Source of the DNA: an uncultured Anaerolineales bacterium
Lineage (GTDB): Bacteria > Chloroflexota > Anaerolineae > B4-G1
Reading direction: 5' to 3'
Assembly: GCA_964450435.1 (NCBI GenBank)
Contig: CAYVCX010000002.1
Span: 43,760 to 107,759 of the forward strand
DNA length: 64,000 nt
Shown here: piece after piece, positions 1-64,000 of the stretch
Layout: the number at the start of each line of letters is the position of its first letter
How positions within the stretch are numbered: position 1 is the first letter of the stretch
Made by a program: the position numbers and the translations under genes
The notes under the pieces: generated by a model
What the model saw: only the letters and a program-made list of their open reading frames with translations
Told to the model about the DNA's origin: nothing
The model's database searches: none

Positions 1-779
1 AGAGGCCTGACGATTGGTCGCCGCTGTTGCTGGAGGCCTGGGGTGACGCAATCGACGATCCCGCCCGATGGGCCAGAGCTGCTGAGGAGCATGGAGCCGA
101 TCTGATCGCCCTGCAGCTCAGCCTCGAGGATGCTGATGGGGAGCCAAATACCGCCGAAAAGGCCCGCAACACCGTACGCCGTGTCCTTGAGGGTACCGGG
201 CTGCCCCTGGTGGTGCTCGGCCCCGGGCAGGTAGAGGCCGATCACGAACTGCTCGTCGCTGTGGCCGAGGAGGCTTCGGGCGAGCGGGTTGCCCTTGGTC
301 TGTGCGAGGAGAAGAACTACCGTACCATCGTGGCTGGCGCCATGGCCCACGATCAGCTCGTCATCGCCAGCACCGCTATGGACGTGAATCTGGCCAAGCA
401 GCTTAACATCCTCGTCAGCGACATGGGCCTGTCCATGGACCGGATTCTGATGGACCCGACCTGCGCTGCCGTCGGCTATGGGTTCGAGTACGGCTACTCG
501 GTGATGGAGCGGCTCCGGCTGGCAGCTCTCCAGGGCGACGGCATGACGCAGCTTCCTATGATCGTCCTGGTCGGGCACGAGGCCTGGCGGCAGAAGGAGG
601 CCAAGGTCGGCGAGGACGTGCCCGAGACCTGGGGTAACTGGGAGGAGCGGGCCATCAACTGGGAGACGATGACAGCGGCCAGCCTGGTCGAATCCGCTGC
701 TGACATCCTCGTGCTGCGCCATCCGGAGTCGATGCGGCGCATCCACGCGATGATCGATGAACTGTGGGGCCGGGCGTAG
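1..779 (+). CDS. acsD: Corrinoid iron-sulfur protein small subunit (AcsD/CdhD-like), 5'-truncated at window edge
   Basis: The frame is open from the first base of the window, with no stop before the listed ATG at 27. It lies immediately upstream of acsC in a CFeSP operon. Codon usage is GC3-rich. Confidence 0.6.
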   Translation, partial: RPDDWSPLLLEAWGDAIDDPARWARAAEEHGADLIALQLSLEDADGEPNTAEKARNTVRRVLEGTGLPLVVLGPGQVEADHELLVAVAEEASGERVALGLCEEKNYRTIVAGAMAHDQLVIASTAMDVNLAKQLNILVSDMGLSMDRILMDPTCAAVGYGFEYGYSVMERLRLAALQGDGMTQLPMIVLVGHEAWRQKEAKVGEDVPETWGNWEERAINWETMTAASLVESAADILVLRHPESMRRIHAMIDELWGRA

Positions 780-797
780 GACGTGAAGAGCGATGCG

Positions 798-841
798 TGA
801 TGCACAGATGCGGCTCGCGCCGCCGTGAGACCTGTGCATCA
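798..841 (+). promoter_or_regulatory. Perfect 10-bp inverted repeat (TGATGCACAG ... CTGTGCATCA) with a 24-nt loop, between acsD and acsC
   Basis: Read directly from the sequence. It lies 19 nt after the acsD stop and about 45 nt before the acsC RBS (AAAGGAG at about 871). No T-tract follows. Confidence 0.3.
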
Positions 842-887
842 CGCGTCACCTCCCACGCGATCTGCTTAAAAGGAGAATAGGAACACG

Positions 888-2234
888 ATGGCACTTTCGG
901 GCATTCAGATTTACAAACTCTTACCTCAAACCAACTGCCAGGACTGCGACTATCCAACCTGCCTGGCTTTTGCCATGAAGTTGGCTTCTAAGCAGGCGGA
1001 TCTGGCCGACTGCCCTCACGTCTCAGACGAGGCGCGGGAAGAGCTGGCCGAGTCGGCCGCCCCGCCGGTTCGCCTGGTGAGCGTATCCTCCGATGGGCGT
1101 AAGGTCGAGGTCGGCAACGAATTGGTCCTCTTCCGACACGAGAAACGGTTCTTCAACCCGCCTGGGATCTTCGTTCGCGTCTACGATGATCAACCACTGG
1201 ATGAGATCAGGGAGCGCACGGACGAGGCTATGTCGTACCAGGTGGAATACGTCGGCATGGACTTGGAGCTTGACGGCATGGCCGTCCAGGGGACCGGCGA
1301 CGGGGACAGCTTTGCCGAGGCCGTGGGCGCGGTTCTGGAGACGGCTCAGGTGCCTCTCATACTGATCGCCGATGACGCTGCCGTGATGGCCAAGGGCGTC
1401 GAGGCTGCCCAGGAGGCGCGGCCGTTGGTCTGCGGCGCCACGGCAGAGAACTGGGAACCATTTGCCGATCTCGCCGGGGAGCACGAGCTCCCCATGGCGG
1501 TCCAGGCCGGGACGATGACTGCCCTGGCAGAGCTCACCCAGAACGTCCAGGATGCGGGGATCCAGGATATTGTGCTCGATCCCGCGGTGCGGGATATGCA
1601 TTCGTCGTTGGTGCTGAATACGCTGATTCGCCGCAAGGCGATTGACGAGACGTTCCGCCCGCTCGGTTTCCCCATCATCAATTTCCCGGGGGAGATGGCT
1701 GAGGATCCTGGGCTGGTCACCATTGCGGCGAGTCAGGCGGTTGCCAAGTATGGTGGTTTCGTCGTGCTCGATGACTTCAGCCCGGAGACAGCCTACCCTT
1801 TGTTGGTCCTCCGGACGAACGTCTATACCGACCCGCAGGAGCCCATCCAGGTCGAGCCCGGGGTCTATGAGCTCAACGACCCGGGCCCGGATTCGCCGTT
1901 GATGGTGACCACCAACTTCTCCATCACCTACTTCTCGGTGGCCAATGAGGTGGACGGAAGCGGGGTCCCGTCCTGGCTGCTGGTGGCTGCAGCAGAGGGT
2001 ATGAGCGTTCTCACCGCGTGGGCCGCGGGCGAGTTCGACGCCGAGCGTATCGCCAAGGCTGTCCAAACGACGAACATGGCGGACAAGGTCGAGCACCGCA
2101 AGCTCATCATCCCCGGCCACGTGGCTGTGCTCCTTGGCGAGCTGGAGGAGGAGCTTCCGGGCTGGGAGATCCTGGTCGGGCCCCGCGAGGCGGTGGACCT
2201 GCCTGGCTTCTTGAAGCTCTGGAGTCCCGAGTAG
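888..2234 (+). CDS. acsC: Corrinoid iron-sulfur protein large subunit (AcsC/CdhE): N-terminal 4Fe-4S domain, TIM barrel, C-terminal B12-binding region
   Basis: The N-terminal motif CQDCDYPTC is typical of CFeSP gamma / AcsC. The 448 aa length fits. A strong RBS (AAAGGAGAA) precedes it. The context is acsD-acsC-RACo-cooC-acsE. Confidence 0.85.
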   Translation: MALSGIQIYKLLPQTNCQDCDYPTCLAFAMKLASKQADLADCPHVSDEAREELAESAAPPVRLVSVSSDGRKVEVGNELVLFRHEKRFFNPPGIFVRVYDDQPLDEIRERTDEAMSYQVEYVGMDLELDGMAVQGTGDGDSFAEAVGAVLETAQVPLILIADDAAVMAKGVEAAQEARPLVCGATAENWEPFADLAGEHELPMAVQAGTMTALAELTQNVQDAGIQDIVLDPAVRDMHSSLVLNTLIRRKAIDETFRPLGFPIINFPGEMAEDPGLVTIAASQAVAKYGGFVVLDDFSPETAYPLLVLRTNVYTDPQEPIQVEPGVYELNDPGPDSPLMVTTNFSITYFSVANEVDGSGVPSWLLVAAAEGMSVLTAWAAGEFDAERIAKAVQTTNMADKVEHRKLIIPGHVAVLLGELEEELPGWEILVGPREAVDLPGFLKLWSPE

Positions 2235-2317
2235 CGTCATTTCGACAGATGCGGTGGTTGGCAGATTGGCGGGCCGCCGCCAGTCTGCCGGCCGGCCCCG
2301 TCCCCTGAGATCCTGAT

Positions 2318-4237
2318 ATGCCAGCTTGCCGGATCAAATTCCTCCCCACCGAGCGAGAGGTGGACGTCCCCAGCGGTACGCTGCTGAGCGAGGCGGCTCA
2401 GGCAGCCGGTGTGGACATCAATATGCCCTGCGGCGGGCAGGGCCGTTGCGGTCGCTGCGCCGTCATCATCGAATCAGGAGCCGTGCGGCGCCTCTCCACC
2501 GGCGGGCTGTCCCCTGATGACGTGGCCGCAGGCTACGCCCTCGCCTGTCAGACCGCTGTCGAGGAAGACCTGGTCGTCAGCGTGCCGCGTCAGGAGAAGA
2601 TCGAGCGGCGCCTGAAGACGAGTAAGCGCGCTGAGAAGGTCGAGCTGCCGTTTGCCTACAGCGTCGACGACCAGCCGCTGCACAAGTACGTCGTGACGCT
2701 GGATCCCCCCAGTCTTCAGGATCAGACCGACGACTGGTCCCGTCTTCAGCGCGAGCTGTCGCGGCGCTACGACCTGGATGATGTACGGGTCTCCTTGCCG
2801 GTGCTGCGCAAGCTGGGCCGGGCTCTGCGCGAGGGCGATTGGACCGTGACCGTGGTAGCGGAGTTGGATACCCGGCGGCGCCCTGATGGACCACCCCGGA
2901 TGATCGATGTGCTGCCCGGCGAACGCCTGGAGAGCCTCTGGGCGGTGGCCATGGACATTGGCACTACGAGCAACGTGGTGTGGCTGGTCGATCTGATCAG
3001 CGGCGAGGTGATGGCTCAGGCGGCCGACTACAACGGGCAGATCGCTCGCGGAGAGGATGTCATCTCGCGCATTATCTACGCTTCCAAGAACGAGAATGGT
3101 CTGGAGGAGCTGCAGCGGCTGGTTCTCGACACCTTCAACGGACTGCTCCGACAGGTGGCCGAGGAGCGCGGCATCAGCACCGACGAGATTTACAAGGCTG
3201 TCGTGGCCGGTAACAGCACCATGCTGCATCTCTTTGCCGGTATCCCTCCCGAGACCATTCGCCTGATGCCCTTCATCACCGTGGTCAATCAACTGCCTGC
3301 GTTCGAGGCCCGTGAGACCGGGCTAGGAATCAACCCGGCGGCGACCGTCGATTGCCTGCCTGGTGTGGCTTCCTACGTTGGGGCGGACATCACGGCCGGC
3401 GTGGTGAGCTCCGGGATGTGCGAGGAGGAGACCGATCTGACGCTGTTTGTGGACGTGGGGACCAATGGCGAGATGGTGCTGGGCGATTGCACCTGGCTCA
3501 TCGCCTGTGCTTGCTCGGCCGGGCCGGCCTTCGAGGGCGCCGGCGTCGTCGACGGCATGCGCGCCACGGCCGGGGCCATCGAGGAGGTCTGGGTGGACCG
3601 CACGAGCTACGAGGCTCAGTATCGCGTCATCGGCGATGAGCGGCCCCGGGGAATCTGTGGTTCCGGGCTGATATCGCTGATGGCGGAGATGTTTATGGCC
3701 GGCGTGATCGACAAGAGCGCCAACATCAGCCTTGAGTTGGGCACCAACAGGGTCCGGGAGGGCGAACACGGGGCTGAGTACGTCGTCGCCTGGAAGGATG
3801 AGACGGAGACTGATCGAGACATCGTGATTACCGACGTCGATCTCAATAACCTCCTGCGGGCCAAGGCGGCTATCTACGCCGGTTTCTCGATCCTGGCTCG
3901 CAGCGTCGGGCTGAGCCTGGATGCCGTCGAGCGCGTGCTCATCGGAGGGGCTTTTGGGCAGTACATCAACGTCGAAAAGGCGGTGCAGATTGGCCTGCTG
4001 CCCGATATGCCCTACGACAGCTTTCATTTCCTGGGCAATACGTCGGTGCGCGGGGCCTACATGACGCTCATCTCTCGAGAGAAGCGCGAGCAGGTGGCTC
4101 AAGTTGGCGAGATGATGACCTACCTCGAGCTGTCGGCTGACAACACGTTCTTCGACGAGTTCAATGCGGCCCTATTCCTGCCACATACGGATATCAGCAA
4201 GTTTCCATCTATGGCCGAGGCGTTGGAGGCAAAGTGA
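2318..4237 (+). CDS. Reductive activator of corrinoid enzymes (RACo): 2Fe-2S ferredoxin domain plus ASKHA ATPase domain
   Basis: The N-terminal plant-type 2Fe-2S motif (CGGQGRCGRC ... C) is followed by a long actin/ASKHA-like ATPase region of about 640 aa. It sits adjacent to acsC as in acetogens. Confidence 0.75.
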   Translation: MPACRIKFLPTEREVDVPSGTLLSEAAQAAGVDINMPCGGQGRCGRCAVIIESGAVRRLSTGGLSPDDVAAGYALACQTAVEEDLVVSVPRQEKIERRLKTSKRAEKVELPFAYSVDDQPLHKYVVTLDPPSLQDQTDDWSRLQRELSRRYDLDDVRVSLPVLRKLGRALREGDWTVTVVAELDTRRRPDGPPRMIDVLPGERLESLWAVAMDIGTTSNVVWLVDLISGEVMAQAADYNGQIARGEDVISRIIYASKNENGLEELQRLVLDTFNGLLRQVAEERGISTDEIYKAVVAGNSTMLHLFAGIPPETIRLMPFITVVNQLPAFEARETGLGINPAATVDCLPGVASYVGADITAGVVSSGMCEEETDLTLFVDVGTNGEMVLGDCTWLIACACSAGPAFEGAGVVDGMRATAGAIEEVWVDRTSYEAQYRVIGDERPRGICGSGLISLMAEMFMAGVIDKSANISLELGTNRVREGEHGAEYVVAWKDETETDRDIVITDVDLNNLLRAKAAIYAGFSILARSVGLSLDAVERVLIGGAFGQYINVEKAVQIGLLPDMPYDSFHFLGNTSVRGAYMTLISREKREQVAQVGEMMTYLELSADNTFFDEFNAALFLPHTDISKFPSMAEALEAK

Positions 4238-4404
4238 ATCCCAGACGCAGCGCGGAGAGGGCGAGAGAATGGGGGAATCAGACTGAGCTCGAGTCGGCGC
4301 GTCGCTGTGTTCGGACAGTGCCTGGTGGGCTCAGGGATTCGGTGTGACCCACCCGACCAGCGGTGGTCCGGGACACGTATAAGAAGATATTGGACAGAGA
4401 GAAC

Positions 4405-5214
4405 ATGACGACGACAATTGCCCTGGCTGGCAAGGGGGGAACTGGAAAGACCACCGTCGCCGCGCTTCTGGTGCGCTACCTGGTGGAGGAGCGAGACGGC
4501 GCTATCCTCGCCATCGACGCCGATCCTGCCAGCAATCTTCACTTCGTCCTGGGGATGGAGCTGCATCAAACCATCGGCGAGATTCGGGAGGACATGCTCG
4601 ATCAGGTCCAGACCAGCGGGGCGCTGGCCGGGGCGATGCCCGGCGGGATGAGCAAGCAGGAGTACCTGGACTATCAGGTCCAGATGTCCCTCGTCGAGGG
4701 TGACCGGGTTGACCTCCTGGCCATGGGGCGGCCCGAGGGCCAGGGGTGCTATTGCGCCGCGAATCAGATGCTTCGGCTGATCCTCGATCGGCTCAAGAGT
4801 CATTATGACTACGTGGTGATCGACAACGAGGCGGGCATGGAGCATCTGAGCCGTCGCACGACGCGCGATGTCGACGTGCTCCTGCTGGTGACCGACCCCA
4901 CCCAGCGGGGTCTCATCACGGCGAGGCGGATGCAGGAGATGGTGCCCGAGCTGGAGATCGGTGTTGGTCGCGTATACCTCATCGTCAATCGACTGCGGAG
5001 CGACGGGCGCGAACAGGCGGAGGCTGTACCCCGCCCCCTGGTCAGGGTCATTGAGGAGGCGGAGCTCGATCTCATCGGCACGGTGCCCGAGGAGCCGGCG
5101 ATGGCCGAGTTCGAGTTCACCGGACGGCCGCTGGTGGAGTTGCCCGCAGAGACCGGCCTCTATCAGGCCGTCCGGGAGATCGCTGGGGAGATCCTCGGCA
5201 ACGGGCGGCGCTGA
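4405..5214 (+). CDS. cooC: CooC/AcsF-type nickel-insertion ATPase (MinD/ParA family)
   Basis: Walker A motif GKGGTGKTT at the N-terminus. The listed ORF starts at 4363, but the ATG at 4405 (MTTTIALAGKGG) with an upstream GAGAG is the more likely start. Confidence 0.8.
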   Translation: MTTTIALAGKGGTGKTTVAALLVRYLVEERDGAILAIDADPASNLHFVLGMELHQTIGEIREDMLDQVQTSGALAGAMPGGMSKQEYLDYQVQMSLVEGDRVDLLAMGRPEGQGCYCAANQMLRLILDRLKSHYDYVVIDNEAGMEHLSRRTTRDVDVLLLVTDPTQRGLITARRMQEMVPELEIGVGRVYLIVNRLRSDGREQAEAVPRPLVRVIEEAELDLIGTVPEEPAMAEFEFTGRPLVELPAETGLYQAVREIAGEILGNGRR

Positions 5215-5282
5215 TCCTCGCCGCAAGGGTGTTGTGGCGCCGCTATTGATGAAACGCAATCCACGAAAGAGGAGGAATAGCG

Positions 5283-6206
5283 ATGTACATCATTGGTGAG
5301 AACATCCACATCGTCTCGCCCAGCGTGGCTCGAGCTGTCGAGGAGCGGGATGCAAAGTTCTTCCAGGACATGGCGGTGCGTCAGGTGGAGGCCGGCGCCA
5401 GCGCCGTGGACCTGAACATGGGCCCTCAGAAGAGAGAGGGCGAGGAAATCCTGCCCTGGTTGGTGGAGACCGTCGAGGAGGTCGTGGACGTGCCGTTGGT
5501 CTTCGATACCACGAACCTCGGCGCCATCGAGGCAGCCTGCAAAGTGGTTTCCAAGGCACAGCCCATCATCAACTCGGTCTCCGCGAAGGAGGAGTCCCTG
5601 GAGAAGGTGCCCCTGGTCGCCGCAGAGTACAACACGCGCCTGATCGGACTTACCATGGAATCGGGTATGATCCCCGTCAGTGCCGACGAGCGGGTCACCA
5701 TCGCCATCGAGAAGCTGATCCCCCGTATGCTGGAGGTCGGCCTCCCCATAGAGGACTTCATCATCGATCCCCTGGTCCTTACCGTCTCCGGGTGCCAGGA
5801 GTACTGCCCTGAGTTCCTCGATGCGGTCCATATGCTCAAGTTCGCCTGGGATCCAGCCCCCAAGACGAACGCGGGACTGTCCAACGTCTCTAACGCGGTG
5901 CCATCCGAGATGCGCCCCTTGCTCAACCGGGTCTATCAGGTGATGATTATGGGAGCTGGTGTCGACATGGTCATCGCTGACCCCTTTGATGAGGACCTGT
6001 TGGAGTTCATCCGCATCGTCGAGGAGCGGGATGACTCCACGCCTCTGAGTCAATCTCTCCTGAAGCTCCACGATCGCATCGCGGCGATGGAAGAACCGCA
6101 GGCGGATGACTTCGACCTCGACGACCCGGAGCAGGAGGCGGTCTGGAAGACGGTCCAGGTGCTGCAGAACGAGATCATCTACACCGATTCGTATCTGCGC
6201 GTGTAG
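5283..6206 (+). CDS. acsE: Methyltetrahydrofolate:corrinoid/iron-sulfur protein methyltransferase (AcsE, pterin-binding DHPS-like barrel)
   Basis: The N-terminus MYIIGENIH followed by a pterin-binding fold is characteristic of AcsE/MtrH-like methyltransferases. It is adjacent to the CFeSP genes. Confidence 0.8.
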   Translation: MYIIGENIHIVSPSVARAVEERDAKFFQDMAVRQVEAGASAVDLNMGPQKREGEEILPWLVETVEEVVDVPLVFDTTNLGAIEAACKVVSKAQPIINSVSAKEESLEKVPLVAAEYNTRLIGLTMESGMIPVSADERVTIAIEKLIPRMLEVGLPIEDFIIDPLVLTVSGCQEYCPEFLDAVHMLKFAWDPAPKTNAGLSNVSNAVPSEMRPLLNRVYQVMIMGAGVDMVIADPFDEDLLEFIRIVEERDDSTPLSQSLLKLHDRIAAMEEPQADDFDLDDPEQEAVWKTVQVLQNEIIYTDSYLRV

Positions 6207-6335
6207 CCTGGAAGTCGAGGAGGGCACTCTAGGAGGATTGACCGGACCTACTGATTCTGGATCCCACAGGATCGCCCGGTGGGTCCGCAGAGCCCTCTGG
6301 ACGTTGATTCAGCGACGTTTCACACGGGAGGACGT

Positions 6336-7223
6336 ATGACTGCACAATTGCTGGACGGCAGAGCGACATCGGCCAAAATCCGTGAGGAAGTCCAAGCCGC
6401 GGTCGAGCAGTTGAAGGCCGAGCACGACGTGGTGCCCGGCCTGGCCACGGTGCTCGTGGGGGAGAACCCGGCTTCACAGACGTATGTCAGCATGAAGGAG
6501 AGACAGTGCGAACGAGCCGGGATGCGTGCCTTTGGTCAGCACCTGCCCGACGACATCGACCAGGCAGGTCTGATGGCCGAGATAGCGAAACTAAACGCCG
6601 ACCCGCAGGTCCACGGCATCCTGGTGCAGCTCCCTCTGCCCGATCATCTCGATGAAGATGAGACGTTGGCCGCCGTCTCGTTGGAGAAAGACGTGGATGG
6701 CTTCCACCCCGTCAACATCGCGCGCCTGACGCTCCAGAACGTGGAGCCCACCTTCGCGCCGTGCATGCCGCTCGGCTGCCTTGAGCTCCTCCACAGATAC
6801 GGGGTGGACATCAGAGGTAAGGAAGCCGTGGTCCTCGGCCCGACCAACATCGTGGGGCTGCCCACCGCCATGCTGCTGCTGCACGAGGGGGCGATGGTCG
6901 ACATTTGCCATCCCCACACTCCGGATCTGCCAGGTATCAGCAGACGCGCGGACATCCTGGTCGCTGCCATCGACGATCCCGGGATGGTGAAGGGCGATTG
7001 GGTCAGGCCGGGGGCTGCCGTGATCGATGTCGGATGGAGCCGGGTGAAAGATGCGACGGCCGAGAAGGGCTATCGAGTGATTGGAAACGTAGATTTTGAC
7101 GAGGTCAAGGGCGTCGCCGGCTACGTCACGCCGGTGCCGGGAGGCACGGGACCTATGACCATCGCCATGCTGCTACAGAACACGTTGCTGGCGGCCAGGC
7201 GTGCCGCCGGCATCTCCGGCTGA
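6336..7223 (+). CDS. folD: Bifunctional 5,10-methylene-THF dehydrogenase / methenyl-THF cyclohydrolase (FolD)
   Basis: Conserved FolD motifs are present, including LVQLPLP and GFHP. A GGGAGGA RBS precedes the ATG at 6336; the listed ORF at 6279 has an unlikely 19-aa leader. Confidence 0.85.
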   Translation: MTAQLLDGRATSAKIREEVQAAVEQLKAEHDVVPGLATVLVGENPASQTYVSMKERQCERAGMRAFGQHLPDDIDQAGLMAEIAKLNADPQVHGILVQLPLPDHLDEDETLAAVSLEKDVDGFHPVNIARLTLQNVEPTFAPCMPLGCLELLHRYGVDIRGKEAVVLGPTNIVGLPTAMLLLHEGAMVDICHPHTPDLPGISRRADILVAAIDDPGMVKGDWVRPGAAVIDVGWSRVKDATAEKGYRVIGNVDFDEVKGVAGYVTPVPGGTGPMTIAMLLQNTLLAARRAAGISG

Positions 7224-7329
7224 GACGCGTGCCAGGCAAGGCCCGACGAGATTGGAGGGGCTTCTCGTCCCATCCACCCGGTTGATGCGGATGGGAAGGG
7301 CAGCAACGAGACCGGGCTGTGGAGGTTCT

Positions 7330-7734
7330 ATGAGAGCCGAGCTATCGGCAGAGAGAATACGTGGGCGTTTCGTGCAGCTGGTTGAGGAGATCAGCGGTCA
7401 GGATCTCCTGGCCTGCAACCAGTGCGGCAAGTGCAGCGCTGGATGCCCCATTGTAGGCACGATGGACATCCTGCCCAGCCAGGCCATCCGAATGGCGCAG
7501 TTGGGTATGGAGGACGTGCTGGAGACGACCACCATATGGATCTGCGCTTCCTGCCTGACGTGTGTCGCGCGCTGTCCCAAGGGGGTCGATCTGCCCCGAC
7601 TGATGGAGGCCCTGCGCCAGACTGCATTGCGCAAAGGGGTCGCGAAGTTGGATCTAAACGCTCTCCCTCAGGAGCTGTTGCGCGAGCTGCCTCAGCTGGC
7701 GATCATCGGGGGATGCAGGAAGTACATAAAGTAA
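7330..7734 (+). CDS. hdrC: Heterodisulfide reductase subunit C-like (2x[4Fe-4S] ferredoxin)
   Basis: Two CxxCxxCxxxCP motifs (CNQCGKCSAGCP and CASCLTCVARCP). A GGAGG RBS precedes the ATG at 7330. It is followed by hdrB. Confidence 0.75.
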   Translation: MRAELSAERIRGRFVQLVEEISGQDLLACNQCGKCSAGCPIVGTMDILPSQAIRMAQLGMEDVLETTTIWICASCLTCVARCPKGVDLPRLMEALRQTALRKGVAKLDLNALPQELLRELPQLAIIGGCRKYIK

Positions 7735-7795
7735 ACCTGTGTGTCTGGTGGTCAATCGGTAAACATATGTGGCCGCAAAATCTTGGAGCTAGTTA

Positions 7796-8662
7796 ATGGG
7801 CATTCCCTACTTTCCAGGCTGTACGCTTTCGACCAAGGCGAAGAACTACGACCGCTCGGGCAGAGCGGTAGCGAAAGCGCTGGGGTTGGAGCTTGAGGAG
7901 CTTCCCGAGTGGCAGTGCTGTGGAGCCACGTTCCCGCTTATGCTCGACGACTCGATGGCTCTCATCGCACCCACGCGCATCCTGTATCAGGCTCAGCAGG
8001 CCGGTGAGCGTGTGACCACTCTCTGCTCTGTGTGTTTCAACGTGCTGCGCCGCTCCCAGGCACTGCTGGGGCGCGACGAGGAGATGCTGGATCGCATCAA
8101 TTGGTTCACGGAGCAGGAGTATCACGGCGACGTAGTTGTGTCGCATTTTCTCGAGGTGCTTCGCGACGATCTGGGCTGGGACGAGGAGCCCGGTTCTCTG
8201 GCCGAACACGTGAGACGGCCCCTGACGGGGTTGAAGGCTGCTCCCTACTACGGCTGCCTTCTCCTGCGTCCATACGACGAGATCGGCCTCGACAATCCGG
8301 AGGACCCGCGCATTCTTCACGACCTCTTGCGGGCCCTCGGCGCCGAGCCGGTGGACTTCCCGTTCAACATCGAGTGTTGCGGCTCCTATCTGATGGTCAA
8401 GGATCCCGATGTCCCGGAGTCGCTCTCCACGGAAATCGTCGCTTCGGCCAGAGAACACGGCGCCGATGTGGTGGTCACTGCCTGTCCGCTCTGTCAGTTC
8501 AATCTCGACTACCCACAGCGGGAGACGGTGGGCAGTCGTGCGGGGAGCCGGATCCCCGTGGTCTACTTCACGCAGCTAATGGCAGTAGCTCTGGGGCTGC
8601 CGGAGGAGACGTGGGGGTTTGAAGACCATTACGTGGACCCGAAACCACTGTTTGACGAGTAG
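7796..8662 (+). CDS. hdrB: Heterodisulfide reductase subunit B-like (two CCG cysteine-rich domains)
   Basis: CCG domain signatures are present (CCG..., CPLCQ) and the N-terminus YFPGC is typical of HdrB. Confidence 0.8.
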   Translation: MGIPYFPGCTLSTKAKNYDRSGRAVAKALGLELEELPEWQCCGATFPLMLDDSMALIAPTRILYQAQQAGERVTTLCSVCFNVLRRSQALLGRDEEMLDRINWFTEQEYHGDVVVSHFLEVLRDDLGWDEEPGSLAEHVRRPLTGLKAAPYYGCLLLRPYDEIGLDNPEDPRILHDLLRALGAEPVDFPFNIECCGSYLMVKDPDVPESLSTEIVASAREHGADVVVTACPLCQFNLDYPQRETVGSRAGSRIPVVYFTQLMAVALGLPEETWGFEDHYVDPKPLFDE

Positions 8663-8719
8663 AGGGGGCCGGTAGAAGCGGGTGAGTTGGTGCGGTTGGC
8701 GGGTTCAGGGAGGAAGAAA

Positions 8720-9292
8720 ATGTCCGATGTTTGGAAGCGGTTGGAGAACTACCGAAAATTGAAGGTGTTGCCCTCTGGTGAGAGGCTCCTGTTGCGTCCC
8801 TTGACGAAGCAGGATAAGCAGGACCTCGTGGCCCTCTTTGGTCGCGCCGCCGAGCAAGACCTGCAGTACTTCCGGAGCGATGCCGGTGATCCGGAGGTGG
8901 TGAAGAGTTGGGTGGACAAACTGGATCTGCAGCGCGTCTTTCCTCTGGTGGCTGTCGTGGACGACACGATAGTGGGGGAGGCGATGCTGCACTTCGGGGA
9001 GCACTTCCATCGTCACCTGGCCTGGGTGCGCATCTTCCTGGACCGGGACTACCGGCGACAGGGTATCGGCACGCTCATGCTGCGCTGCTTGATCGAGGTC
9101 GCGCGCCGGGTCGGGCTGCAGCAGTTGTACGCCGAGGTTGTGCTGACCCAGCCCCAGGTGATCAAGGCCTTCGAGAACCTCGGTTTCCGCCACGAGGTGA
9201 CGTTGGAGGACTACTTCATCACCGATAGCGGGGAGACCCTCGACATGGCTATTCTGGTGTACTGGCTCGTCGACAGCTCCGGGGTGTTCTGA
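8720..9292 (+). CDS. GNAT family N-acetyltransferase
   Basis: Acetyl-CoA binding motif (RRQGIGTLML) within a GNAT fold of about 190 aa. A GGGAGGAAG RBS precedes the ATG at 8720. Confidence 0.7.
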   Translation: MSDVWKRLENYRKLKVLPSGERLLLRPLTKQDKQDLVALFGRAAEQDLQYFRSDAGDPEVVKSWVDKLDLQRVFPLVAVVDDTIVGEAMLHFGEHFHRHLAWVRIFLDRDYRRQGIGTLMLRCLIEVARRVGLQQLYAEVVLTQPQVIKAFENLGFRHEVTLEDYFITDSGETLDMAILVYWLVDSSGVF

Positions 9293-9401
9293 ATCCCATT
9301 GGTCGTCGGCAGTGGCTGTTCCCTGCCACCGCGGCTCTCGATCCTGAGGGGAGATCGCCCTTGCCTGGGATAGCGCCATTAGGATGATTATTATGGTTCA
9401 T

Positions 9402-9430
9402 TTGCTCCGTATGCAGGTGCTCGTTATAAT
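9402..9430 (+). promoter_or_regulatory. Sigma70-like promoter candidate (TTGCTC, 17 nt spacer, TATAAT) upstream of the hdrC/hdrB/hdrA block
   Basis: A perfect -10 hexamer TATAAT at 9425-9430 with a 17-nt spacer to TTGCTC, inside a locally AT-rich island within an otherwise GC-rich 226-bp intergenic region. Confidence 0.35.
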
Positions 9431-9518
9431 TCGTATAGGCTGGTGACTGTTCTGAGCCTCGAGGGGCGCCGCAACGCCCTCACGGCTCGCCAATCGTGAC
9501 ACAACCTATGGAGGAGCC

Positions 9519-10154
9519 ATGGCACTTGGCACTGGGCTCGGGACTCCGAGTCAGGCGCTGACGGTAATAACCGGACTCGCCTTCAGCGACCTTGTGAAGC
9601 AGCAGAGCGGCGAGAATCTCCACGCCTGTTACTACTGCCAGAAGTGTACTGCGGGCTGTCCAACAGCCTTCACGATGGACTACAAGCCCGCCCAACTCCT
9701 GCGCTTGATCCAGTTGGGGCAGAAGGACAGGGTCTTGGGGAGCCGGGCCATCTGGATGTGCATCGGGTGTGAGGCCTGCGGCACCCGCTGTCCCAACGAC
9801 ATACGCCTGGCACCGGTGATGGACGTGCTCCGCCATATGGCGCTCGATGAGGGATACAAGCCCGACACCGCTGTCTACTCCCTCCACCGGGCGTTCCTCG
9901 AAAGCATCCGCAGGTGGGGGCGCATGCACGAGGTCACCATGCTGGCCGAGTTCAAGACCCGCTGCCTCCTGTCCGAGTATTCCGTCTTCTTCGAGGGCCT
10001 GCTGGGGGATATGAAAATGGGCGGTGAGTTGATGTTGAAGGGGAAGCTTTCGTTTCTTCCGGACCGCATCAAGCGCATGGAGGAGATCAAGGCCCTGTAT
10101 GAGGAGGCCACCGATGCGTCGTCCCGTGAGGGTGAGTCGGAGGTGGGCGAGTGA
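9519..10154 (+). CDS. hdrC: Heterodisulfide reductase subunit C
   Basis: Motifs CYYCQKCTAGCP and CIGCEACGTRCP. A GGAGG RBS is present. It overlaps the following hdrB start by 4 nt. Confidence 0.8.
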   Translation: MALGTGLGTPSQALTVITGLAFSDLVKQQSGENLHACYYCQKCTAGCPTAFTMDYKPAQLLRLIQLGQKDRVLGSRAIWMCIGCEACGTRCPNDIRLAPVMDVLRHMALDEGYKPDTAVYSLHRAFLESIRRWGRMHEVTMLAEFKTRCLLSEYSVFFEGLLGDMKMGGELMLKGKLSFLPDRIKRMEEIKALYEEATDASSREGESEVGE

Positions 10155-10999
10155 GATACACGTACTATCCCGGGTGCACGGCTGAGACCACGGCTGTCGA
10201 GTTCGGCCTGTCCACCGAGGCGGTCTGTGAGGCTCTGGGCATGGAGTTGATCGAGATCGATGACTGGAACTGCTGCGGCGCCTCGTCGGCGCACAGCCTG
10301 GACCACGAGCTTGGTCTGTCCCTGCCCGGCCGTAATGTGGCCCTGGCTCAGAAGGCCGGGCTGGACATAGTGATTCCGTGCCCCGCCTGCTACCAGCACT
10401 GCCGCGACGCCGACATCAAGATGCGTGAGGACGAGGCCTGGCGCGCGAAGATGGAGAGGATCCTGGGGTTCCAATACGAGGGCGACGCGCTCCCGCGTCA
10501 CCTGCTGGAGGTCCTCAGCCGAGATTTCGACCGGGAGACCCTCAAAGAGAAAGTCAGCAGGCCCTTGAAAGGTCTCAAGGTAGCTTCCTACTACGGCTGC
10601 GTCCTGGTCCGCCCGCCGGAGCTAACCGGCTGGGACGATCCGGAGCATCCCACGACGATGGACCACCTGATGGCCGCTATCGGAGCCGAGATCGTCGACT
10701 GGTCCTACAAAGTAGATTGCTGCGGTGCGAGCATGACCCTCGCGCGCGGCGACATAGTCGTCGAGCTGTCCACCAAGGTCGTCGAAGGGGCCGTCGAAGC
10801 GGGCGCGGACTGTATTGTCTCCGCTTGCGGAATGTGCGAGATCAACCTTGATACGCGGCAGGCTGGCGAGAAGAAGATGCCTATTTTCTACTTCACCGAA
10901 CTGATGGGCCTCGCACTAGGGCTGCCCGGGATCGACAAGTGGTTGGGCAGACATAGCGTGGATCCCCGACCACTGCTTCGAGAACGAGGGCTTCTTTAG
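10151..10999 (+). CDS. hdrB: Heterodisulfide reductase subunit B
   Basis: N-terminal YYPGC and two CCG domains. It is translationally coupled to hdrC. Confidence 0.8.
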   Translation: MRYTYYPGCTAETTAVEFGLSTEAVCEALGMELIEIDDWNCCGASSAHSLDHELGLSLPGRNVALAQKAGLDIVIPCPACYQHCRDADIKMREDEAWRAKMERILGFQYEGDALPRHLLEVLSRDFDRETLKEKVSRPLKGLKVASYYGCVLVRPPELTGWDDPEHPTTMDHLMAAIGAEIVDWSYKVDCCGASMTLARGDIVVELSTKVVEGAVEAGADCIVSACGMCEINLDTRQAGEKKMPIFYFTELMGLALGLPGIDKWLGRHSVDPRPLLRERGLL

Positions 11000-11023
11000 A
11001 GAGGGCAACACGCGAGAGGACTT

Positions 11024-14000
11024 ATGAGCGACAACAACGGATCTCTCAGGACTGAAGCAAAGTCTGCCGGAAGCGACGCCGTCCTGGTTGTCGGTGCCGG
11101 CATTGGTGGTATGCAGTCAGCCTTGCTTCTCGCTGAAACCGGACACCAGGTCTACCTGCTGGATAGCTCTCCCGGCATCGGGGGCTCGATGCATCTGCTG
11201 GACCGCACGTTCCCCACCGATTCGTGCGGCATTTGCCTGATGCTGCCGGGACGGGCGGCGTATTGCCCCACCATCGAGTGTGATCTTCACGCAAACATCC
11301 AGATTCTTGCTTATGCCGAGGTAGAAGATGTGGCGGGCGAGGCCGGGAGTTTCACGGTCACGGTGCGCCGCAAACCGCGCTACGTGGACGTTGAGCTGTG
11401 TAACAACTGTGGTCTCTGTGCTGAGGTCTGTCCCGCGGACCTTCCCCACCAGTACGAAGGAACTGTGGCACCGCAGAAGGCGATCTACCAGCCGCCCATC
11501 CGCGCCATTCCGTCCACCTACGTCATCGACATGGATTACTGCACCCGCTGCGGCGAGTGCGTCGCGGTGTGCCCCATTGAGGCTGTCGACCTGGAGATGG
11601 CCGAGACCCAGGAGCAGATCCAGGTGGCGGCCGTGGTGATGAGCCCGGGCTACGAGCCCTTCGACGCGGGCGTCAAGGGGGAGTACGGTTTCGGGCACTA
11701 CGACAATGTTCTATCGAGCATCCAATTTGAGCGCATGATCAGCATCTCTGGCTCCACCGGGGCGGATATCGTGCGGCCATCCGATGGTGAGTCGCCGCAG
11801 CGGGTCGCTTTCATCCAGTGCGTCGGGTCCCGGGATTCCTCTATTGATCGCGGCTACTGTTCCTCAGTCTGCTGCATGTACACCGCCAAGCAGGTGCAGG
11901 TCGCCAAGAGGCTCGATCCCGACCTCGATGTGACGGTCTTCTTCATGGACATCCGTGCCCACGGCAAGGACTTCGACGAGTATTTTGATCAGGTGGAGGC
12001 GATGCCGGGCGTGAACTATCGCCGTGCGATGGTCTCCTCGGTCCACGAATACAAGCAGACGGGCGACCTGCAGCTCAACTTCGTCGGAGAGGACGGGACG
12101 GTCCGTGAGGAGGATTTCGACATGGTAGTGCTCTCGGTGGGCTTCGAGCCTCCCCAGGGCTTCCGGGATCTGGGCCAGGCCTTGAACGTCGATTTGAACC
12201 GCCACGGCTTTGGCCAGTCGGACACGTTCCATCCCGGTGAAAGCTCGCAGCCGGGCATCTTCGTCAGTGGCGCTTTCCGGGAGCCCAAGGACATCCCGGA
12301 GACCGTCGTCGAGGCCTCGGCCGTCGCAGCCAGCGCTGCTCGCCTCCTGGAGCAGGTCCGGGTTCCCTCTGGCGTGCCGGCGAAACCTGTGCCCAGCGTT
12401 GACACTCAGCCCGAGGAGCGGGACGTCAGCCGCGAATGGCCCCGCGTGGGCGTCTTCCTGTGCGACTGCCGGGGAGAGGTTGGCTCGGTGGTCGACCTGC
12501 AGGATGTCTCCGAGTACGCGGGGGGCCTCCAGGACGTGGCCCTGGTACAGGCCATGGATAATGCCTGCCTGTTGAGCGGCCGCGAGCAGATTCTCCAGGC
12601 GATCGAGGAGGCCGAGCTCAATCGTGTGGTGATCGCGGGTTGCCCTGCCCGGGAGTATCAATCGGTCTTCGAGGATCTGATGCGTGGTGCGGGTCTGAAT
12701 CCTGCCTTGATGGAGCGAGTCAATCTCCGCGGCGAGATAGCCTGGGTTCATCAGGGGAATGGGACGCACGCTACTGCCAAGGCCAAAGAGCTGGTCCACA
12801 TGGCCGTCGCCGGCGTCCGGATGGACCAGCCGATCTACTTCGAAGATCAGGAACTCTCGCAGCGAGCCTTGGTAGTCGGCGGGGGGCTGGCCGGAATGAC
12901 GGCTGCCCGTAGCTTGGCGCAGATGGGCCACGAGGTGGACCTGGTGGAGGCCTCAAGTGAGCTCGGCGGACAACTGAACGAGCTGCGCTATCTGCCCACC
13001 GGGGAGGATCCTGTGGCATTCACCACCTCGCTCATCGAGGCGGTGGAGAGCGCCAGCCAAATTCACATCTACCGCGACGCTCAGATCGACGGGGTCTCCG
13101 GCTGCGTCGGGCAGTATCAGACGAACCTGGCCCTGGCCGATGGAGACCGCGAGACGCTGCGCCACGGCGTGCTCATCGTGGCCACCGGCGGGCAAGAGGT
13201 TGTTCCGACCGAGTATTTGTACGGAGAGAGCCCCCAGGTGGTCACCCAGCGAGAGCTCGAGAAGCTGCTGGAGGCAGATGGGGATGTACCCTCCGATGTG
13301 GTGATGATTCAGTGTGTCGGCTCGCGAGAGCCTGAACGTCCCTACTGCAGCCGCATCTGTTGCACCAAAGCCGTCTCCAATGCGCTCCGCATCAAGGAGC
13401 GCAATCCGGATGCGCGGGTGTTCGTGCTCTACCGGGAGATGCGTACCTACGGTTTCCGCGAGGACTACTACCGGGAGGCGCGCGAGAAGGGCGTGATCTT
13501 CCTCCGCTATGAGCTGCCCGACAAACCCCGGGTCGCGGCGGGTGACGGGCAGTTGAGCGTCCGGCTTCGGGAGCCGGTCACCGGCGAACAGGTGGACCTG
13601 CAAGCCGACATGCTTGTGTTGAGCACGGGGATCGATCCCCATGACGTGGGCGACCTTGCTCGCATGCTCGATGTGTCGCTGGACAAGAACGGGTTCTTCC
13701 AGGAGGAATACCCCAAGATGCGGCCCCTCGATTTCACGAAGCGGGGTATCTTTATGTGCGGACTGGCGCACTCGCCGCGATTCCTGGACGAGACCATCGT
13801 GCAAGCGCAGGGCGCGGCCATGCGTGCCGCTGCGTTGCTCCAACAGCAGACGTTGCAGGCCCCGGTGCCTCCGGTCCTGGTGAATGAGCGCCTGTGCACC
13901 GCATGCGGCCAATGTGTCGAGATCTGTCCCTACGGGGCCCGCGTGCTCGAGGCCGGGGCCCATACGGCCGAGGTGATCGAGGTGCTGTGTCAGGGTTGCG

Positions 14001-14092
14001 GTGCCTGTGTTGTTGCCTGCCCGAACAAGGCCACGCGGCGGCAGGGCGCCGAGATTTCCAGCGTGTATCGCATGCTGGAGTCAGTCGCATAG
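11024..14092 (+). CDS. hdrA: Tandem HdrA-like flavoprotein (1022 aa). N-terminal half is an FAD domain with the Cys-rich motif; C-terminal half has an N-terminal Cys-rich Fe-S domain, an FAD-like domain with a degenerate motif, and a C-terminal 2x[4Fe-4S]
   Basis: GxGxxG motifs at residues about 23 and about 616. Motif DRTFPTDSCGICLMLP in the first half versus LNELRYLPTGED in the second. Motif VFLCDCRGEVG marks the N-terminal Fe-S domain, and ferredoxin motifs lie at the C-terminus. Confidence 0.8.
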   Translation: MSDNNGSLRTEAKSAGSDAVLVVGAGIGGMQSALLLAETGHQVYLLDSSPGIGGSMHLLDRTFPTDSCGICLMLPGRAAYCPTIECDLHANIQILAYAEVEDVAGEAGSFTVTVRRKPRYVDVELCNNCGLCAEVCPADLPHQYEGTVAPQKAIYQPPIRAIPSTYVIDMDYCTRCGECVAVCPIEAVDLEMAETQEQIQVAAVVMSPGYEPFDAGVKGEYGFGHYDNVLSSIQFERMISISGSTGADIVRPSDGESPQRVAFIQCVGSRDSSIDRGYCSSVCCMYTAKQVQVAKRLDPDLDVTVFFMDIRAHGKDFDEYFDQVEAMPGVNYRRAMVSSVHEYKQTGDLQLNFVGEDGTVREEDFDMVVLSVGFEPPQGFRDLGQALNVDLNRHGFGQSDTFHPGESSQPGIFVSGAFREPKDIPETVVEASAVAASAARLLEQVRVPSGVPAKPVPSVDTQPEERDVSREWPRVGVFLCDCRGEVGSVVDLQDVSEYAGGLQDVALVQAMDNACLLSGREQILQAIEEAELNRVVIAGCPAREYQSVFEDLMRGAGLNPALMERVNLRGEIAWVHQGNGTHATAKAKELVHMAVAGVRMDQPIYFEDQELSQRALVVGGGLAGMTAARSLAQMGHEVDLVEASSELGGQLNELRYLPTGEDPVAFTTSLIEAVESASQIHIYRDAQIDGVSGCVGQYQTNLALADGDRETLRHGVLIVATGGQEVVPTEYLYGESPQVVTQRELEKLLEADGDVPSDVVMIQCVGSREPERPYCSRICCTKAVSNALRIKERNPDARVFVLYREMRTYGFREDYYREAREKGVIFLRYELPDKPRVAAGDGQLSVRLREPVTGEQVDLQADMLVLSTGIDPHDVGDLARMLDVSLDKNGFFQEEYPKMRPLDFTKRGIFMCGLAHSPRFLDETIVQAQGAAMRAAALLQQQTLQAPVPPVLVNERLCTACGQCVEICPYGARVLEAGAHTAEVIEVLCQGCGACVVACPNKATRRQGAEISSVYRMLESVA

Positions 14093-14139
14093 AGATTGAC
14101 CAATAGAGCTGGTCGAGGTTTTCTTGGAGGAGGACGAAC

Positions 14140-15465
14140 GTGGGCAAAGGTGAACCAGGGGCGGTGGTGATTGGTGCTGGCATTGCTGGCATCCAGGCTG
14201 CGCTCGACATCGCGGATGCGGGCTTTCACGTGTATCTCGTGGAGCGCGAACCATCTGTCGGCGGGCGCATGGCTCAGCTAGACAAGACGTTTCCGACCCT
14301 GGACTGCTCTTCGTGCATCCTGACGCCCAAGATGGTCGACGTGGGCCAGCATCCCAACATCGAGCTGATGACCTATTCGGAGGTGGCGTCGGTCGAGAAG
14401 GATGATGGGGTCTTCCACGTGCGAGTGCGCAAGAAGCCCCGGTACGTGGACGTCGATCTGTGCCGTGGGTGTGGTGACTGCGCTGAAGCCTGTCGTCTCA
14501 AAGGGCGCGTTTCGAGCAACTTCGATGCGGGTATCGCCAACAGGTCGGCTATTTACGTACCTTTCCCTCAAGCAGTCCCGCTGAAGTACACCATCGACCC
14601 GGAGGCGTGCCTCTATCTGACCCGCGGGGTCTGTGGACGTACGTTCAAGTGCAAGGACGCCTGTCCAGCCGAGGCCATCGATTTCGAGCAGGAAGAGGAG
14701 TTCGTGGACGTCGATGTGAGGACCATCGTTGTGGCCACGGGGTTCGATATCATCGAGCCGGAGACCAAGCCGGAATACGCCTACGGTGTCTATCCCCAGG
14801 TGATGACGGGCATCGAGTTTGAGCGGCTTTCTGATGCCTCGGGGCCCACAAGAGGACAGATTCTGATCGATGGAAAGAAGCCGAAAGATGTCGTGTTCAT
14901 CAAGTGCGTCGGCTCCCGAGACCCGCATACGGGAGTCCCCTACTGCTCTCGAGTCTGCTGTATGTATACGGCGAAACACGCTCATCTGGTGCGAGAAAAG
15001 GTGCCCGAAGCGAACATCACCGTCTTCTATATGGACGTGCGCGCTTTCGGTAAGGGATACGAGGAGTTCTACGATCGTGTGAAGCACGAACGAGTCAACT
15101 ACCGGCGCGGAGAACCCTCCGAGGTCTATCGACGCGGCGACAAGCTGGTTGTGCTGGCCGAGGATACCAGTCTGGGAGAGGTCGTTGAGGTCGAGGCCGA
15201 TCTGGTGGTCCTGGCAACGGCCATTGTGCCACGAACGGACATACAGGATGTCGCCGAGGTGTTGGGCTTGGAGCGGTCTGCGGATGGGTTCTTCCAGGAG
15301 TCGGACACGAAGCTGCGTCCGGTCGACACGAATGTGGAGAACGTCTTTGTGGCCGGCTGTTGCCAGAGCCCCAAGGATATCCCGGATACAGTCGCACAGG
15401 CGAAAGCCGCGGCTTCTTGCGCGTTGAGGGTGTTGGTCCGAGCCAGGGAAGCCGTGCCCGCTTAG
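14140..15465 (+). CDS. hdrA: HdrA-like FAD protein, short form (N-half type, 441 aa) with intact DKTFPTLDCSSCIL motif
   Basis: The GAGIAGIQAA FAD fold, the FPTLDCSSCIL motif and an internal ferredoxin motif are all present. Confidence 0.8.
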   Translation: MGKGEPGAVVIGAGIAGIQAALDIADAGFHVYLVEREPSVGGRMAQLDKTFPTLDCSSCILTPKMVDVGQHPNIELMTYSEVASVEKDDGVFHVRVRKKPRYVDVDLCRGCGDCAEACRLKGRVSSNFDAGIANRSAIYVPFPQAVPLKYTIDPEACLYLTRGVCGRTFKCKDACPAEAIDFEQEEEFVDVDVRTIVVATGFDIIEPETKPEYAYGVYPQVMTGIEFERLSDASGPTRGQILIDGKKPKDVVFIKCVGSRDPHTGVPYCSRVCCMYTAKHAHLVREKVPEANITVFYMDVRAFGKGYEEFYDRVKHERVNYRRGEPSEVYRRGDKLVVLAEDTSLGEVVEVEADLVVLATAIVPRTDIQDVAEVLGLERSADGFFQESDTKLRPVDTNVENVFVAGCCQSPKDIPDTVAQAKAAASCALRVLVRAREAVPA

Positions 15466-15598
15466 CCCTCCAACCGCGCTTGTCATTCTAGGGAGTGTGG
15501 CAGGTGCAGCGGGGTGACGGCGAAGAATCTCCCTGATGTTGGATTGACTTTTCCAGCGATGCGGGGCTGTGAGCGGTAGGGTGGTAGAGGAGAACGAG

Positions 15599-16774
15599 AT
15601 GGCATTGAAGACAGCAAGCATGGCCGAGAAGTTGGAGCTCTTCGGCTGCATTCAGTGTGGGAAGTGCACGGGCGGATGTCCCGTGGCGCGTAAGACGACG
15701 CTCAACATTCGTACGTTGATCTACCACATGCTGGTTGACCCGGATATGGATGTGGATGCCCATCAGGAGTTGTGGGATTGCACCTCGTGCTTTACCTGCG
15801 TCGAGCGCTGTCCCAAGGACGTGGAGCCAGCCGAGTTGATCATCTCCTTGCGCGGCGAGCTGGTGGAGAGCGGCCGCGTCCCCGAGACCGTCGGTACTGC
15901 GCTGATGGGCATCTTCCGGCAGGGCAATCCGAGCGGTATGGCCCGCCAGGATCGTGAGTTGTGGGCAGAAGGCGTCGAGGACAGCCTGCAGCGGGCCAAG
16001 CAGGCGGTGCAGGAGGGGTGCGACCTGCTCTATTTCGTGGGCTGTATTCCTTCCTACGACCAGCGGATACACCCTGTCGCTCGCGCGCTCTTGAAGATCT
16101 TTGAGAGCGCGGGGCTGACCGTGGGCACCCTGGGCACACAGGAATCGTGCTGCGGGAATGAGGTCCGGCGGATGGGCGAGGTGGGGCTGTTTGAGATGCT
16201 CGCCGAGGAGAACGGTGAGCTTCTCCGCAGTGTCGGGGCCCGGCGGATAGTCACCACCTCACCTCACTGCTTTAACACCTTCGTGAATGAGTACGGTCTC
16301 GATGAGATGGAGGTGCTGCATTACACGCAGCTTCTGGCGAACCTCATCGAGAACGGCGAAGTGGCCTTCCCGGGGAGCCTGGCCGCAGAGGACGGCAGCG
16401 AGAAGGTGGTAACCTATCACGACCCCTGCTTCCTGGGCAAGCAGAATCATATCTATGACGAACCCCGCGCGATCCTGGATGCCATTCCTGGCGTCAAGCT
16501 GGTGGAGATGGACCGCAGTCGCGAGCGTAGCCTCTGCTGCGAGGGCGGCGGCGGACGCATGTGGGTCGAGGGGACGAATCTGGAGGAGCGGCTCGCCTTT
16601 CAGCGCGTTCAGGAAGCGGCGGAGACGGGGGCGGAGGTCCTGGCTGTGGCCTGCCCGTTCTGTCTGCTGACCCTCGAGGACGCGGTGAAGGTGGAAGGCC
16701 TGGACGAGCAGTTGCGGGTGATGGACATCATGGAGCTGGTCGAGCTGGCCTCAGAGGAGACGGACGAGGAGTGA
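15599..16774 (+). CDS. hdrD: HdrD-like fused HdrC-HdrB Fe-S oxidoreductase (GlcF/LutA family)
   Basis: N-terminal 2x[4Fe-4S] (CIQCGKCTGGCP, CTSCFTCVERCP) followed by two CCG domains. A GAGGAG RBS precedes the ATG at 15599. Confidence 0.75.
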   Translation: MALKTASMAEKLELFGCIQCGKCTGGCPVARKTTLNIRTLIYHMLVDPDMDVDAHQELWDCTSCFTCVERCPKDVEPAELIISLRGELVESGRVPETVGTALMGIFRQGNPSGMARQDRELWAEGVEDSLQRAKQAVQEGCDLLYFVGCIPSYDQRIHPVARALLKIFESAGLTVGTLGTQESCCGNEVRRMGEVGLFEMLAEENGELLRSVGARRIVTTSPHCFNTFVNEYGLDEMEVLHYTQLLANLIENGEVAFPGSLAAEDGSEKVVTYHDPCFLGKQNHIYDEPRAILDAIPGVKLVEMDRSRERSLCCEGGGGRMWVEGTNLEERLAFQRVQEAAETGAEVLAVACPFCLLTLEDAVKVEGLDEQLRVMDIMELVELASEETDEE

Positions 16775-16847
16775 GCGGCGAGGCGCCCGGGCGACTACCC
16801 GCCCAGGGGCCCGCGCGCTCGTGCTCCTGGCTTGAGTGGGTGACATT

Positions 16848-18602
16848 ATGAAACAAGAACCCCGTATCGGTGTGTACGTTTGCCATTGCGGCGTGAACAT
16901 CGCTTCCGTGGTTGACGTGGAGGCGGTGGCCGAGGCTGCGGCCGACCTGCCGGGTGTGGTGGTCGCCAGGCACTACACCTATATGTGCTCTGACCCGGGG
17001 CAGGCGCTGATCAAGGAGGATATTCGTGAACGTGGACTGAACCGGGTTGTTGTGGCGTCCTGTTCGCCCCGCATGCACGAGCCCACTTTCCGGGCGGCCG
17101 CTCAGCAGGAAGGGGTGAATCCGTACCAGGTGGACATGGCCAACATCCGCGAGCAGTGCTCGTGGGTCCATAAGGACCACGAGAAGGCCACACAGAAAGC
17201 CATCTCGCTCGTGGCTTCGTCAGTGGCCAGAGCAGCCTGCCTCGAGTCTCTCGAGGAGCGTGAGGTCGACGTTACGCCCGGCGCGGTTGTCATCGGTGGC
17301 GGAATCGCGGGTATGACCGCTGCCCTTGACATTGCCGACACCGGCTTGCCCGCCTACCTGATAGAGAAGGAGGATCACCTCGGCGGGCGCGTCTCGGCGC
17401 TCAACCGCACGTTTCCAACCTTGGAATCGGTGTCGGATTTGCTGGAGCCCTTCGTTGCGCGGGTTCACCAGCATCCGAATATCACTGTCTTTCTTCGTTC
17501 CCGTGTGTCCAACGTTGACGGGTACGTGGGCAATTTCCACGTGGAGATCTCCCGGGATGAGCGAGCCGGGGCCGAGGCGAGGGACGGTGAAGCTGCGGAG
17601 CACGCGTCCCTCCGCTCCGAGGTGAAAGCCGGCTCGATCATCGTGGCCACAGGGTATGACGTCTTCAACCCGGACCGGACTCCTGAGCTCGGCTACAGCG
17701 ACTACCCCAATGTGATTACCTCCCTGGAGATGGAGGAGCGTCTGCTGGAGGGCGATCTGACGGTGGACGGGCGCACTCCGGAACGCGTGGCATTCATCCA
17801 GTGTGTGGGATCGCGGGACAAACAGCTGGGCAATCCGCACTGTTCGCGGGTCTGCTGCATGTACACTGCCAAGCAGTCCCGCCTGGTGCGCGAGATGGTT
17901 CCCGAGGCGGAGGTGACCGTCTTCTACATCGACGTGCGAACCTTTGGCAAGGGAGCAGAGGAGTTCTACGACGAGGCCCGTAACAAAGGGGTCCGCTACC
18001 GCCGGGGGAACGTCTCGGAGATCTATCGGCGCAGGCGGAGCGAGGGTGGCGATCGCGTCGTCTTGATAGCGGAGGACACATTGCTCGGCCAGCCCATTGA
18101 GTTTGAGGCGGATCTCGTGGTCCTTGCCGTCGGCATGGAGCCCCGAGATAGTGCCGGCACGGTCTCGCAACTCCTGAAACTGCCGCGCTCCTCCGACGGG
18201 TTCTTCCTGGAGGCCCACCCCAAGTTGAGGCCTGTGGATACGGCGATGGCGGGTGTCTTCCTCGCTGGCTGTTGCCAGGGCCCCAAAGACATTCCCGACA
18301 CCGTTGCCCAGGCCAAGGCGGCGGCCTCCTCGGCGCTGATACCCTTGATTCGCGGGTCCGTGCCCGTTGAATCGGCAACGGCCGTGGTGAGCGAGGAGCT
18401 TTGTGCCGGGTGTGGCATGTGCGCCGATGTCTGTCCCTATGATGCGCCGGCCCTGGACACGCTGTGGGGCGTCTCGCGCATCAACCCCGTCCTCTGTGAG
18501 GGCTGCGGGGCGTGTGCCGTTACCTGCCCCTCCAGGGCCATTCGACTCCAGCACTTCACTGTCGAGCAGGTGCTGGCGCAGGTGGACGCCCTGGTCGGGT
18601 AG
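16848..18602 (+). CDS. hdrA: HdrA (classical domain order: N-terminal Cys-rich domain, FAD domain, C-terminal ferredoxins), but with a degenerate FAD-site Cys motif
   Basis: N-terminus IGVYVCHCGVNIASV is typical of HdrA. The expected DKTFPTxDCxxCIL is replaced by NRTFPTLESVSDLLEP, which has no cysteines. Confidence 0.8.
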   Translation: MKQEPRIGVYVCHCGVNIASVVDVEAVAEAAADLPGVVVARHYTYMCSDPGQALIKEDIRERGLNRVVVASCSPRMHEPTFRAAAQQEGVNPYQVDMANIREQCSWVHKDHEKATQKAISLVASSVARAACLESLEEREVDVTPGAVVIGGGIAGMTAALDIADTGLPAYLIEKEDHLGGRVSALNRTFPTLESVSDLLEPFVARVHQHPNITVFLRSRVSNVDGYVGNFHVEISRDERAGAEARDGEAAEHASLRSEVKAGSIIVATGYDVFNPDRTPELGYSDYPNVITSLEMEERLLEGDLTVDGRTPERVAFIQCVGSRDKQLGNPHCSRVCCMYTAKQSRLVREMVPEAEVTVFYIDVRTFGKGAEEFYDEARNKGVRYRRGNVSEIYRRRRSEGGDRVVLIAEDTLLGQPIEFEADLVVLAVGMEPRDSAGTVSQLLKLPRSSDGFFLEAHPKLRPVDTAMAGVFLAGCCQGPKDIPDTVAQAKAAASSALIPLIRGSVPVESATAVVSEELCAGCGMCADVCPYDAPALDTLWGVSRINPVLCEGCGACAVTCPSRAIRLQHFTVEQVLAQVDALVG

Positions 18603-18659
18603 GGAGACTGTCGTGATTCTGAGAGCGTACGCTTAACGGGATATTGAGGAGAGAAACTA

Positions 18660-19088
18660 ATGAGTGAGGAGCAGTTCGAGCCCAAGATAGTAGGTTTCCT
18701 CTGCAACTGGTGCACGTACACCGGTGCTGATCTGGCTGGAACGTCGCGGATCCAGTATCCGCCCAACGTGCGGATCATCCGCCTGATGTGCTCCGGGTCG
18801 GTGGACCCTACCTACGTGCTCAAGCCGCTGCTTGATGGCGCCGACGGTGTCCTGGTCGGTGGCTGTCATCCCGGCGACTGTCACTACCAGTCGGGGAATT
18901 ATAAAGCCCGTCGCCGCATCATAGCCCTGAAAGAGATCCTGAAGAACGCTGGCCTGGATGAGGAGCGCGTGTGGTTGCGCTGGATCTCCGCGTCGGAAGG
19001 ACAGCGATTTGCGGACACCGTCACGGAGATGACCGAATTCCTCCGCGAGAAAGGGCCGAACCCGATGCGCAGGGAATGGGCTGTCTAG
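18660..19088 (+). CDS. mvhD: MvhD (methyl-viologen-reducing hydrogenase delta subunit family; 2Fe-2S electron-transfer protein for HdrA)
   Basis: Motifs FLCNWCTYTGADLAG, CSG and GGCHPGDCHY. A GAGGAGAG RBS is present. Confidence 0.85.
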   Translation: MSEEQFEPKIVGFLCNWCTYTGADLAGTSRIQYPPNVRIIRLMCSGSVDPTYVLKPLLDGADGVLVGGCHPGDCHYQSGNYKARRRIIALKEILKNAGLDEERVWLRWISASEGQRFADTVTEMTEFLREKGPNPMRREWAV

Positions 19089-19134
19089 GAAGCCGGGCTT
19101 GTCCAAGAGCCCCGGTCTGTAGAGGGAGAGTGCA

Positions 19135-20247
19135 ATGCGAACTTTGATTCCGGTTGAGAATGGGGATACGCTCGTGGCGGTGCAGAGCTTTCTTAAGCAG
19201 CTTCTGGAAGCTGACGTGGTGGACGCCCTCCTCGTGCCTATGCAGACCCCCAGCGGTGCTGTCACGCCTGCTCTGGTGTCGGATCCCGAGCTGTTGGACG
19301 CAGCCAATCCACTTGCCCCGGTGATGGGGCTCAATGCGGCCCCTCTGGCTGGTCGAGTCTCCGTCCGCGAGCCTCGGGAGCGTGTGGGGGTGGTGTTGCG
19401 CTCGTGCGAGCTGCGCGCGTTAACCGAGCTGGTCAAGCTGCAGCAGGCCAGCCTGGATGATCTGATCACCATCGGCGTGGATTGTCTGGGCACCTATGAC
19501 GTAAGCGTGTACACTGAAATGCGGAACGATGGCGGCGTCGATATGGGGGCCTACCTGGCGACGGCTCGAAGCGGTGATCTGGCCGCTCAAGACGGAGTTG
19601 CGTTTCGTGATGGGTGTGAGATGTGCGAGAAACCCCACGCTGCAGCCGCCGACATCATAGTGGAGCTGTTCGGCGCCGATGCGAGCACCGCCGTCCCTGT
19701 CTCGTTGCCCGATGAGATGGCCGAGACACTGGGATTGAGCCCTGGGGAGGGCGTGGAGCAGCGCCAGCAGGTGATCGAGAAGGTCGTCGCAGCACGCACC
19801 GAGGTCCGCGATCAGCGCTTTGCCGAGATTCGTGAGCGGCTTGAAGAGGAGGGCGTGGAAGGGGTCTTCGCCTCCTGCGTCCGCTGTCACAACTGCATGA
19901 CCGTCTGCCCCATCTGCTACTGCAAGACCTGTCTGTTCAGAAGCCAGGTCTTCGACCACGAGCCGATGCAGTACGCGAACTGGGCCAGGCGCAAGGGAGC
20001 CTATCGTCTGCCCGCTGACACAATGCTCTTCCACCTGACCCGCCTGAACCATATGGTGCTCTCCTGCATTGGGTGTGGCATGTGCACCAGCGACTGTCCC
20101 GCCGAACTGCCCGTCGGTGCCGTCTTTCGGGCCATTGGGCAGGCGACCCAGGAGGTCTTTGACTACGAGCCCGGTCGCGACGTCGAGGAGCCGCTGCCGC
20201 TGATCACCTTCAAGGAGGAAGAGTGGATGGATGTTGGAGAGGAGTAG
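19135..20247 (+). CDS. FrhB/FdhB-family protein (F420-hydrogenase/dehydrogenase beta-like flavo-iron-sulfur protein)
   Basis: Motif LRSCELRAL resembles the FrhB core, and there are two 4Fe-4S motifs (CVRCHNCMTVCP, CIGCGMCTSDCP). The family assignment is by eye only. Confidence 0.45.
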   Translation: MRTLIPVENGDTLVAVQSFLKQLLEADVVDALLVPMQTPSGAVTPALVSDPELLDAANPLAPVMGLNAAPLAGRVSVREPRERVGVVLRSCELRALTELVKLQQASLDDLITIGVDCLGTYDVSVYTEMRNDGGVDMGAYLATARSGDLAAQDGVAFRDGCEMCEKPHAAAADIIVELFGADASTAVPVSLPDEMAETLGLSPGEGVEQRQQVIEKVVAARTEVRDQRFAEIRERLEEEGVEGVFASCVRCHNCMTVCPICYCKTCLFRSQVFDHEPMQYANWARRKGAYRLPADTMLFHLTRLNHMVLSCIGCGMCTSDCPAELPVGAVFRAIGQATQEVFDYEPGRDVEEPLPLITFKEEEWMDVGEE

Positions 20248-20252
20248 AGACC

Positions 20253-20951
20253 ATGGAAGAGAAGCAAGAAAGCCTGATCCCTGTTTACATCATAGGCAAG
20301 CGCTACATGGTGCCGCCGACGCTGACCATCATGAAAGCTATGGAGTACGCGGGCTACCAGCTCATTCGCGGTGTGGGCTGTCGCGGCGGGTTCTGCGGGG
20401 CCTGTGGGACCACTTATCGCATCAAGGGCGACCCCAAGCTCTACTTCGATCTCGCCTGCCAGACGGTGGTGCAGCCGGACATGTACCTGGCCCAGATACC
20501 ATTTTTCCCTGCGCAGCGAGCGACCTACGACCTCACTCAGATGGAGGCCACGCCTGCTACCCTGTTCTCTACCTACCCGGAGCTGCTCCGCTGCCTCGGG
20601 TGCGGCGCTTGCACCAAAGCCTGCCCTCAAGATCTCGACGTGAGGGCCTACATGGCAACGGGCATGAAGGGTGATATCGCCGAGATGGCCGATCTATCCT
20701 TCGACTGCATCATGTGCGGCCTCTGCGCGGCGCGCTGTCCTGCCGAGGAGGCTCAGTACAATATTGCCATCCTGGCGCGACGGCTCTACGGTCGGTATCT
20801 GGCGCCGCGGTCGCAGCACCTGGAGGAGCGCCTCGAGGAGATCGAGGCGGGCGCGTTCGACGCGAAACTGGAGGAGCTGAAGGAGCTCAACCGTGATGGG
20901 CTCGTAGAGCGATACGAGGCCCGCGATATCGAGCCAGAGGAACGCGAGTAG
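20253..20951 (+). CDS. SdhB/FrdB-like iron-sulfur subunit (2Fe-2S plus 4Fe-4S plus a third cluster)
   Basis: Motifs CRGGFCGACG (2Fe-2S), CLGCGACTKACP and CIMCGLCAARCP. The ATG at 20253 is taken as the start; the listed ORF at 20223 overlaps the upstream gene. Confidence 0.6.
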   Translation: MEEKQESLIPVYIIGKRYMVPPTLTIMKAMEYAGYQLIRGVGCRGGFCGACGTTYRIKGDPKLYFDLACQTVVQPDMYLAQIPFFPAQRATYDLTQMEATPATLFSTYPELLRCLGCGACTKACPQDLDVRAYMATGMKGDIAEMADLSFDCIMCGLCAARCPAEEAQYNIAILARRLYGRYLAPRSQHLEERLEEIEAGAFDAKLEELKELNRDGLVERYEARDIEPEERE

Positions 20952-20968
20952 AGGAGGATTAGGAACCC

Positions 20969-22576
20969 ATGAACGGCTATCCTGCCGAGATGCAGGAATC
21001 GATCAGACAGGTCGAGGCGACCCGTATGCGCCGCATCGACGAGACGCATCCCCGGATGTCCATCGAGGAGCGCGAGCGTGTGCTAGATCAGTTTCATCCC
21101 GATTACATCGAGGAGAGAATGCGCTCTGTACGCGTCGGCGTCAGCAAAGGCCAGCGTATGCCCCTCGAGTTGGCCAACGTAGTTGAGGGACGCCCGCACG
21201 TCAGTCCCGATTTCGACCTCAGCGAGCCCGTGGCCGAGACCGACGTGCTCGTCATCGGCGGCGGCGGCGCGGGTGCATCGGCCGCACTCCTCGCTCAGGA
21301 GGACGGTGCCCGAGTGATCGTGGTGACCAAGCTCCGCTTCGGCGACGCCAACACCATGATGGCCCAGGGCGGCATCCAGGCTGCCGATCGTCCCAACGAC
21401 AGCCCCGCCATTCACTACCTGGACGTCATCGGCGGCGGTCACTTCACCAACGACCCCGATCTGGTAGAGGCCCTGGTGATGGACGGTCCGGTGGTCATTG
21501 ACTGGCTCGAGCGTCTGGGAGTGATGTTCGACAAAGAGCCGGACGGGACGATGGTGGAGCGCCACGGCGGTGGAACCAGCCGTATGCGCATGCACTCCGC
21601 CCGCGACTACTCTGGTGCCGAGATCATGCGCACCCTGCGGGATGAGGTGCGTAACCGCGAGGACGATATCCGAGTGATTGAGTTCGCCCCCGCCGTGGAG
21701 CTGGTGCTTGACGATAATGGGTGTGTCGCCGGTGCCATCATGATGAACCTGGAGACGAAGGCCTATTCCTACATTAAAGCCAAAGCAGTCGTCGTGGCCG
21801 CCGGCGGGGGAGGACGGCTCCATTACCAGGGCTTCCCTACCACCAACCACTACGGCGCGACGGCGGATGGCGTGGTGATGGCCTACCGCGCCGGCGTCTC
21901 ACTTGGATACTTGGAGTCTATGCAGTATCATCCCACTGGGGCGGCTTTCCCGGAGCAGATTGTGGGTCAGTTGGTGACGGAGAAGGTCCGCGGGCTGGGT
22001 GCCCAGCCTGTCAACAAGCACGGTGAGCAGTTTGTCTTCCCCCTTGAGCCGCGCGATGTGGAGGCGGCCGCCTTCATCCGCGAGTGTCGGGAGCGCGGCA
22101 ACGGGCTCGTCACGCCCACAGGACAGCCCGGCGTCTGGCTTGACTCACCCATGATTGAGATCATCCATGGGCCTGGCACGATTCGCGAGAACTTGCCGGC
22201 GATGGTGCGTCAGTTCAAACGCTTCGACATAGATATGACCAAGGAGCCGATGCTCGTCTATCCGACACTCCATTACCAGAACGGCGGTGTGCGCCTGGAG
22301 CCTGATGGATCGACCGCGGTCCCGGGCCTGTTCATCGCCGGCGAGGTGAGCGGCGGGGTGCACGGTCATAACCGGCTGATGGGCAACTCGCTCTTGGAGG
22401 TCAGCGTCTACGGGCGGCGCGCCGGCTGGTCGGCCGCGGACTATGCCCGCGACGCCGTAGTGGGGCAGGCCAATCTGGCCCACGTGAAGACCTGGAATCA
22501 GGAGCTGGAAGAGACCGGTGTGGACACGGGCGTCATCTCGCCCATTCTCCTGCCGGATTACACGCGGCGGACGTAG
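20969..22576 (+). CDS. Succinate dehydrogenase / fumarate reductase flavoprotein-like FAD oxidoreductase
   Basis: FAD fold DVLVIGGGGAGASAA, an HPTG motif, and the 535 aa length. An AGGAGGA RBS is present. Confidence 0.7.
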   Translation: MNGYPAEMQESIRQVEATRMRRIDETHPRMSIEERERVLDQFHPDYIEERMRSVRVGVSKGQRMPLELANVVEGRPHVSPDFDLSEPVAETDVLVIGGGGAGASAALLAQEDGARVIVVTKLRFGDANTMMAQGGIQAADRPNDSPAIHYLDVIGGGHFTNDPDLVEALVMDGPVVIDWLERLGVMFDKEPDGTMVERHGGGTSRMRMHSARDYSGAEIMRTLRDEVRNREDDIRVIEFAPAVELVLDDNGCVAGAIMMNLETKAYSYIKAKAVVVAAGGGGRLHYQGFPTTNHYGATADGVVMAYRAGVSLGYLESMQYHPTGAAFPEQIVGQLVTEKVRGLGAQPVNKHGEQFVFPLEPRDVEAAAFIRECRERGNGLVTPTGQPGVWLDSPMIEIIHGPGTIRENLPAMVRQFKRFDIDMTKEPMLVYPTLHYQNGGVRLEPDGSTAVPGLFIAGEVSGGVHGHNRLMGNSLLEVSVYGRRAGWSAADYARDAVVGQANLAHVKTWNQELEETGVDTGVISPILLPDYTRRT

Positions 22577-22654
22577 CTGGGCAGGGGAGCAGTGGATCAC
22601 CGACTGGATGCGCGAACGGACAATGAACAGACATATCAGGAAACGAGAGGGAAA

Positions 22655-25600
22655 ATGCCTTTGAAGACGGAACATGGAACTGCTGGGGCGGTACTGGTAG
22701 TGGGCGGCGGCGTTGGGGGCATGCGGGCGGCAATTGATGCAGCCGAGGCCGGGCTGAAGGTCTATCTCCTGGAGAGGCTGCCGTGGATAGGAGGCCGCGT
22801 GGCACAGCTGGGCTATATGTTCCCCACCCACGACTGTGTGCTTTGCCGGGGGACTGCTGACCACGGCTATGGCTGCACAAAGCCAACTATCTCACCGGCC
22901 CTCCTCGATTTCAACCTGCATCCCAACATCGAAATATTGAACAACTCGGACCTGATCAGCGTCGGCGGTCGAGCGGGTGACTTCACCGTGACCGTGCGCC
23001 GTCGCCCTACGTACGTGGACGCCGATCATTGCATCAACTGCGGGATATGCAGTGCCGTGTGCCCGGTTAGCCTTCCCAGCCCTTTTGAAGAAGCACTGAA
23101 GCCCCGCAAGGCGATCTACAAGATGGCCCCGCGGGCGGTGCCCAACACCTATATTGTGGACAAAGTTCCGCGTTGCGAGACCTGTCGCCGCTGCGAGGCC
23201 GTGTGCCCGACTGAGGCGGTCCATCTCGATGAGAGGGAATTCGAGCAAGAACTGGATGTCGGGGCCATTATCCTGTCGGTGGGGTTCTCATTGCCCGACC
23301 CCGGGGAGTACGAGGAGCTGGGCCATGGCCGCTATCCCAACGTCATCCACTCGATGGAGTACGAACGGCTGGCCAGCCGTTCTGGCCCCACGGAGGGGGT
23401 GGTTATGCGCCCGTCCGACGGGGCAGAGCCCGATCGCATCGCCTGGCTGCAGTGCATTGGGTCCCGCGATCAGAAATATCCCTTTTGCTCCTCAATCTGC
23501 TGCATGTACGCTACCAAGGAGGCAATGGTAGCGAAAGAGCGGATCGACGATGTTCGGTGCCAGATCTTTATGATGGATGAGCGCGCCTTCAACAAGGAGT
23601 TCAACGCCTACTATGAACAGGCGCGTGAGGAGTATCAGATAGAGTACACCCGCTGCCGCATCTCCGAGGTCAAGGAGGATCCGGACACCCACGACTTGAT
23701 CCTCCGCTACCCCGACGACGAAGGGCGTATGCATGAGGAGCAATTCGACATGGTGGTTCTCTCCGTCGGCGCGCACCCGCCGAACGGGTCGAAGGACCTG
23801 GCCAACGTGCTGCAAATTGAATTGAACCCCTACGGCTTCTGTGAGACGGACAAGTTCGCGCCGTTGGAGACCAGCCGGCCGGGCATCTACGTTTGCGGGG
23901 CCTTTGCCTCCCCGAAGGAGATCGCCGAGACGATCCTGGATGCTGCTGGAGCGGTAGGGGATGTCACTCGTCTGATGCGAGAGCAGGTTGGCCGACTGCC
24001 TGCCAGCCGTGAGTTTCCATTCCTCTGGAGGCCGGACAGACTGCCCGCCGAGCGGGACGTGAGCGGCGAAGAGCCCCGCGTGGGCGTCTTCCTCTGCCGC
24101 TGCACGCCCACGCTCGACGGTGTGGTGGACGTGGACGAGGTGGCTGGCTTCGCTGAGGCGATGCCGAACGTGGTTCACGTCCGACCGGTGGAGTACGGCT
24201 GCTTCGAGCCAGGCCTGGACGCCATCCGATCTGATATCAAGGAGCACGGGCTGAATCGCGTGATCGTCGCAGCTTGCAGCCATCGCACTCACGAGCCACT
24301 GTTCCAGCGTACGGTGCGGGAGGCAGGGCTGAATCCCTACCTCCTGGAGATGGTGAATGTGCGGGAGCACTGTGCCTGGGCCCATATCGATGATCCGCCC
24401 GGGGCCACTCGCAAGGCGAAGGAGCTGATGCGCATGGCGCTGGGTCGCGTCCTGGCGGCCGAGCCGGTCCACAAACTGGAGCTCAGGCCTGTGCCTCGGA
24501 CCTTGGTCATCGGCGGCGGGGTGGCGGGGATGACCGCTGCACTGAACGTCGCCGATGCCGGCTACGACGTGACGCTGGTGGAACGCGAATCGGAGTTGGG
24601 AGGGAATCTGCGCAACGTCTACTACGTGGCCGAGCCCGAGAATCCCCAGCGGCTGCTGCGTGATCTGATCAACCGCATCATCGGTCACGAGCGCATCGAT
24701 CTTCTGACCGAGACCGAGCTTGTGTCGCACAGGGGACGCGTCGGTGACTTCACATCTGTGCTTCGCAACCTGCGCGACGGGCGCATTGTGGAGACCGAAG
24801 TAACTCACGGTGCTACGATCGTCGCCACCGGAGGGCGCGAATGGCGGGGTGACGTCTACATGCTGGGACGTGATCCTCGAGTAGTCACCTCAGAGGACTT
24901 GGAGGATATCATCGCCCATCGCCCGGAGGAGATCACCGACCTGGAGCAGGTGGTCTTCATCCAGTGCGTGCGCCCACCCGGTGGAGTGGAGTACTGCAGT
25001 CGTATTTGCTGCACCAACACGATGAAGAATGCGAATCGCATCAAGATGCTCAATCCCAGCTGCCAGGTTGTTGTACTGTATCAGGACATCATCACCTACG
25101 GTTTCCGGGAGGCATTCTACACCGAGGCGCGCGAGCGCGGTGTCATCTTTATGCGATACGATGAGGAGCATCTCCCGGATCTACGCAAGGTGAACGGTGA
25201 TCTGGAACTCACGGCGTGGGACCCAACTCTGGATAGAGAGACAACTCTCAGGCCCGACATGCTGGCCTTGAGTATGGCGATCGAGCCTTCTCCCGGCACG
25301 GAGAAGTTGGCGCGGATACTGGGAGTGGATCTCTCCAGCGAGGGCTTCTTCATGGAGGCCCACCTGAAGATGAGGCCCATGGACTTCGCGTCGGAGGGCA
25401 TCTTCTTCTGCGGCATGGCGCATTACCCCAAGTTCATTGAGGACGCCATTGCCAACGCCCAGGCTGCCGCGGGACGGGCGCTTACCATCCTCTCGAAGGA
25501 TCGCCTCTATATCGGCGGCGTGATCGCCGAGGTGGATCAAGATAGTTGTGTGGGTTGCTTGACTTGCGTGCGGACCTGCCCCTTCGAGGTCCCGGAGATA

Positions 25601-25801
25601 CGCGGCGAGGATATGGGAGTCGGCAAGATCAAGGGAGCGGCATACATCGAACCGGGCCTCTGTCAGGGGTGCGGCACGTGCGTCGGTGAATGTCCGGCCA
25701 AAGCTATTCAGCTGATCAACTATCGAGACGAACAGATCATGGCCCATTCCCTGGGGAGCTGGATGCCGGAGGTCGTGGGTCAGGGAGAGTACAATGGATA
25801 A
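22655..25801 (+). CDS. hdrA: Tandem HdrA-like flavoprotein (about 1048 aa), same architecture as 11024-14092
   Basis: Motifs VLVVGGGVGGMRAA and FPTHDCVLC in the first half. Motif VFLCRCTPTLDG and a second GGGVAGMTAA in the second half. Ferredoxins at the C-terminus. Confidence 0.8.
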   Translation: MPLKTEHGTAGAVLVVGGGVGGMRAAIDAAEAGLKVYLLERLPWIGGRVAQLGYMFPTHDCVLCRGTADHGYGCTKPTISPALLDFNLHPNIEILNNSDLISVGGRAGDFTVTVRRRPTYVDADHCINCGICSAVCPVSLPSPFEEALKPRKAIYKMAPRAVPNTYIVDKVPRCETCRRCEAVCPTEAVHLDEREFEQELDVGAIILSVGFSLPDPGEYEELGHGRYPNVIHSMEYERLASRSGPTEGVVMRPSDGAEPDRIAWLQCIGSRDQKYPFCSSICCMYATKEAMVAKERIDDVRCQIFMMDERAFNKEFNAYYEQAREEYQIEYTRCRISEVKEDPDTHDLILRYPDDEGRMHEEQFDMVVLSVGAHPPNGSKDLANVLQIELNPYGFCETDKFAPLETSRPGIYVCGAFASPKEIAETILDAAGAVGDVTRLMREQVGRLPASREFPFLWRPDRLPAERDVSGEEPRVGVFLCRCTPTLDGVVDVDEVAGFAEAMPNVVHVRPVEYGCFEPGLDAIRSDIKEHGLNRVIVAACSHRTHEPLFQRTVREAGLNPYLLEMVNVREHCAWAHIDDPPGATRKAKELMRMALGRVLAAEPVHKLELRPVPRTLVIGGGVAGMTAALNVADAGYDVTLVERESELGGNLRNVYYVAEPENPQRLLRDLINRIIGHERIDLLTETELVSHRGRVGDFTSVLRNLRDGRIVETEVTHGATIVATGGREWRGDVYMLGRDPRVVTSEDLEDIIAHRPEEITDLEQVVFIQCVRPPGGVEYCSRICCTNTMKNANRIKMLNPSCQVVVLYQDIITYGFREAFYTEARERGVIFMRYDEEHLPDLRKVNGDLELTAWDPTLDRETTLRPDMLALSMAIEPSPGTEKLARILGVDLSSEGFFMEAHLKMRPMDFASEGIFFCGMAHYPKFIEDAIANAQAAAGRALTILSKDRLYIGGVIAEVDQDSCVGCLTCVRTCPFEVPEIRGEDMGVGKIKGAAYIEPGLCQGCGTCVGECPAKAIQLINYRDEQIMAHSLGSWMPEVVGQGEYNG

Positions 25802-26252
25802 CGAAGGAACCGGACACGAAGGATTCGTACCGGAAATCACCGCCTTTACCTGCATCTACTGCGGCTACATGTCTGCCGACACCGCCGGGACGCTGCGGCT
25901 CACCTATCCGTCGAATGTCAAGTTGGTTCGATTGCCGTGTACCGGCAAGGTAGACGTACGCCATCTCTTGAACGCCTTTGAGGAAGGGGCAGATGGCGCC
26001 TACGTGGTCGCCTGTCCCATTGGCAACTGCCATCACGTCCACGGCAACGAACGGGCGGTGAAGAGAATCGAGTACACCAAGAAACTGCTGGATGAGGTGG
26101 GCATCGGCGGCGAGCGCCTGGACATCGTCTTCACCACCGGGGGGATGGGAGCTTCCTTCGCCAATGCCGCCAGGCGCATGACAGAGCGTATCAGAGAGCT
26201 GGGTCCGAACCCGCTGAACGGACACGGGGCTGAAGGGCTGGGGAGTCGGTAG
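25794..26252 (+). CDS. mvhD: MvhD paralog (variant motif ACPIGNCHHVHG)
   Basis: Motif FTCIYCGYMSADTAG. It overlaps the stop of the upstream hdrA by 8 nt. Confidence 0.8.
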   Translation: MDNEGTGHEGFVPEITAFTCIYCGYMSADTAGTLRLTYPSNVKLVRLPCTGKVDVRHLLNAFEEGADGAYVVACPIGNCHHVHGNERAVKRIEYTKKLLDEVGIGGERLDIVFTTGGMGASFANAARRMTERIRELGPNPLNGHGAEGLGSR

Positions 26253-26339
26253 GACGACGATTGGGTCCGGTCTGCAGATCTGATCCTGCCCGGCTCCAAG
26301 TCGTATTCTGCCGCGCACGGACACGAAAGAGGACCGAAG

Positions 26340-29300
26340 ATGCAGCAAGTTGTCAAGCAGAGGAGTCCTATTGGTGCCGCGATGGTGGTCGGCGGCGGAG
26401 TCGCTGGCATTCAAGCGTCACTGGATATGGCGGAGGCCGGCTACAAGGTCTATCTGGTGGAGGCCAAGTCGGCCATCGGTGGGCACATGGCACAGCTGGA
26501 TAAGACCTTTCCCACCAATGACTGCGCCATGTGCATCATCAGCCCCAAGCTCGTGGATGCCGGTCGCCATCGCAACATCGAGCTGTTGGTCGATAGCGAG
26601 GTCATCGGGGTTCAGGGCGAGGCTGGGGATTTCGCCGTTCGTCTGCGCCAGAGGCCCCGTTACATCGACCTCGACAAGTGTACCGGCTGCGGCGACTGCG
26701 CCGATGTCTGTCCGGTCGTCATCCCCAGTCAATTCGACGAAGGATTGGCGGAGCAGCGGGCGGCTTACAAACTCTATCCGCAGGCTGTGCCCAACGCCTT
26801 TGCTATCGAGAAGCGGGGAGTCGCACCCTGTCGTGACGCCTGCCCGTCCGGGCAGCGTGCTCAGGGCTACATCGCCCTTATCCGGGAGGGGCGCTACGAA
26901 GACGCCCTGCGGGTCATTAAGGAGGACAACCCTTTTCCCGGCATCTGCGGCCGCATCTGCAATCACCGCTGTGAGGATGCCTGCAACCGGGGCAAGTTGG
27001 ATGAGCCGATCAACATTCGGGCGCTGAAGCGTGTCGTCACAGACAGGGTCTACGCCGAAACGCGAGCGCCTGTCCAGCCAGCGGAGCGGATCTACGACGA
27101 GCGCGTCGCCATCATCGGGGCTGGACCATGTGGGCTCACCGCAGCCCAGGATCTCTGTAAGGAGGGTTATGCGGTCACTGTCTTCGAGGCTCTCCCTGTG
27201 GCCGGCGGAATGCTCCGTGTTGGCGTTCCTGAATACCGCTTGCCCTCCGAGATCGTGGATCGGGAAGTCCGCGACATTGTCGATCTTGGTGTGGATCTGC
27301 GGCTGAATCGTCGGGTGGACAACCTGGATGAGGTTTTCGACAAGGGTTTCGACGCTGTGCTCGTTGCTGTGGGCGCTCACGAGGGCGTCCGGCCCCCCGT
27401 TCCCGGCGCCGACCAGGAGGGAGTGCTGGTTAGCACCGTGTTCCTGCGCGACGTGCGAATCGGCGAGCCACCGGAGCTGGGAGAGCGCGTCGCAGTCGTC
27501 GGGGCTGGTGATGTGGCGATGGACGTGGCCCGTACTGCCGTGCGGTTGGGGTCGGAGGTCCACGTCTTTTACCGCCGCCGGCGTCAAGACGCTACCGCTG
27601 CCGAGCAGGAGATCCGGCACGCCGCGGAGGAGGGAGTATCCTTTCACTTCCAGACCAATCCCACGGAGATCATCGGCGATGGTGACGGCAGGCTGAAAGG
27701 GATGATGTGCGTCGACACCGAGCCGGGAATGCCGGACCGGTCTGGCCGACCGCGCCCGGTTCCCATCCCCGAATCCGAGCACTTCGTCCCGTGCGACGAC
27801 GTCATCTTCGCCGTGGGCCAGCGCGCCGGCCTGGCTTTCATCCCGGAGAGCTCCGGCGTGGGCATCACGGATCAATCTACCATCGCGGTGAATCCCAACA
27901 CCATGGCTGCCACCCGCGAAGGCGTCTTCGCTGCGGGCGACGCTACAACTGGCACGGCCTTCGTCATCGAGGCGGTCGCTCACGGTCATAGAGCCGCCCG
28001 CTCGATCCACCGCTACTTGCGCGGCGAGGAGCTGGAGCCGCCACCCGAGCCGGACCTCCCCGTCGTGGAGCTGACCCAGGCGGAAATTGAGGAGCGTGTG
28101 ACCCGGGGCGAGGTCCAGGTTCAGCCCCGGGTGCCGATGGACGAGCTCTCGGTCGACGAACGGGTCTCCACCTTCCAGGAGGTGACGACGGGCTACACCG
28201 ATGAGCAGGCCCAGGCCGAAGCGGCCCGCTGCCTGGCCTGTGGGATCTGCTCCGAGTGTCTCAGTTGTGTCTATGAGTGTGAGGCCGATGCCGTCGTCCA
28301 CGACATGGTGGAGCAGGTGTATGATATCGACGTCGGCGCTATCCTTATGGCCCCCGGCTTTGAAGCTTATCACGCCGAGGGTTCGGCGGAGTACGGTTGG
28401 GGACGCTATCCTAATGTGATCACCTCCGTTCAACTCGAGCGGCTGCTCAATGCTTCTGGACCCACGCACGGTCACGCGCGGCGACCATCGGACGGGAGGA
28501 CGCCGAAGCGCATCGCCTTCCTCCAATGCGTCGGCTCGCGCGATCAGGAGCACGACTACTGTTCCTCTGTTTGCTGTATGTATGCCACCAAGGAGGCCAT
28601 TCTGGCCATCGAGCACGAGCCAGATACCGAGGTCACCATCTTCATGATGGACATGCGGGCCTTCAGCAAGGGCTACGAAGAGTACTATCAGAGGGCCCAG
28701 GACCGTTACGGCATCGAGTACGTCCGCTGTCGCATTTCCGAGATCAAAGAGGACCCAGACACCCACGATCTGCTGGTGCGCTACGTTGAGGGCGAAGGCT
28801 CGCAATTCGCCGTTCGCCACGCCCGGTTCGACATGGTGGTGCTTTCGGTGGGGATGGAGGTGCCTGAGAGTGTCCGTGATCTGGGCCAGCGGTTAGGCAT
28901 TGCGCTGGATGAGTATGGCTTCGCCCGGACGAACCCCTTCGCCCCCCTGGAGTCCAGCAAGGCGGGCATTTTCGCGCTCGGTCCGTTCCAGGAGCCGAAG
29001 GATATCCCTGAATCAGTGGTTCAGGCCAGCGGGGCGGCTGGCCTGGCCGGTGCGCTGCTGGCTCCCGCTCGTTGGACGCTGACGGAGGAGGAACCGTATC
29101 CTCCGGAACGAGACATCTCCCAGGAGGAACCTCGTGTCGGTGTCTTTATCTGCCATTGCGGCTCGAACATCGCTGGCTTCTTGGATGTGCCTGCCGTGGC
29201 CGAGCACGCCGGTATGCTGCCCGGGGTCGTCCATGCTGAACATAACCTCTACTCCTGCTCCCAGGATGCCATTCAACACATCACGGAGGTGACGAAAGAA

Positions 29301-30845
29301 CAGGATCTGAATCGCGTCGTGGTGGCCTCCTGCACTCCGTTGACTCATGAACCCCTTTTCCAGGATGCCATCCGGCAGGCGGGGCTCAACCCGGGCCTCT
29401 TCGAGATGGCCAATATCCGGAATCAATGCTCCTGGGTCCATCCAGATAGCTGGGAGGCCGCCACTGAGAAGGCCAGAGACCTTGTGCGCATGGCTGTGGC
29501 CAAGGCAGCTCGGCTGGAACCACTGCACAGGACGGAGATCGAGGTGGAGAAAGCAGCTCTGGTAATCGGCGGCGGAGCGGCTGGCATGAACGCAGCGCTG
29601 ACGCTGGCCCGGCAAGGCTTTCCTGTTCACCTGGTGGAGAGGGAGGACTGCTTGGGAGGCAATCTGCTCCACCTGCGCCGATCTCTGGAGATGGATCCGG
29701 GATCTGGGGAGCAGAGATGGCTTGATCCTCAGGAATATGCTGAGGATCTGGTGCGTGAGGTGATCGCGGAGCCGCTGATTACCGCTCATCGGAACACCCA
29801 ATACGTGGAGACGGATGGCTTCCTGGGCAATTTCACCTCCCGCCTGGAGGGAGGAGACGGGGAGTTCGAAATTCGTCACGGAGTCACAGTTGTTGCCACG
29901 GGGGGCGAGGAGTATCGTGGGCCGGAGTATGGCTATGGACGCGACCCTCGTATTATCACCCAGCAGGAGTTCGAGCAACGGCTGGATGAGGATGACGGTC
30001 TTCCCCACTCCGTGGTGATGATCCAGTGTATCGGTCCGGCTGAGCGATATTGCTCCCGCATTTGCTGCACCACCGCCCTGAAGAACGCGCTGCTGCTCAA
30101 GAAGCGCGACCCGCAGGCTGATGTGACAGTGCTCTACCGGGACATTCGCACTTATGGTTTCAGAGAGCGCATCTACGAGGAGGCCCGTCGGGCCGGGGTG
30201 ATGTTCGTACGCTACGACCTCGAAAACAAGCCAGACGTACAAGGTGAAAACTCGAATCTGCGGGTTGCGGTGCGTGAACCTGCACTGGCGCGGGACATCA
30301 TCCTTGAACCCGACCTGGTTGTGCTCAGTATGCCGGTGGTACCCTCCAGGGGAGCGAAGGAACTCGCGATGCGGCTCAAGACGCCCGTCGACCTCGATGG
30401 CTTCTTTATGGAGGCACACGTCAAGCTGCGCCCGGTGGATTTCGCCACCGATGGCTTCTTCCTGGCGGGGATGGCCCACTATCCTAAGTTCCTAGACGAG
30501 TCCATTGCCCAGGCGCAAGCTGCTGCCGCTCGGGCAGCAACCGTCCTGAGCCGCGACACGCTGGAGGTGGGTGGCATCGTCGCCCAGGTGGACGATGAGG
30601 AGTGCGTCGGTTGCCTGACCTGCGTCCGCATCTGCCCGTACGACGTGCCGCGGATCCGGACGGACCTAACCGGGGTGGGGGCCATCAGGGGCGCGGCCTA
30701 CATTGAACCGGCTCAATGCCACGGCTGCGGTATCTGTGCTGGAGAATGTCCTGCTGGAGCCATCGAATTGCTCCACTATCGACGCCAGCAGATGGAGGCC
30801 AAGGTCGCCGCGCTTCTGGAACCGGTTCCAGAAGCTGCCGCGTAG
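26340..30845 (+). CDS. Giant HdrA / GltD-like NAD(P)H oxidoreductase / HdrA fusion (1501 aa; HdrL-like)
   Basis: Residues 1 to about 150 are an HdrA FAD N-terminus with FPTNDCAMCIIS. Residues about 170-560 resemble the glutamate-synthase small subunit (motifs NPFPGICGRICNHRCEDAC, VAIIGAGPCGLTAA, GAGDVAMDVARTA, VFAAGDA). Residues about 870-1501 are a complete classical HdrA (VFICHCGSNIAG, GGGAAGMNAA, C-terminal ferredoxins). Confidence 0.8.
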   Translation: MQQVVKQRSPIGAAMVVGGGVAGIQASLDMAEAGYKVYLVEAKSAIGGHMAQLDKTFPTNDCAMCIISPKLVDAGRHRNIELLVDSEVIGVQGEAGDFAVRLRQRPRYIDLDKCTGCGDCADVCPVVIPSQFDEGLAEQRAAYKLYPQAVPNAFAIEKRGVAPCRDACPSGQRAQGYIALIREGRYEDALRVIKEDNPFPGICGRICNHRCEDACNRGKLDEPINIRALKRVVTDRVYAETRAPVQPAERIYDERVAIIGAGPCGLTAAQDLCKEGYAVTVFEALPVAGGMLRVGVPEYRLPSEIVDREVRDIVDLGVDLRLNRRVDNLDEVFDKGFDAVLVAVGAHEGVRPPVPGADQEGVLVSTVFLRDVRIGEPPELGERVAVVGAGDVAMDVARTAVRLGSEVHVFYRRRRQDATAAEQEIRHAAEEGVSFHFQTNPTEIIGDGDGRLKGMMCVDTEPGMPDRSGRPRPVPIPESEHFVPCDDVIFAVGQRAGLAFIPESSGVGITDQSTIAVNPNTMAATREGVFAAGDATTGTAFVIEAVAHGHRAARSIHRYLRGEELEPPPEPDLPVVELTQAEIEERVTRGEVQVQPRVPMDELSVDERVSTFQEVTTGYTDEQAQAEAARCLACGICSECLSCVYECEADAVVHDMVEQVYDIDVGAILMAPGFEAYHAEGSAEYGWGRYPNVITSVQLERLLNASGPTHGHARRPSDGRTPKRIAFLQCVGSRDQEHDYCSSVCCMYATKEAILAIEHEPDTEVTIFMMDMRAFSKGYEEYYQRAQDRYGIEYVRCRISEIKEDPDTHDLLVRYVEGEGSQFAVRHARFDMVVLSVGMEVPESVRDLGQRLGIALDEYGFARTNPFAPLESSKAGIFALGPFQEPKDIPESVVQASGAAGLAGALLAPARWTLTEEEPYPPERDISQEEPRVGVFICHCGSNIAGFLDVPAVAEHAGMLPGVVHAEHNLYSCSQDAIQHITEVTKEQDLNRVVVASCTPLTHEPLFQDAIRQAGLNPGLFEMANIRNQCSWVHPDSWEAATEKARDLVRMAVAKAARLEPLHRTEIEVEKAALVIGGGAAGMNAALTLARQGFPVHLVEREDCLGGNLLHLRRSLEMDPGSGEQRWLDPQEYAEDLVREVIAEPLITAHRNTQYVETDGFLGNFTSRLEGGDGEFEIRHGVTVVATGGEEYRGPEYGYGRDPRIITQQEFEQRLDEDDGLPHSVVMIQCIGPAERYCSRICCTTALKNALLLKKRDPQADVTVLYRDIRTYGFRERIYEEARRAGVMFVRYDLENKPDVQGENSNLRVAVREPALARDIILEPDLVVLSMPVVPSRGAKELAMRLKTPVDLDGFFMEAHVKLRPVDFATDGFFLAGMAHYPKFLDESIAQAQAAAARAATVLSRDTLEVGGIVAQVDDEECVGCLTCVRICPYDVPRIRTDLTGVGAIRGAAYIEPAQCHGCGICAGECPAGAIELLHYRRQQMEAKVAALLEPVPEAAA

Positions 30846-30893
30846 CGCAGCCGCAAACGTGGGAGGCAAGACAGACTTGGACAACGAGGCGCA

Positions 30894-31370
30894 ATGATGA
30901 ACAAACGACCTTTCGATCCGAAGATCCTGGCTCTCTGCTGCCGTCACTGTGCCTACGCTGCTGCTGACCTGGCGGGAGCGATGCGGCTTCGTTATCCCCC
31001 CAGCGTTCGTATCGTCGAAGTGCCATGCTCTGGTCGCGTGGAGCCGCTGGAGATGCTTCACGCATTCGAGCGAGGAATTGATGGTCTGATGGTGGCTGGC
31101 TGACTGGAGGGCGAGTGTCATTACCTGGAAGGTAATGTAAGTGCCAGGCGAAGAGTGGCGTACGTGTCCGATCTGCTGGAGGACGTTGGCCTGGGGGCGG
31201 GGCGAATACGGATGCTGAACGTGTCCTCGGCGATGGCCGTCCAGTTCGCCGAGGCGGTGGAGAATCTGACAGAGGAAATACGGCAGTTGGGGCCCAACCC
31301 GTTGGCCGATGAGCAACGACCAACGACCAATGACCAACGCGCAGTGAACAATGAGCCGCCAGACGACTGA
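30894..31370 (+). CDS. mvhD: MvhD paralog with an in-frame TGA (31101-31103) at the conserved Cys of the GCHxGDCHY motif; putative selenoprotein (158 aa if read through)
   Basis: Listed ORFs 30894-31103 and 31155-31370 are in the same frame, with no other stop between them. The alignment to paralogs places the codon at VAG-[TGA]-LEGECHY versus GGCHPGDCHY. A 7-bp hairpin lies 15 nt downstream. Confidence 0.6.
31119..31137 (+). promoter_or_regulatory. SECIS-like hairpin (CATTACC-TGGAA-GGTAATG) 15 nt downstream of the in-frame TGA
   Basis: A perfect 7-bp stem with a 5-nt loop, read directly from the sequence. Its position is consistent with a bacterial SECIS. Confidence 0.35.
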
Positions 31371-31373
31371 ACG

Positions 31374-31715
31374 GTGAGGACCAGGAAGAAGTTTGATATT
31401 CAGGAACAGACGCTCGAATTCGCCGTGCGGGTGGTGAGGCTGGTCAAGCGGTTGCCCCGTACCAGTGCCGGCTTCGAGTTTGGCAGACAGGTTGTCCGGT
31501 CGGCAGCGCCTGCTGGATCTGACGTGGAAGAGGCTGACGCAGGCGGGCCCGGGCACGACTTCATTCATAAGATGAATGTTGCTCACAAGGACGGGCGGGC
31601 GACCGGTTACTGGTTACTTGTTGTTCAGGAAGCATTGCTCGATCATGGGAATGGTGAGGTCCGGGCTCGGATTCGCCAGGGCGACGAGCTTGGCGCATTC
31701 TGTATACCATCGTGA
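31374..31715 (+). CDS. Four-helix-bundle protein (family related to the 23S rRNA intervening-sequence protein)
   Basis: The pattern LEFAVRVVRLVKRLP ... RSAAPAGSDVEEA ... DFIHKMNVAHKDGRATGYWL matches the four-helix-bundle family consensus by eye. GTG start. Confidence 0.45.
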   Translation: MRTRKKFDIQEQTLEFAVRVVRLVKRLPRTSAGFEFGRQVVRSAAPAGSDVEEADAGGPGHDFIHKMNVAHKDGRATGYWLLVVQEALLDHGNGEVRARIRQGDELGAFCIPS

Positions 31716-31847
31716 ACAATGCGCGTCAGAGCCCCATGGCAGGAGTACTTGTTGAGGGAGAACCGTGCACCGTGAGGTCAGCTAGCATTGGTCAGCGATG
31801 GGGCCCGGTTGTCCATCGTTGACTGTCTAATCCCGAATTGAAAGGAG

Positions 31848-32531
31848 ATGACGATGATCGTAGGGGAACAGAAACCGCTTAGCGAGATCATGGAACTGCT
31901 GGGCGATGCTCGCAAGGTGTTGGTGGCAGGCTGCGGCACGTGTGTGACCGTTTGCTTCGCTGGCGGCGAGAAGGAGGTTGGCATCCTGGCGTCGGAGCTG
32001 CGGATGAAGAGCAAGCTGGATGGTCATCCGATGGAAGTGGACGAGGTCACGGTGCAGCGCCAGTGTGAATGGGAGTACGTCGACCCGCTGGGGGAACGAC
32101 TGGACGAGTACGACGTCGTCCTGAGCCTGGCCTGCGGCATCGGGGTGCAGGCGATGAACGAGCGCTTCCCTCAGGCCATAACCCTTCCGGGCATCAACAC
32201 GACATCTTTGAGCCTGCCGGTGGAGCAAGGCATATGGGAGGAGCGCTGTCAGGCCTGCGGTGACTGCATCTTGGGGCTGACCTTCGGCATCTGTCCCATC
32301 GCCCGCTGCTCGAAGCAGCTGCTCAACGGGCCGTGTGGAGGTTCCCAGGAGGGCGTGTGCGAGGTCGACTCCGATATTTCCTGTGCCTGGCAGTTGATCT
32401 GGGATCGGGCGGTTGAGTTTGATCAGGTGGAGCGGCTGCTGCAGATCCAGCTCCCCAAGGACTGGTCACACAGTCGTGACGGCGGTCCGCGCAAGATCGT
32501 GCGCGAGGATCTGCAGCTGGAGACGGAGTGA
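31848..32531 (+). CDS. metV: MetV (methylene-THF reductase C-terminal-domain protein; zinc-ribbon / Fe-S small subunit)
   Basis: Motifs CGTCVTVC, CQACGDC, CPIARCSKQLLNGPCGG. It is immediately upstream of metF. An AAAGGAG RBS is present. Confidence 0.75.
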   Translation: MTMIVGEQKPLSEIMELLGDARKVLVAGCGTCVTVCFAGGEKEVGILASELRMKSKLDGHPMEVDEVTVQRQCEWEYVDPLGERLDEYDVVLSLACGIGVQAMNERFPQAITLPGINTTSLSLPVEQGIWEERCQACGDCILGLTFGICPIARCSKQLLNGPCGGSQEGVCEVDSDISCAWQLIWDRAVEFDQVERLLQIQLPKDWSHSRDGGPRKIVREDLQLETE

Positions 32532-32540
32532 GGTAGAACA

Positions 32541-33527
32541 ATGGCAGAAGAACGAACCAACGGCTACAAGTCAGGCAGCAATCTGGAGAAGGTCTTGAAG
32601 GCAGGTCACTTCGCGGTGACGGGAGAGCTGGGGCCACCTCAGAGCGCTGATAAGGAGGAAGTTGTTCACAAGGCGCGGCTGCTTCAAGGCGCAGCGGATG
32701 CGTTCAATATCACCGACAATCAGACTGCCGTCGTCCGCCTGTCCAGCATCGGCTCCGCCGTGCTGATGATGAAAGAAGGGCTGGAACCAACGGTGCAGAT
32801 GACCTGCCGGGACAGAAACCGGCTGGCGATTCAGTCCGATCTCCTGGCGGCCTATGCCCTGGGAGCACGCAACTTGCTGTGCCTGACTGGGGACCACCAG
32901 TGCTTCGGCAACCATCCGACGGCCAAGAACGTGCACGACCTGGACTCGATCCAGCTGATCAAGATGATGAAGGATATGCGGGACGAGGGCATCTTCGAGT
33001 GTGGTGATGAGATCAAGGGACAGGAGCCACGCTTCTTCATCGGGGCGGCGATCAATCCCTTTGCCGATCCGTTCGAGTTCCGCGCCTATCGCCTGGCCAA
33101 GAAGGTGGAGGCTGGCGTTGACTTCGTCCAGACCCAGTTGATCTACGACATGCCTCGCTTCCGCAGGTTTATGGAGCAGGTTGTGGACATGGGGCTTCAC
33201 GAGAAGGTCCATATCCTGGCCGGCGTCGGCCCCATCAAGTCTATCGGGGCGGCCAAGTACATGAAGAACTACGTCCCCGGAATGATTGTGCGCGATGAGT
33301 GGATCGATGGGTTGAGAGCTGCCGTCGCCGACATTCCCAAGGAGGACAAGGAAGCTCGCCGGGAGGCGCTCAGAGAGCAGGGAATCCGGGCCTGCAGTGA
33401 GCAGATCGAAGAGCTGCGCGAGATAGAGGGGGTGGCCGGGGTGCACATTATGGCCATCGAGTGGGAGGAAGCCGTGCGCCCCATCGTCGAGGGTGCAGGA
33501 CTCCTACCCCGCCCGCAGGTGGAGTAG
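32541..33527 (+). CDS. metF: 5,10-methylenetetrahydrofolate reductase (MetF)
   Basis: TIM-barrel MTHFR motifs (NITDN, CRDRNR, LCLTGD). The metV-metF-hdrCB order matches the acetogen metVF-hdr cluster. Confidence 0.85.
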   Translation: MAEERTNGYKSGSNLEKVLKAGHFAVTGELGPPQSADKEEVVHKARLLQGAADAFNITDNQTAVVRLSSIGSAVLMMKEGLEPTVQMTCRDRNRLAIQSDLLAAYALGARNLLCLTGDHQCFGNHPTAKNVHDLDSIQLIKMMKDMRDEGIFECGDEIKGQEPRFFIGAAINPFADPFEFRAYRLAKKVEAGVDFVQTQLIYDMPRFRRFMEQVVDMGLHEKVHILAGVGPIKSIGAAKYMKNYVPGMIVRDEWIDGLRAAVADIPKEDKEARREALREQGIRACSEQIEELREIEGVAGVHIMAIEWEEAVRPIVEGAGLLPRPQVE

Positions 33528-33536
33528 GGCAGGGAG

Positions 33537-34958
33537 ATGATGATGGCGATAAGAGAGCGCGTAGAGACGAGGACGCTGGCGGAGGAGGTCAAGCATCACA
33601 CCGGCTCGAACCCCTATCTGTGCTATCAGTGTGTGAAGTGCTCCAGCGGATGCCCGGTCGCGGAGCATATGGATCTGCAGCCTCACCAGGTGATGCGGTC
33701 CATCCAGTTCGACGACGAGAAGGTCCTGGAAGCCAGGACGCCCTGGGTATGCGCCGCGTGTGTCACCTGCACCACCCGCTGCCCACAGGGGATCGACGTG
33801 GCTGGCGTGATGGACGTGCTGCGTATCGAGGCGCGCAAGCACGGGATTGAACCTCCGCTGCGCGAGGTAGAGCTGTTCACCCAGGTCTTCCTGCGCATCA
33901 TTGGCGCCACGGGGCGCCTGTATGAGGCCGGCCTCATGGCAGCGATGAATATGCTGACACTGCAACCGCTGAAGGACATGGATCTCGGTGTGCAGATGAT
34001 CCTCAAGCGCAAGATCGGCTTCCTGCCCGACTTCGCTCGTCCTCCCAAGAACGTCCGGCCGGCAGAAGTGGATGACAAGACCATCGCCTATTACCCGGGG
34101 TGCTCCCTGGAATCCACGGCTACCGAGTTCGATCATACCTTCAAGGCTGTGTGCGAGGCACTAGATCTGAAGTTGGTCGAGCCCCCGGGTTGGATCTGCT
34201 GCGGCTCCACCCCGGCTCACACCACCGACTCCGTGCTGGCCGCCTACTACGCCATTCAGAATCTCTCCATTGTCGAGAGGATGGGACTGGACCAGATGGT
34301 GGCACCCTGCCTGGGCTGCTATCAGCGCTTTCTGGCCGCCGCTCGCGAGATAGAACGCGACCCGGAGATAGCCGAAAAGGTGGCGGAGAGGATAGGATAT
34401 GAGTATCAGGGTAGCGTCAAGACGCTCCACTCCGTCGATGCTCTGTTGAAGCGCGTCGGCCTGGAGAAGATTCGCGAGCAGGTGAAGAGACCGCTGGAAG
34501 GGATGAAAGTGGCCTCCTACTATGGGTGTGCGACGACCCGTCCTGCCACGCTGACCGGCGCGGAACACGTGGAGTACCCCATGTGTATGGATGACATTGT
34601 CCGCGCCTTGGGGGGCGAGCCCGTAGACTGGTCTTACAAAACCGACTGTTGCGGAGGGAGCCTGGGAATTACCCAGACCGACGTGGCACTGGAGCTTTCC
34701 GCCAAGATCCTCGAGAACGCCGAGGCCTGCGGAGCCGACCTCATGATCACTGCGTGCCCCTTGTGTCAGGTCAACGTCGAGAGCCGCCAGATGCAGATGG
34801 ACCTGGGCTTCGACCTGCCGGTGCTCTACATCACCCAGTTGATGACCCTGGCTTTTGGCATGGGCGAGAAGAAGGCGGAGCTGAGCAAGCAGATTATCGA
34901 TGCCCGTCCGGTGTTGCGAGAATACGGATTACTGACGTCGGTTGAGGCATCTTCATAG
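33537..34958 (+). CDS. hdrD: Fused HdrC-HdrB (HdrD-like) heterodisulfide reductase subunit
   Basis: N-terminal motifs CYQCVKCSSGCP and CAACVTCTTRCP, then YYPGC followed by two CCG domains. Confidence 0.8.
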   Translation: MMMAIRERVETRTLAEEVKHHTGSNPYLCYQCVKCSSGCPVAEHMDLQPHQVMRSIQFDDEKVLEARTPWVCAACVTCTTRCPQGIDVAGVMDVLRIEARKHGIEPPLREVELFTQVFLRIIGATGRLYEAGLMAAMNMLTLQPLKDMDLGVQMILKRKIGFLPDFARPPKNVRPAEVDDKTIAYYPGCSLESTATEFDHTFKAVCEALDLKLVEPPGWICCGSTPAHTTDSVLAAYYAIQNLSIVERMGLDQMVAPCLGCYQRFLAAAREIERDPEIAEKVAERIGYEYQGSVKTLHSVDALLKRVGLEKIREQVKRPLEGMKVASYYGCATTRPATLTGAEHVEYPMCMDDIVRALGGEPVDWSYKTDCCGGSLGITQTDVALELSAKILENAEACGADLMITACPLCQVNVESRQMQMDLGFDLPVLYITQLMTLAFGMGEKKAELSKQIIDARPVLREYGLLTSVEASS

Positions 34959-35619
34959 GAGGGCGAACGTGCTAGTCAAAGACTTGATGACACCTGATCC
35001 GATATGTGGACGGCCGGACATGGTGGTCACCGAGATCCAGAAGCTGATGAGCCATAACAACATACGCCACGTGCCCGTCGTGGACGAGGCCGAGCAGCTG
35101 ATTGGCCTGGTCACCCAGCGTTCTCTCTTCAGTGCGCTGCGCACAGAAGAGAGTGACCTCAGCCAGTTCGAGGTCAGTTACATCCTCGCGAAGATCCAGG
35201 CTCAACACGTGATGGTCGAGGACGTCATCACCATCGAGCAGGATGTGCCGGTGGAGGAGGCGGCTCGCGTGATGGCGGACCGGCGGATTGGCTGCTTGCC
35301 GGTGATGGGAGAGGGTGAGTTGGTCGGCATCATCACCGACAACGACCTGTTCAATGCGATGTTGAACTTGCTGGGGGCGCGGCGCTCCGGTGTTCGCCTG
35401 GTCGTCCTCCAGCCGGATCGCACGGGCGAGGTGGCTCGCTTGACCAACGTGATTGCCGAACAGGGAGGCTATCTGTCGGTCTGCGCTGGCTATTTTCCCG
35501 AGGACGCACCCGGTTCCTGGGCTTCTGTCGTGAAGGTTACTAACCTGTCAGAAGACGAGTTGGTGAGCCTCATCAATCGTCAGGATGAGATGCAAATCGT
35601 GGACGTGCGAGAGGTGTGA
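34942..35619 (+). CDS. CBS-domain pair plus ACT-domain protein
   Basis: Tandem CBS motifs (VKDLMTPDP ..., GCLPVMGEGELVGIITDNDL) and a C-terminal ACT-like region. The start may be the GTG at 34969, which follows an AGGAGGG RBS. Confidence 0.6.
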   Translation: MRHLHRRANVLVKDLMTPDPICGRPDMVVTEIQKLMSHNNIRHVPVVDEAEQLIGLVTQRSLFSALRTEESDLSQFEVSYILAKIQAQHVMVEDVITIEQDVPVEEAARVMADRRIGCLPVMGEGELVGIITDNDLFNAMLNLLGARRSGVRLVVLQPDRTGEVARLTNVIAEQGGYLSVCAGYFPEDAPGSWASVVKVTNLSEDELVSLINRQDEMQIVDVREV

Positions 35620-35667
35620 TCGCCTGCTTGAAGGCGGGCACGGCCTGAACCAGGGGAGGCACGGCGT

Positions 35668-36201
35668 ATGCCCGAAGCCATCTATATGAGAGAAGCGCGG
35701 AGGCTCCCGGGCAGCGAGTGGATCAAGGACCACCCGAAGCCCCTGGAAGCGTTCTACAGGCTTACCAAAAAGGTAGTCGTTCGGGTGTACCCGCTGATGA
35801 GGCGGGTTAGCCCGACGCTCTCCGAGCGCACGCTGGCGTGGGGGGAGAAGATCGTGAAGGGATGGATCTTCAACTGCCAGATGTGCGGTCAGTGCGTTCT
35901 ACATAGCACGGGCATGACGTGTCCTATGACCTGTCCCAAGAAGCTGCGCAATGGTCCCTGTGGCGGCGTTCGCCACAATAACCACTGCGAGGTCATCCCC
36001 GATAGGCTTTGTGTCTGGGTCCAGGCCCGGGAGCGCAGCCAGGCCATGCGATACTATGCTGACGACATGCGCATCGTCCAGCCGCCGGTCAACCATGCGC
36101 TGGAGTCCATGTCCGCCTGGGCCAATATGGTCGAGGGTCGCGACACGGATGTACCGCCTGGATGGGCCGTGGCTGCGCGTGCTGAAGAGGCTGACGGATG
36201 A
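35668..36201 (+). CDS. metV: Second MetV-like protein (MTHFR C-terminal-domain family)
   Basis: Motifs CQMCGQC and CPMTCPKKLRNGPCGG parallel the first MetV. It overlaps the following metF-like gene by 4 nt (ATGA). Confidence 0.65.
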   Translation: MPEAIYMREARRLPGSEWIKDHPKPLEAFYRLTKKVVVRVYPLMRRVSPTLSERTLAWGEKIVKGWIFNCQMCGQCVLHSTGMTCPMTCPKKLRNGPCGGVRHNNHCEVIPDRLCVWVQARERSQAMRYYADDMRIVQPPVNHALESMSAWANMVEGRDTDVPPGWAVAARAEEADG

Positions 36202-37184
36202 GCAACACCTTGTCGTCTTGCCAGCGGTCAATGCGTTCGAGTAGCCGGTTGGAGCGGGCGCTGCGGTCTGGTCGTTTCGCTGTCACCGCTGAGTTGAATG
36301 CACCTGACAGCGCCGACCCCCAGGATGTCTACCGGAACGCGCTGGTGCTCTCCAAGTGCTGCCACGCCATTAACGCCACCGATGGCGCTGGCGCCAATTG
36401 CCACATGAGCAGCATCAGCTGTTGCGCGCTCCTTACCCGTGCGGGCTATGAGACGGTGCTTCAGGTCAATTGTCGCGACCGGAATCGCATTGCTATCCAA
36501 GGCAACTTGCTCGGCGCCGCCGCTATGGGGGTCAAGAACGTGCTCTGCATCACAGGCGATGACGTCTCCGTGGGTGATCAACCCGGTGCCAAGCGCGTCT
36601 TCGATATGGATTCAATCCACCTGCTTCGCACCGCCCGCATGATGCGCGATCATGGCGTCTTCCTCAGCGGACGTCGCATCACGACGCCACCGCGCCTCTT
36701 CCTCGGAGCGGTTGCCAGTCCTTGCGCGCCGCCCTATGATTGGCGTCCAGAGCGATTGGCCAAGAAGGTGGAGGCCGGGGCCGATTTCATTCAGACGCAG
36801 TTTTGCTTCAACGTGGAGCGCTTCAGAGAGTACATGCAGCGGGTGCGCGACCTGGGGCTCCACGAGCGCGCCTTTATCCTGATTGGTGTCGGCCCATTGC
36901 GTTCAGAGAAAGCTGCTGAGTATATGCGCACCAAGGTCCCGGGTGTGTGGATCCCCGATCAGGTCGTGGATCGAATGGCTCGAGCGTCCGAATCGCAGAA
37001 GCGGGAGGAAGGCATCCGCATTTGCGTGGAGATCATCCAGCAGGTCCGAGAGATCGAGGGGGTTCACGGCGTGCACGTGATGGCATATCGCCAGGAAGAG
37101 GCTGTGGCAGAGATCATCGAGCGTGCCGGTATTCTGCCAACCGGGGAATTCGAGGCGGGCGTCTGTGGACCGGATGAGTCTTAG
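36198..37184 (+). CDS. metF: Second MetF-like methylenetetrahydrofolate reductase paralog
   Basis: Motifs INATDG, CRDRNR, LCITGD. The 328 aa length is identical to MetF at 32541. Confidence 0.75.
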   Translation: MSNTLSSCQRSMRSSSRLERALRSGRFAVTAELNAPDSADPQDVYRNALVLSKCCHAINATDGAGANCHMSSISCCALLTRAGYETVLQVNCRDRNRIAIQGNLLGAAAMGVKNVLCITGDDVSVGDQPGAKRVFDMDSIHLLRTARMMRDHGVFLSGRRITTPPRLFLGAVASPCAPPYDWRPERLAKKVEAGADFIQTQFCFNVERFREYMQRVRDLGLHERAFILIGVGPLRSEKAAEYMRTKVPGVWIPDQVVDRMARASESQKREEGIRICVEIIQQVREIEGVHGVHVMAYRQEEAVAEIIERAGILPTGEFEAGVCGPDES

Positions 37185-37220
37185 GTTATGTATGCCTGAG
37201 CGTGCCTGGGAGGTGACTCT

Positions 37221-38000
37221 GTGACTCCACTGTCAAAAATCGCCATCAGCGGCAAGGGTGGGGTGGGGAAGACCACCCTGGCCGCCCTGCTCGCGCACAT
37301 CTACGCTGAGCGAGGCCGGGAGGTCACCGTCATCGACGCCGATCCGGTCGGGGGCCTGGCCCAGGCGCTGGGTCTTCCTGAAGAGCTCCTTGAGAAAGTG
37401 ACCCCGGTCGCGCAGATGGACGACCTGATCTACGAGCGCACCGGCGCCAAGCCGGGCACCTCCGGTGGCTTCTTCACTATGAATCCACGCGTGGACGACA
37501 TCCCGGAACGGTTTAGCGTGTCCCATCGCGGTATTCGTTTCCTCCGCCTTGGCACCATCGAAGCCGGAGGCAGCGGTTGCATCTGTCCCGAGAGCGCCTT
37601 GCTCAAGGCGCTGGTCACCCACCTGCTGCTCTATCGCGACGAGATGCTGATCCTCGACATGGAGGCTGGCGTGGAGCACCTGGGTCGTGCCACGGCTCAG
37701 GCGGTCGATGCCTTCCTCGTTGTCCTGGAACCGGGGCGGCGCAGCCTGACTACGGCCGAGCGCGTGCGCGAACTCGCGGCCGATATCGGCATTGCCCACG
37801 TCTATGCCGTGGGCAACAACGTCCGTGGGGAACAGGACCGGGCATTCCTGGCTGAGAGGAGCCCCGTGCCCATGCTCGGCTACCTCTCGCGGAACCCCCA
37901 GTTGACCGACGCTGATATGCGCGGGGAGGGGATCTACGATGCCGCTCCAAGATCCGTTGAGGAAGCGAGGCAGCTTGTAGCCGTGCTGGAGGACCTGTGA
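37221..38000 (+). CDS. cooC: Second CooC/AcsF-type Ni-insertion ATPase
   Basis: Walker A motif SGKGGVGKTT and the CxC metal-binding motif (GCICPE). GTG start after a GGAGGTG RBS. Confidence 0.75.
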   Translation: MTPLSKIAISGKGGVGKTTLAALLAHIYAERGREVTVIDADPVGGLAQALGLPEELLEKVTPVAQMDDLIYERTGAKPGTSGGFFTMNPRVDDIPERFSVSHRGIRFLRLGTIEAGGSGCICPESALLKALVTHLLLYRDEMLILDMEAGVEHLGRATAQAVDAFLVVLEPGRRSLTTAERVRELAADIGIAHVYAVGNNVRGEQDRAFLAERSPVPMLGYLSRNPQLTDADMRGEGIYDAAPRSVEEARQLVAVLEDL

Positions 38001-38755
38001 GACGAGGGGTCTCTCTCCTTGTCCTCTGCCTGGCGGCGACGTCCCTCACATCGCTGGATGCTTCGCCTGTCCGCGCGGAAGATCCACCGATCCTGCCTCC
38101 ATCGGCGACGGTGGAGGGGGTCCCGGCCCGTCCGCAACAGCGCAATCTGAGCTGCGAATCGCGTTCCGCCGCCGACCTGGCCGCCTACTGGGGAGCCGAG
38201 GTCGCGGAGGACGCCTTCTTCCGACGGCTGCCGAAATCGGACAACCCGCAGCGCGGGTTCGTCGGTGATGTGGACATGCCGCCCGGAAGCATGCCGCCCG
38301 ACGGGTATGGTGTCTATGCTCCCCCTGTCGCGGCTACGCTGCGTAGCTTCGGCCTCGATGCCCGGGCTCATCGTCACTTCGAGCTGGATGCGTTGAAGCG
38401 GGAACTGGCCGCGCAGCGGCCGGTTATCGTCTGGGCCACCTACGATATGCAGCTGCCGGGGGTGGAGACGTGGGTTTCGTGGGATGGAGAAGCGTCGACC
38501 GTCGTCCGCTGGCAGCATACCTTCATCGCCGTCGGCTACGATGACCAGGGCATCAGTTTGATCGACGCCTACGACGCCCGGACGAAGCGCTTCGCCTACG
38601 ATGCTTTTGTCGCCGCCTGGGATCAGCTCGACCGCATGGCTGTCACCGTCTCCGGGCCGTTGACGCGGCCGTCGCCCCGAAAGTGGACGATCACCACGGT
38701 CCAGGGGCTGCCCCAGTTCCTGATCGACGGCCGCTGGAGAGTGGGCCCGGAGTGA
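37997..38755 (+). CDS. Secreted papain-like (peptidase C39-like domain) protein
   Basis: Signal peptide (LLVLCLAATSLTSLDASP). A candidate nucleophile in NLSCESRSAADLAAYWG and a candidate His in QHTFIAVGYDD. The family call is by eye. Confidence 0.45.
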   Translation: MRRGVSLLVLCLAATSLTSLDASPVRAEDPPILPPSATVEGVPARPQQRNLSCESRSAADLAAYWGAEVAEDAFFRRLPKSDNPQRGFVGDVDMPPGSMPPDGYGVYAPPVAATLRSFGLDARAHRHFELDALKRELAAQRPVIVWATYDMQLPGVETWVSWDGEASTVVRWQHTFIAVGYDDQGISLIDAYDARTKRFAYDAFVAAWDQLDRMAVTVSGPLTRPSPRKWTITTVQGLPQFLIDGRWRVGPE

Positions 38756-38963
38756 GTTTAGATGCAGCGGCAGGCTCGTGGGCTGGATGCTTTCCACGCG
38801 CTGCCTGCCGCCACGGACCTATCCACTGGAAGCAGTAGATCCAGTGTTGCTCGGCCCGGATCCCTGGATTCGGGGCGGGAGCCGGGAGCTGCCGGCGTGC
38901 TGAGCGCAATGCTGGGTCTGCTGGGAATAAGGATCTGCTGGCTAAATCCTAGGAGGAGGAACG

Positions 38964-39917
38964 ATGCGTGACCTGCACGACGTTCAAGTGATGTTGGAGA
39001 AGGTTGGCATTCCGGGACAGGATGCCTATGATCTGTCTGACAGTCCCAAACGCTTTCCTGACGGGGCCCATTACCGCATGGAGATCTCCGGCGTCGAGCG
39101 CCCTCAGGTGCTGGAGGCGCTCATCGACGAGATGAACAAGCGGGATATCGCCATTCATCGTCTCATCTCCACCGTGATGGGGTCCACCCTGCTGGATGAC
39201 GCTGAGCTCAAGGACTTCGCCCAGATGGCGGCCGATGCCGATCTGGAGGTCATTATCACCCCCGGGCCGCGCTCGGGCTGGGACGTGGGCCGCCAGCTTG
39301 TGACGCCGGAGGGCGGACTCTCTGGCCTGCGTTACCGGGGGTCGGATCAGCTCACCTACGTCATCGCCGAGTACCTCCGCTGCATTGACCTCGGCTTCCG
39401 CGGCTTCCTCTGCATCGACGAGGGGCTTCTCTGGCTGGTCAACGAGCTGAAGGCGACCGGGGATATCCCTGAGGACGTGGTCTTCAAGGTCAGTATCTAC
39501 GCCGGCCACGCCAGTGCTGCTGGCGGCAAGGTGCTGGAGATGCTGGGTGCCTCGACCTTCAACCCCCTCGGCGACCTCACGCTGCCGGAGTTGGCTTCCA
39601 TCCGTCAGGCCATCGACATCCCTCTGGACCTCCACATCATGCTGTCCGACTCCTTCGGTGGCTTCAACCGCTTCTACGAGGGGGCGGAGATGGCTCGCGT
39701 CTGCTCGCCCTGTTACTTCAAGATCGAGCCGGGAACGGCCCTGGCGACCGGCCCCGGGGCCTGGTACAAGCCGTGGACCAGCCCGGACATGCTCGCCTGG
39801 CAGGCCCGCGAGAAGGTCAAGTACGCCCAGATCATCCACGAGTTGATCCAGGCCACCAACCCGCAGTTGACCCTCTCGGCCCTCGGCCCGGACGACCTGG
39901 CCATACCGGCGGTGTAG
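38964..39917 (+). CDS. Hypothetical protein (317 aa), family not recognised
   Basis: Long GC3-rich ORF preceded by an AGGAGGAGG RBS. Confidence 0.35.
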   Translation: MRDLHDVQVMLEKVGIPGQDAYDLSDSPKRFPDGAHYRMEISGVERPQVLEALIDEMNKRDIAIHRLISTVMGSTLLDDAELKDFAQMAADADLEVIITPGPRSGWDVGRQLVTPEGGLSGLRYRGSDQLTYVIAEYLRCIDLGFRGFLCIDEGLLWLVNELKATGDIPEDVVFKVSIYAGHASAAGGKVLEMLGASTFNPLGDLTLPELASIRQAIDIPLDLHIMLSDSFGGFNRFYEGAEMARVCSPCYFKIEPGTALATGPGAWYKPWTSPDMLAWQAREKVKYAQIIHELIQATNPQLTLSALGPDDLAIPAV

Positions 39918-39987
39918 CGTCGTCGGTTGGGGTTCCATCTTCCGTCTGACGAACCGATACTGAACACGGGGAGAACGAGCGAGAGCT

Positions 39988-40872
39988 ATGGACAATCTGA
40001 CTGAGTCGTTTGTTGAGTTGATCCGTCGAGCGGCCACAGATCTCCCGTCCGACGTCGAGGGCGCCCTGCGCGAGGCCCGGGAACGTGAGGCGTCCGGGTC
40101 GGCCGCGCAGGGCGCGCTGAACACGATCCTGGAGAACGTGGTTATCGCGCGGGAGAACAGCACGCCTATCTGTCAGGACACCGGTGTTCCCATCTTCTAT
40201 GCCTACGTGCCCGCGGCAGATCATCCGGCGTCCATCAGCACCCGCCACCTCCAGGAGCAAATCGAAGCCGCCGTCGCGGAGGCCACCGGGCGCGCCTACC
40301 TACGCCCCAACGCCGTCGATCCCGTCACCGGACGCAACAGCGGCAACAACCTGGGAAACGGCTTTCCTGCTTTCCACTTCCAGGAGTGGGGCGAGGACTA
40401 TCTCAAGGTCGACCTGCTCCTCAAGGGTGGCGGCAGCGAGAACGTCAGCACGCAGCTCAAGCTGCCGCATGCGCCACTGGACGCCGGCCGGGATTTGGAC
40501 GGCGTCCGCAAGGTCGTGCTGGATGCCATCTACCGGGCCCAGGGCAAGGGGTGCGCCCCGGCAGTGCTCGGCATCGCCATCGGCGCCGACCGCGGTAGCG
40601 GCTACGTCCACGCCAAGGAGCAGTTGTTCCGTCCCCTGGACGACGCCAATCCGCAGCCCCAGCTGGCTGAGTTGGAGGAACGGCTGCTGCAGGAGTGCAA
40701 TGAGCTGGGTATCGGCTCCATGGGCTTCGGCGGGAAGACCACCGTCTTCGGCGTCAAGATCGGCGCCTATCACCGCCTTCCGGCCTGTTATTTCGTCAGC
40801 ATCGCCTACATGTGCTGGGCCTGCCGGCGGGCAAGAATGACCGTGCGCGGGGGGGAGGTGAGGTTCCAATGA
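39988..40872 (+). CDS. fumA: Class I (Fe-S) fumarate hydratase / L(+)-tartrate dehydratase alpha subunit
   Basis: Motif PICQDTGVPIF, typical of Fe-S hydro-lyase alpha subunits. Confidence 0.8.
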   Translation: MDNLTESFVELIRRAATDLPSDVEGALREAREREASGSAAQGALNTILENVVIARENSTPICQDTGVPIFYAYVPAADHPASISTRHLQEQIEAAVAEATGRAYLRPNAVDPVTGRNSGNNLGNGFPAFHFQEWGEDYLKVDLLLKGGGSENVSTQLKLPHAPLDAGRDLDGVRKVVLDAIYRAQGKGCAPAVLGIAIGADRGSGYVHAKEQLFRPLDDANPQPQLAELEERLLQECNELGIGSMGFGGKTTVFGVKIGAYHRLPACYFVSIAYMCWACRRARMTVRGGEVRFQ

Positions 40873-41522
40873 GCGCGTTCGAGTTGACCGTCCCGATCTC
40901 CGAGGAGGACGTGCGCTCGCTTCACGTCGGCGACACGGTCCGTCTGTCCGGCGTCATCGTGACCGGGCGGGACGCGGCGCACAAGTATGTGACCGAAACC
41001 TTTATGCGTCCGTCGAAAGGCTCAGAGCAAGGTCCTCTGACCGTCCCCGAGAGCGAGCGCGAGCTGTACCAGGAGTTGAAGCGCCTGCTCCAGGGGAGTG
41101 TGATCTACCACTGCGGCCCCGTGGTCCGCCAGCGCGAGGATGGACGCTGGGAGTTCGTCGCCGCAGGGCCGACCACGTCCATCCGTGAGGAGGTCTACGA
41201 GCCCGGTGTCATCAAGCACTTCGGGCTCCGGGGTGTCATCGGCAAGGGCGGCATGGGACCCGACACACTGCGCGCCTGCCGTGACTACGGTGCGGCCTAC
41301 TTCCACGCCGTCGGCGGGGCGGCCTCTCTCATTGCTGATGCTGTCAAAGAGGTCCTCGCCGTGCACAAGAAAGAGGAGTTCGGCGTGCCCGAGGCCTTCT
41401 GGGTCATCCGCGTGGAGGACTTCCCCCTGGTAGTCACCATGGACACCCACGGGGAGAGCATCCACGACCAGGTCGAGGCGACGTCGAAAGCCGCTTTGGA
41501 TCGACTGGTAGCCGGCCCTTGA
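40869..41522 (+). CDS. fumB: Class I fumarate hydratase beta subunit (C-terminal catalytic domain)
   Basis: Follows the alpha subunit with a 4-nt overlap. A GGGAGGTG RBS precedes the ATG at 40869. Fe-S hydro-lyase beta family features. Confidence 0.7.
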   Translation: MSAFELTVPISEEDVRSLHVGDTVRLSGVIVTGRDAAHKYVTETFMRPSKGSEQGPLTVPESERELYQELKRLLQGSVIYHCGPVVRQREDGRWEFVAAGPTTSIREEVYEPGVIKHFGLRGVIGKGGMGPDTLRACRDYGAAYFHAVGGAASLIADAVKEVLAVHKKEEFGVPEAFWVIRVEDFPLVVTMDTHGESIHDQVEATSKAALDRLVAGP

Positions 41523-41545
41523 CCACGATCGAGGTGACAGGCAGG

Positions 41546-41610
41546 GCATGCTTCCGGGAAGCTATGCTGATCATCAACGCCAGGTGCTCCGGATCCGCCT
41601 CGCTGGCGTT
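41546..41610 (+). promoter_or_regulatory. Palindrome GCATGCTTCC-G-GGAAGCTATGC followed by an 8-bp-stem hairpin (AACGCCAG ... CTGGCGTT) at the start of a 413-bp non-coding gap
   Basis: Read directly from the sequence. This is the largest intergenic gap in the metabolic block, between fumB and korD. Confidence 0.3.
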
Positions 41611-41935
41611 CATCGCCAGAAGCAGCCGTCGGGCTTGCACGAGAATGCTGAGCAGAGCATCGACACAGGGCAGGAGGTAGGCCTGGCCGCACCAGCCGGA
41701 ACACGCAGACGGGGAGCCAGATTGTCCCCAGGCTGTGTGGGACGCAGTTGCCCCGGTGTCGGTTCTGTGGCAGAATGTCTGTGGCGGTTGTCGCTCCCGG
41801 TATGCTCCTTTGCTGAATAGGGTCAGCCAGAGCATATCGCGAGCCACCTGTCTCGAGAAGTGCGCGGCGGTGAACGCTGGTTTCCTGGCTTGGCACAGTG
41901 CTAACCCATCGTCCGACCTACGTACCAAGAGCCAA

Positions 41936-42211
41936 ATGAAATACTGGAGAGAACCACTTGACCTGAAAGACATCCGCGTCCCTCATGGCGAGATCCACGT
42001 GCTGGTGGAGCGCTGCAAGGGCTGCGGCTGGTGCGTTGAGTTCTGCCCCCGCGATGTATTAGAGGTCTCGGATGAGATCAACAGCAAGGGCTATCACCCA
42101 CCGAGGACGGTACGCCCGGAGGTCTGCGTCAGTTGCGGCCTGTGCGAGTTGCTCTGTCCTGAGTTTGCTATCTACGTCGTGGAGGAGGAAGGCGAGGTGG
42201 TGATACTGTGA
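41936..42211 (+). CDS. korD: 2-oxoacid:ferredoxin oxidoreductase delta subunit (2x[4Fe-4S] ferredoxin)
   Basis: Motifs CKGCGWCVEFCP and CVSCGLCELLCP. It is immediately upstream of korA, with a 4-nt overlap. Confidence 0.7.
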   Translation: MKYWREPLDLKDIRVPHGEIHVLVERCKGCGWCVEFCPRDVLEVSDEINSKGYHPPRTVRPEVCVSCGLCELLCPEFAIYVVEEEGEVVIL

Positions 42212-43410
42212 GCAAGGAGAACCAGGACCAGAACGGCGTGCTGTCAGGCGAGTTCTTCATGCAGGGGGACATTGCCTGCGCCGAGGGGGCTATCTGCGCT
42301 GGTTGTCGGTTCTTCGGTGGCTATCCGATTACGCCGGCCACCGAGGTGGCGCAGCGCATGAGCGAGCGCCTGCCGCTGGTGGATGGGATGTACATCCAGA
42401 TGGAGGATGAGCTGGCCTCGATCGGCGCGGTATTGGGGGCCTCCTGGGCCGGCGCGAAGGCTATGACGGCGACCAGCGGGCCAGGTTTCTCGCTGATGAT
42501 GGAGAACCTGGGCCTGGGCATCATGCTCGAGACGCCCTGCGTACTGATCAACGTTCAGCGCGGTGGTCCCTCCACTGGCCTGCCGACGCTTGCCGGTCAG
42601 GGGGACATGATGCAGGCCCGCTGGGGATCGCACGGGGACTATTCCATCATCGCGTTGGCGCCGTCCTCCCCGCAGGAGCTGTTCGACCTGACCATTCATG
42701 CCTTCAATCTCTCCGAAATCTACCGCACACCGGTGCTGGTGATGACTGACGCTGAGGTGGGGCATATGACCGAGAAGGTGGTCATTCCGCCGGCCGAGGA
42801 GATCGAGATTGTGGAGCGGCGGAAGCCCACGGTGGGGCCGGACGAGTACCGACCCTACTACGTAGAGTCGGGTGAGTGGGTGCCACCCATGGCTTCGGCC
42901 GGCGATGGGTATCACATCCACGTTACCGGTCTTACTCACGACGAGCGAGGCTATCCTGTCACGAGCGACGACAGCGCCCAGTGGCCGCTGGTGCAGCGGC
43001 TCATCGGAAAGATCGAGGAAAATAAGGATGACATCATAATCTTGGAGGAGGAGGGATTGGATGATGCCGAGGTGATCCTGGTATCCTACGGCATAGCCGC
43101 CCGCACATCTCTCTGGCCGATCCAGATGGCTCGCGAAGAGGGTATCCGGGTGGGGTTTCTGCGATTGGTGACAGTCTGGCCTTTCCCGGACAGGCACATC
43201 CGCACGCTGGCCGCACAGGTGAACGGGCTTGTCGTGCCGGAGATCAACATGGGACAGATCGTCCGCGAGGTCGAGCGCTGCGCTGCGGGCCAGGCAGAGG
43301 TGTTCCCGGTCTCCCACCCGGGCGGAGGCATCCACGACCCCCAGCAGGTGTTGAGCACCATTCGCGAGGCTGCGCGGTCTGGTGAGGAGACGCGACCGGC
43401 GTCCCAGTAG
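42208..43410 (+). CDS. korA: 2-oxoacid:ferredoxin oxidoreductase alpha subunit
   Basis: N-terminal motifs of Por/Kor alpha domain I (GNEA-like ACAEGAICAG, YPITPATE). Confidence 0.8.
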   Translation: MSKENQDQNGVLSGEFFMQGDIACAEGAICAGCRFFGGYPITPATEVAQRMSERLPLVDGMYIQMEDELASIGAVLGASWAGAKAMTATSGPGFSLMMENLGLGIMLETPCVLINVQRGGPSTGLPTLAGQGDMMQARWGSHGDYSIIALAPSSPQELFDLTIHAFNLSEIYRTPVLVMTDAEVGHMTEKVVIPPAEEIEIVERRKPTVGPDEYRPYYVESGEWVPPMASAGDGYHIHVTGLTHDERGYPVTSDDSAQWPLVQRLIGKIEENKDDIIILEEEGLDDAEVILVSYGIAARTSLWPIQMAREEGIRVGFLRLVTVWPFPDRHIRTLAAQVNGLVVPEINMGQIVREVERCAAGQAEVFPVSHPGGGIHDPQQVLSTIREAARSGEETRPASQ

Positions 43411-43424
43411 ATGGAGGCATAGCG

Positions 43425-44324
43425 ATGGTCTCGGAGACGAAGCACGATCCGCTGCCCAGCACGTTGGAGACAGACGGAAGGTCCCAGGGGTTGGACGAGG
43501 AGATTCACGGACGCCATCCGCTGGATGATCTGCTGCGCACCGAGCGTCTGCCGCACATCTGGTGTCCTGGCTGTGGGTTGGGGACGTCCTTGACCTGCTT
43601 CCTGAGTGCGCTGCGCAAATCGGAGCTGGATCTGGAGAAGACGGCTGTGGTCTCGGGAATCGGGTGCACCGGGCGGGTGGCGGGTTACGTCAAGTTGGAT
43701 TCCTTCCACACCACCCACGGGCGGGCCATACCCTTCGCCACCGGCCTGAAGCTGGGTAACCCGGAGTTGAAGGTGATCGTATTCTCCGGCGATGGCGATC
43801 TGGTGACCATTGGCGGCAATCACTTCATCCACGCTGCACGGCGCAACGTCGACTTGACCGTCATCTGCATCAACAACTTCAACTACGGGATGACGGGCGG
43901 CCAGGTCGGGGCGACGACACCCGTCGGCAGCATCACTACCACCTCACCGTACGGCAACTATGAGTACCCATTCAACGTTTCGGCCCTGGCGGCCTCGAGC
44001 GGCGCTGTGTATGTGGCGCGCTGGACGGTGCTCCACGCCCGGCGCCTGGAGCGCGCGATGACTGAGGCGTTGCTCAAACCGGGGTTCAGCCTGGTGGAGG
44101 TGATCTCGCCCTGCCCCACCGGGTTTGGTCGCCGTCACAGGCAGCGTGAGGGCCTGGACACGCTGCGGTACTATCGCGAGCACGGCGTGATCGATCACGA
44201 TGCTGACCTGCGCAGCGCGGACATCGGGCTGGGCAGCTCCTTCGTCGAGGGCAATTTTGTGAACATCGATAAGCCCACGTTCTTGGAGCAGCGGTCGGAG
44301 TGTTTGGCGCAGGCGCTGAAGTAA
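43425..44324 (+). CDS. korB: 2-oxoacid:ferredoxin oxidoreductase beta subunit (TPP-binding)
   Basis: Motifs WCPGCG and GDGD of the TPP-binding domain. Confidence 0.85.
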   Translation: MVSETKHDPLPSTLETDGRSQGLDEEIHGRHPLDDLLRTERLPHIWCPGCGLGTSLTCFLSALRKSELDLEKTAVVSGIGCTGRVAGYVKLDSFHTTHGRAIPFATGLKLGNPELKVIVFSGDGDLVTIGGNHFIHAARRNVDLTVICINNFNYGMTGGQVGATTPVGSITTTSPYGNYEYPFNVSALAASSGAVYVARWTVLHARRLERAMTEALLKPGFSLVEVISPCPTGFGRRHRQREGLDTLRYYREHGVIDHDADLRSADIGLGSSFVEGNFVNIDKPTFLEQRSECLAQALK

Positions 44325-44416
44325 CTCCGGTTCCGGGTCGGGCATGGCAGCTCGACCCGGGCTGGGTGAACATGCCTGAGTCGGCGTAGGGGGAGCTTGC
44401 AGGCAGGAGGCAAAAG

Positions 44417-45022
44417 TTGAATCGTCTGGAGATACGGCTGTCTGGTTTCGGTGGACAGGGGATTATCCGCAGCGGAGAGATCGTGGGCAGAGCGGCGACT
44501 CTCTACGACGGAAGGTATGCCACTTTCACGCAGAGCTACGGGCCGGAGTCCCGGGGCGGCGCTTGTGCGGCCCAGGTAATCATTGCCGATGATCCGGTGG
44601 AATTGAGCTATCCACACCTTGTGGATCCCGCGATTCTAATCATCATGTCGCAGGGGGCATATAATAAGTACGTCCCGGGCTTCCGGCGAGATGGGCTGCT
44701 CATCGTGGACGAGGAGCTGGTGGACCTGGACGAGGCGGCCGAGCACCTGCGCGTGATTGGCATCCCGGCCACGCGCCTGGCCGAGAGTCTGGGACGCCGC
44801 ATCGTGGCAAACGTGGTGATGCTGGGTTTCGTGGCCGCGATGACCGATATCGTCTCGGCGGAGGCTATGAAGAAGGCCGTGCTTGATTCGGTTCCGGAGG
44901 GGACGGAGGAGCTGAACACGCGCGCGTTTGAGGCGGGATTCGAGTATGCGCGGAAGCAGGGCTCGATAGACGACGTCGGGCGCAAAGACGATACCGAACG
45001 TAGCGCGCAAGGCGCGAAATGA
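44417..45022 (+). CDS. korC: 2-oxoacid:ferredoxin oxidoreductase gamma subunit
   Basis: Motif FGGQG at the N-terminus. TTG start after a GCAGGAGG RBS. Confidence 0.75.
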   Translation: MNRLEIRLSGFGGQGIIRSGEIVGRAATLYDGRYATFTQSYGPESRGGACAAQVIIADDPVELSYPHLVDPAILIIMSQGAYNKYVPGFRRDGLLIVDEELVDLDEAAEHLRVIGIPATRLAESLGRRIVANVVMLGFVAAMTDIVSAEAMKKAVLDSVPEGTEELNTRAFEAGFEYARKQGSIDDVGRKDDTERSAQGAK

Positions 45023-45061
45023 GGGCTACCACTCTGGAGGCGTGTTTCGTCGGCATATCAC

Positions 45062-46405
45062 ATGACCGGTGAAGAGGCTGATATGGTGGACACGGGACAT
45101 CTGGAGGATGAGCAACGGCCGACGGATGTCCTCGTCATCGGTGGGGGCATCGCCGGCATCCAGGCGTCGCTTGATCTGGCTGAGATGGGCGTGCGTGTGC
45201 ATCTGGTGGAGAAGAGCCCCACTATCGGCGGGCGCATGGCTCAACTGGACAAGACCTTTCCCACGAACGACTGCTCCACCTGCATCCTCTCGCCGAAGAT
45301 GGTCGAGTGCGACCGGCATCTCTATATTACGATCCATACCCTCTCGGAGGTCCAGGCCGTGACGGGTGAGGCGGGCGATTTCACGGTCCGGGTGTTGAAG
45401 AGAGCCCGCTTCGTGGATGAGCACGCCTGCACGTCCTGCGGCGACTGTGCCAAGGTGTGCCCCGTCGTCAGGCGGGATGAGTTCCAGATGGGTCTCTCAA
45501 CGCGGCGGGCAATCTACATCCCCTTCCCGCAGGCCGTACCCCAGGCGTACGTCAGAAATCCTGATGACTGCCTGGGCGACGAACCGATGGTGTGTGGGCG
45601 CTGCATCGAGGCGTGCAGCAAGGGCTGTGTCGACTTCGACATGCAGGACGAGATAATTGAGCTTTCGGTTGGTGCGATCGTAGTGGCGGTCGGTATGGAG
45701 ACATTCGATCCGGAGGCACTGACCGAGTACGGTTACACGCGCTATGATAATGTTATCACCGGCCTGGAGTTCGAGCGCTTGATCTGTGCCAGCGGACCCT
45801 CCGGTGGGCGTCTCATCCGCCTCACCGATCGCCAGGAGCCGAAGGTGATCGGTTTCATCCAGTGCGTTGGCTCCCGCAATCTCAAGTATCAGAGGTTCTG
45901 CTCCTCAGTCTGCTGCATGCACGCCACCAAGGAGGCCGTTCTCGCCCGCGAGCACATCCCGGATGTCCAGTCGCACATCTTCTACACCGACCTGCGCGCT
46001 TCTGGCAAGGGCTTCCGCCAGTACATTGACCGCGCCAGGGAGGAGTACGGCGTCGAATACATCCGCAGCCGCGTGGCGCAGATCGAGGAAGACGAGGACG
46101 GTCAGCTGGTCTTCCACTACGAGGACACGGCGACGTCCCGTCCTCAGGAGATGAGGGTCGATCTGGCTGTGCTGGCCACCAGTGTCATGCCGGGCCCGGG
46201 TGTGGCAACCCTGGCTGAGGTTCTCGGCCTCGAGTTGGACGAGTATGGTTTCTTCGAGACGAATCCCTTTTCGCCAGTGGACACCACGCGGGACGGAGTG
46301 TATGCCTGTGGGTGTTGTCGTGCTCCGGTTGACATTCCACAGGCGGTGGCTCAGGCCAGCGGTGCGGCGGCACGGGCGGCACAGGTGGTAGGCGCCAGGC
46401 GATGA
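45062..46405 (+). CDS. hdrA: HdrA-like FAD protein, short N-half type, with intact FPTNDCSTCILSPK motif
   Basis: Motifs VLVIGGGIAGIQAS and DKTFPTNDCSTCIL. Its stop overlaps the next start (ATGA). Confidence 0.8.
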   Translation: MTGEEADMVDTGHLEDEQRPTDVLVIGGGIAGIQASLDLAEMGVRVHLVEKSPTIGGRMAQLDKTFPTNDCSTCILSPKMVECDRHLYITIHTLSEVQAVTGEAGDFTVRVLKRARFVDEHACTSCGDCAKVCPVVRRDEFQMGLSTRRAIYIPFPQAVPQAYVRNPDDCLGDEPMVCGRCIEACSKGCVDFDMQDEIIELSVGAIVVAVGMETFDPEALTEYGYTRYDNVITGLEFERLICASGPSGGRLIRLTDRQEPKVIGFIQCVGSRNLKYQRFCSSVCCMHATKEAVLAREHIPDVQSHIFYTDLRASGKGFRQYIDRAREEYGVEYIRSRVAQIEEDEDGQLVFHYEDTATSRPQEMRVDLAVLATSVMPGPGVATLAEVLGLELDEYGFFETNPFSPVDTTRDGVYACGCCRAPVDIPQAVAQASGAAARAAQVVGARR

Positions 46406-48168
46406 TCGATACACCCCGTGTCGGCCTCTTCGTCTGCCACTGCGGCACCAACATCGCGGGCCACGTGGATGTGGAGGCTGTGGCCGACTACGGACGTACG
46501 TTGCCGGGCGTAGTCTTCGTCCAACGCAACCTGTACACCTGCTCCGACGCCGGCCTGCGGGAGATCAAGGAGGCCATCGCCAATGAGAGGTTGGATCGTG
46601 TGGTGGTCGCCGCGTGCACGCCTCGTACCCACGAGCCGCTGTTTCAGGAGGCGTGTCGTGAGGCGGACTTGAATCCCTACCTGCTCGAGTTCGTCAACAT
46701 CCGCGATCAGTGCTCCTGGGTCCATATGCAGGAGCCGGAGGCGGCTACCCAGAAGGCCCGGGATCTGGTGCGTATGGGAGTGGCTAAAGCGCATCTCCTG
46801 GAGCCACTGGAGGAGCACGAGGTGCCGGTGGAACCGGCGGCGCTGGTAATAGGTGGAGGAATGATCGGTATGACGGCAGCGCTCAGCCTGGCCAACCGCG
46901 GCTTCGCGGTCATGCTGGTGGAGCGCGAGCCAGAGCTGGGCGGTATGATGCTGCACCTGCACAAGCTCTACCCCACGCAGGAGGACGCACGGAAGGTGGT
47001 CCAGGAGCGCATCAGCCAGGTGCGGCGGCACGGCGGCATCGAAATCTTCACCTCTTCGGTTGTGAGCAGCGTAAAGGGCTTCGTGGGCAACTACGAAGTG
47101 ATGATCGAGGGAGTGGGGCCCGGGAAGGCTGGTGCTGCCGAGAGGACGGACGATCCTGGCCCGCCTGCCGACGCACCGGTCCATCGCTCCGCCACAGCCG
47201 GAGCCATCATCGTCGCCACCGGGACGAGCGTCCTTCAACCGGAAGGGATGTACGGCTACGACGGGAAGCGCGTCGTCACGCAGTTGGAGCTCGAGGAGCG
47301 CTTCAGGTCGGATGAGCTCGACGTGGACCGCGTCGTGATGATCCAGTGCGTGGGGGCCCGCTGTGCGGAGCGCCCTTACTGCTCCCGGATCTGTTGCACG
47401 ACGGCGATCAAGAATGCGCTGGAGATCAAGGACCGCTGTTCCGATGCGGAGGTCTACATCCTGTACCGGGATGCTGAGACGCAGGGCACGCGCTACGAGG
47501 CCTACTACGGCCAGGCCCGCGAGGCCGGCATCCAGTTCATCCGCTATGACACCGAGCGCCCGCCAGAGGTCCTGGAGGAGCGCGTATTGGTGTACGACGA
47601 GATGCTGGGGGCCAGGCTGAGCATTCCCTGCGATATGGTCGTGCTCTCCACGCCGTTGGTGGCCCCAGAGGGCGCGCATGAGCTGGCCCAGACGCTGAAG
47701 GTGCCCGTGGACGAGCACGGCTTCTTTCTGGAGGCCCACGTCAAGCTCCGGCCGCTGGATTTCGCCACCGACGGCATCTATGTGGCCGGCACCGCCCGTT
47801 GGCCCTCTCACCTGGAGGAGACGATCACCCAGGCCTATGGCGCGGCGGCGCGAGCGTCTACCATCCTCTCCAAGGAGCACGTCACATCATCGGGCATTGT
47901 GGCGCAGGTGGACGAGCATCTGTGCCGGGGCTGTGGCCGCTGTGTGGAAATCTGCGAGTTCGGTGCGCCGTCTCTGAAGGAGAGTTTGTCCGGGGGGAAC
48001 GTGGCTCACGTCAGTGCAGTGATGTGCAAAGGATGCGGAGCCTGTGCCTCGGTCTGTCCCACCGGCGCGATGCATGCCCGGCACTTCACGGATGAACAGG
48101 TCACCGCGATGGTCCGGGCGGCGCTCGAGCCGGCGCCGTCGTTTTTCGCCCTGGAGGCTGGTTCATGA
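46402..48168 (+). CDS. hdrA: HdrA (classical order) with a degenerate FAD-site motif (LHKLYPTQEDARKV)
   Basis: N-terminus VGLFVCHCGTNIAGHVDV, then GGGMIGMTAA, and C-terminal ferredoxin motifs (CRGCGRCVEICE, CKGCGACASVCP). Confidence 0.8.
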   Translation: MIDTPRVGLFVCHCGTNIAGHVDVEAVADYGRTLPGVVFVQRNLYTCSDAGLREIKEAIANERLDRVVVAACTPRTHEPLFQEACREADLNPYLLEFVNIRDQCSWVHMQEPEAATQKARDLVRMGVAKAHLLEPLEEHEVPVEPAALVIGGGMIGMTAALSLANRGFAVMLVEREPELGGMMLHLHKLYPTQEDARKVVQERISQVRRHGGIEIFTSSVVSSVKGFVGNYEVMIEGVGPGKAGAAERTDDPGPPADAPVHRSATAGAIIVATGTSVLQPEGMYGYDGKRVVTQLELEERFRSDELDVDRVVMIQCVGARCAERPYCSRICCTTAIKNALEIKDRCSDAEVYILYRDAETQGTRYEAYYGQAREAGIQFIRYDTERPPEVLEERVLVYDEMLGARLSIPCDMVVLSTPLVAPEGAHELAQTLKVPVDEHGFFLEAHVKLRPLDFATDGIYVAGTARWPSHLEETITQAYGAAARASTILSKEHVTSSGIVAQVDEHLCRGCGRCVEICEFGAPSLKESLSGGNVAHVSAVMCKGCGACASVCPTGAMHARHFTDEQVTAMVRAALEPAPSFFALEAGS

Positions 48169-48201
48169 TGCCCGTTGGATACCGGGCGTCGCGCATTCTC
48201 G

Positions 48202-48633
48202 ATGGGTGAGTTCCAGCCGCGCATCGTCGTCTTTGCCTGCAACTGGTGCTCCTACGCCGGGGCCGACCTGGCCGGCTCCAGCCGGATGCAGTACCCGGCT
48301 GCTACACGTGTCATCCGCGTGATGTGCTCCGGCCGCGTGACGCCCGGCTTCATTCTGGAGGCGTTTCGACTGGGGGCCGACGGCGTGCTGGTCACCGGCT
48401 GCCACCCCGGCGATTGCCATTACATCTCTGGGAACGAGAACGCCGTTGTCACCGTGGAGAAGACAGCGCGGCTGCTGGAGCTCCTGGGCCTCGAGGTCGA
48501 GCGGCTGCGCCTGGAGTGGATCTCGGCCGCCGAGGGGGCGCGCTTCGCGCGTCTGATGACGGAGTTCACCGGGCAGGTTCGCGAGTTGGGGCCGAGCTTG
48601 CTGGGAAATGGTGGCGCAGGACGTGAAGCCTGA
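48202..48633 (+). CDS. mvhD: MvhD paralog
   Basis: Motifs FACNWCSYAGADLAG and TGCHPGDCHY. Confidence 0.8.
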   Translation: MGEFQPRIVVFACNWCSYAGADLAGSSRMQYPAATRVIRVMCSGRVTPGFILEAFRLGADGVLVTGCHPGDCHYISGNENAVVTVEKTARLLELLGLEVERLRLEWISAAEGARFARLMTEFTGQVRELGPSLLGNGGAGREA

Positions 48634-48641
48634 AGCGCGAC

Positions 48642-49799
48642 ATGGACTTTGAGCACATCCTTCATCGAACTGGTGCCATCCTGTGCCTGGATTGCGGCAA
48701 GTGCACCGGGAGCTGCCCGGTGTCGCGGGTGGACGTGGCGTACTCGCCGCGCAGGACGATCGAACGTGTCCTGGCGGGTCAGCCGGAGGACTTGATCAAC
48801 GACCGCTATCTCTGGTCGTGTCTGACCTGCGGCCTCTGCACAACCCGCTGTCCTTCGGACGTCGACTACCCGGCCTTCGTCATCGCCGCCCGCATAGCGG
48901 CGCGCCGGGCGAGCGTGGAGGGACCTGCTGCTCACAACGCTGTCATGCAGCATTTGATGGGCATCATGACGCGGTCGATCAACCAGAACCGCACCAATTG
49001 GCTGACAGATGAACTGCAGACGGTGAGGCAGGGGGAAGACTTCTATTTCGTGGGATGTCTGCCGTATTTTGATGTTCTTTTTGAGGATCTGGGCGTCGTC
49101 TCGACCGACAGCGCCCGGAACGCGATACGCCTGATGAACGCTGTGGGCATCACGCCGGTGGTCAGCGACGACGAACGGTGCTGCGGTGCCGATCTCCTGC
49201 TCAACGGTGACGAGAGCGGTTTCCGCGAGCTGGCCAGACGCAACGTCGAGGTCATCGCGGAGAGCGGGGCCGCACGGGTAATCTTCACCTGCCCGGAGTG
49301 TTACAACGCCTTTCGAGAGAACTATCCGCGCTACGTCGGCTCGCTTCCTTTCCAGCCGGTCCACATTGCCGAGCTCCTGGCCGGTCATCTCGACGAGCTG
49401 GCGCTGGACGGGCTGGACGAGACGGTCACCTACCAGGATCCCTGTCGTCTGGGGCGCTACCAGGGGATTTATGAGGAACCGCGCGCGCTCATCGAAGCCA
49501 CCGGCGCGAATCTGGTCGAGATGCGCAAGAGCCGGGCCAATGCCGTCTGCTGCGGCTCTGTGGGCTGGGTAAGCTGCGGTCAGTGTGCCAAGGGTATTCA
49601 AGTGGCGCGGCTGCGTGAGGCGCAGGCCGCCGGCGCGGCCGCGCTGATCACAGCCTGTCCCAAGTGCCGCATCCATCTCAGTTGCGCTCTGAAGGACGCC
49701 GGCGATGAGGAGGATGAGCAGCAACCCATCGACGTTGTTCTGGAGGATCTGGCCCTGCTGCTCGTGCGTGCGATGCCCCCGGGTGAAATCGATGGCTAG
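48642..49799 (+). CDS. hdrD: HdrD-like fused HdrC-HdrB Fe-S protein
   Basis: Motifs CLDCGKCTGSCP and CLTCGLCTTRCP, followed by CCG domains. Confidence 0.75.
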   Translation: MDFEHILHRTGAILCLDCGKCTGSCPVSRVDVAYSPRRTIERVLAGQPEDLINDRYLWSCLTCGLCTTRCPSDVDYPAFVIAARIAARRASVEGPAAHNAVMQHLMGIMTRSINQNRTNWLTDELQTVRQGEDFYFVGCLPYFDVLFEDLGVVSTDSARNAIRLMNAVGITPVVSDDERCCGADLLLNGDESGFRELARRNVEVIAESGAARVIFTCPECYNAFRENYPRYVGSLPFQPVHIAELLAGHLDELALDGLDETVTYQDPCRLGRYQGIYEEPRALIEATGANLVEMRKSRANAVCCGSVGWVSCGQCAKGIQVARLREAQAAGAAALITACPKCRIHLSCALKDAGDEEDEQQPIDVVLEDLALLLVRAMPPGEIDG

Positions 49800-49863
49800 G
49801 ATGAGAATCAGTTGAAACGGGCTGGCGGTGTCACCTGCTTGAGCAGGTTAGAGATACCAGCCT

Positions 49864-50406
49864 GTGAACGCTTCGCAGAAGGCGGGAATGACCGACGCTA
49901 CGGAATCAGTCTTCGACGTTAGCACCTTCGCCCCCGGCTTCCGCGACGAAATCGCGGCCGAGCGGGGCGGGGGGCACATCCGGCGCTGCTTCTCGTGCAG
50001 CACGTGCACTGCCGGCTGTCCGGTGGCCAGCGTCACCGACAAGTACAATCCCCGCCGCATCGTCCACATGGCGCTGCTGGGGATGCGCGACCAGGTGTTG
50101 ACCAGCGATTTCATCTGGCTCTGCTCGGTCTGCTACACGTGCTACGAGCGCTGCCCGCAGGACGTGCGCGTCCCGGAGCTGATGAACGCCATCCGCAACA
50201 TCGCCGTGCGGGAGGGGTGTGTCCCTCCGACCTTCACAAGACAGATAGAACAACTGCGGGACCACGGTCGGCTCTTGGAGATTGGCGACTACGAGAACGA
50301 GCGGCGGGCGCGCTACGGGCTGCCTCCCATTGAAGAAGCGGCGCTGGAGGTGCGCGAGATCTTGAACAGAACGCGCCCCCAGAAGCGTTCGGAGGACGGG
50401 CCGTGA
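49864..50406 (+). CDS. hdrC: Heterodisulfide reductase subunit C
   Basis: Motifs CFSCSTCTAGCP and CSVCYTCYERCP. It overlaps the hdrB start by 4 nt. Confidence 0.8.
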   Translation: MNASQKAGMTDATESVFDVSTFAPGFRDEIAAERGGGHIRRCFSCSTCTAGCPVASVTDKYNPRRIVHMALLGMRDQVLTSDFIWLCSVCYTCYERCPQDVRVPELMNAIRNIAVREGCVPPTFTRQIEQLRDHGRLLEIGDYENERRARYGLPPIEEAALEVREILNRTRPQKRSEDGP

Positions 50407-51335
50407 GCGGGCGATACGCGCTGTACCTGGGCTGTTCCGTCCCGGTGCGCGGGATGAACTACGAGATGTCGGCGCGCCGGGTAGCCGGGCAGCTCGACAT
50501 CGAGTTGAAGGACATTGATGGCTTCACCTGCTGCGGCTTTCCGGCCAGGCCCCTGGACTGGGAGGCAGGGCTGCTTATGGCCGCCCGCAACCTGGCCCTG
50601 GCCGAGGCGCAGGGGCTGGACATCCTGACGCTCTGCAGCGCCTGCACAGGGACGCTCACCGAGGCCAACCATGGACTCCGCGATGACGCTGAGCTTCTTG
50701 CGTGGGCCAATGAGGAGTTGGCCGATATGGGCCATCGGAACTCGGCGCCCCCACCAGAGGCTTATCGGGGAACGGTGCGCGTGCGTCACTTCGCCCGGGT
50801 GTTGTACGAGGAGGTCGGGGTCGAGACTCTGCGCAAAGAGGTCGCGGCAAGCGCAGGCGGCGAGCAGCTACTGCAGGGTTTCCGATTTGCACCGCACTAC
50901 GGATGCCACTACTTGAAGCCCTCTCATATCTACGACGGGTTCGATGATCCAGAGAATCCGCAGAGCCTGGATCGGCTCATTGAAGCCACCGGCGCGGGTG
51001 TGGTGCGCTACGAGGACGAGGGACAGTGCTGCGGGGGCGGCCTCCTCGGATTCGACGAGGCGACGGCGCTGCTGATGACGGGTCAGAAGCTGGAGCACGT
51101 GACTGAGGCCGGGGCTGACGCGATGGTGCTCGTCTGTCCGTTCTGCGCTATTATGTACGAGGCGAACCAGCGGCGGGTGGAGAAGCTCCACGGGGCCAGT
51201 TACGGACTGCCGGTGCTCTATTACCCGCAGATCCTCGGCCTGGCGATGGGCTTCTCCATGGAGGAAATGGGGATCAAGCTGAACCGGGTGAAGCCCCGCA
51301 AGTTGATCGAAACGTTGCGTGCAAGGGAAGGATGA
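50403..51335 (+). CDS. hdrB: Heterodisulfide reductase subunit B
   Basis: Motif YLGCS followed by CCG domains (CCGFP, CCGGGL, CPFC). Confidence 0.8.
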   Translation: MSGRYALYLGCSVPVRGMNYEMSARRVAGQLDIELKDIDGFTCCGFPARPLDWEAGLLMAARNLALAEAQGLDILTLCSACTGTLTEANHGLRDDAELLAWANEELADMGHRNSAPPPEAYRGTVRVRHFARVLYEEVGVETLRKEVAASAGGEQLLQGFRFAPHYGCHYLKPSHIYDGFDDPENPQSLDRLIEATGAGVVRYEDEGQCCGGGLLGFDEATALLMTGQKLEHVTEAGADAMVLVCPFCAIMYEANQRRVEKLHGASYGLPVLYYPQILGLAMGFSMEEMGIKLNRVKPRKLIETLRAREG

Positions 51336-51405
51336 AGGGCAGGAATCACGCGAGGGGATATGGCTGGTCCGTAGGCAGTCCCTCTCGTGTTGAGGAGGTG
51401 CGACA

Positions 51406-54015
51406 TTGGGCGATAACGAGCTAGAGAGAGGCGACGCTGTCCGCATCGGCGTCTTCGTCTGCGACTGCGGCCTGAACATCGCTGGCAGCGTGGACACCGC
51501 CGCCGTGCGAGAGTATGCTGAGTCTCTGCCGGACGTGACGGTGGCGGTGCGCAATCGCTACACCTGCGCCGATCCCGGGCAGCAAGAGATCAAGCAGACG
51601 ATCGTGGAGCACAACCTCAACCGGGTGGTGGTCGCTTCCTGCTCGCCCCGGCTCCACGAGCCCACCTTCCGGCACTGCGTGAGTGAGGCAGGCCTCAATC
51701 CCTACCTGTTTGAGATGGCCAACATCCGCGAGCACTGCGCCTGGGTCCACCTCCAGGATCGCGAGGCGGCCACGCGCAAGGCCAAGGATATCGTCCGGGT
51801 GGCCGTGGCTCGCGCCCGCTGGCTGCACGCTCAGGACGAGGAGCGGTTTCCAGTCACCGACGCAGCGCTGGTCATTGGCGGAGGCGTCGCCGGCATCCAG
51901 GCTGCCCTCGACCTGGCCGATGCCGGTCACCAGGTCTACCTGGTGGAAAAAGAACCGTCCATCGGGGGGATCATGGCGCGACTGGACAAGACGTATCCCA
52001 CAATGGACTGTAGCATATGAATCCTCGGCCCCAAAATGATGGATGTCGGTCGACATCCAAAGATCGAATTGATGGCCTACAGCGAGGTCGAGGACGTCTC
52101 CGGCTACGTCGGTGATTTCAGGGTGCGGGTACGGCGAAAAGCCCGCTATGTCGATGAGGCCGAATGCACCGCCTGCGGGGACTGCTCCGACGTCTGCCCC
52201 GTCGTCATGCCGGATGGGTTTCAGGCCGGCCTCTCCACCCGCCGGGCGATCTACATCCCCTTCCCCCAGGCCGTCCCCTCGTCCTACATCGTCAACGCGG
52301 ACGAGTGTCTGGGCAGCAACCCGATCGCCTGCGGTAAGTGCGTCGAAGCGTGCGACAAGCAGTGCATCGATTTCGATATGCAGGATGAGATCGTGGAGCT
52401 GCAGGTGGGCGCTGTCATCGTTGCCACCGGCATGGAGACCTACGATCCCACGCCCCTGGACGAGTACGGCTACACCAGCTACGAGAATGTGGTCACCAGC
52501 CTGGAGTTTGAACGACTGATCTCGGCGGAGGGGCCGACCGAGGGGCATTTCGTTCGGCCTTTGGATCGAGAGCAGCCCCGGCGCGTCGGCTTCGTGCAGT
52601 GCGTCGGCTCGCGAACCTTGCCCTCGCAATCGAACCCCGAGGGACAGCGCGGCAACCCGTACTGTTCCAACATCTGCTGCATGAACACTGTCAAGGACAG
52701 CCTGCTGCTCAAGGATCATTACCCGGACACGGACATCACGGTCTTCTACATGGACATCCGCGCCTTTGGCAAGGGCTTTGAAGATCTCTATCGGCGCTCG
52801 AAAGCTCAGGGCGTCCGCTACATCCGCGGCCTGCCGGGCGAGGTGGAGGAGGATCCGGGGACGGGGAATCTCACCGCGTACGTAGAGAACACCACCACCA
52901 GCCTCCTGGAGGAGCACGAGCTGGACATGCTGGTGCTTTCTATAGGCGCTGTTCCCCGAACGGAGACCGATCCGGTGCGCCAGCTTCTGACTCTGTCCGT
53001 CAGTGAGGATGGCTTTCTGATGGAGGCTCATCCCAAGCTGAAGCCGGTAGACACCCCGACTAAGGGGGTCTACATTGCCGGCTGCGCAGAGGCGCCCAAG
53101 GACATCAAGGACTCGGTCACCCAGGCGAGCGCGGCCGCCGCGCGCGCCGAGGTGCTGCTCAACGCGCCGCAGATCGCGGTGGAGGCGATCACGGCTGTGG
53201 TGGACGAGGATCTGTGCAAGCAGTGCGGGCAGTGTGCCGAGGTGTGCCCCTTCTCGGCCATCGTCTGGGAGAAGAAGCAGACAGCCCGCGTCATCAGTGC
53301 AGCGTGCGCTGGCTGCGGCACCTGCGCCGCGGAGTGCCGCTTCGATGCCATTACGATGCGGCACTTCACCGATCAGCAGATCTACGCTATGGTCGACGCC
53401 ATTCTGGATGACGACCCGGTGGACAAAGTGGTCGCCTTCGCCTGCAACTGGTGCTCGTACGCCGGCGCCGACACAGCCGGTACGTCGCGCCTGCAGTATC
53501 CTCCCAACGGCTATGTCATCCGCACCATGTGCTCCGGGCGTGTCAAGCCAGACTTCGTGTGGCATGCCTTCCAGAAAGGAGCGCCCGTCGTGCTGGTATC
53601 AGGTTGTCATTACGCTGATTGTCACTACATCGACGCCAACCGCAACGCGGTGCGCCGCGTGGACGCACTGTGGGAAGGACTGGAGAAGCATGGCGTCGAC
53701 CCACGGCGGCTCCAGCTTGATTGGTGCAGCGCGGCCGAGGGGCAGAAATGGGCCAGGATCATGCGGGAGCTTGAGGGTCTGCGGGCCGGCGTGACAGATG
53801 AAGAAGTTGAGGAGGCCAGGGATGCGCTGAAGGGCCAGCGAGTGCCCCGCCGCAGCGAAGTCTGGCGGCTGAAGGGGCCAACCGCGGCCAGTATGATCTG
53901 CTATCGCTGCGGCAACGAGTGGGAGGACACGTTCGACCCGTCCGCCGACCGGGAGCGGATGTGCCCGTCCTGCCGCAGCAACAGCGTGCGGGTGCTGCCG
54001 GACGGGAGGGAATAG
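51406..54015 (+). CDS. hdrA: HdrA-MvhD fusion with an in-frame TGA (52018-52020) at the second Cys of the DKTFPTxDCxxCIL motif; putative selenoprotein (869 aa if read through). Also carries a C-terminal zinc ribbon
   Basis: Listed ORFs 51406-52020 and 52036-54015 share a frame with no other stop. The local sequence is DKTYPTMDCSI-[TGA]-ILGPKMMDVG. A SECIS-like hairpin with a GGTC apical loop lies 20 nt downstream. The C-terminal 200 aa is an MvhD domain (FACNWCSYAGADTAG, GCHYADCHY). TTG start after a GAGGAGGTG RBS. Confidence 0.65.
52041..52058 (+). promoter_or_regulatory. SECIS-like hairpin GGATGTC-GGTC-GACATCC downstream of the in-frame TGA
   Basis: A perfect 7-bp stem with a GGTC apical loop, the same loop sequence as the E. 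coli fdhF SECIS. Read directly from the sequence. Confidence 0.45.
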
Positions 54016-54205
54016 GAGGGTTCGCACCTCTCTTGCGCTCGCGGCGCGGCGCACGGCGCGCCCATCGAGCCGACCCCGATCGAGGCGCTGTCCGCCCTCC
54101 TGGCCGACTGTTCTTGGGTTGGGCCTGATCGTCGCCGTCTTCGCCGGCTGTACCGTCCGTAAGTTCACCCGATAGACCAGACCATCTCACTGGAGGATTG
54201 GAACC

Positions 54206-55510
54206 GTGAACCAAGAACCGACCTTTGACCAGCTCTACGCCCGCCTGGACGACCTTCTGGCGCCCTGCCTGGCTCAGGACTGGCCCAATATGCCCGGGGC
54301 ATGGGCCGAGGGCGTCTACATGTACGACCGCGACGGCAAGCGCTATCTCGACTTCCTTGCCGGCTTCGGCGCATGCAACGCCGGGCACAACCATCCGCGC
54401 ATCATGGCCGCGGCCATGGAACAGATGAAGCACATGGTCCATGCTCCGGTCGGGGTGATAGCCCACGAACCCCTGCTGAGGCTCGCCCACGAGCTCGCGA
54501 AAGTCGTCCCGGGCGGGGCCGACATGTTCTTCTTCGGGAACAGCGGCTCCGAGGCCGTTGATGGCGCCATCAAGCTCGCTCGCTACGTGACCGGACGGCC
54601 GGGCCTGATCGCCTTCCTGGGCAGCTTCCACGGGCGCACCATAGGTGCCTCCAGTGTCACTGCCTCCAAGGTGAAGTACCGCCAGGGCCATGGCCCCTTC
54701 CTCCCGGACACCTACTTCGCCCGCTTCCCCTACCCCTTCCGCTCCCTCGCCCCCGACGATGAGGCCTGCGTTCAGGAGGCCCTGGGGGACATCCATCGCC
54801 TCTTCGAGTACGTCGTCCCGCCGCAGGACGTGGCTGCCGTCCTCGTCGAGCCCATCCAGGGGGAGGGGGGCTACATCTTCCCGCCCCGAAGCTGGCTGGA
54901 GGCGCTGCGTGCCATCTGTGACGAGCACGGGATCTTCCTGGTCTTCGATGAGGTCCAGACCGGCTTCGGACGTACCGGGGAGTGGTTCGCGGCCGATGTC
55001 TACGACGTCCAGCCTGACGTCGTCTGCCTGGCCAAGGGCATCGCCAACGGCTTCCAGCTCGGCGCCGTGGCGGCTCCCGGCGACGTCATGGCCCGCTGGG
55101 GCCCTGCATCCCACGGCACCACCTACGGCGGCAATCCCGTCGCCTGCGCCGCCGCCCTCGCCACCCTGGACGTCATCCGCGAGGAGGGCCTCCTGGAGAA
55201 TGCCCGGGAGCAGGGGGAGTACATGCTCGAAGCCCTCCGCGACCTGCAGGCCCGGTCGCCCATCGTCGGTGACGTGCGCGGCATCGGCCTGATGCTCGCC
55301 GTCGAGTTCATCGAACCCGGGACCGCTAGAGAGCCGCATACAGAGGCCGTGCGCCGCATCCTGGACCGCTGTCTTCAGGATGGGCTGCTCATGTACCCCT
55401 GCGGCCACTGGACCCAGACCATCCGCCTCATCCCGCCGCTCACCATCACCCGCAGGCAGGTCGACGAAGGCCTCGACATCTTCCGCCGCGCCGTCCTGGC
55501 CGAGAGCTAG
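54206..55510 (+). CDS. Class III pyridoxal-phosphate aminotransferase (acetylornithine / 4-aminobutyrate aminotransferase family)
   Basis: Motifs DFLAGFGACNAGH and GSEAVDGAIKLAR, plus PLP-lysine region features. GTG start after a GGAGGA RBS. Confidence 0.75.
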   Translation: MNQEPTFDQLYARLDDLLAPCLAQDWPNMPGAWAEGVYMYDRDGKRYLDFLAGFGACNAGHNHPRIMAAAMEQMKHMVHAPVGVIAHEPLLRLAHELAKVVPGGADMFFFGNSGSEAVDGAIKLARYVTGRPGLIAFLGSFHGRTIGASSVTASKVKYRQGHGPFLPDTYFARFPYPFRSLAPDDEACVQEALGDIHRLFEYVVPPQDVAAVLVEPIQGEGGYIFPPRSWLEALRAICDEHGIFLVFDEVQTGFGRTGEWFAADVYDVQPDVVCLAKGIANGFQLGAVAAPGDVMARWGPASHGTTYGGNPVACAAALATLDVIREEGLLENAREQGEYMLEALRDLQARSPIVGDVRGIGLMLAVEFIEPGTAREPHTEAVRRILDRCLQDGLLMYPCGHWTQTIRLIPPLTITRRQVDEGLDIFRRAVLAES

Positions 55511-55644
55511 CTGGATGACTACGACCCTTGGGGTTTCGTGATGCCCTGCGCTGGGCCAGCTCCCCTGCTGGCCCGCAGCGACACACCTGTCCGGGGCTTG
55601 CTCGAAACCCTGAGGGTCTTTTGTCCGGGCTGCCGCCCATTCCT

Positions 55645-55672
55645 TGTCCCCCATCCCTGCCTGTGCTACAAT
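55645..55672 (+). promoter_or_regulatory. Weak sigma70-like promoter candidate (TTGTCC, 16 nt spacer, TGcTACAAT) upstream of the hydrogenase genes
   Basis: An extended -10-like element in the 277-bp gap before the hydrogenase small subunit. Confidence 0.2.
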
Positions 55673-55787
55673 TCAGGACGTGCTCCTGCTGGATGACAAT
55701 CCAGCAGCTTCGCTGATAGCAGACTCGCCCGAAGACGACCACTCACCGTGGTTGCCGCCGCTGTTGCACGCATCGACCGAGGAGATT

Positions 55788-56636
55788 ATGGAGCGATTTG
55801 CCGTACTCCAGCTTTCCGGCTGCGCTGGATGCGAGGTCGCGCTCCTCAACGCCGGGGACTGGGTGGAGAAGCACCAGCTCACCTACATGCCCCTCATCAT
55901 CTCGGCCTACGATGTGCCGGAGGTCGAGACGCTGCTGGTGAGCGGCGGCGTGCGCACCGAGGAGGACCACTACAACCTGCGCCAGGCGGTCCGCTGTGCG
56001 GATCGGGTCGTGGCTGTCGGCACCTGCGCCATCTCGGGCGGCGTGGCCAGCCTGGGCAACCGGGATGAGGTGCGCGAGATTTTCCTCGCCGAGGAGGAGC
56101 GGCGCCACGTCCCGCGCCTGCTCCCCCGCTGCCGTCCCATCGACGCCGTCGTCGAGGTCGATCTCTACGTGCCCGGCTGCCCTCCCACGCCAGAGCTCTT
56201 CATGGCCATGCTCTCCGACGATCCCGACTTCCAGCCCGGCAGAAACGTCTGCCGGGAGTGCGGGCGCAAGAAACTCCGCGATATGCGCCCTCAGCACCTG
56301 ACCGGGTTTCAGAAAGGCGAGGTACTGCCCGACATCTGCCTCATCAACCAGGGCTATCTCTGTGTCGGCTCCTCGGTACGCGGCGGCTGCCGCGCCCTCT
56401 GTACCCGTCCCGGACATCAGTGCGTTGGCTGCCGCGGGCCGTCCGATGCCTTCATAGAGAAGGAGGCCGAGGCCTGGTTGACCAGCATCAAGCGCGTCTT
56501 CGAGTCAATGACCGACATTCCGGAGGAGGAGCTCGATCGAGAGCTGCGCTCGCCCCAGCTGGCGCTCTTCCTCTTTCAGTTCTCCGACTATGCCGCGCCG
56601 GAGCGCCCGCCCAGACCCAAGGAGAAGATGCTCTGA
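55788..56636 (+). CDS. mvhG: NiFe hydrogenase small subunit (MvhG-like, group 3 type)
   Basis: Motifs LSGCAGCEVALL and VGTCAISGG, and distal Cys clusters at the C-terminus. A GAGGAG RBS precedes the ATG at 55788. Confidence 0.75.
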   Translation: MERFAVLQLSGCAGCEVALLNAGDWVEKHQLTYMPLIISAYDVPEVETLLVSGGVRTEEDHYNLRQAVRCADRVVAVGTCAISGGVASLGNRDEVREIFLAEEERRHVPRLLPRCRPIDAVVEVDLYVPGCPPTPELFMAMLSDDPDFQPGRNVCRECGRKKLRDMRPQHLTGFQKGEVLPDICLINQGYLCVGSSVRGGCRALCTRPGHQCVGCRGPSDAFIEKEAEAWLTSIKRVFESMTDIPEEELDRELRSPQLALFLFQFSDYAAPERPPRPKEKML

Positions 56637-56637
56637 C

Positions 56638-57963
56638 ATGGCCACCCTCACCTTTCCCCTGAGCCGCATCGAAGGGCATGCCCGGGTGGTCATCGAAGTG
56701 CACGGCGGGGAGATCGTCTCCGCCCATTTCGAGGCCATGGAGATTCGCGGTTTCCGCTACTTCGTCCTCGGCGTCCCCGCCGAGCAGATGCCCACCATCG
56801 TGCCGCGCATCTGCGGCGTCTGCTCCACCGCCCACCACGTGGCCGCCGTCGAGGCCCTGGAGGACGCCTTCGACGTCACGCCGCCGAACCTGGCCCGCAC
56901 GATCCGCGAGCTCCTCCTCCTGGGCCAGATCATCCAGAATCAGGCCACCTCGGTCTTCCTCTTCACCATGCCGGATCGGCTCGGCCTTTCCAGCATGTTC
57001 CTGCCCGGCGACGAGGCCGGCCGCGAGCGCGACCGGGCTGTGCTGGCCACCCGGGCTCTGCGGGTGCGCCAGGCCGGCACCGACCTGATCTCCCTGGCTG
57101 GCGGTCAGTTCATCCATCCCATCAAGGCTGTCGTCGGTGGGGTGACCAGCGGCATCGAGCCCCAGGCCGCGTCCGACCTGCGGGACCAGCTGATCGAGAC
57201 CATCCCGGTGGCCTGCGAGCTGTTCGACTACTACTGGGAGCAGTCGTACGCCCTCCGGGATCGCATCGGCACCTGGGGCGACGACGCCCCTGCCCATTAC
57301 ATCACCGCCACCGCCGATCACTGCCCCAACTATGACGGTGTCGGTGCCGAGCCCATCATCCGTGTGCTGGATCCCAACAGTATGGCGTGTGAGACCTTCT
57401 CCGTTCGTTCCTTTCGTGAGGTCCTCACCTTCGAGGAGACCGATTACAGCTATGCCGGCCGCACCAGCTACCAGGGCCACGTGATGCGGGCCAACAGCCT
57501 GGCGCGCGTCAACATGACCGACCATTTCGGCACCCCGTGCGCGGACCGCTACCTGAAGCGCTTCCGAGAGGCCTTCGGTCATCCGGCTCACGCCATTCTG
57601 CTCTACGACCTGGGGCGCGGCATCGAGTTGGCCTACGCTCTGGAGCGGGCCGTCGAGATCCTGCAGCAGCCCCTTGACCGGGGGGAGTCCGCTGTCCCTC
57701 ATACCCCCCGCGACGGGGAGGGATACGGCCTGGTGGAGGCACCCCGCGGCCCTCTCATCCACCGCTACCGCATCCGGGACGGCCTCATCGACGATGCCGA
57801 CTTCATCATCCCCACCGTGCACAACGCCCTGGCTATCGAGCGCGCGCTCCGTGTGGCGGCCCGGCGCTACATCACCCCGGAGCGCGTCGATATGGAGCTG
57901 GAGCGCGCCGTGGGACGCGTGGTCCGCGCCTTCGATCCCTGCATCGCCTGCGCCACCCATTGA
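56638..57963 (+). CDS. mvhA: NiFe hydrogenase large subunit (MvhA-like). It ends at the His of the C-terminal DPCxxCxxH motif
   Basis: Motifs RIEGH and RICGVCS near the N-terminus. C-terminal DPCIACATH is followed directly by the stop. The start lies 1 nt after the small-subunit stop. Confidence 0.85.
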   Translation: MATLTFPLSRIEGHARVVIEVHGGEIVSAHFEAMEIRGFRYFVLGVPAEQMPTIVPRICGVCSTAHHVAAVEALEDAFDVTPPNLARTIRELLLLGQIIQNQATSVFLFTMPDRLGLSSMFLPGDEAGRERDRAVLATRALRVRQAGTDLISLAGGQFIHPIKAVVGGVTSGIEPQAASDLRDQLIETIPVACELFDYYWEQSYALRDRIGTWGDDAPAHYITATADHCPNYDGVGAEPIIRVLDPNSMACETFSVRSFREVLTFEETDYSYAGRTSYQGHVMRANSLARVNMTDHFGTPCADRYLKRFREAFGHPAHAILLYDLGRGIELAYALERAVEILQQPLDRGESAVPHTPRDGEGYGLVEAPRGPLIHRYRIRDGLIDDADFIIPTVHNALAIERALRVAARRYITPERVDMELERAVGRVVRAFDPCIACATH

Positions 57964-58169
57964 TCGGCGCAGCTTTGGCTCGCCAGCGCCGGCCCCGGAC
58001 GGCGGCTCTGCCGCCCGCCGGGTTCACAACGTAGGGCGGATTCGTCATCCGCCGGGATCATTGACAGAGCCGTGTGGGACCAGCTTCCTGCCTGCGCTGG
58101 CCCGGGCCCGCCCGCGGCGGGCTTGCGGCTGGGCCCCACCCGCCATCGGCCGCCCAGGAGCACATCACC

Positions 58170-59000
58170 ATGAGAGACGCCACCCTCACCACCGTCGGCC
58201 GTCCCATCGACCTCAGCTACCCAACCAACCGGGCCATCGCCATCATAACCCTCCTCGTTATGCTTGGCGCCGTCCTTCTCCAGCGCATCGCCGGATCCGC
58301 CTGGCCTCAGAGCGTCCTCTGGGGCGCCCAGGCTGCCCTCTCCACCTTCCTGGCCTGGGCCCTCTGCCGCGAGCTCGACCCCGACCACCAGCTCTCCGCC
58401 TTCGTCGCCGTCCCTTTCACCCTGGCCGGCCTGCTCCTCTGGGGCCTGCCGCGCCTCGGCGTCATCTTCTGGCTGATCTTGACCGTGCGCGTCGTGAACC
58501 GCACCATGGGGCCGCCCGCCAGTCTCCTCGACTCCCTGGCCGTCCTCGCCCTCGGCATCTGGCTCTCCCTCCCGGGCAACTGGGGCTACGGCCTCACCAC
58601 CGCCCTCGCCTTCTTCCTCGATGGCCGACTCCCCACCCGGGTTCCTCGCCAGCTCATCTTTGCTCTCCTTGGCGTGCTGGCCACGGCGGCCGCGGCAGTC
58701 TTCGGCGCGGACCCTCCCTGGGAGCGTGCGCCTTCCCCCCTCGGCGTCCTCATCGCCGTCGGCATCTCCGTCCTCTTCGTCCCCGTGATCGCCGAAGCCG
58801 GAACAGTCTCCAGCGTGGGCGATCGGACCGGCCAACCCCTGGAGCCAACCCGCGTCCGTGCCGCCCAGCTCATCGCCCTCCTGGTCGGTGTGCACACCGC
58901 CTTCCTGGGTGGGCTCGCGGCCCCTGGAGCGCTTACGCCCCTCTGGTCCGCCGCCCTCGGCGCCTCGCTCTACCGCCTCTACCGGGCCCTCAACCCATGA
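58170..59000 (+). CDS. Integral membrane protein (multiple predicted TM helices), function unknown
   Basis: A GC3-rich frame with hydrophobic segments. An AGGAGC RBS is present. The overlapping alternative-frame ORFs were judged spurious. Confidence 0.4.
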   Translation: MRDATLTTVGRPIDLSYPTNRAIAIITLLVMLGAVLLQRIAGSAWPQSVLWGAQAALSTFLAWALCRELDPDHQLSAFVAVPFTLAGLLLWGLPRLGVIFWLILTVRVVNRTMGPPASLLDSLAVLALGIWLSLPGNWGYGLTTALAFFLDGRLPTRVPRQLIFALLGVLATAAAAVFGADPPWERAPSPLGVLIAVGISVLFVPVIAEAGTVSSVGDRTGQPLEPTRVRAAQLIALLVGVHTAFLGGLAAPGALTPLWSAALGASLYRLYRALNP

Positions 59001-59286
59001 CCCCCGGGTGAGCTTGCTGGAGCACAGACTGCCGCTTCCCGCCGGCGCCCCCACTCAATCTGCCCGCACAACCGTGTGGCCGCCCTCCCGCAGGGCCCTT
59101 CGCGCCCCAAGAACCCCACCTGGCCTCCGGTACACATATCTCCCAACTGTGGTATAGTCCACCTGGAACCCGGCCAGCGGGCCAGAACCGGCCGCCGAGA
59201 ACCCCTGGACACTGCCCGGGCGGCCGTGAGGCATCGTCCAGACACTCGCTGGGACAGGTAAGCAGTCCATTGAGAAGGAGAACAGA

Positions 59287-59571
59287 ATGCTTCGCAGAAG
59301 AAACGTGAAAAACGCCAACCAGGTCAAGGTCTCATTTGCCCTGCCCGAGCAGCACCCCCATGCGACCGACGCCTACGTCGCGGGTTCATTCAACGATTGG
59401 GATCCGCGGGGCCACCCTCTGATCCACCGCAGCAACCAGACCTACAGCGCGGTCGTGACCCTGGCTAAAGGCCAGCGCTACGCCTACCGCTACGTCTCCG
59501 GTGACGGCCAGTGGTTCAACGCCGGCGACGCCGACCACTACGAGGGACAGAACGGTATCCTCGTCGCCTGA
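59287..59571 (+). CDS. Small CBM48 / AMPK-beta glycogen-binding-domain-like protein (94 aa)
   Basis: Motif VSFALPEQHPHATDAYVAGSFNDWD ... YRYVSGDGQWFN resembles the carbohydrate-binding E-set domain at the N-terminus of GH13 enzymes. An AAGGAGAA RBS is present. Confidence 0.45.
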   Translation: MLRRRNVKNANQVKVSFALPEQHPHATDAYVAGSFNDWDPRGHPLIHRSNQTYSAVVTLAKGQRYAYRYVSGDGQWFNAGDADHYEGQNGILVA

Positions 59572-59735
59572 CCCTGACCTGGCGCAGGGTGCCAGCCCTC
59601 GCCCACCCTGCGAAGGCCATGGGTGCACCTGGCCGGGAAGGCCGGCCCGGTGTCCGCGAAAGCCTCTGAAGGCGGCACAGGCCTGTCCCGCCTTCGCAAG
59701 GGTACAGTGCAGGACCTCATCTGCAGGAGACCCTC

Positions 59736-60956
59736 ATGCCCGATAACCACGCCCCATCTCCGCGCCCCGCTTCCGCGCTCCGAGACACCGGCCTGGGCGT
59801 GATCCTCATCGCGCGGACCGTTCTCAACGTATCGGTCCGCCTGGGCCACTTCTTCCTGCCCGCCATCTCCCGCGGCCTGGGCGTTCCCCTCTCCGCCGGC
59901 GGCAACCTGGTGGGCGTGGCCAGCCTGGCCGGACTGATGGCGCCCCTCTTCGGGGTGCTGAGCGACCGCTGGGGGTTGCGCCGTGTGATGGTCTTTGGCA
60001 CCGCGCTTTTCGCCGTCGCCGCCCTTCTCACCGCCGGGCTCCCCTGGTACGGCACAGCCCTCGTCACCTTCGGGCTCATGGGCCTGGCCAAGGTAGCTTT
60101 TGACCCCGCCATGCAGGCCTACCTCGGGGCGCGGGTGCCCTACGAGCGGCGCGGCTGGGCTATCGGACTGTCCGAGCTGGCCTGGTCCCTGGCCCTCCTC
60201 GCCTTGCCCCTTTTCGGATGGCTCATCGAAGCCGTCAGCTGGCGCGCTCCTTTCCTGGTCCTTGGCGTTGTGGGTGTGCCCGTGTGGTGGGTGACCCGGC
60301 GCGCGCTGCCGCCCGATGCGGCGCCGGAGCGGGAGCCGCTCCCCCGGGCGCAGAACCTTAGACAGGACATAGGATCTCTCGCCCTCCACCTGCGGAGCGT
60401 GTTGGCTGACCATCAGTCCAGGCTGGCCCTGGTCGCCACCGCCCTGATAGGCTTCGCCCAGATCAACGTCCTGGTGGTCTACGGAGCCTGGATGGAGGAC
60501 CGCTTCGGCTTGGGCGTGGCCAGCCTCGGCATGGTGACGCTGGCCATCGGCGCCGCCGAGCTCCTGGGCGAGCTGGCCGTGGCCTTCATCTCCGATCGTC
60601 TCGGCAAGCGTCGCTCGCTGTTCGTCTCTGTCATCTTCACCGGCCTGGCCTACCTGGTGCTCCCCCGCCTGACCGGAAGCCTTGACGCCGCCGTGGCGGG
60701 CACTGTGGTGATGATCTTCTTCTTCGAGTTCACCGTCGTCGGGCTGGTGCCGCTGGTCTCCGGGATGAATGCCGACGCGCGGGGAACCTTGATGTCCCTC
60801 AACTACGCCGTCGCCTCGGCCAGCCGGGCCCTCGCCGCCCCCGTTGGCGTTGCCCTCTACGCCGCCGGCGACATCGGCATCAATGGACCCGTCTCCGCCG
60901 CGGCCTGCCTCCTGCTCCTGCTCGTCCTCCTCCGCCTCCACGAGCGGGGCCGATAG
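59736..60956 (+). CDS. MFS transporter
   Basis: About 12 hydrophobic segments in 406 aa. A motif resembling the GxLaDrxGrR (MFS) loop is present as VLSDRWGLRRV. Confidence 0.65.
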   Translation: MPDNHAPSPRPASALRDTGLGVILIARTVLNVSVRLGHFFLPAISRGLGVPLSAGGNLVGVASLAGLMAPLFGVLSDRWGLRRVMVFGTALFAVAALLTAGLPWYGTALVTFGLMGLAKVAFDPAMQAYLGARVPYERRGWAIGLSELAWSLALLALPLFGWLIEAVSWRAPFLVLGVVGVPVWWVTRRALPPDAAPEREPLPRAQNLRQDIGSLALHLRSVLADHQSRLALVATALIGFAQINVLVVYGAWMEDRFGLGVASLGMVTLAIGAAELLGELAVAFISDRLGKRRSLFVSVIFTGLAYLVLPRLTGSLDAAVAGTVVMIFFFEFTVVGLVPLVSGMNADARGTLMSLNYAVASASRALAAPVGVALYAAGDIGINGPVSAAACLLLLLVLLRLHERGR

Positions 60957-60988
60957 GTACTGGCGTCTTACGTTTTACGCTTCACGCC

Positions 60989-61936
60989 TTACACCTTGCG
61001 TTTCATGCTTCCCGGGTCGCGGCCCCTGTTTCGCCCGCGGACGGGAGCAGCCCAGGCCAGATACTCACGCCGGAACTCGATGCTCGATGGGTCGCAGCGG
61101 CCGTCCGGCGGATCGCGGATGGCGCCTCTGCACCACGTGCCGTCGGGCAGACGGTGGGAGTACCATGCATCCCCATCCTTGTGCCGCAGCGACATCGGCA
61201 CGTGGTGGATTGAGCAGAGGATGTCGGATGAGCCCCCAGTACCAGCAGCACCAACAGCCCTAGCCGCCGCTGCCGTCTTCTCTGGCCCCTCCTGCTTGCT
61301 GTGCTCTCTGGTAGTCTCTGCATGCTGGCCGGAATCCCGCCGACTTGCGTGCGGAAATCCTGCCGGCTGGTGTGCAGTATTCCTGCCTGCTTGATGGCGG
61401 GATTCCTGCCAGGCGGATGGCGGCTTTTCCTCCTGCTTGTCTGCGGCAACTCCGCCTGCTTGACGGCGCGAATCCGGCACCCCCGCTCCGCCCATCTCCT
61501 CCTGCCCGTCGGAGTCCTCGCCGACGGCGGCGCTCCCCTCTCGCACCTGGGCCTGGGACGCCCACGCGCCCCCTGCCGCGTGCTCCGTCAGCAGCTCGAT
61601 CACCCGGGCCGTGTCGAGCCGGTAGTACAGGCGGGCCGGCAGCCCCCCGATCCGCTCCTCCAGGATCCCGCGCTCTCGCAGCTGCCTCCGTGCCGTCTCC
61701 TGCTGCGATCGGCTCAACCCCGTCTCCCGCTTCCACTCCGCCCGGGTCTTGTAGATCCAGCCAGCAGGGTCGCGACCTCGATCGTGCCAGTAGAAGAGCT
61801 GCGAGAGAAGCACACCGGCGCAGACCCCGCCGCCGATGGCGGCGAAATCCGGATGGTAGGCGATCACGCCCTTACCCAGCAAGTCGCGAATAGCGGCGCG
61901 GGGCGCGGCAGAGGCGTCGGTACGGGGTTTGGACAT
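60989..61936 (-). CDS. Replication-initiator / DNA-binding winged-helix protein-like (N-terminal about 130 aa), then a repetitive low-complexity linker and a Cys/His-rich C-terminus
   Basis: The ATG at 61934-61936 (reverse strand) has a GGAGAAG RBS. The N-terminal pattern (IAYHPDFAAIGGGVCAGVLLSQLFYWHDRG ... WIYKTRAEWKRETGLSRSQQETARRQLRERGILEE) resembles phage/plasmid replication organiser wHTH domains. It is the only minus-strand gene in the window. Confidence 0.4.
   Translation of the reverse strand: MSKPRTDASAAPRAAIRDLLGKGVIAYHPDFAAIGGGVCAGVLLSQLFYWHDRGRDPAGWIYKTRAEWKRETGLSRSQQETARRQLRERGILEERIGGLPARLYYRLDTARVIELLTEHAAGGAWASQAQVREGSAAVGEDSDGQEEMGGAGVPDSRRQAGGVAADKQEEKPPSAWQESRHQAGRNTAHQPAGFPHASRRDSGQHAETTREHSKQEGPEKTAAAARAVGAAGTGGSSDILCSIHHVPMSLRHKDGDAWYSHRLPDGTWCRGAIRDPPDGRCDPSSIEFRREYLAWAAPVRGRNRGRDPGSMKRKV
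61290..61480. repeat. Degenerate interleaved direct repeats (CCTGCTTG-like, four copies; GGAATCC(C/T)GCC-like, four copies), iteron-like, inside or adjacent to the replication-like gene
   Basis: Read directly from the sequence: CCTGCTTG-family copies at about 61290, 61386, 61431 and 61454; GGAATCCCGCC-like copies at about 61330, 61352, 61399 and 61468. Confidence 0.3.
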
Positions 61937-62445
61937 GGGGCTTCTCCGGAGATGAGACGTACGGGACACGGCGTTGACGACGAGACGTGGTGAGGCACCG
62001 ATCATCATAGCACAGACGGGGAGGAGAGTCAATGGGGAGGCGTTGCTGACGTTACGCCGGCCAGCAAGAAGCGTTGCAGAATATCCCAAATCCGGGGCGC
62101 TCCGATGAGGGACGGTGCAGCCCAGCACCGCCTCTTCAGGGCGGTGCCCGCGCCCGGCGGCGGAGAGCCTGGGGGCAGGTCTCCGTACCCATCGACGGCG
62201 CCGTGCCATGGCTCTCAGCGGGTCTGTGACCCGCGCCGACAGCAGAGACGCCTGCAAGCCAGGTATGACCGCGGCCGAGGCGGCAGCCCTTCGGAGTCTG
62301 GCCCTCCAGCCGGGCCGGGCTACAATGGCGGACCATCGCGAAGCCTCACGGCGTGACGTAGCGTAACCTCGAGAGGCCAGGATCTGTCGCATGCTTCGCA
62401 TACGGCAGCCGAGAACTGGACATATGCTATATTTCGTGTTATCGT

Positions 62446-62464
62446 CCTTACCTGAGAGGTAAGG
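62446..62464 (+). promoter_or_regulatory. Inverted repeat CCTTACC-TGAGA-GGTAAGG abutting the abiEi start codon, within an AT-rich promoter island
   Basis: A perfect 7-bp inverted repeat ending 1 nt before the ATG at 62465. Local GC content falls sharply across 62410-62500. Confidence 0.35.
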
Positions 62465-63298
62465 ATGATAACAAATAATATAGAAATCGCCCTGGGCCTG
62501 GGCCCCAAGGCCGCTTCCCTGCTCGCCACGCTTGCCGGGCAAGGGAAGCGCATTTTCACTACCCAGGAGGCCCAAGAAATCCTGGGCGGCTCGCGCGCGT
62601 CGACCTATAAGCTGCTCCACGATCTGGTGGAGAAGCGCTGGCTTCAGTCGTTAAGCAAGGGGCAGTACCTTATCGTTCCCCTCGGGGCAGGCCCAGACCG
62701 CCGGTATACCGTGCACGAGTTTCTCATCGCCCACCATCTCGCTCCCGACGGGTACATCGCCTACTGGACGGCTCTGCACCGTCACGGATTGACAGAGCAG
62801 ATTCCGCGCACGGTTTGGGTTGCCACACCCAGGCGTCGGAAGACCAGGGTCGTATCCGGCGTCACGTATGAGTTTGTCACCCTCCGGCCCTACAAGATCT
62901 TCGGTCAAGAATCGGAGTGGATTGAGGCAGAAGCCGTTCCCGTGGCTGACCTGGAAAAGAGCTTGGTAGACGGGCTCGACCATCCCGGGTACTGTGGAGG
63001 AATCCCCGAGGTGGCGAAGGCCATTCACACGGCGTGGGCCGAACAAGAGATCGGCCTGCAGCGGCTGACTGACTATGCCAATCGAATGCGCAACCGGGCC
63101 ATCTTCAAGCGCCTCGGGTACCTGGTCGAGCTGATGTCGCTTCCGGCGGATGGGTTTCGAGAGATCTGGCAGGGAGCGCTTTCCAAGGGATATGCCCAAC
63201 TGGATCCTACACGCCCGGAGGAAGGACGGTTCGATGGGCGGTGGCAGGTACAGGTCAATGTGCCCGAAGCCGAACTTGTCGGATGGATGGAGGGGTGA
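62465..63298 (+). CDS. abiEi: AbiEi-family antitoxin / transcriptional regulator (type IV TA system, COG5340-like)
   Basis: An N-terminal wHTH followed by the characteristic C-terminal domain, 277 aa. It is immediately followed by an AbiEii-like nucleotidyltransferase. Confidence 0.7.
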   Translation: MITNNIEIALGLGPKAASLLATLAGQGKRIFTTQEAQEILGGSRASTYKLLHDLVEKRWLQSLSKGQYLIVPLGAGPDRRYTVHEFLIAHHLAPDGYIAYWTALHRHGLTEQIPRTVWVATPRRRKTRVVSGVTYEFVTLRPYKIFGQESEWIEAEAVPVADLEKSLVDGLDHPGYCGGIPEVAKAIHTAWAEQEIGLQRLTDYANRMRNRAIFKRLGYLVELMSLPADGFREIWQGALSKGYAQLDPTRPEEGRFDGRWQVQVNVPEAELVGWMEG

Positions 63299-63301
63299 CG
63301 C

Positions 63302-64000
63302 GTGATCACCAGGGATGAGCTCCAGCGTAGAGCAGCTAGGGCGGGTGTCAGGGTTCAGATCCAGGAACGCGACTACGCCCTGGGCTGGTTCTTGCTGGGA
63401 CTCACCCGGGCACCAATCGTGCGGCCGATCCTGGCCTTCAAGGGTGGAACGGCTCTGCGCAAGATGTACTTCCCCGACTTTCGCTTCTCTGAGGAATTGG
63501 ATTTCACGCTTGTGGCGTCGACAGATGAAGATGATCTGCGAGCCGGCATTGCCCTTGTGACGCGACAGGTTGAGCGAATGTCAGGTTTGCAGATGCGGAT
63601 CGCCAGGTGGTCAGTGAAGCGGGATATCGCTGATGAAGAAGCCTATCAAGCGCGGGTGGCCTACCTCGGGCCTTATGGCCAAACCACATCTCCGCTTCGC
63701 ATCCGATTGGATCTGACGCGCTATGAGCGGCTGGTGCTCCCAACCAAACCCATGGCGGTGACACACCCGTATTCCGATGCGCCAGCCGACGCTTGCTGTG
63801 TGTCGACCTATCCTCTGGAGGAGATGCTGGCGGAGAAGCTCCGTGCTCTGCTCAGGCGGGCCTATCCGCGCGATGTCTTTGACGTCTGGTATCTGCTCAA
63901 GCACCATCGAGAACAACTGAATCACGGTGACCTTCTACGGGAGCTGGAGGAGAAATGCCGCTACAAGGGATATGCTATCTCCTCACCTGACGACTTCCTG
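63302..64000 (+). CDS. abiEii: AbiEii/AbiGii-family nucleotidyltransferase toxin (DUF1814), 3'-truncated at window end
   Basis: A frame-2 ORF from the GTG at 63302 that is open to the window end and not in the supplied ORF list. The translation contains ILAFKGGTALRKMYFPDFRFSEELDF, typical of DUF1814 toxins. It starts 4 nt after the abiEi stop. Confidence 0.7.
   Translation, partial: MITRDELQRRAARAGVRVQIQERDYALGWFLLGLTRAPIVRPILAFKGGTALRKMYFPDFRFSEELDFTLVASTDEDDLRAGIALVTRQVERMSGLQMRIARWSVKRDIADEEAYQARVAYLGPYGQTTSPLRIRLDLTRYERLVLPTKPMAVTHPYSDAPADACCVSTYPLEEMLAEKLRALLRRAYPRDVFDVWYLLKHHREQLNHGDLLRELEEKCRYKGYAISSPDDFL

Follow-up and report, generated by a model that had tools for sequence, protein, structure and literature searches.

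A candidate Hdr-linked soluble fumarate reductase in a conserved gene module of Anaerolineae

The three-gene module and its surroundings

In the window, the whole 64,000-nucleotide stretch of Anaerolineales DNA that was analysed, three closely packed open reading frames on the + strand (19135-22576) encode an FdhB-like protein, an Fe-S protein and a flavoprotein, in that order. The first-pass annotation had placed the same three genes at exactly these positions, and Pfam and PDB profile matches agree with the identities it gave them. The first gene product (19135..20247, 370 aa) was assigned to the FdhB/ElpB/FrhB family of Fe-S (flavo)proteins: it scores 23.8 bits with Pfam FrhB_FdhB_C (cut-off 23.3), carries a dicluster domain as well, and its profile matches the beta subunits of F420-type formate dehydrogenases in the PDB nearly from end to end (9t1s_M, FdhB, E = 9e-32; 8rvu_E, ElpB, 1.3e-23; 7bkb_E, FdhB, 1.6e-23). 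The same FdhB/ElpB structures were the top Foldseek matches of its predicted model, which is of low confidence (pLDDT 57), and 15 Cys residues are invariant in the alignment of this protein (A1).

The second gene (20253..20951, + strand) encodes an SdhB/FrdB/TfrB-N-like subunit of 232 aa when read from the ATG at 20253, which is preceded by the Shine-Dalgarno sequence GGAGAGGAG; the mechanically called frame began at GTG 20223. Pfam identified Fer2 and 4Fe-4S dicluster domains and the translation contains C-x4-C-x2-C...C followed by two C-x2-C-x2-C-x3-CP motifs, corresponding to one [2Fe-2S] and two [4Fe-4S] clusters, without a CCG domain. Against NCBIfam TfrB the protein aligns with positions 19-165 (34 bits). 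The third gene (20969..22576, + strand, 535 aa) has a good ribosome-binding site at its start codon and encodes a flavoprotein of the fumarate reductase superfamily (SdhA/FrdA/NadB), as indicated by Pfam FAD_binding_2 (E = 1.6e-72, residues 92-475), an AF2 model and a tree.

The flanking genes, all on the + strand, are rich in Hdr components. Upstream are an HdrA-core-like flavoprotein (14140..15465, 441 aa; NCBIfam HdrA2, 543 bits, model positions 142-563) and an HdrD-like protein with a dicluster and two CCG domains (HdrD_401, 15569..16774; Pfam CCG, 117 bits, and Fer4_8), both kept in close relatives, followed by HdrA (16836..18602, 588 aa; HdrA2, 678 bits) and MvhD, the [2Fe-2S] connector to HdrA (18660..19088; Pfam FlpD, 181 bits). 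The best NCBIfam match of the HdrD-like protein is TfrB at positions 123-485 (170 bits against a cut-off of 385), and it thus resembles the C-terminal three quarters of TfrB. Downstream of the flavoprotein are a tandem HdrA (22592..25801, 1069 aa; HdrA2, 812 bits in three stretches), whose true start is probably the ATG at 22656 as judged from start-codon context, a second MvhD (25794..26252; FlpD, 141 bits) and an HdrL-type fusion (26340..30845) of a GltD-like NAD(P)H-binding module and HdrA, which matches the NCBIfam NAD(P)-binding protein PRK12771 (544 bits, cut-off 516) and HdrA2 (933 bits); HdrL is used here as defined in PMC2702500. The module therefore sits after mvhD, before a tandem hdrA and near three HdrD-like proteins (15569-16774, 33537-34958 and 48642-49799), as had been described.

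Further downstream on the + strand are a class I two-subunit fumarate hydratase (39988..41522; alpha 39988-40872, Pfam Fumerase, 253 bits; beta 40812-41522, Fumerase_C, 159 bits), for which TIGR00722 and TIGR00723 exceed their cut-offs, and a four-subunit, KorDABC-like 2-oxoacid:ferredoxin oxidoreductase (41735..45022; Pfam POR_N, TPP_enzyme_C and POR). The latter matches the NCBIfam 2-oxoacid:acceptor oxidoreductase alpha family with 566 bits (cut-off 411), and its best specific matches are of the 2-oxoglutarate type, under their cut-offs. The whole region is a Wood-Ljungdahl gene cluster (acs/cdh, RACo, cooC, acsE, folD and two metVF pairs), which had been overlooked before. Mvh-type hydrogenase genes are also present further along the window. 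No SdhC/D-like anchor was seen in a crude hydropathy scan of the 42 annotated + strand genes between 27 and 51335, each of which has at most two hydrophobic segments, in line with the earlier statement that a membrane anchor is lacking. Similarly, none of the proteins in related loci that match window proteins, the only frames covered there, is membrane-embedded.

Conservation of the gene order and exchange of partners

We compared the gene order across 80 related Anaerolineae genomes at species level and found the succession MvhD, FdhB-like protein, Fe-S protein and flavoprotein to be nearly invariant. The Fe-S protein gene adjoins the flavoprotein gene in 72 of 74 related loci, the FdhB-like gene lies at most two genes from it in 61 of 67, and MvhD at most three genes from it in 53 of 61. 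Among the 46 loci with enough flank, the gene preceding MvhD is HdrA in 29 and HdrL in eight. In each of 39 loci HdrA or HdrL lies upstream of the module, and in 36 of them so does a CCG-domain protein; the tandem HdrA follows the flavoprotein in 35 of the 80 loci. This conserved adjacency shows that the arrangement is not due to chance.

In distant loci the module is part of a self-contained operon, HdrC-HdrB-HdrL-MvhD-FdhB-like-Fe-S-flavoprotein, with HdrL immediately before MvhD and the flavoprotein gene last. One relative (L089) has the order KorDABC-HdrA-MvhD-HdrC-HdrB-Fe-S-flavoprotein, followed by a fumarase-beta-like stretch; in two others (L070 and L076) Kor genes, Hdr genes and the Fe-S/flavoprotein pair are interleaved, and in seven related loci FumAB and KorDABC lie a few kb downstream of the module. 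The link to Hdr that had been proposed from the window is borne out by this synteny and by single operons in relatives that combine the Fe-S protein and flavoprotein genes with KorDABC, HdrA, MvhD and HdrCB.

Outside the Anaerolineae, homologous Fe-S/flavoprotein pairs occur in marine Gammaproteobacteria, a Prochlorococcus genome and other contigs, the Fe-S partner being 32-48% identical in other phyla, and in one case (P0122) the two proteins are fused. Adjacency, fusion and paired homologues together indicate that the two proteins belong together as a unit. In the Gammaproteobacteria a NuoF-like NADH/FMN subunit follows the pair and a CCG protein is absent, so that partner modules have been swapped between lineages; such NADH-level donors suit the reductase direction. 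Flavoproteins of a short-form sister clade adjoin fumarase subunits and also ComA (phosphosulfolactate synthase), and several homologues stand in unrelated contexts (SHMT-ThyX, polysaccharide genes, aerobic Gammaproteobacteria, a Prochlorococcus genome).

The flavoprotein and its predicted role

When the flavoprotein was aligned to E. coli FrdA/SdhA, His321 (HPTG), Thr337-Glu338-x-x-Arg341, Arg362 at the position of the proton donor, His435 and Arg469 all matched. All dicarboxylate-binding and catalytic residues are kept at about 80% overall identity across Anaerolineae, and the conservation of every carboxylate-binding and proton-delivery residue suggests a functional active site for dicarboxylates. 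The His that carries covalent FAD is replaced by Asn128; loss of covalent FAD is reported to leave fumarate reduction intact and to abolish succinate oxidation. In place of NadB Glu121, a Phe in Sdh and Frd, there is a His here, and this position is not constant in the clade; the substrate could therefore be other than fumarate. The Succ_DH_flav_C domain was absent in the Pfam scan, and a conserved, well-folded extension of about 88 residues is present at the N terminus. Structural matches of the AF2 model (pLDDT 93) are led by E. coli FrdA (1.7e-36) and M. smegmatis Sdh1; flavocytochrome c3 fumarate reductases rank high too, as does E. coli NadB.

Public pipelines label homologues as succinate dehydrogenase/fumarate reductase flavoprotein subunits. 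The protein misses the curated cut-offs of TfrA, its best NCBIfam match (342 vs 718), of SdhA/FrdA (282 vs 567) and of NadB (282 vs 453), and in a neighbour-joining tree, in which deep nodes are not resolved, it falls in a clade of its own with 97% bootstrap. With scores below the cut-offs, no C-terminal domain and a separate clade, membership of the curated TfrA and SdhA families is not supported. The protein is also set apart from AprA by its structure-database match (PDB E ~1e-4, against 8e-71 for SdhA) and, in a phylogenetic comparison of the kind that the first-pass annotation had suggested, from L-aspartate oxidase, whose clade excludes it at 97% bootstrap and whose Glu121 it lacks.

We consider it somewhat probable (roughly 55%) that the module encodes a cytoplasmic fumarate reductase attached to an Hdr complex in the position of FdhA in FdhAB-MvhD-HdrABC, with fumarate as the likely electron sink. 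Located in the cytoplasm, the Fe-S protein and the flavoprotein would form a soluble heterodimer with [2Fe-2S] and two [4Fe-4S] clusters, in which non-covalent FAD converts fumarate, or a C4-dicarboxylate enoate much like it, to succinate. Without a quinol-oxidising membrane anchor, this pair is predicted to dock to the FdhB/ElpB-type protein (19135-20247) and MvhD (18660-19088), and so to occupy the FdhA position in the Hdr arm. As the fumarate/succinate couple is high-potential (about +30 mV), electrons would most probably leave an HdrA- or HdrL-type flavin through the arm and end on fumarate. However, we know of no precedent for an FdhB/MvhD arm used as an acceptor arm, which counts against fumarate as the sink. 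FdhB/ElpB with MvhD/ElpC is structurally established as an arm of Hdr complexes, and in every characterised complex this arm donates electrons (PMC12350162), a role that the first-pass annotation had not taken into account for the FrhB-like protein and MvhD. In the proposed bifurcation, exergonic fumarate reduction by an NAD(P)H-level donor would pay for ferredoxin reduction, candidate donors being the GltD-like module of HdrL, the flavin site of the FdhB-like protein, or H2 via the Mvh-type hydrogenase. Succinate could then feed a reductive branch running from fumarase via fumarate reductase and succinyl-CoA to the 2-oxoacid:ferredoxin oxidoreductase, and the module may use ferredoxin and Hdr electron carriers in common with the Wood-Ljungdahl genes around it; the nearby fumarase and oxidoreductase genes are consistent with such a reductive TCA branch.

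A minority possibility is that the same architecture serves another chemistry, either with L-aspartate, a further enoate or dicarboxylate (mesaconate, for example), or a sulfonated analogue as substrate, or with a catalytic FdhB-like subunit that oxidises F420H2 or NAD(P)H like ElpB, the Sdh-like pair then serving mainly for electron transfer or as an accessory. The second form has a precedent in Elp-Hdr, where the FdhA homologue ElpA is catalytically dead (PMC12350162). The place of the flavoprotein outside all curated families, its missing C-terminal domain, the variable Glu121/Phe position, the heterogeneous contexts elsewhere and the ComA neighbours of the sister clade also fit such a role, whereas the conserved two-carboxylate-binding and proton-delivery residues, the recurring linkage to fumarase, and, for aspartate, the exclusion from the NadB clade and the missing specific Glu speak against it. 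Rather doubtful is a genuine thiol:fumarate reductase whose Tfr mechanism is distributed over several genes. In this reading a low-molecular-weight or protein dithiol would give up electrons at the CCG domains of either HdrD (15569-16774) or HdrB, the electrons would pass through Fe-S clusters and the flavoprotein to fumarate, and HdrA would regenerate the thiol. The parts of TfrAB had been recognised before as separate genes, and this holds as a resemblance: TfrA is the best match of the flavoprotein, the Fe-S protein and the HdrD-like protein cover consecutive, overlapping parts of TfrB, most loci (36 of 39) have a CCG-domain protein upstream, and the second cluster motif of the Fe-S protein is a full C-x2-C-x2-C-x3-CP, which we take to be the TfrB pattern, unlike the [3Fe-4S] motif of classical SdhB. 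It does not hold as membership of TfrAB, since all scores stay far under the cut-offs (342 vs 718 for TfrA; 34 and 170 vs 385 for TfrB). Moreover, the CCG protein never adjoins or fuses with the Fe-S subunit, the constant neighbours being MvhD and the FdhB-like protein, the gammaproteobacterial pair has a NuoF-like partner instead, and we know of no thiol cofactor in Anaerolineae; a thiol as direct donor is indicated no more strongly than HdrA/NAD(P)H.

Operation as a succinate dehydrogenase that feeds electrons through the FdhB-like protein and MvhD into HdrA, for instance in oxidative metabolism, would keep the donor polarity of this arm seen in all characterised Hdr complexes (PMC12350162), and Sdh and Frd flavoproteins are homologous and in principle reversible. 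Nevertheless, we regard it as very improbable, the partners elsewhere being NADH-type modules. A couple near +30 mV is far too positive for bifurcating ferredoxin or disulfide reduction, and the covalent-FAD His, needed for succinate oxidation, is an Asn. The database labels would suit an ordinary complex II (or NadB) with its anchor encoded elsewhere and a functionally meaningless hdr neighbourhood. This is scarcely credible given the gene order kept in 80 species-level genomes, the truncated flavoprotein architecture in a separate clade, the two full [4Fe-4S] motifs of the Fe-S subunit, where classical SdhB has a [3Fe-4S] motif facing the quinone site, and the lack of an anchor in the 42-gene scan of the window and in the mapped parts of related loci.

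Comparison with known systems

The order HdrCB, HdrA/HdrL, MvhD, FdhB-like protein and catalytic subunit is shared with FdhAB-MvhD-HdrABC of Methanospirillum hungatei (7bkb), ElpABC-HdrABC of Methanothermobacter marburgensis (8rvu) and bacterial HdrBCA-MvhD-FdhBA (PMC12350162, PMC5736913). The operon of the distant Anaerolineae loci mirrors HdrBCA-MvhD-FdhBA of other Chloroflexi (DscP3/Dsc4), which is also found in Desulfobacula toluolica (PMC5736913). Over its full length the FdhB-like protein is homologous to FdhB/ElpB of the methanogen complexes, and MvhD is the same connector, whereas the molybdopterin subunit (FdhA/ElpA) is replaced by the [2Fe-2S]/[4Fe-4S] protein and the fumarate-reductase-type flavoprotein, and HdrA is often replaced in Anaerolineae by the NAD(P)H-binding HdrL. 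Since the predicted redox couple is high-potential, unlike those of the Fdh and Elp complexes, the arm probably works as an acceptor and not as a donor of electrons.

TfrAB of Methanothermobacter is likewise a soluble, anchor-less fumarate reductase, in an anaerobe that makes 2-oxoglutarate by a reductive branch, and among curated families TfrA and TfrB give the module proteins their highest scores. The module differs in its scores under the cut-offs, in a flavoprotein with an N-terminal extension and a separate clade but no C-terminal domain, in an Fe-S subunit free of fused CCG domains, and in its constant partners MvhD and FdhB-like protein. In QmoABC-AprAB of sulfate reducers, HdrA-like flavoproteins, one with an MvhD-like domain, pass electrons through the small Fe-S protein AprB to AprA, a flavoprotein of the SdhA superfamily. 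The module flavoprotein is not AprA, a QmoC-like membrane subunit is absent, and the predicted substrate is a dicarboxylate rather than APS. The NADH-dependent fumarate reductase of Hydrogenobacter thermophilus is reportedly soluble and multi-subunit, serves the reductive TCA cycle, and is said to contain extra subunits related to Hdr/CCG proteins and GltD-type NADH-binding proteins; to our knowledge that enzyme, compared with the module by description only, has no MvhD or FdhB-like subunit.

The Sfum_0819-0824 and Desulfobacterium autotrophicum hdrL loci also combine HdrCB, HdrL (a GltD-HdrA fusion) and MvhD with an orphan FdhB-like Fe-S protein (PMC5947623, PMC2702500). In these sulfate reducers and syntrophs the FdhB-like protein is without an identified catalytic partner, whereas in Anaerolineae the Frd-like pair follows it. 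Coupling of fumarate reduction to Hdr as such has already been proposed in other bacteria (PMC6315080, PMC7282089). The proposed Flx-Hdr-coupled systems comprise the 'succinate operon' of Pseudoclostridium thermosuccinogenes and, in Ca. Endoriftia and Thioflavicoccus mobilis, tfrAB inside the rTCA gene cluster. In them Hdr-type bifurcation would likewise couple fumarate to ferredoxin reduction, and korABCD and fumarase genes are interspersed with the others (PMC6315080, PMC11636981, PMC7282089). By their descriptions, however, those systems use FlxABCD as NADH module together with TfrA-homologue flavoproteins, whereas here, within a Wood-Ljungdahl cluster, the partners are MvhD, the FdhB-like protein and HdrA/HdrL. 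The module may thus represent a widely conserved Anaerolineae variant of Hdr-coupled fumarate reduction, joined through the adaptor proteins that methanogens use for formate dehydrogenase.

Gene layout and setting of the module

Three genes lie together on the forward strand with spacings of 5 to 17 bases: an FdhB/ElpB-type gene (19135-20247, an ORF of 370 amino acids), a gene encoding an Fe-S protein and ending at 20951, and a flavoprotein gene (20969-22576, an ORF of 535 amino acids). GGAG-rich Shine-Dalgarno sequences precede all three ATG starts (19135, 20253 and 20969). For the Fe-S protein gene the mechanical start is a GTG at 20223, and we favour the ATG at 20253 because of the Shine-Dalgarno sequence upstream of it. 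The corresponding sequence at 20969 indicates that translation of the flavoprotein includes its first 88 residues, an unusual N-terminal stretch.

Upstream of the module, HdrA (16836-18602) flanks MvhD (18660-19088), and the latter was identified by its FlpD domain (181 bits), by being encoded beside HdrA and by a position that is conserved among relatives. Downstream of the flavoprotein gene follow a tandem HdrA (22592-25801), a second MvhD (25794-26252) and an HdrL-type GltD-HdrA fusion of 1501 amino acids (26340-30845). For the tandem HdrA the mechanical start, a GTG at 22592, is probably wrong; its homologues align only from about residue 17-45, and a GAGGGAAA ribosome-binding site is found at the ATG at 22656. 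Three HdrD-like proteins (15569-16774, 33537-34958 and 48642-49799), a two-subunit class I fumarase (39988-41522) and a four-subunit 2-oxoacid:ferredoxin oxidoreductase (41735-45022) are encoded on the same strand. The first-pass annotation, which had read the module as a TfrAB-like, thiol- or Hdr-linked fumarate reductase, was accurate in its coordinates, which fit three forward-strand ORFs, and the neighbours that it named (mvhD, the tandem hdrA, the three HdrD-like genes, the fumarase and the oxidoreductase) are in place. At the level of genes, the window holds the components of an electron-bifurcating Hdr complex, namely HdrA, HdrL, HdrB/C/D and MvhD.

The whole region is a Wood-Ljungdahl cluster, a setting absent from that annotation. 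A CdhD fragment, the corrinoid Fe-S protein, RACo, CooC/AcsF, AcsE and FolD are encoded at 27-7223 (+), and two MetV-MetF pairs at 31848-33527 and 35668-37184 (+), with a second CooC within the stretch 31848-38000 (+), so that the module is surrounded by a full Wood-Ljungdahl gene set. The density of Hdr paralogues is unusually high. One paralogous set (14140-19088, +) comprises HdrA-core (441 aa), HdrD, HdrA (588 aa) and MvhD, another (45062-51335, +) HdrA-core (447 aa), HdrA (588 aa), MvhD, HdrD, HdrC and HdrB, and additional HdrC/HdrB pairs are located at 7201-8662 and 9519-10999. A GNAT acetyltransferase gene (8687-9292, +) is inserted between these two pairs, and a GNAT gene also occurs upstream of the module in two related loci (L050 and L071). 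The ORFs at 51406-52020 and 52036-54015 (+) form one HdrA-MvhD fusion gene with an in-frame TGA at 52018-52020 (DKTYPTMDCSI-TGA-ILGPKMM), which is very probably a selenocysteine codon, since HdrA normally has Cys at that position. Downstream of this selenoprotein gene, genes for the small (Oxidored_q6) and large (NiFeSe_Hases) subunits of a [NiFe] hydrogenase, plausibly of the Mvh type, are located at 55644-57963 (+) in a region of higher G+C content (67-69%) and negative GC skew. An AbiEi-type antitoxin/HTH gene (62465-63298, +) lies near the end of the window.

The flavoprotein and its Fe-S partner

Based on the Pfam domain search, the flavoprotein contains a FAD_binding_2 domain (E = 1.6e-72, residues 92-475), and Succ_DH_flav_C was absent, with only about 40 residues extending beyond the FAD domain. 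In pairwise and multiple alignments H321, T337, E338, R341, R362, H435 and R469 were kept, a set that comprises all dicarboxylate-binding and proton-relay positions of the SdhA/FrdA type. The position of the His that carries covalent FAD is occupied by Asn128, so that of the SdhA/FrdA hallmarks the domain and the catalytic residues are present and the C-terminal domain and this His are missing. Among curated models the best match was TfrA (342 bits), followed by actinobacterial Sdh (290) and by NadB and SdhA/FrdA (282 each), all far below the respective cut-offs. The TfrA model (NCBIfam NF004900) was matched at 342.5 bits vs a cut-off of 718, over model positions 5-426 of 546 with the C-terminal 120 positions unmatched, and P0173, a representative of genuine TfrA-like proteins, reaches 765 bits on the same model. 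For SdhA/FrdA (TIGR01812) and NadB (TIGR00551), the 282 bits compare with cut-offs of 567 and 453, respectively. Membership of TfrA is thus not established by these sequence comparisons.

A search against the PDB returned SdhA/FrdA (8e-71 to 5e-52) and NadB (about 1e-51). The AF2 model of the flavoprotein was of high quality (pLDDT 93, pTM 0.92), with E. coli FrdA as the top fold match (1.7e-36); the other nearest structures were M. smegmatis Sdh1, flavocytochrome c3 and NadB, with about 450 aligned columns corresponding to the FAD and capping domains. The N-terminal extension was well predicted (pLDDT 83-97), which suggests that this part of the protein is folded.

We constructed a neighbour-joining tree on Kimura distances from the 50%-identity representatives of a full-library search and three E. 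coli references, with NCBIfam labels for key representatives. The flavoprotein grouped with other N-terminally extended forms. Only two splits were well supported, both with a bootstrap value of 97%: one uniting the extended forms with a short-form clade (about 400 aa), and one comprising the NadB clade, which includes E. coli NadB and leaves the flavoprotein outside. The tree gave no supported order among the TfrA-like, the E. coli Sdh/Frd-like and the flavoprotein's own clades. Two fusion proteins near the clade (P0176 and P0190) proved to be unrelated reductases with FMN_bind and tandem FAD_binding_2 domains.

Clustering with AprA or L-aspartate oxidase, either of which would have spoken against a fumarate reductase, was not seen in the tree and the AprA search. 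AprA was matched in the PDB only at about 1e-4, through the N-terminal FAD motif, vs 8e-71 for SdhA. An identity as L-aspartate oxidase was rejected on the NadB split and on the position of NadB Glu121 (Phe in Sdh/Frd), which is His199 in the flavoprotein and variable within its clade but never Glu. A canonical complex II was rejected as well, as no anchor was seen among the genes scanned and both the C-terminal domain and the covalent-FAD His are absent. With a simple hydropathy scan, none of the 42 annotated forward-strand genes at 27-51335 was rich in transmembrane segments as an SdhC/D, FrdC/D or SdhE/F anchor would be. In 80 related loci, where the check covered the ORFs matching proteins of the window, these neighbours belonged without exception to soluble types (Hdr, MvhD, FdhB, MetVF or Kor).

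The Fe-S protein combines a Fer2 and a 4Fe-4S dicluster domain (Pfam), with a C-x4-C-x2-C...C motif that is typical for the SdhB-type [2Fe-2S] cluster and two complete C-x2-C-x2-C-x3-CP motifs. Its PDB matches were mostly generic ferredoxins and FrdB was matched weakly (about 1e-3), for which reason the description as SdhB-like rests on architecture, adjacency and natural fusion. In 72 of 74 loci the gene for the Fe-S protein directly adjoins that for the flavoprotein, a natural fusion (P0122) joins Fer2_4, dicluster and FAD_binding_2 domains in one protein, and Fe-S proteins that are 32-48% identical adjoin the flavoprotein in marine Gammaproteobacteria, in a Prochlorococcus genome and on other contigs. 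From these three observations we take the Fe-S protein to be the partner of the flavoprotein.

The FdhB-like protein and gene context across genomes

In the FdhB-like protein the Pfam search detected a dicluster domain and, marginally, FrhB_FdhB_C (23.8 vs a cut-off of 23.3 bits); FrhB_FdhB_N was not detected. Over residues 8-353, a profile built from 34 homologues matched beta subunits of F420-type formate dehydrogenases with known structure, namely 9t1s_M (9e-32), ElpB (8rvu_E, 1.3e-23) and FdhB (7bkb_E, 1.6e-23). Judged by this comparison the protein, FrhB-like in its domain annotation, is a homologue of FdhB and ElpB nearly from end to end. The alignment contains 15 invariant Cys, a number sufficient to ligate about four clusters, as is the case in FdhB and ElpB, and both the full-length homology and the Cys ligands place the protein in the FrhB/FdhB/ElpB family of F420-reactive Fe-S flavoproteins. 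Foldseek returned FdhB and ElpB first, then FrhB, HCAR and Fsr; as the AF2 model used for it was poor (pLDDT 57) we relied on the sequence profile, with which it agrees. HdrBCA-MvhD-FdhBA operons occur in other Chloroflexi and in Desulfobacula (PMC5736913), and Syntrophobacter and Desulfobacterium have clusters of HdrABC or HdrL with MvhD and an FdhB-like protein in which no catalytic partner is known (PMC5947623, PMC2702500).

A single scan of the GTDB species genomes yielded 420 loci encoding a relative, and all proteins of the window were mapped onto the best 80 of these, which were all from Anaerolineae MAGs (69-88% identity). The MAGs that encode homologues of the flavoprotein with 79-89% identity are from Anaerolineae and Thermoflexales, by which we assign the window to an uncultured Anaerolineae bacterium. 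The FdhB-like gene was found at most two genes upstream of the flavoprotein gene in 61 of 67 loci and MvhD at most three genes upstream in 53 of 61, while HdrA or HdrL was located upstream in all 39 of 39 loci and a CCG-domain protein (HdrB or HdrD) in 36 of 39. Close relatives have the order HdrA-core, HdrD, HdrA, MvhD, FdhB-like, Fe-S protein, flavoprotein, and more distant ones a compact operon of HdrC, HdrB, HdrL, MvhD, FdhB-like, Fe-S protein and, as the last gene, the flavoprotein. Seven loci go on with MetV-MetF and CooC, most of them also with a C39 peptidase gene. Further on, every one of the seven has FumA, five have FumB and KorD-KorA, and four have the complete KorDABC; the remainder reach the end of the fetched sequence first. 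In a relative with 61% identity (L089) the order is KorD-KorA-KorB-KorC, HdrA, MvhD, HdrC, HdrB, Fe-S protein and flavoprotein, followed by a fumarase-beta-like stretch at the contig end, and in two further loci (L070 and L076) Kor, HdrA, MvhD, an FdhB-like gene, HdrCB and the pair are interleaved.

Outside the phylum the gene context of the pair is modular. In marine Gammaproteobacteria MAGs (L081-L083, 7366-10891) the pair, with a flavoprotein of this clade (45% identity), is part of a three-gene operon whose last gene encodes a NuoF-like NADH/FMN subunit; the operon may represent a soluble NADH-dependent reductase with no role assigned. These hosts look aerobic, with UbiA, SCO1 and cytochrome c genes nearby. 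On a Prochlorococcus-type contig (L084, 8001-10357) the flavoprotein and the Fe-S protein are 40% and 32% identical to ours; the surrounding small hypothetical genes may indicate an island, and the 90% cluster of this flavoprotein includes a protein named Prochlorococcus sp. MIT 1201. Further members of the clade were found elsewhere in unrelated contexts.

A candidate Hdr-linked fumarate reductase

The constant unit in these contexts is predicted, from its sequence features, to be a heterodimer of Fe-S protein and flavoprotein in which the dicarboxylate active site is intact and FAD is bound non-covalently. The electron partners of this unit differ between contexts, but all of them work at the redox level of NAD(P)H or Hdr. 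Such a pattern is expected of an enzyme that reduces a high-potential acceptor, and the active-site residues together with the recurrent association with fumarase make fumarate the obvious candidate substrate. In Anaerolineae, the pair would occupy the FdhA position on the FdhB/MvhD arm of a complex based on HdrA or HdrL. On account of that position we propose a soluble fumarate reductase tethered to Hdr, for which fumarate would serve as a high-potential electron sink. Electrons could be donated by NAD(P)H via the GltD-like part of HdrL or by a hydride carrier at the flavin of the FdhB-like protein; the hydrogenase genes at 55644-57963 make H2, via an Mvh-type [NiFe] enzyme, a possible donor for the Hdr systems. 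Ferredoxin would be the likely co-acceptor; it is used by the adjacent 2-oxoacid:ferredoxin oxidoreductase and CODH/ACS. We infer that the proteins form a physical complex, which substrate they use, in which direction electrons flow and that bifurcation takes place.

We give a probability of roughly 0.3 to a wider reading, taken jointly, in which fumarate would be the dedicated high-potential acceptor of HdrA/HdrL bifurcation in Wood-Ljungdahl Anaerolineae. Fumarate reduction would then yield reduced ferredoxin for CODH/ACS and the 2-oxoacid synthase, and the reverse direction would pull the thermodynamically difficult methyl-/methylene-tetrahydrofolate step of the neighbouring MetVF proteins. 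In more general terms, evolution would have used the FdhB-like/MvhD arm as a universal socket for unrelated catalytic modules (formate dehydrogenase, a dead ElpA or the fumarate reductase pair), and the arm could act as acceptor or donor.

Other explanations are possible. A strict thiol:fumarate mechanism would agree with the idea in the first-pass annotation of a TfrB present in pieces, and a fair resemblance was indeed observed: the best architecture match of the Fe-S protein was to TfrB positions 19-165 (34.3 bits), and the HdrD-like protein encoded at 15569-16774 (HdrD_401) matched positions 123-485 (170.4 bits vs a cut-off of 385). Membership of TfrB did not hold, as NCBIfam NF004898 describes one polypeptide with an SdhB-like N-terminal half and two CCG domains scoring at least 385 bits, and the two proteins are neither fused nor encoded by adjacent genes. 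The substrate may also be other than fumarate. At one locus (L085, 7001-10497), part of a polysaccharide-synthesis cluster, the gene for a short form from the sister clade (406 aa) precedes those for fumarase alpha, fumarase beta and ComA (phosphosulfolactate synthase), a context that hints at a pathway of sulfonated or related C3/C4 acids. The pair may finally have a merely accessory role, and if it were only an anabolic fumarate reductase the result would be helpful for annotation and unsurprising.

Under the proposal of an Hdr-tethered fumarate reductase the module would matter more widely. Many anaerobes obtain their low-potential electrons mainly from Hdr-type complexes, and the high-potential partner of most bacterial versions is not known; for MetFV-HdrABC-MvhD of acetogens, a passage in PMC7325909 that cites Mock et al. 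2014 describes the second acceptor as not known. A conserved, hard-wired fumarate-reductase module on the FdhB/MvhD arm would offer a concrete and testable acceptor in one large, abundant uncultured lineage, and would suggest a role for the orphan FdhB-like proteins beside HdrL/MvhD in sulfate reducers and syntrophs. A relative is encoded in about 420 GTDB species genomes. The flavoprotein belongs to a previously undistinguished clade of truncated SdhA-like proteins with an N-terminal extension, no C-terminal domain, predicted non-covalent FAD and, as its constant partner, the same small Fe-S subunit. This clade extends to marine Gammaproteobacteria and a Prochlorococcus genome, with different electron-input modules.

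A coupling of fumarate reduction to Hdr has already been proposed, both for Endoriftia and Thioflavicoccus, with tfrAB amid flxABCD-hdrABC and korABCD (PMC6315080, PMC11636981, PMC13147460), and for Pseudoclostridium thermosuccinogenes (PMC7282089), so the concept is not new. A preprint mentions no more than STRING-level associations that link HdrA to subunits of succinate dehydrogenase in some bacteria, and our literature searches found no description of this module in Anaerolineae. What is new in comparison with these systems is that a Frd-like pair replaces FdhA on the FdhB/MvhD arm, as are the separate clade of truncated and N-terminally extended flavoproteins (the enzymes of Endoriftia and P. 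thermosuccinogenes being compared by description only), the near-universal conservation of the module in an abundant uncultured lineage, and its location inside a Wood-Ljungdahl cluster.

Follow-up and report, generated by a model that had tools for sequence, protein, structure and literature searches.

What is a nickel-insertion ATPase of CODH doing directly behind a methylene-tetrahydrofolate (methylene-THF) reductase, and why are there two such reductases in a row? These questions are raised by an Anaerolineae locus in which two intact, differently built reductases are followed by an ATPase of this kind. The window, as the whole stretch of 64,000 nucleotides that was analysed is called here, is one long, co-directional Wood-Ljungdahl supercluster of an Anaerolineae bacterium of marine or sediment origin. 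It was compared with about 90 related loci (L numbers). The genes acsD, acsC, RACo, an AcsF-like ATPase, acsE and folD occupy positions 27-7223; neither CODH (acsA) nor acsB is found inside the window, whose start cuts the acs module. Further downstream the order is metV1, metF1, an hdrCB fusion, an AcuB-like CBS gene, metV2, metF2 and cooC2, all on the plus strand. These seven genes lie where the initial annotation placed them, and the identities given there are backed by profile matches that are strong and far beyond chance throughout 31848-38000.

The Hdr-Linked Reductase

The first pair and the genes that precede and follow it are:

22592-25801, plus strand: double HdrA-like flavoprotein, 1069 aa (Pfam Pyr_redox_2, FAD_oxidored and several Fer4 domains)
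25794-26252, plus strand: MvhD-like protein, 152 aa (PF02662 FlpD, E 2e-41)
26340-30845, plus strand: GltD/NfnB-like NAD(P)H module (Fer4_20 and Pyr_redox_2) fused to an HdrA-like module, 1501 aa (Pfam)
30897-31370, plus strand: MvhD with in-frame TGA at 31101-31103 (VAG-U-LEGECHY; PF02662, E 6e-46 with Cys put at the stop)
31374-31715, plus strand: small gene for a 23S rRNA intervening-sequence (four-helix-bundle) protein (PF05635, E 2e-8)
31848-32531, plus strand: MetV1, long form, 227 aa (PF12225, E 1e-33)
32541-33527, plus strand: MetF1, 328 aa (PF02219, E 4e-36)
33537-34958, plus strand: HdrC-HdrB fusion, 473 aa (Fer4 dicluster and two CCG domains; TIGR03288 HdrB, E 4e-49)

MetF1 is the catalytic subunit of an Hdr-linked (type IV) methylene-THF reductase. 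Its clade comprises the MetF of L021, L022, L049 and L060, with 75-80% identity to the proteins encoded directly between MetV1 and HdrCB in the first two and 63-66% to the MetF1-type genes of the last two, where HdrCB is nearby, not always adjacent. MetV1, 77-91% identical to its orthologs in relatives, combines an N-terminal CxxCxxxC domain with a C-terminal core of eight Cys (alignment A2), and the HdrC-HdrB fusion also matches HdrC models (E 1e-15 to 1e-16). The double HdrA-like flavoprotein is part of the electron-transfer module upstream. The likely entry point for pyridine nucleotides is the 1501-aa fusion, which is kept directly upstream of mvhD-metV1 in nine loci (L007, L010, L011, L018, L021, L025, L026, L031, L060). 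The in-frame stop of mvhD is common to 18 related loci (60-88% identity) and is probably read as selenocysteine (Sec). The gene of the intervening-sequence protein is inserted between mvhD and metV1 and is missing there in L007. Judged by homology and synteny, MetV1-MetF1-HdrCB would join the Sec-MvhD and the NfnB/HdrA-like fusion encoded upstream in a Moorella-like reductase coupled to Hdr/MvhD, through which the catabolic flux of the Wood-Ljungdahl pathway may pass between methylene-THF and methyl-THF.

The Short-MetV Reductase

Three genes continue the order:

34942-35619, plus strand: AcuB-like CBS-pair regulatory protein, start codon uncertain (PF00571, E 2e-30)
35668-36201, plus strand: MetV2, short form, 177 aa (PF12225, E 1e-25)
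36198-37184, plus strand: MetF2, 328 aa (PF02219, E 5e-38)

The first of these had been called a CBS/ACT protein. The CBS pair is confirmed by matches to PDB 5AWE (E 3e-33) and to AcuB entries; the C-terminal ACT-like domain is probable, Pfam seeing it weakly (E 0.037). The metV2 and metF2 genes overlap by 4 nt (ATGA). MetV2 lacks the N-terminal, Cys-containing domain of about 110 aa of MetV1 (A2), and among its 3823 homologs the best 120 are all 161-199 aa long. Long and short MetVs alike, MetV1 and MetV2 included, share the eight core Cys without exception. Likewise, E28, T59, D120, K172, Q183 and H273 (E. coli numbering) are invariant in MetF1 and MetF2 (alignment A1), both of which retain the catalytic and flavin-contact positions.

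Could pair 2 nevertheless be a copy of pair 1 that is redundant or in decay and has no function of its own? It is missing from several close relatives (L014, L021, L022, L025-L027, L029, L031), and the lack of a MetV domain would fit decay. The idea is already contradicted and barely credible: every catalytic residue and core Cys is intact, the ORFs are full-length and 84-92% identical to the relatives' orthologs, and pair 2 does not descend from pair 1 but is part of a clade of its own that spans the phylum. MetF2 is thus no pseudogene-like relic. With MetF1 and MetF2 46% identical and pair 1 embedded among HdrA-like, MvhD and HdrCB genes, the sequences point to two separate MetVF reductases that seem to be functional and to differ in their partners, as first proposed.

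The second pair was initially described as the more divergent of the two, which does not hold for its evolution. MetF2 is the catalytic subunit of a Chloroflexota-wide short-MetV reductase, 75-80% identical to orthologs from Ardenticatenaceae and Caldilineaceae and 75-78% to the stand-alone pairs of L005, L006 and L088-L090. This conservation exceeds that of MetF1-type proteins, with which MetF2 shares only 46-50% identity. Outside the source lineage the clade stands alone. MttB, Pterin_bind, B12-binding, RACo, FTHFS or URO-D genes lie beside the pair in six of eight sampled contexts; the other two (L089, L090) show no C1 genes, and cooC is next to the pair in none of the eight. This usual company of MttB-family or pterin methyltransferases, corrinoid proteins, RACo and formate-THF ligase, as seen in the eight neighbourhoods, suggests a role in methyl-group or biosynthetic C1 metabolism. 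MetV2-MetF2 would then be a second, catalytically intact MetVF-only (type II) reductase with a truncated MetV, orthologous to the Chloroflexota-wide pair. It most likely interconverts methyl-THF and methylene-THF for demethylation or biosynthesis, with a different redox partner.

A purely biosynthetic enzyme is a less probable alternative, to be kept in mind. MetV2F2 may be the housekeeping methylene-THF reductase of Chloroflexota, providing methyl-THF for methionine and having no special catabolic role, and the tandem with pair 1 a chance juxtaposition of C1 genes. The clade is very conserved (75-89% identity), occurs in aerobic or facultative Caldilineaceae and Ardenticatenaceae, which are not known acetogens, and is without methyltransferase genes in L089 and L090; moreover, the adjoining B12-binding protein could be part of a split methionine synthase. 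However, the neighbours in L005, L006, L091 and L092 (MttB-family methyltransferases, RACo, formate-THF ligase, a DAO-FAO_M-GCV_T (Pfam) protein, and ETF with an HdrD-like protein) fit methyl-group catabolism better than methionine synthesis.

The Two CooC-Type ATPases

The ATPases and the gene that follows cooC2 are:

4363-5214, plus strand: first CooC/AcsF-like ATPase, 283 aa (PF01656), in the acs module between RACo and acsE
37221-38000, plus strand: CooC2, CooC-family Ni-insertion ATPase, 259 aa (PDB 3KJE, E 2e-42, full length)
37997-38755, plus strand: secreted C39-like peptidase (PF13529, E 4e-14), its start overlapping the cooC2 stop by 4 nt (GTGA)

The GKGGVGKT and CxC (GCICPE) motifs of CooC2 align with those of CooC1 from Carboxydothermus hydrogenoformans (3KJE). 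The AcsF-like ATPase, with a GCYC motif and 34% identity to CooC2, matches the same structure less well (E 8e-21). In Myxococcota and Deltaproteobacteria, CooC2 orthologs (53-58% identity) stand at the 3' end of operons with the order acsD-CODH-acsB-acsC-acsE-DUF3786. Those of other Chloroflexota come as a pair with an AcsF-like paralog, and at 53-65% identity this pair is surrounded by housekeeping genes, no CODH being visible nearby. CooC2 would be nothing more unusual than a nickel-insertion ATPase for the CODH/ACS of the supercluster, with the AcsF-like ATPase encoded 32 kb upstream as its partner; similarity and position suggest a division of labour between the two, CODH vs. ACS.

Gene Order Around cooC2

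In close relatives, whose CooC is 76% or more identical, the block formed by cooC2 and the downstream genes for the C39-like peptidase, h317, fumarase and OFOR is near-constant, with the peptidase as nearly constant neighbour. Upstream there are six different arrangements, with metF2, a different metF, hdrCB (two kinds) or the CBS gene before cooC2. Only seven close relatives have metF2 in this place. Many relatives, such as L021, carry hdrCB directly before cooC2, and L014 has HdrCB-CBS-cooC2 without metV2F2, thus keeping the CBS gene. A second arrangement with MetF directly before cooC2 (L009, L013, L015-L017, L019) places a MetF-cooC junction in two different arrangements of the Anaerolineae family. 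As far as synteny shows, cooC2 belongs with the downstream peptidase, which the initial annotation had named as evidence against its proposal. Co-transcription with metF2 is still probable, since the gap is short (36 nt) and holds no plus-strand terminator, and would be compatible with some co-regulation.

The order hdrCB-cooC2 could hint at a link of cooC2 to the Hdr/MTHFR module instead of CODH. A CooC2 dedicated to this module, for instance in inserting or repairing metal centres of HdrB (non-cubane clusters), MetV or MetF2, would account for cooC2 always abutting the module end in the Anaerolineae family. In each of the 31 loci of this close group (CooC identity of 76% or more) for which upstream sequence is available, hdrCB, the CBS gene or a metF precedes cooC2; in L049 and L060 (61-63% identity) metV-metF-hdrCB is still found 3-4 kb upstream; and the short, terminator-free gap would agree. 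Such a dedication is nonetheless very unlikely. CooC2 resembles the CODH maturase CooC1 more closely than does the AcsF-like copy, its orthologs in acs operons have no MetVF or Hdr alongside, most Chloroflexota copies of 53-65% identity lack MetVF/Hdr within 10 kb, and MetV2F2-clade pairs elsewhere come without cooC (none of eight has it). Neither MetVF nor Hdr is known to contain a Ni site.

The initial annotation regarded a cooC behind a MetF paralog as unusual. The acs-rich window, the orthologs in acs operons, the variable upstream gene and the eight cooC-free contexts speak against an unusual or meaningful pairing, and the two genes probably came to be neighbours by chance in this lineage, without any new link in function. 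In the source lineage, metV2F2 would have been placed between hdrCB, with its AcuB-like CBS gene, and cooC2, whose position would be a by-product of local module shuffling instead of functional coupling to MetF2. The reading as a whole, a type IV reductase, a type II short-MetV reductase and an ordinary CooC2 made adjacent by shuffling, seems to us a probable one.

Comparison With Known Systems

In the type I-IV scheme of MTHFRs (PMC8760232), type IV is MetFV-HdrCBA-MvhD of Moorella thermoacetica (Mock et al., 2014, as cited in PMC8760232). An hdr-mvhD-metVF cluster occurs in the marine Anaerolineae DscP3 and An-B22; for DscP3, a fused hdrCB and a cluster with two metVF sets that are not identical were reported in 2017 (PMC5736913). 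Both the Hdr/MvhD-linked enzyme in marine Anaerolineae and the presence of two metVF sets per cluster are therefore already known. As in these type IV clusters, metV-metF adjoins hdrC/hdrB, mvhD and an hdrA-like gene; the hdrC-hdrB fusion, the marine Anaerolineae taxon and the two non-identical sets are shared with DscP3. Unlike in them, a 1501-aa protein joins HdrA to a GltD/NfnB-like module, and the in-frame TGA of MvhD, probably a Sec codon, is conserved. In DscP3, L003 and L004 the second pair is A. woodii-like, with two-component genes alongside, whereas pair 2 here is of the short-MetV kind, a different clade (38-40% identity).

Type II MetVF is found in Clostridium ljungdahlii, Thermoanaerobacter kivui and Eubacterium callanderi (PMC8760232; PMC8515935). 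Pair 2 resembles it in consisting of metV and metF alone, no gene for an NADH-binding partner adjoining, and in keeping the eight MetV Cys (predicted two [4Fe-4S] clusters) and the MetF catalytic residues. In contrast to all characterised MetVs, MetV2 has 177 aa and no N-terminal CxxCxxxC domain of about 110 aa; it differs from type II MetVs in an N-terminus of about 60 aa and a C-terminal tail. Moreover, its clade goes with corrinoid methyltransferase genes in non-acetogenic Chloroflexota.

CooC2 and CooC1 of C. hydrogenoformans share full-length homology, a deviant Walker A and the CxC metal-binding motif, and two ATPase paralogs per Wood-Ljungdahl cluster recall acetogen cooC/acsF. Unlike in acetogens, about 32 kb separate cooC2 from the acs genes, metF2 immediately precedes it, and the cooC2 stop overlaps the start of a secreted C39-like peptidase. 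In clostridial clusters metV, metF, lpdA, cooC and acsD are consecutive, cooC being one gene past metF (PMC10564238).

Organization of the Wood-Ljungdahl supercluster

The window is a single, very large Wood-Ljungdahl (WL) supercluster with a GC content of about 0.62, in which nearly all real genes from approximately position 27 to 52000 lie on the + strand. The organism belongs to Anaerolineae, judging by the names that its close homologs carry. The acs module (27-7223) comprises acsD (cut by the window start), acsC, RACo, a CooC/AcsF-like ATPase (4363-5214), an acsE-like pterin methyltransferase and folD. Several HdrC/HdrB/HdrA-like and MvhD modules separate it from the electron-transfer genes directly upstream of metV1, which encode, in order, a double HdrA-like protein (1069 aa), MvhD, a fusion of a GltD/NfnB-like and an HdrA-like protein (1501 aa) and a second MvhD. 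The genes downstream of cooC2 encode a peptidase, a 317-aa protein, a class I fumarase, a four-subunit 2-oxoacid:ferredoxin oxidoreductase and further Hdr/MvhD modules. The flavin-based electron-transfer modules form an unusually dense collection. In 7201-30845 and 45062-54015 there are at least five separate Hdr-like modules, in which HdrC and HdrB occur as pairs or as fusions, the HdrA-like proteins measure 588-1501 aa, and MvhD domains number four, including one within a 659-aa fusion protein; a gene resembling the small subunit of NiFe hydrogenases is located at 55644-56636.

The mvhD gene just upstream of metV1 (30897-31370) contains an in-frame TGA (31101-31103, motif VAG-*-LEGECHY). Eighteen related loci (60-88% protein identity) share this stop at this position, and conservation continues downstream of it; the TGA therefore very probably encodes selenocysteine. 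Such mvhD genes are split or missed by gene callers: in the related locus L003 (L numbers denote loci in other genomes) the call is only 68 aa, and in L007 it has no Pfam match. Between mvhD and metV1 lies a small gene (31374-31715) for a 23S rRNA intervening-sequence protein, a four-helix bundle (PF05635), which looks like a recent insertion, since L007, the closest relative examined, has no gene at this position.

Genes of the interval 31848-38000
31848-32531, + strand, MetV1, 227 aa (PF12225, E 1e-33)
32541-33527, + strand, MetF1, 328 aa (PF02219, E 4e-36)
33537-34958, + strand, HdrC-HdrB fusion, 473 aa (Fer4 dicluster and two CCG domains)
34942-35619, + strand, CBS-pair protein, 225 aa (PF00571, E 2e-30)
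35668-36201, + strand, MetV2, 177 aa (PF12225, E 1e-25)
36198-37184, + strand, MetF2, 328 aa (PF02219, E 5e-38), ATGA overlap with metV2
37221-38000, + strand, CooC2, a MinD-class ATPase, 259 aa (3KJE, E 2e-42)

The initial annotation had read this interval as two metV-metF pairs in tandem, the second followed by a cooC-type gene. Open reading frames occur at exactly these positions, each with a strong family match, and together with the spacing and overlap they confirm that observation. The gap between the CBS gene and metV2 is 48 nt and that between metF2 and cooC2 is 36 nt, the latter with a ribosome-binding site (GGGAGG), while the cooC2 stop codon overlaps the GTG start of a gene for a C39-like peptidase. 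A promoter/terminator scan of 31848-38755 found no terminator-like sites between genes on the + strand; its promoter-like matches fall inside genes, in a number near shuffle expectation. The CBS protein is similar to AcuB structures (5AWE, E 3e-33); its CBS pair is clear and the match of its C-terminus to an ACT profile is weak (Pfam, E 0.037). No neighbours of cooC2 are better conserved in this family than the genes of the C39-like peptidase and the 317-aa protein (together 37997-39917). The peptidase has an N-terminal segment resembling a signal peptide, and a search for a family match to the 317-aa protein (38964-39917) returned none.

Two intact but distinct MetVF pairs

MetF1 and MetF2 are 46% identical, and each match spans the whole 287-position profile of the MTHFR TIM barrel (PF02219). 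A sequence search found no solved MetV or MetFV structure, and MetF2 matched only MTHFRs of the NAD(P)H type; residues were therefore checked by alignment to an E. coli MetF reference whose numbering agreed with published residue numbers. The catalytic and flavin/folate-contact residues are conserved in both copies: E28, T59, D120, K172, Q183 and H273 (E. coli numbering) do not vary among MetF1, MetF2 and five further MetFs. The possibility raised at the outset that metF2 is a pseudogene-like relic is ruled out by these intact residues and by its abundant, highly conserved orthologs (75-92% identity).

The two MetV proteins can be aligned only over the C-terminal Cys-rich core, where an alignment of 11 MetVs, long and short forms with MetV1 and MetV2 among them, shows eight invariant Cys; this core is predicted to bind two [4Fe-4S] clusters. 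The N-terminal CxxCxxxC domain of characterised MetVs is present in MetV1 and absent from MetV2 and all members of the short clade, which lack the N-terminal ~110 residues and differ from the long form at their termini. This makes MetV2 a truncated variant and not a canonical MetV. Short MetVs are common: a search gave 3823 homologs, of which the best 120 are all 161-199 aa long.

An identity matrix divides the MetF and MetV sequences into four clades.

Clades of MetF/MetV
Clade a: MetF1, L021, L022, L049, L060 and, more distantly, L003 "A"; long MetV; Hdr-linked
Clade b: L009, L013, L017; short MetV; MetF 60-65% identical to MetF1
Clade c: MetF2, L005, L006, L088-L090; short MetV; mutual identity 75-89%
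Clade d: L003 "B" and a Clostridia locus; long MetV; A. woodii-like

Its membership of the Hdr-linked clade a assigns pair 1 (MetV1-MetF1), as judged from sequence, to the type IV (Hdr/MvhD-coupled) reductases in the scheme of PMC8760232. The type IV gene set of hdrC, hdrB, hdrA-like and mvhD is present next to metV1-metF1, and its order is kept in at least 10 relatives. Pair 1 is the counterpart of the hdr-mvhD-metVF cluster with fused hdrCB described in marine Anaerolineae (Sewell et al., PMC5736913). In that study, DscP3 carries two non-identical metVF sets, one of which is flanked by two-component genes (PMC5736913), an arrangement found again in L003/L004. Pair 2 (MetV2-MetF2) was considered as a counterpart of this second, A. 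woodii-like pair with its histidine kinases and response regulators; the two share only 38-40% identity and belong to different clades. In gene content, pair 2 consists of metV and metF and has neither an RnfC2 nor an Hdr partner belonging to its clade, which is consistent with a type II (MetVF-only) reductase, the class in which a MetVF heterodimer reduces methylene-THF with reduced ferredoxin.

Genomic contexts of the pair 2 clade

Eight clade c contexts were sampled outside the window's lineage, in Ardenticatenaceae, Caldilineaceae and other Chloroflexota. In all eight the short-MetV/MetF pair stands as a unit by itself; in two (L006, L091) its genes are separated by one for a pterin methyltransferase. 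Corrinoid methyltransferase or other C1 genes adjoin the pair in six of the eight (L005, L006, L088, L091, L092, L093), the types being MttB-family, Pterin_bind/MtrH and URO-D-type methyltransferases, B12-binding corrinoid proteins, RACo and formate-THF ligase. L005, among these six, additionally has ETF alpha/beta and an HdrD-like protein. Judging by these neighbourhoods, the clade, pair 2 included, probably serves the C1 metabolism of methyl groups and uses a redox partner other than the Hdr module; the contexts of the MetF2 orthologs suggest an uncharacterised route that would oxidise methyl-THF. A purely biosynthetic role of pair 2, in methionine synthesis, is a possible alternative to participation in such a route. 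Other Chloroflexi clades were said to lack metV (PMC5736913); contrary to that statement, the short-MetV clade is widespread in the phylum. It may provide the enzyme through which methyl groups of osmolytes enter C1 oxidation in sediments.

CooC2 and its adjacency to metF2

The full length of CooC2 matches CooC1 of C. hydrogenoformans (3KJE), a characterised CODH maturase, with E 2e-42, whereas its second-best match, ArsA, reaches E 7e-11. Its deviant Walker A motif (GKGGVGKTT, residues 11-19) and CxC motif (GCICPE, residues 118-123) align with those of CooC1 in 3KJE. Sediment data sets with an identical CooC2 include SRR7048218 and SRR15699983. The AcsF-like ATPase, 34% identical to CooC2, matches 3KJE far more weakly (E 8e-21); its gene lies within the acs module, flanked by RACo and acsE. 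AcsF has a similar place within the Moorella acs operon. CooC2 shares the window with acsD, acsC, RACo, the AcsF-like gene and acsE; CODH itself lies outside it. In Myxococcota and Deltaproteobacteria, CooC2 orthologs (53-58% identity) are the last gene of acsD-CODH (Prismane)-acsB-acsC-acsE-DUF3786 operons. We conclude that CooC2 is probably an ordinary CODH/ACS nickel-insertion factor of the supercluster.

In Chloroflexota at 53-65% CooC2 identity, the CooC2-like gene is usually paired with an AcsF-like paralog in unrelated neighbourhoods. The two adjacent genes form a unit in L033, L035, L038, L039, L041-L044, L054, L058, L062-L066, L068, L070 and L072. No CODH/ACS genes were found beside the pair in L039 and L063; since the neighbours there are housekeeping genes (CysRS, ribosomal protein S2, CbiQ) and histidine kinases, these loci say nothing on function. 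Occasionally, in L049 and L060 of the same identity group, the CooC2-like gene lies a few kb from metV-metF-hdrCB.

Species-representative genomes were scanned with CooC2, giving 80 loci that were mapped with the window's proteins. In relatives with a CooC at least 76% identical, the order cooC2-C39 peptidase-(317-aa gene)-fumarase-OFOR is almost invariant, and the gene upstream of cooC2 takes six forms.

Upstream neighbours of cooC2 in relatives with CooC at least 76% identical
Form 1: the window arrangement, metF2-cooC2; seven loci (L007, L008, L010, L011, L012, L018, L020)
Form 2: HdrCB-CBS, pair 2 absent; L014
Form 3: hdrCB directly; L021
Form 4: a different hdrCB type; L022, L025-L027, L029, L031
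Form 5: histidine kinase/response regulator arrangement with hdrCB last; L003, L004/L023
Form 6: FAD-protein-short MetV-clade b MetF; L009, L013, L015-L017, L019

The loci of form 6 (L009, L013, L015, L016, L017 and L019) represent a sister group of the window's lineage. They have no type IV module; in its place stand an FAD_binding_2 protein (ortholog of the one at 20969-22576 in the window), then a short MetV and a MetF1-like MetF that immediately precedes cooC2. This region upstream of cooC2, the MTHFR locus, is a hotspot at which modules are exchanged.

The metF2-cooC2 adjacency is thus confined to seven loci of the closest lineage, and no cooC was found near the clade c pair in any of the eight contexts elsewhere. 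Clostridial WL clusters carry the gene series metV, metF, lpdA, cooC, acsD (PMC10564238), so a cooC close to metF is not unusual. The initial annotation had singled out a cooC following a MetF paralog as an unusual pairing, a reading that both this series and the lack of a conserved adjacency speak against. The position of cooC2 after metF2 is concluded to be the likely result of module shuffling, at the junction of an MTHFR module and the cooC2 block. For CooC the main lesson is one of caution: the adjacency seen in this one genome did not hold across its relatives, and a normal role in CODH/ACS maturation accounts for the gene.

Proposed roles and comparison with known systems

What MetVF-type reductases use as electron donor or acceptor is the main question in the energetics of the WL pathway, and a genome with an Hdr/MvhD-coupled MetVF beside a truncated-MetV MetVF is a natural setting in which to compare two modes of coupling. 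The roles proposed here build on the gene identities, the intact catalytic and cluster-binding residues, clade membership and synteny patterns. MetV1F1, the HdrCB fusion, Sec-MvhD and the NfnB/HdrA fusion would constitute a pyridine-nucleotide-linked, possibly bifurcating reductase of the WL methyl branch. MetV2F2, type II-like and with a truncated MetV, would interconvert methyl- and methylene-THF in methyl-group or biosynthetic metabolism with another carrier. A possible function of the AcuB-like CBS protein is to sense an adenosyl ligand and to modulate one reductase or the other. Nickel would be loaded into CODH by CooC2 and into ACS by the AcsF-like ATPase.

A more far-reaching proposal is put forward tentatively, as a somewhat doubtful one: the short-MetV/MetF2 clade might be an uncharacterised MetVF class that oxidises methyl-THF derived from MttB-type/corrinoid demethylation of quaternary amines and similar compounds, passes the electrons to ETF, an HdrD-like quinone reductase or another high-potential acceptor, not to ferredoxin or NADH, and in this Anaerolineae lineage was recruited beside the Hdr-coupled WL reductase. 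If so, the cell could use a separate enzyme for each direction of the methyl branch, and the neighbouring AcuB-like CBS sensor might act as the switch between them.

The components and their clustering are already known: two metVF sets in Hdr clusters of Anaerolineae have been published, and WL clusters commonly carry a cooC near metF. Mildly new are the combination of a phylum-wide truncated-MetV pair with a type IV enzyme, and the wide presence of the short-MetV clade in Chloroflexota with its neighbourhood link to corrinoid methyltransferases.

Follow-up and report, generated by a model that had tools for sequence, protein, structure and literature searches.

A gene of the HdrA family, interrupted by an in-frame TGA, lies on the forward strand of the window examined here--that is, of the whole 64-kb stretch of DNA that was analysed, which comes from an uncultured bacterium of the order Anaerolineales. 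As a preliminary description of this DNA had noted, and as the coordinates and translation bear out, two open reading frames (51406..52020 and 52036..54015) share a single frame and are parted by the TGA alone, around which the translated peptide reads DKTYPTMDCSI*ILGPKMMDVGRHP (the asterisk standing for the TGA). Read through, they form one coding sequence of 869 codons, of which the TGA is codon 205. The features of the locus are listed in Table 1.

Table 1. Features of the hdrA2 locus and its surroundings, with positions in the window.
Feature	Position	Strand	Basis or remark
hdrC-like gene, probable partner	49864..50406	+	Pfam Fer4_8 and related families; TIGR03290, E 8.7e-32, below cut-off
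hdrB-like gene with two CCG domains, probable partner	50403..51335	+	Pfam CCG, E 1.2e-24; TIGR03288, E 5.3e-75, below cut-off
Shine-Dalgarno-like GAGGAGG	51392..51398	+	Read off the sequence; TTG start at 51406 is 7 nt downstream
Read-through CDS	51406..54015	+	HdrA core with an MvhD domain fused on and a CxxC..CxxC tail
Cys202 codon (TGT), the Cys of CxxU	52009..52011	+	Aligned with Cys194 of 5ODC_A
UGA, predicted Sec205 codon	52018..52020	+	Aligned with Cys197 of 5ODC_A and X197 of 9sfi_A
Predicted bacterial SECIS hairpin	52041..52058	+	Fold of -11.8 kcal/mol; RNAalifold; covariation
Fused MvhD/FlpD domain, residues 675-789	53428..53772	+	Pfam PF02662, E 4.5e-44
CxxC-X19-CxxC C-terminal tail, zinc-ribbon-like	53899..53973	+	Weak Pfam Zn_ribbon_8 match
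Mvh/Vhu-type [NiFe] hydrogenase, small (55644-56636) and large (56590-57963) subunits	55644..57963	+	Pfam Oxidored_q6 and NiFeSe_Hases

Judged by its profile and domain matches, the product is an HdrA2-type flavo-iron-sulfur protein, in which HdrA is fused to MvhD and followed by a short Cys4 tail. With selenocysteine (Sec) entered as Cys, residues 13-798 match positions 1-773 of the 777 positions of the NCBIfam HdrA2 model NF040770 at 1174.8 bits, which passes the curated cut-off of 1100, and Pfam finds Pyr_redox_2 and FAD families, Fer4 and FlpD (E 4.5e-44) within one polypeptide, an HdrA core (N-terminal Fe-S, FAD and ferredoxin domains) with MvhD after it; the HdrA-MvhD fusion proposed earlier is thereby confirmed. 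The HdrA part matches, over the full length of the core, both 5ODC_A (E 4.9e-239, residues 12-669; phmmer) and 9sfi_A (E 1.4e-199), and the MvhD part matches the MvhD chains 5odc_D and 9sw2_D (E about 1e-37). The C-terminal zinc ribbon of the preliminary description survives in part: a CxxC..CxxC tail is indeed present, lies outside the NF040770 profile and recurs in 66 of the 79 complete C-termini among orthologues with TGA, but its match to Zn_ribbon_8 is sub-threshold (E 1.7e-4; 21.9 bits, where the cut-off is 34.4).

The break had been placed inside an HdrA signature, at the conserved flavin-site Cys, and alignment of the read-through translation with HdrA homologues puts it exactly there: the TGA column holds Cys197 in 5ODC_A and, in the solved chain 9sfi_A, a non-standard residue X at 197. 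The motif would read C202-S-I-U205, the counterpart of C194/C197 in 5ODC_A. In the HdrA of Methanococcus maripaludis residue 197 is Sec and has a Cys as its partner close to the FAD (PMC13518236), and a 2026 review places an HdrA selenoprotein family with the motif CxxU under NF040770, the HdrA2 (HdrA-MvhD) model (PMC13188914). TGA is not reassigned throughout the genome, because 23 of the window's 46 annotated genes end in it in the ordinary way. Other in-frame TGAs between long open stretches were sought across the window, and all that turned up were ordinary stops or stood out of frame with the annotated gene.

Within the window, five HdrA paralogues encode Cys (TGC or TGT) at the aligned position. 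The earlier statement that every intact paralogue has Cys at this position holds for the four motifs that it quoted, each with TGC (CSSCIL at 14305, CSTCIL at 45272, CAMCII at 26523 and CGICLM at 11225), and a fifth paralogue (22592-25801) has the motif DCVLC; it fails for two HdrA-like paralogues (16836-18602 and 46402-48168), which lack both motif cysteines.

Twenty nucleotides past the TGA begins a hairpin whose arms are GGATGTC (52041-52047) and GACATCC (52052-52058) and whose loop is GGTC (52048-52051); it is as perfectly paired as first described, and an extra pair, U52040-A52059, lengthens the stem to 8 bp. On local folding, the matching stretches of the four quoted Cys paralogues (at 11024, 14140, 26340 and 45062) do not form this hairpin and instead adopt other, weaker folds (-4.7 to -9.3 kcal/mol). 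When compared with the published consensus for bacterial SECIS elements (bSECIS; PMC13188914, Fig. 2A), the hairpin agrees with the model in every structural and spacing property: the UGA is in frame within the coding sequence and has Cys in homologues (five window paralogues, 55 orthologues and 5ODC_A); the loop has 4 nt (model 3-9) and the stem 7-8 bp (model 4-16); loop positions 1 and 2 are both G (the model has G in either, usually followed by G or U); the distance from UGA to loop is 27 nt (52021-52047; model 16-37); the folding energy is -11.8 kcal/mol (model <= -7.5); and codon usage and compensatory pairs reveal selection on the RNA beyond that on the peptide.

The resemblance to the E. 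coli fdhF SECIS that had been pointed out is also real, inasmuch as the fdhF sequence (TGACACGGCCCATCGGTTGCAGGTCTGCACC..., which the gene carries in 5419 of the 5426 E. coli genomes) has the apical loop GGUC in a hairpin that lies, as in the window, within the coding sequence shortly past the UGA. The two elements differ in that the fdhF hairpin has a bulged U and a loop 18 nt from the UGA, whereas the window hairpin has no bulge, a perfect stem of 7-8 bp and a spacing of 27 nt. Rfam (4227 models) returned no relevant match, either for the window at gathering thresholds or for 51900-52200 at E <=10, a result of little weight; a chance sub-threshold match to DUF2693-FD turned up on the minus strand.

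The case is carried by a comparison of orthologues that have TGA at this codon with those that have a Cys codon, which, as far as sequences can settle the matter, we consider decisive. Every one of the 107 TGA orthologues has the 7-bp stem with its GGUC loop, and not one of the 55 Cys-codon orthologues does, a contrast that was assessed by a Fisher test treating the orthologues as independent and ignoring their shared ancestry. The TGA set was drawn from about 100 metagenome-assembled genomes (MAGs) and metagenome contigs, mostly of Chloroflexota (several classes) together with Desulfobacterota, Fidelibacterota, Eiseniibacteriota and 'Cytophagia' MAGs. Among 80 species genomes, 82 of 82 orthologous copies have the TGA; KMMDVGRH was one of the six search patterns used in this genome scan, which biases it toward the peptide and not toward a choice of codons. 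A scan of metagenomes, with search patterns placed outside the TGA/hairpin region, yielded 24 TGA forms. Protein identity across the TGA forms falls to about 65%, and the halves on either side of the TGA are on average 80% and 73% identical to the window protein (79 species) and always share one frame.

Selection on the RNA can be told apart from selection on the peptide where the peptide is constant. Where the peptide is MMDVGRHP, the 92 TGA forms use GAT, GTC, GGT and CAT exclusively, whereas the 37 Cys forms use all of the synonymous codons and lack the hairpin. The loop U, which falls at the third base of a Gly codon, is fixed neither by pairing nor by the protein; even so, no TGA form departs from it, and the GGUC loop as a whole is likewise constant (107/107). 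In the 103 distinct sequences all 721 pair cells are standard, with 8 compensatory C-G pairs and 15 wobble pairs; the variable stem pair is U-A in 81 sequences, U-G in 14, C-G in 8 and unpaired in none, and one further stem pair has a single G-U. RNAalifold, applied to the same 103 sequences, recovers the same hairpin. The substitution pattern thus indicates that selection maintains the RNA structure of the hairpin apart from the peptide that it encodes.

The UGA at 52018-52020 is, on this comparative evidence, very probably decoded as Sec by way of the bacterial-type hairpin, because orthologues keep TGA and hairpin together and homologues have Cys or Sec at this position. There is a slight chance that the UGA is read otherwise (for example, by a near-cognate Trp or Cys tRNA) or that the Sec machinery has been lost from this organism, leaving the gene partly functional, while its relatives use Sec. 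Exchange between Sec and Cys is frequent in the HdrA family--at least three switches, by a rough count on a UPGMA tree of identity distances for 156 orthologues--and genes of the selABCD type are absent from the 64-kb window, which is the sole part of the genome at hand: tblastn and ARAGORN found no selA, selB, selD or tRNA-Sec within it. Nor did ARAGORN find a tRNA-Sec in 60 related loci, and tblastn with the E. coli SelA, SelB and SelD sequences against the window and 160 loci (1.67 Mb) gave a single match, a full-length SelB gene that directly adjoins the hdrA2 orthologue of one related locus (L058). Anaerolineales single-cell genomes encode SelB and Sec-containing formate dehydrogenases (PMC4959059); these and the SelB gene of L058 speak for Sec decoding. 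Against a loss of the machinery or a reading as another amino acid stand the window hairpin itself, which equals the consensus of the 107 sequences and shows no decay, whereas Cys forms lose the hairpin quickly, and the intactness of both parts of the gene, which are 88-91% identical to their nearest relatives; moreover, lost machinery would be expected to select for a change from TGA to TGY, as in the Cys clade.

Less probable still is a genuinely split gene, in which translation ends at the UGA and begins anew at an AUG (52036 or 52039), giving proteins of 204 and 659 aa, with the hairpin serving termination-reinitiation. Two ATGs do lie 15-20 nt past the TGA, and public gene callers treat the downstream part as a separate protein: in a collection of 5.8 billion proteins the closest entries (79-89% identity) are all truncated, at about 620-668 aa, and start just past the TGA. 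Such records, however, are what a selenoprotein gene usually leaves when it goes unrecognised. Inspection of the sequence ahead of ATG 52036 reveals no Shine-Dalgarno motif comparable to the GAGGAGG before the TTG start, and the Met-Met following the site is found equally in uninterrupted Cys forms. A split would also coincide exactly with the codon for a conserved redox Cys, which is Sec in a solved structure (PMC13518236), and would sever the FAD domain between its two CxxC residues; and 107 of 107 orthologues have the same frame without variation in gap or overlap. That the TGA arose through faulty sequencing or assembly, or through a recent mutation that inactivated the gene, is the least probable of all: one window by itself could not rule it out, but the same TGA recurs in 107 orthologues, in independent assemblies from several phyla, at identities down to about 65%, both gene parts are under purifying selection and the hairpin is restricted to TGA forms. 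The sequence comparisons thus effectively exclude a pseudogene, a sequencing error and a split gene.

If the UGA is decoded as Sec, the hairpin would recruit SelB, bearing Sec-tRNA(Sec), while the UGA occupies the ribosomal A site; the ribosome would therefore continue past the UGA and yield one polypeptide of 869 aa. In it, Sec205 and Cys202 would form a CxxU pair beside the FAD, as residue 197 (Sec or Cys) does in methanogen HdrA.

The genes around hdrA2 suggest the complex in which such a protein might work. The hdrC-like gene lies two genes upstream of hdrA2, directly ahead of the hdrB-like gene, which immediately precedes hdrA2; in 15 related loci the same synteny is found, with the hdrC-like orthologue upstream on the same strand (median identity 72%), and in 55 loci a fused HdrCB-like gene takes the place of the two, again upstream and on the same strand. 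The adjacency of hdrB and hdrC that marks HdrA2 is present here, with NCBIfam scores for both genes below the equivalog cut-offs. Together, HdrC, HdrB and HdrA2 most likely constitute a cytoplasmic, HdrABC-type module for flavin-based electron bifurcation. The module would serve the Wood-Ljungdahl metabolism encoded elsewhere in the window, where genes for CFeSP subunits, RACo, CooC-like ATPases, a pterin-binding methyltransferase, FolD, two MetV/MetF pairs and pyruvate:ferredoxin oxidoreductase (POR) bear out the earlier recognition of a Wood-Ljungdahl locus.

The Mvh-type [NiFe] hydrogenase, whose genes lie 1.6 kb downstream of hdrA2, may feed electrons into the module, and it is a possible electron-input partner of the MvhD domain; its linkage to hdrA2 occurs in 1 of 80 related loci. 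In NCBIfam it comes closest to VhuG and VhuA, with scores that fall short of both cut-offs, and the large subunit ends in DPCIACATH, with Cys and not Sec, which rules out a NiFeSe enzyme.

Sec-HdrA extends beyond the Methanococcales, to which the preliminary description had linked it, and the novelty implied there by the words 'distinct selenoprotein candidate' finds no support. Bacterial Sec-HdrA has been known since about 2006, and in that year it already ranked fourth in size among bacterial selenoprotein families, with members in Moorella, Carboxydothermus, Syntrophobacter and others (PMC1794560), and it is documented in Desulfobacterium; the HdrA-MvhD fusion is likewise known, from Methanosarcina and Archaeoglobus (PMC2702500). 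The window gene is thus a mis-annotated addition to an established family--an annotation fix, not a discovery--and leaves the known picture of Sec-HdrA unchanged.

Compared with its bacterial relatives, the gene shares the in-frame UGA of the Sec-HdrA of Moorella thermoacetica, Carboxydothermus hydrogenoformans, Syntrophobacter fumaroxidans and Desulfobacterium autotrophicum (PMC1794560, PMC2702500), anaerobes of Wood-Ljungdahl or syntrophic metabolism whose hdrA is linked to mvhD and hdrBC-type genes. In them MvhD is mostly a separate gene, and often itself a selenoprotein, whereas here it is fused and all-Cys; Anaerolineales-like Chloroflexota are not among the hosts of Sec-HdrA described in this literature. 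Methanosarcina acetivorans HdrA2, and the NF040770 model, have the same domain architecture and adjacent hdrB and hdrC, but the Methanosarcina protein is a Cys protein acting with F420H2/ferredoxin and CoM-S-S-CoB, whereas the window protein would have Sec at 205, a gene order of hdrC-hdrB-hdrA2 and a zinc-ribbon-like tail beyond the profile.

With the HdrA of M. maripaludis (9sfi_A, Sec197) and Methanothermococcus thermolithotrophicus (5ODC_A, Cys197), the window protein has in common the core and the CxxU/CxxC site by the FAD. It differs in that MvhD, an interacting module in the methanogens, is fused and followed by the Cys4 tail; in that the methanogen SECIS is of the archaeal, 3'-UTR type (with a GAA_A bulge), whereas here a bacterial-type hairpin within the coding sequence suffices to explain the site; and in its host, a bacterium in which nothing points to CoM/CoB. 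Such bacteria are not known to synthesise CoM or CoB, so that the family name, which refers to reduction of the CoM-S-S-CoB heterodisulfide, is probably a poor guide to the true substrate.

A broader reading, which we offer tentatively and hold to be less likely than its alternatives, is that HdrA2 proteins with TGA, SECIS and a Cys4 tail make up a distinct, laterally spread bacterial subfamily, in which Sec is ancestral, Cys has arisen repeatedly and the 18-nt SECIS is invariant across phyla. On that reading the window protein would serve as the flavin subunit that bifurcates electrons in an H2-dependent Mvh-Hdr-type complex--HdrC, HdrB, HdrA(U)-MvhD and the nearby [NiFe] hydrogenase--which would give the Wood-Ljungdahl pathway of uncultured Anaerolineales its low-potential electrons.

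Because all close relatives are stored in truncated form, starting after the TGA, and thereby lose the N-terminal Fe-S domain and the FAD-binding motif, selenoproteomes and Hdr inventories of Anaerolineae MAGs with a Wood-Ljungdahl pathway are systematically undercounted. Orthologues that have the same peptide but differ in TGA or Cys amount to a natural experiment, and a clean one, on the requirements of a bacterial SECIS; it points to the pairing of the stem, closure by a C-G pair and a GGUC loop whose U never varies. For the organisms themselves, the gene would imply a need for selenium in the energy metabolism of uncultured subsurface and sediment Chloroflexota.

The TGA-bearing HdrA-MvhD gene very probably encodes a selenoprotein. 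The preliminary description had placed an in-frame TGA (52018-52020) between two ORFs of the same frame, with a perfect GGTC-loop hairpin 20 nt further downstream; both features hold in the window sequence (ORFs 51406..52020 and 52036..54015), and read-through of the TGA yields a single protein of 870 codons with the local peptide DKTYPTMDCSI*ILGPKMMDVGRHP. A GAGGAGG motif precedes the TTG start, and in the window sequence no motif like it precedes the ATG at 52036. Because 23 of the 46 annotated window genes end in TGA as a normal stop, the genetic code is the standard one and recoding needs a local signal.

Features of the HdrA-MvhD gene, its read-through protein and its neighbourhood (window nucleotides, except where residues are indicated)
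Feature	Position	Remarks
HdrA-like genes (two further)	45062, 46402	same strand, upstream
mvhD	48175	same strand, upstream
Fused HdrCB-like gene	48642	same strand, upstream
hdrC	49864	same strand, upstream
hdrB	50403	same strand, upstream
GAGGAGG motif	7 nt 5' of TTG start 51406	sequence inspection
Hairpin GGATGTC/GGTC/GACATCC	52041-52058	20 nt past TGA; fold -11.8 kcal/mol
Mvh/Vhu-type [NiFe] hydrogenase small and large subunit genes	55644-57963	1.6 kb downstream, aminotransferase gene between
FAD/pyridine-nucleotide oxidoreductase signatures	residues 154-199	Pfam
4Fe-4S dicluster domain	residues ~597-651	Pfam
MvhD/FlpD domain	residues 675-789	Pfam, E 4.5e-44

The read-through protein, in which Sec was entered as Cys for the Pfam search, scores 1174.8 bits against the NCBIfam profile NF040770 ('CoB-CoM heterodisulfide reductase HdrA2'; curated cut-off 1100). 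Among solved structures, residues 12-669 align to the Cys-containing HdrA of Methanothermococcus thermolithotrophicus (5ODC_A, E 4.9e-239) and residues 673-789 to MvhD chains. As anticipated, the TGA column is aligned with Cys or Sec of HdrA homologues: the codon corresponds to Cys197 of 5ODC_A (and Cys202, before the TGA, to Cys194), and the aligned residue of the Methanococcus maripaludis HdrA chain 9sfi_A, again 197, is a non-standard 'X'. A 2026 cryo-EM study of the M. maripaludis Hdr-Vhu-Fwd assembly describes Sec197, paired with one cysteine, beside the FAD and proposes a selenylsulfide relay (PMC13518236); thus the TGA site is homologous to an experimentally observed selenocysteine. Beyond the NF040770 profile, the last 38 residues include a CxxC-X19-CxxC tail (window 53899-53973), which gives only a sub-threshold zinc-ribbon match. 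Of the 79 complete C-termini available for TGA forms (orthologues with TGA at the aligned codon), 66 have a CxxC..CxxC tail, as does at least one of the Cys forms (P0085; TGT or TGC there).

The earlier statement that every intact paralogue in the window has Cys at this position stands for the four motifs quoted in its support, each with TGC at the aligned codon, and for a fifth HdrA paralogue (22592-25801), which carries DCVLC. It fails for two HdrA-like paralogues (16836-18602 and 46402-48168) that lack both cysteines of the CxxC/CxxU motif and that, having LESVSD and QEDARK at the aligned positions, cannot use the proposed Cys-Sec/Cys relay. The second of these genes ends in a TGA that appears to be a normal stop separating neighbouring genes, the mvhD TTG start (48175) following two codons on in the same frame (window 48166-48174). 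Three large HdrA-derived fusions (26340-30845, 11024-14092 and 22592-25801; 1501, 1022 and 1069 aa), each with two FAD/NAD-binding modules plus ferredoxin domains and all with Cys at the aligned site, resemble the HdrL-type fusions described in Desulfobacterium.

In protein searches, the matches at 79-89% identity are all approximately 620-668 aa long and cover 71-76% of the query, and so begin just past the TGA; those sharing 63-68% identity are full-length proteins of 805-865 aa, annotated, if named at all, as HdrA2 from Dehalococcoidia or Chloroflexota. Scanning a single genome for each species yielded 80 loci, mostly from Anaerolineae or Anaerolineales MAGs (top match 91% identical), with others labelled Chloroflexia, Caldilineae, Desulfobacterales or Desulfosarcina, 'Cytophagia', Eiseniibacteriota and Fidelibacterota. 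The aligned codon is TGA in every one of the 80 loci and also in two second copies. Across 79 species, the open stretch ahead of it matches the window protein at a mean identity of 80% and the one behind it at 73%, with no change of frame between them in any case. A gene split at the TGA, such that the downstream ORF stands on its own, is therefore very unlikely as judged from these comparisons; sequencing error and a pseudogene are excluded by the same observations.

Because the peptide encoded across the hairpin, MMDVGRHP, is conserved in Cys orthologues too, a Cys-form control is needed. This was provided by a metagenome scan using a Cys-form query and search patterns outside the hairpin region, which yielded 55 Cys and 24 TGA orthologues. 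In the pooled data, the seven standard pairs and GGTC loop are present in 107 of 107 TGA forms versus 0 of 55 Cys forms (Fisher's test ~1e-44, uncorrected for shared ancestry). Among exact encoders of MMDVGRHP, 92 TGA forms are restricted to GAT, GTC, GGT and CAT; at those four sites 37 Cys forms show C/T, all four bases, all four bases and C/T, respectively. Third codon positions in TGA forms are free to +17 and from +41, but invariant inside the hairpin. Even the loop U, the third base of a Gly codon, is invariant though free of pairing and protein constraint, which fits sequence-specific recognition of the loop. Among the 103 distinct sequences, the single varying stem pair is U-A 81 times, U-G 14 times and C-G 8 times, with C never facing A; a lone G-U is seen at one further pair. 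Standard pairs occupy 721 of 721 pair cells, as against 17-57% when the partner is slid by one to three columns, and RNAalifold predicts the same hairpin without prior input. The four quoted Cys paralogues do not form the hairpin in the corresponding region, where the best local folds are other, weaker structures (-4.7 to -9.3 kcal/mol).

The bacterial SECIS model specifies a 3-9 nt loop with G in its first two positions, a 4-16 bp stem, 16-37 nt from UGA to loop and a fold of -7.5 kcal/mol or lower (PMC13188914); the window hairpin has a 4-nt loop (GGUC), a 7-8 bp stem, 27 nt from UGA to loop and -11.8 kcal/mol. Its apical GGUC is shared, as first described, with the E. coli fdhF SECIS (checked against 5419 genomes).

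A rough UPGMA tree has Sec at its root and at least three Sec/Cys switches, consistent with the dynamic exchange previously reported for the HdrA selenoprotein family. Three TGA forms (L088, L115 and L120; TGA at 1595-1597 in each) cluster inside an otherwise Cys-only group and retain an intact hairpin, with KMT or KMA replacing KMM before it; the hairpin is lost in the Cys relatives L082 (nearest to L088, 13% divergence) and L081 (closest to L115/L120, 18%). This pattern suggests that Sec was replaced by Cys repeatedly and independently, rather than regained. Two 'Cytophagia' MAGs have a second TGA-containing HdrA paralogue (L060:3723-3725 and L072:3427-3429) of different architecture, with only 65-69 aa before the TGA and approximately 960 aa after it, and with the same GGATGTC-GGTC-GRCATCC hairpin.

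Within the 64-kb window, selA, selB, selD and tRNA-Sec were not found. In one Deltaproteobacteria MAG (L058), the Sec-HdrA2 gene is directly followed on its 3' side by a full-length SelB homologue (12610-14508, minus strand; tblastn to residues 1-608 of E. coli SelB, 30% identity, E 5e-81), after which come tRNA-His and tRNA-Arg genes (14990-15144). Anaerolineales single-cell genomes are reported to have SelB and Sec-formate dehydrogenases (PMC4959059). Both lend indirect support to Sec decoding in the window organism. We infer selenium incorporation and, likewise, the partner subunits, electron donor and disulfide substrate.

The label 'Wood-Ljungdahl locus' is justified by the first 45 kb of the window, which encode CFeSP subunits, RACo, CooC-like ATPases, a pterin-binding methyltransferase, FolD, two MetV/MetF pairs, many Hdr paralogues, fumarase and pyruvate:ferredoxin oxidoreductase. 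Of the 80 related loci, 15 have hdrC/hdrB orthologues (median 72% identity) upstream in the same orientation, and 55 have a fused HdrCB-like gene in that position and orientation. Downstream come a class-III aminotransferase gene and then the hydrogenase small and large subunit genes, a linkage to hdrA2 recurring in only one of the 80; the large subunit C-terminus, DPCIACATH, has Cys, not Sec. At the far end, an ORF unrelated to the Hdr/Wood-Ljungdahl genes (62465-63298) has a match to the C-terminal domain of AbiEi antitoxins (E 2.3e-9).

The novelty of this gene as a distinct selenoprotein was overestimated. In 2006 HdrA already ranked fourth in size among bacterial selenoprotein families, its 16 genes coming from Moorella, Carboxydothermus, Syntrophobacter, Syntrophus and other hosts (PMC1794560); Desulfobacterium autotrophicum has Sec-HdrA, Sec-HdrL and Sec-MvhD, and HdrA-MvhD fusions have precedents in Methanosarcina and Archaeoglobus (PMC2702500); and a 2026 review lists the family as NF040770, with motif CxxU (PMC13188914). 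What is particular here is the Anaerolineales-like Chloroflexota host, the Cys4 tail (66/79) and the clade-wide truncation of public gene calls, owing to which the window gene represents a mis-annotated new addition to the known Sec-HdrA family.
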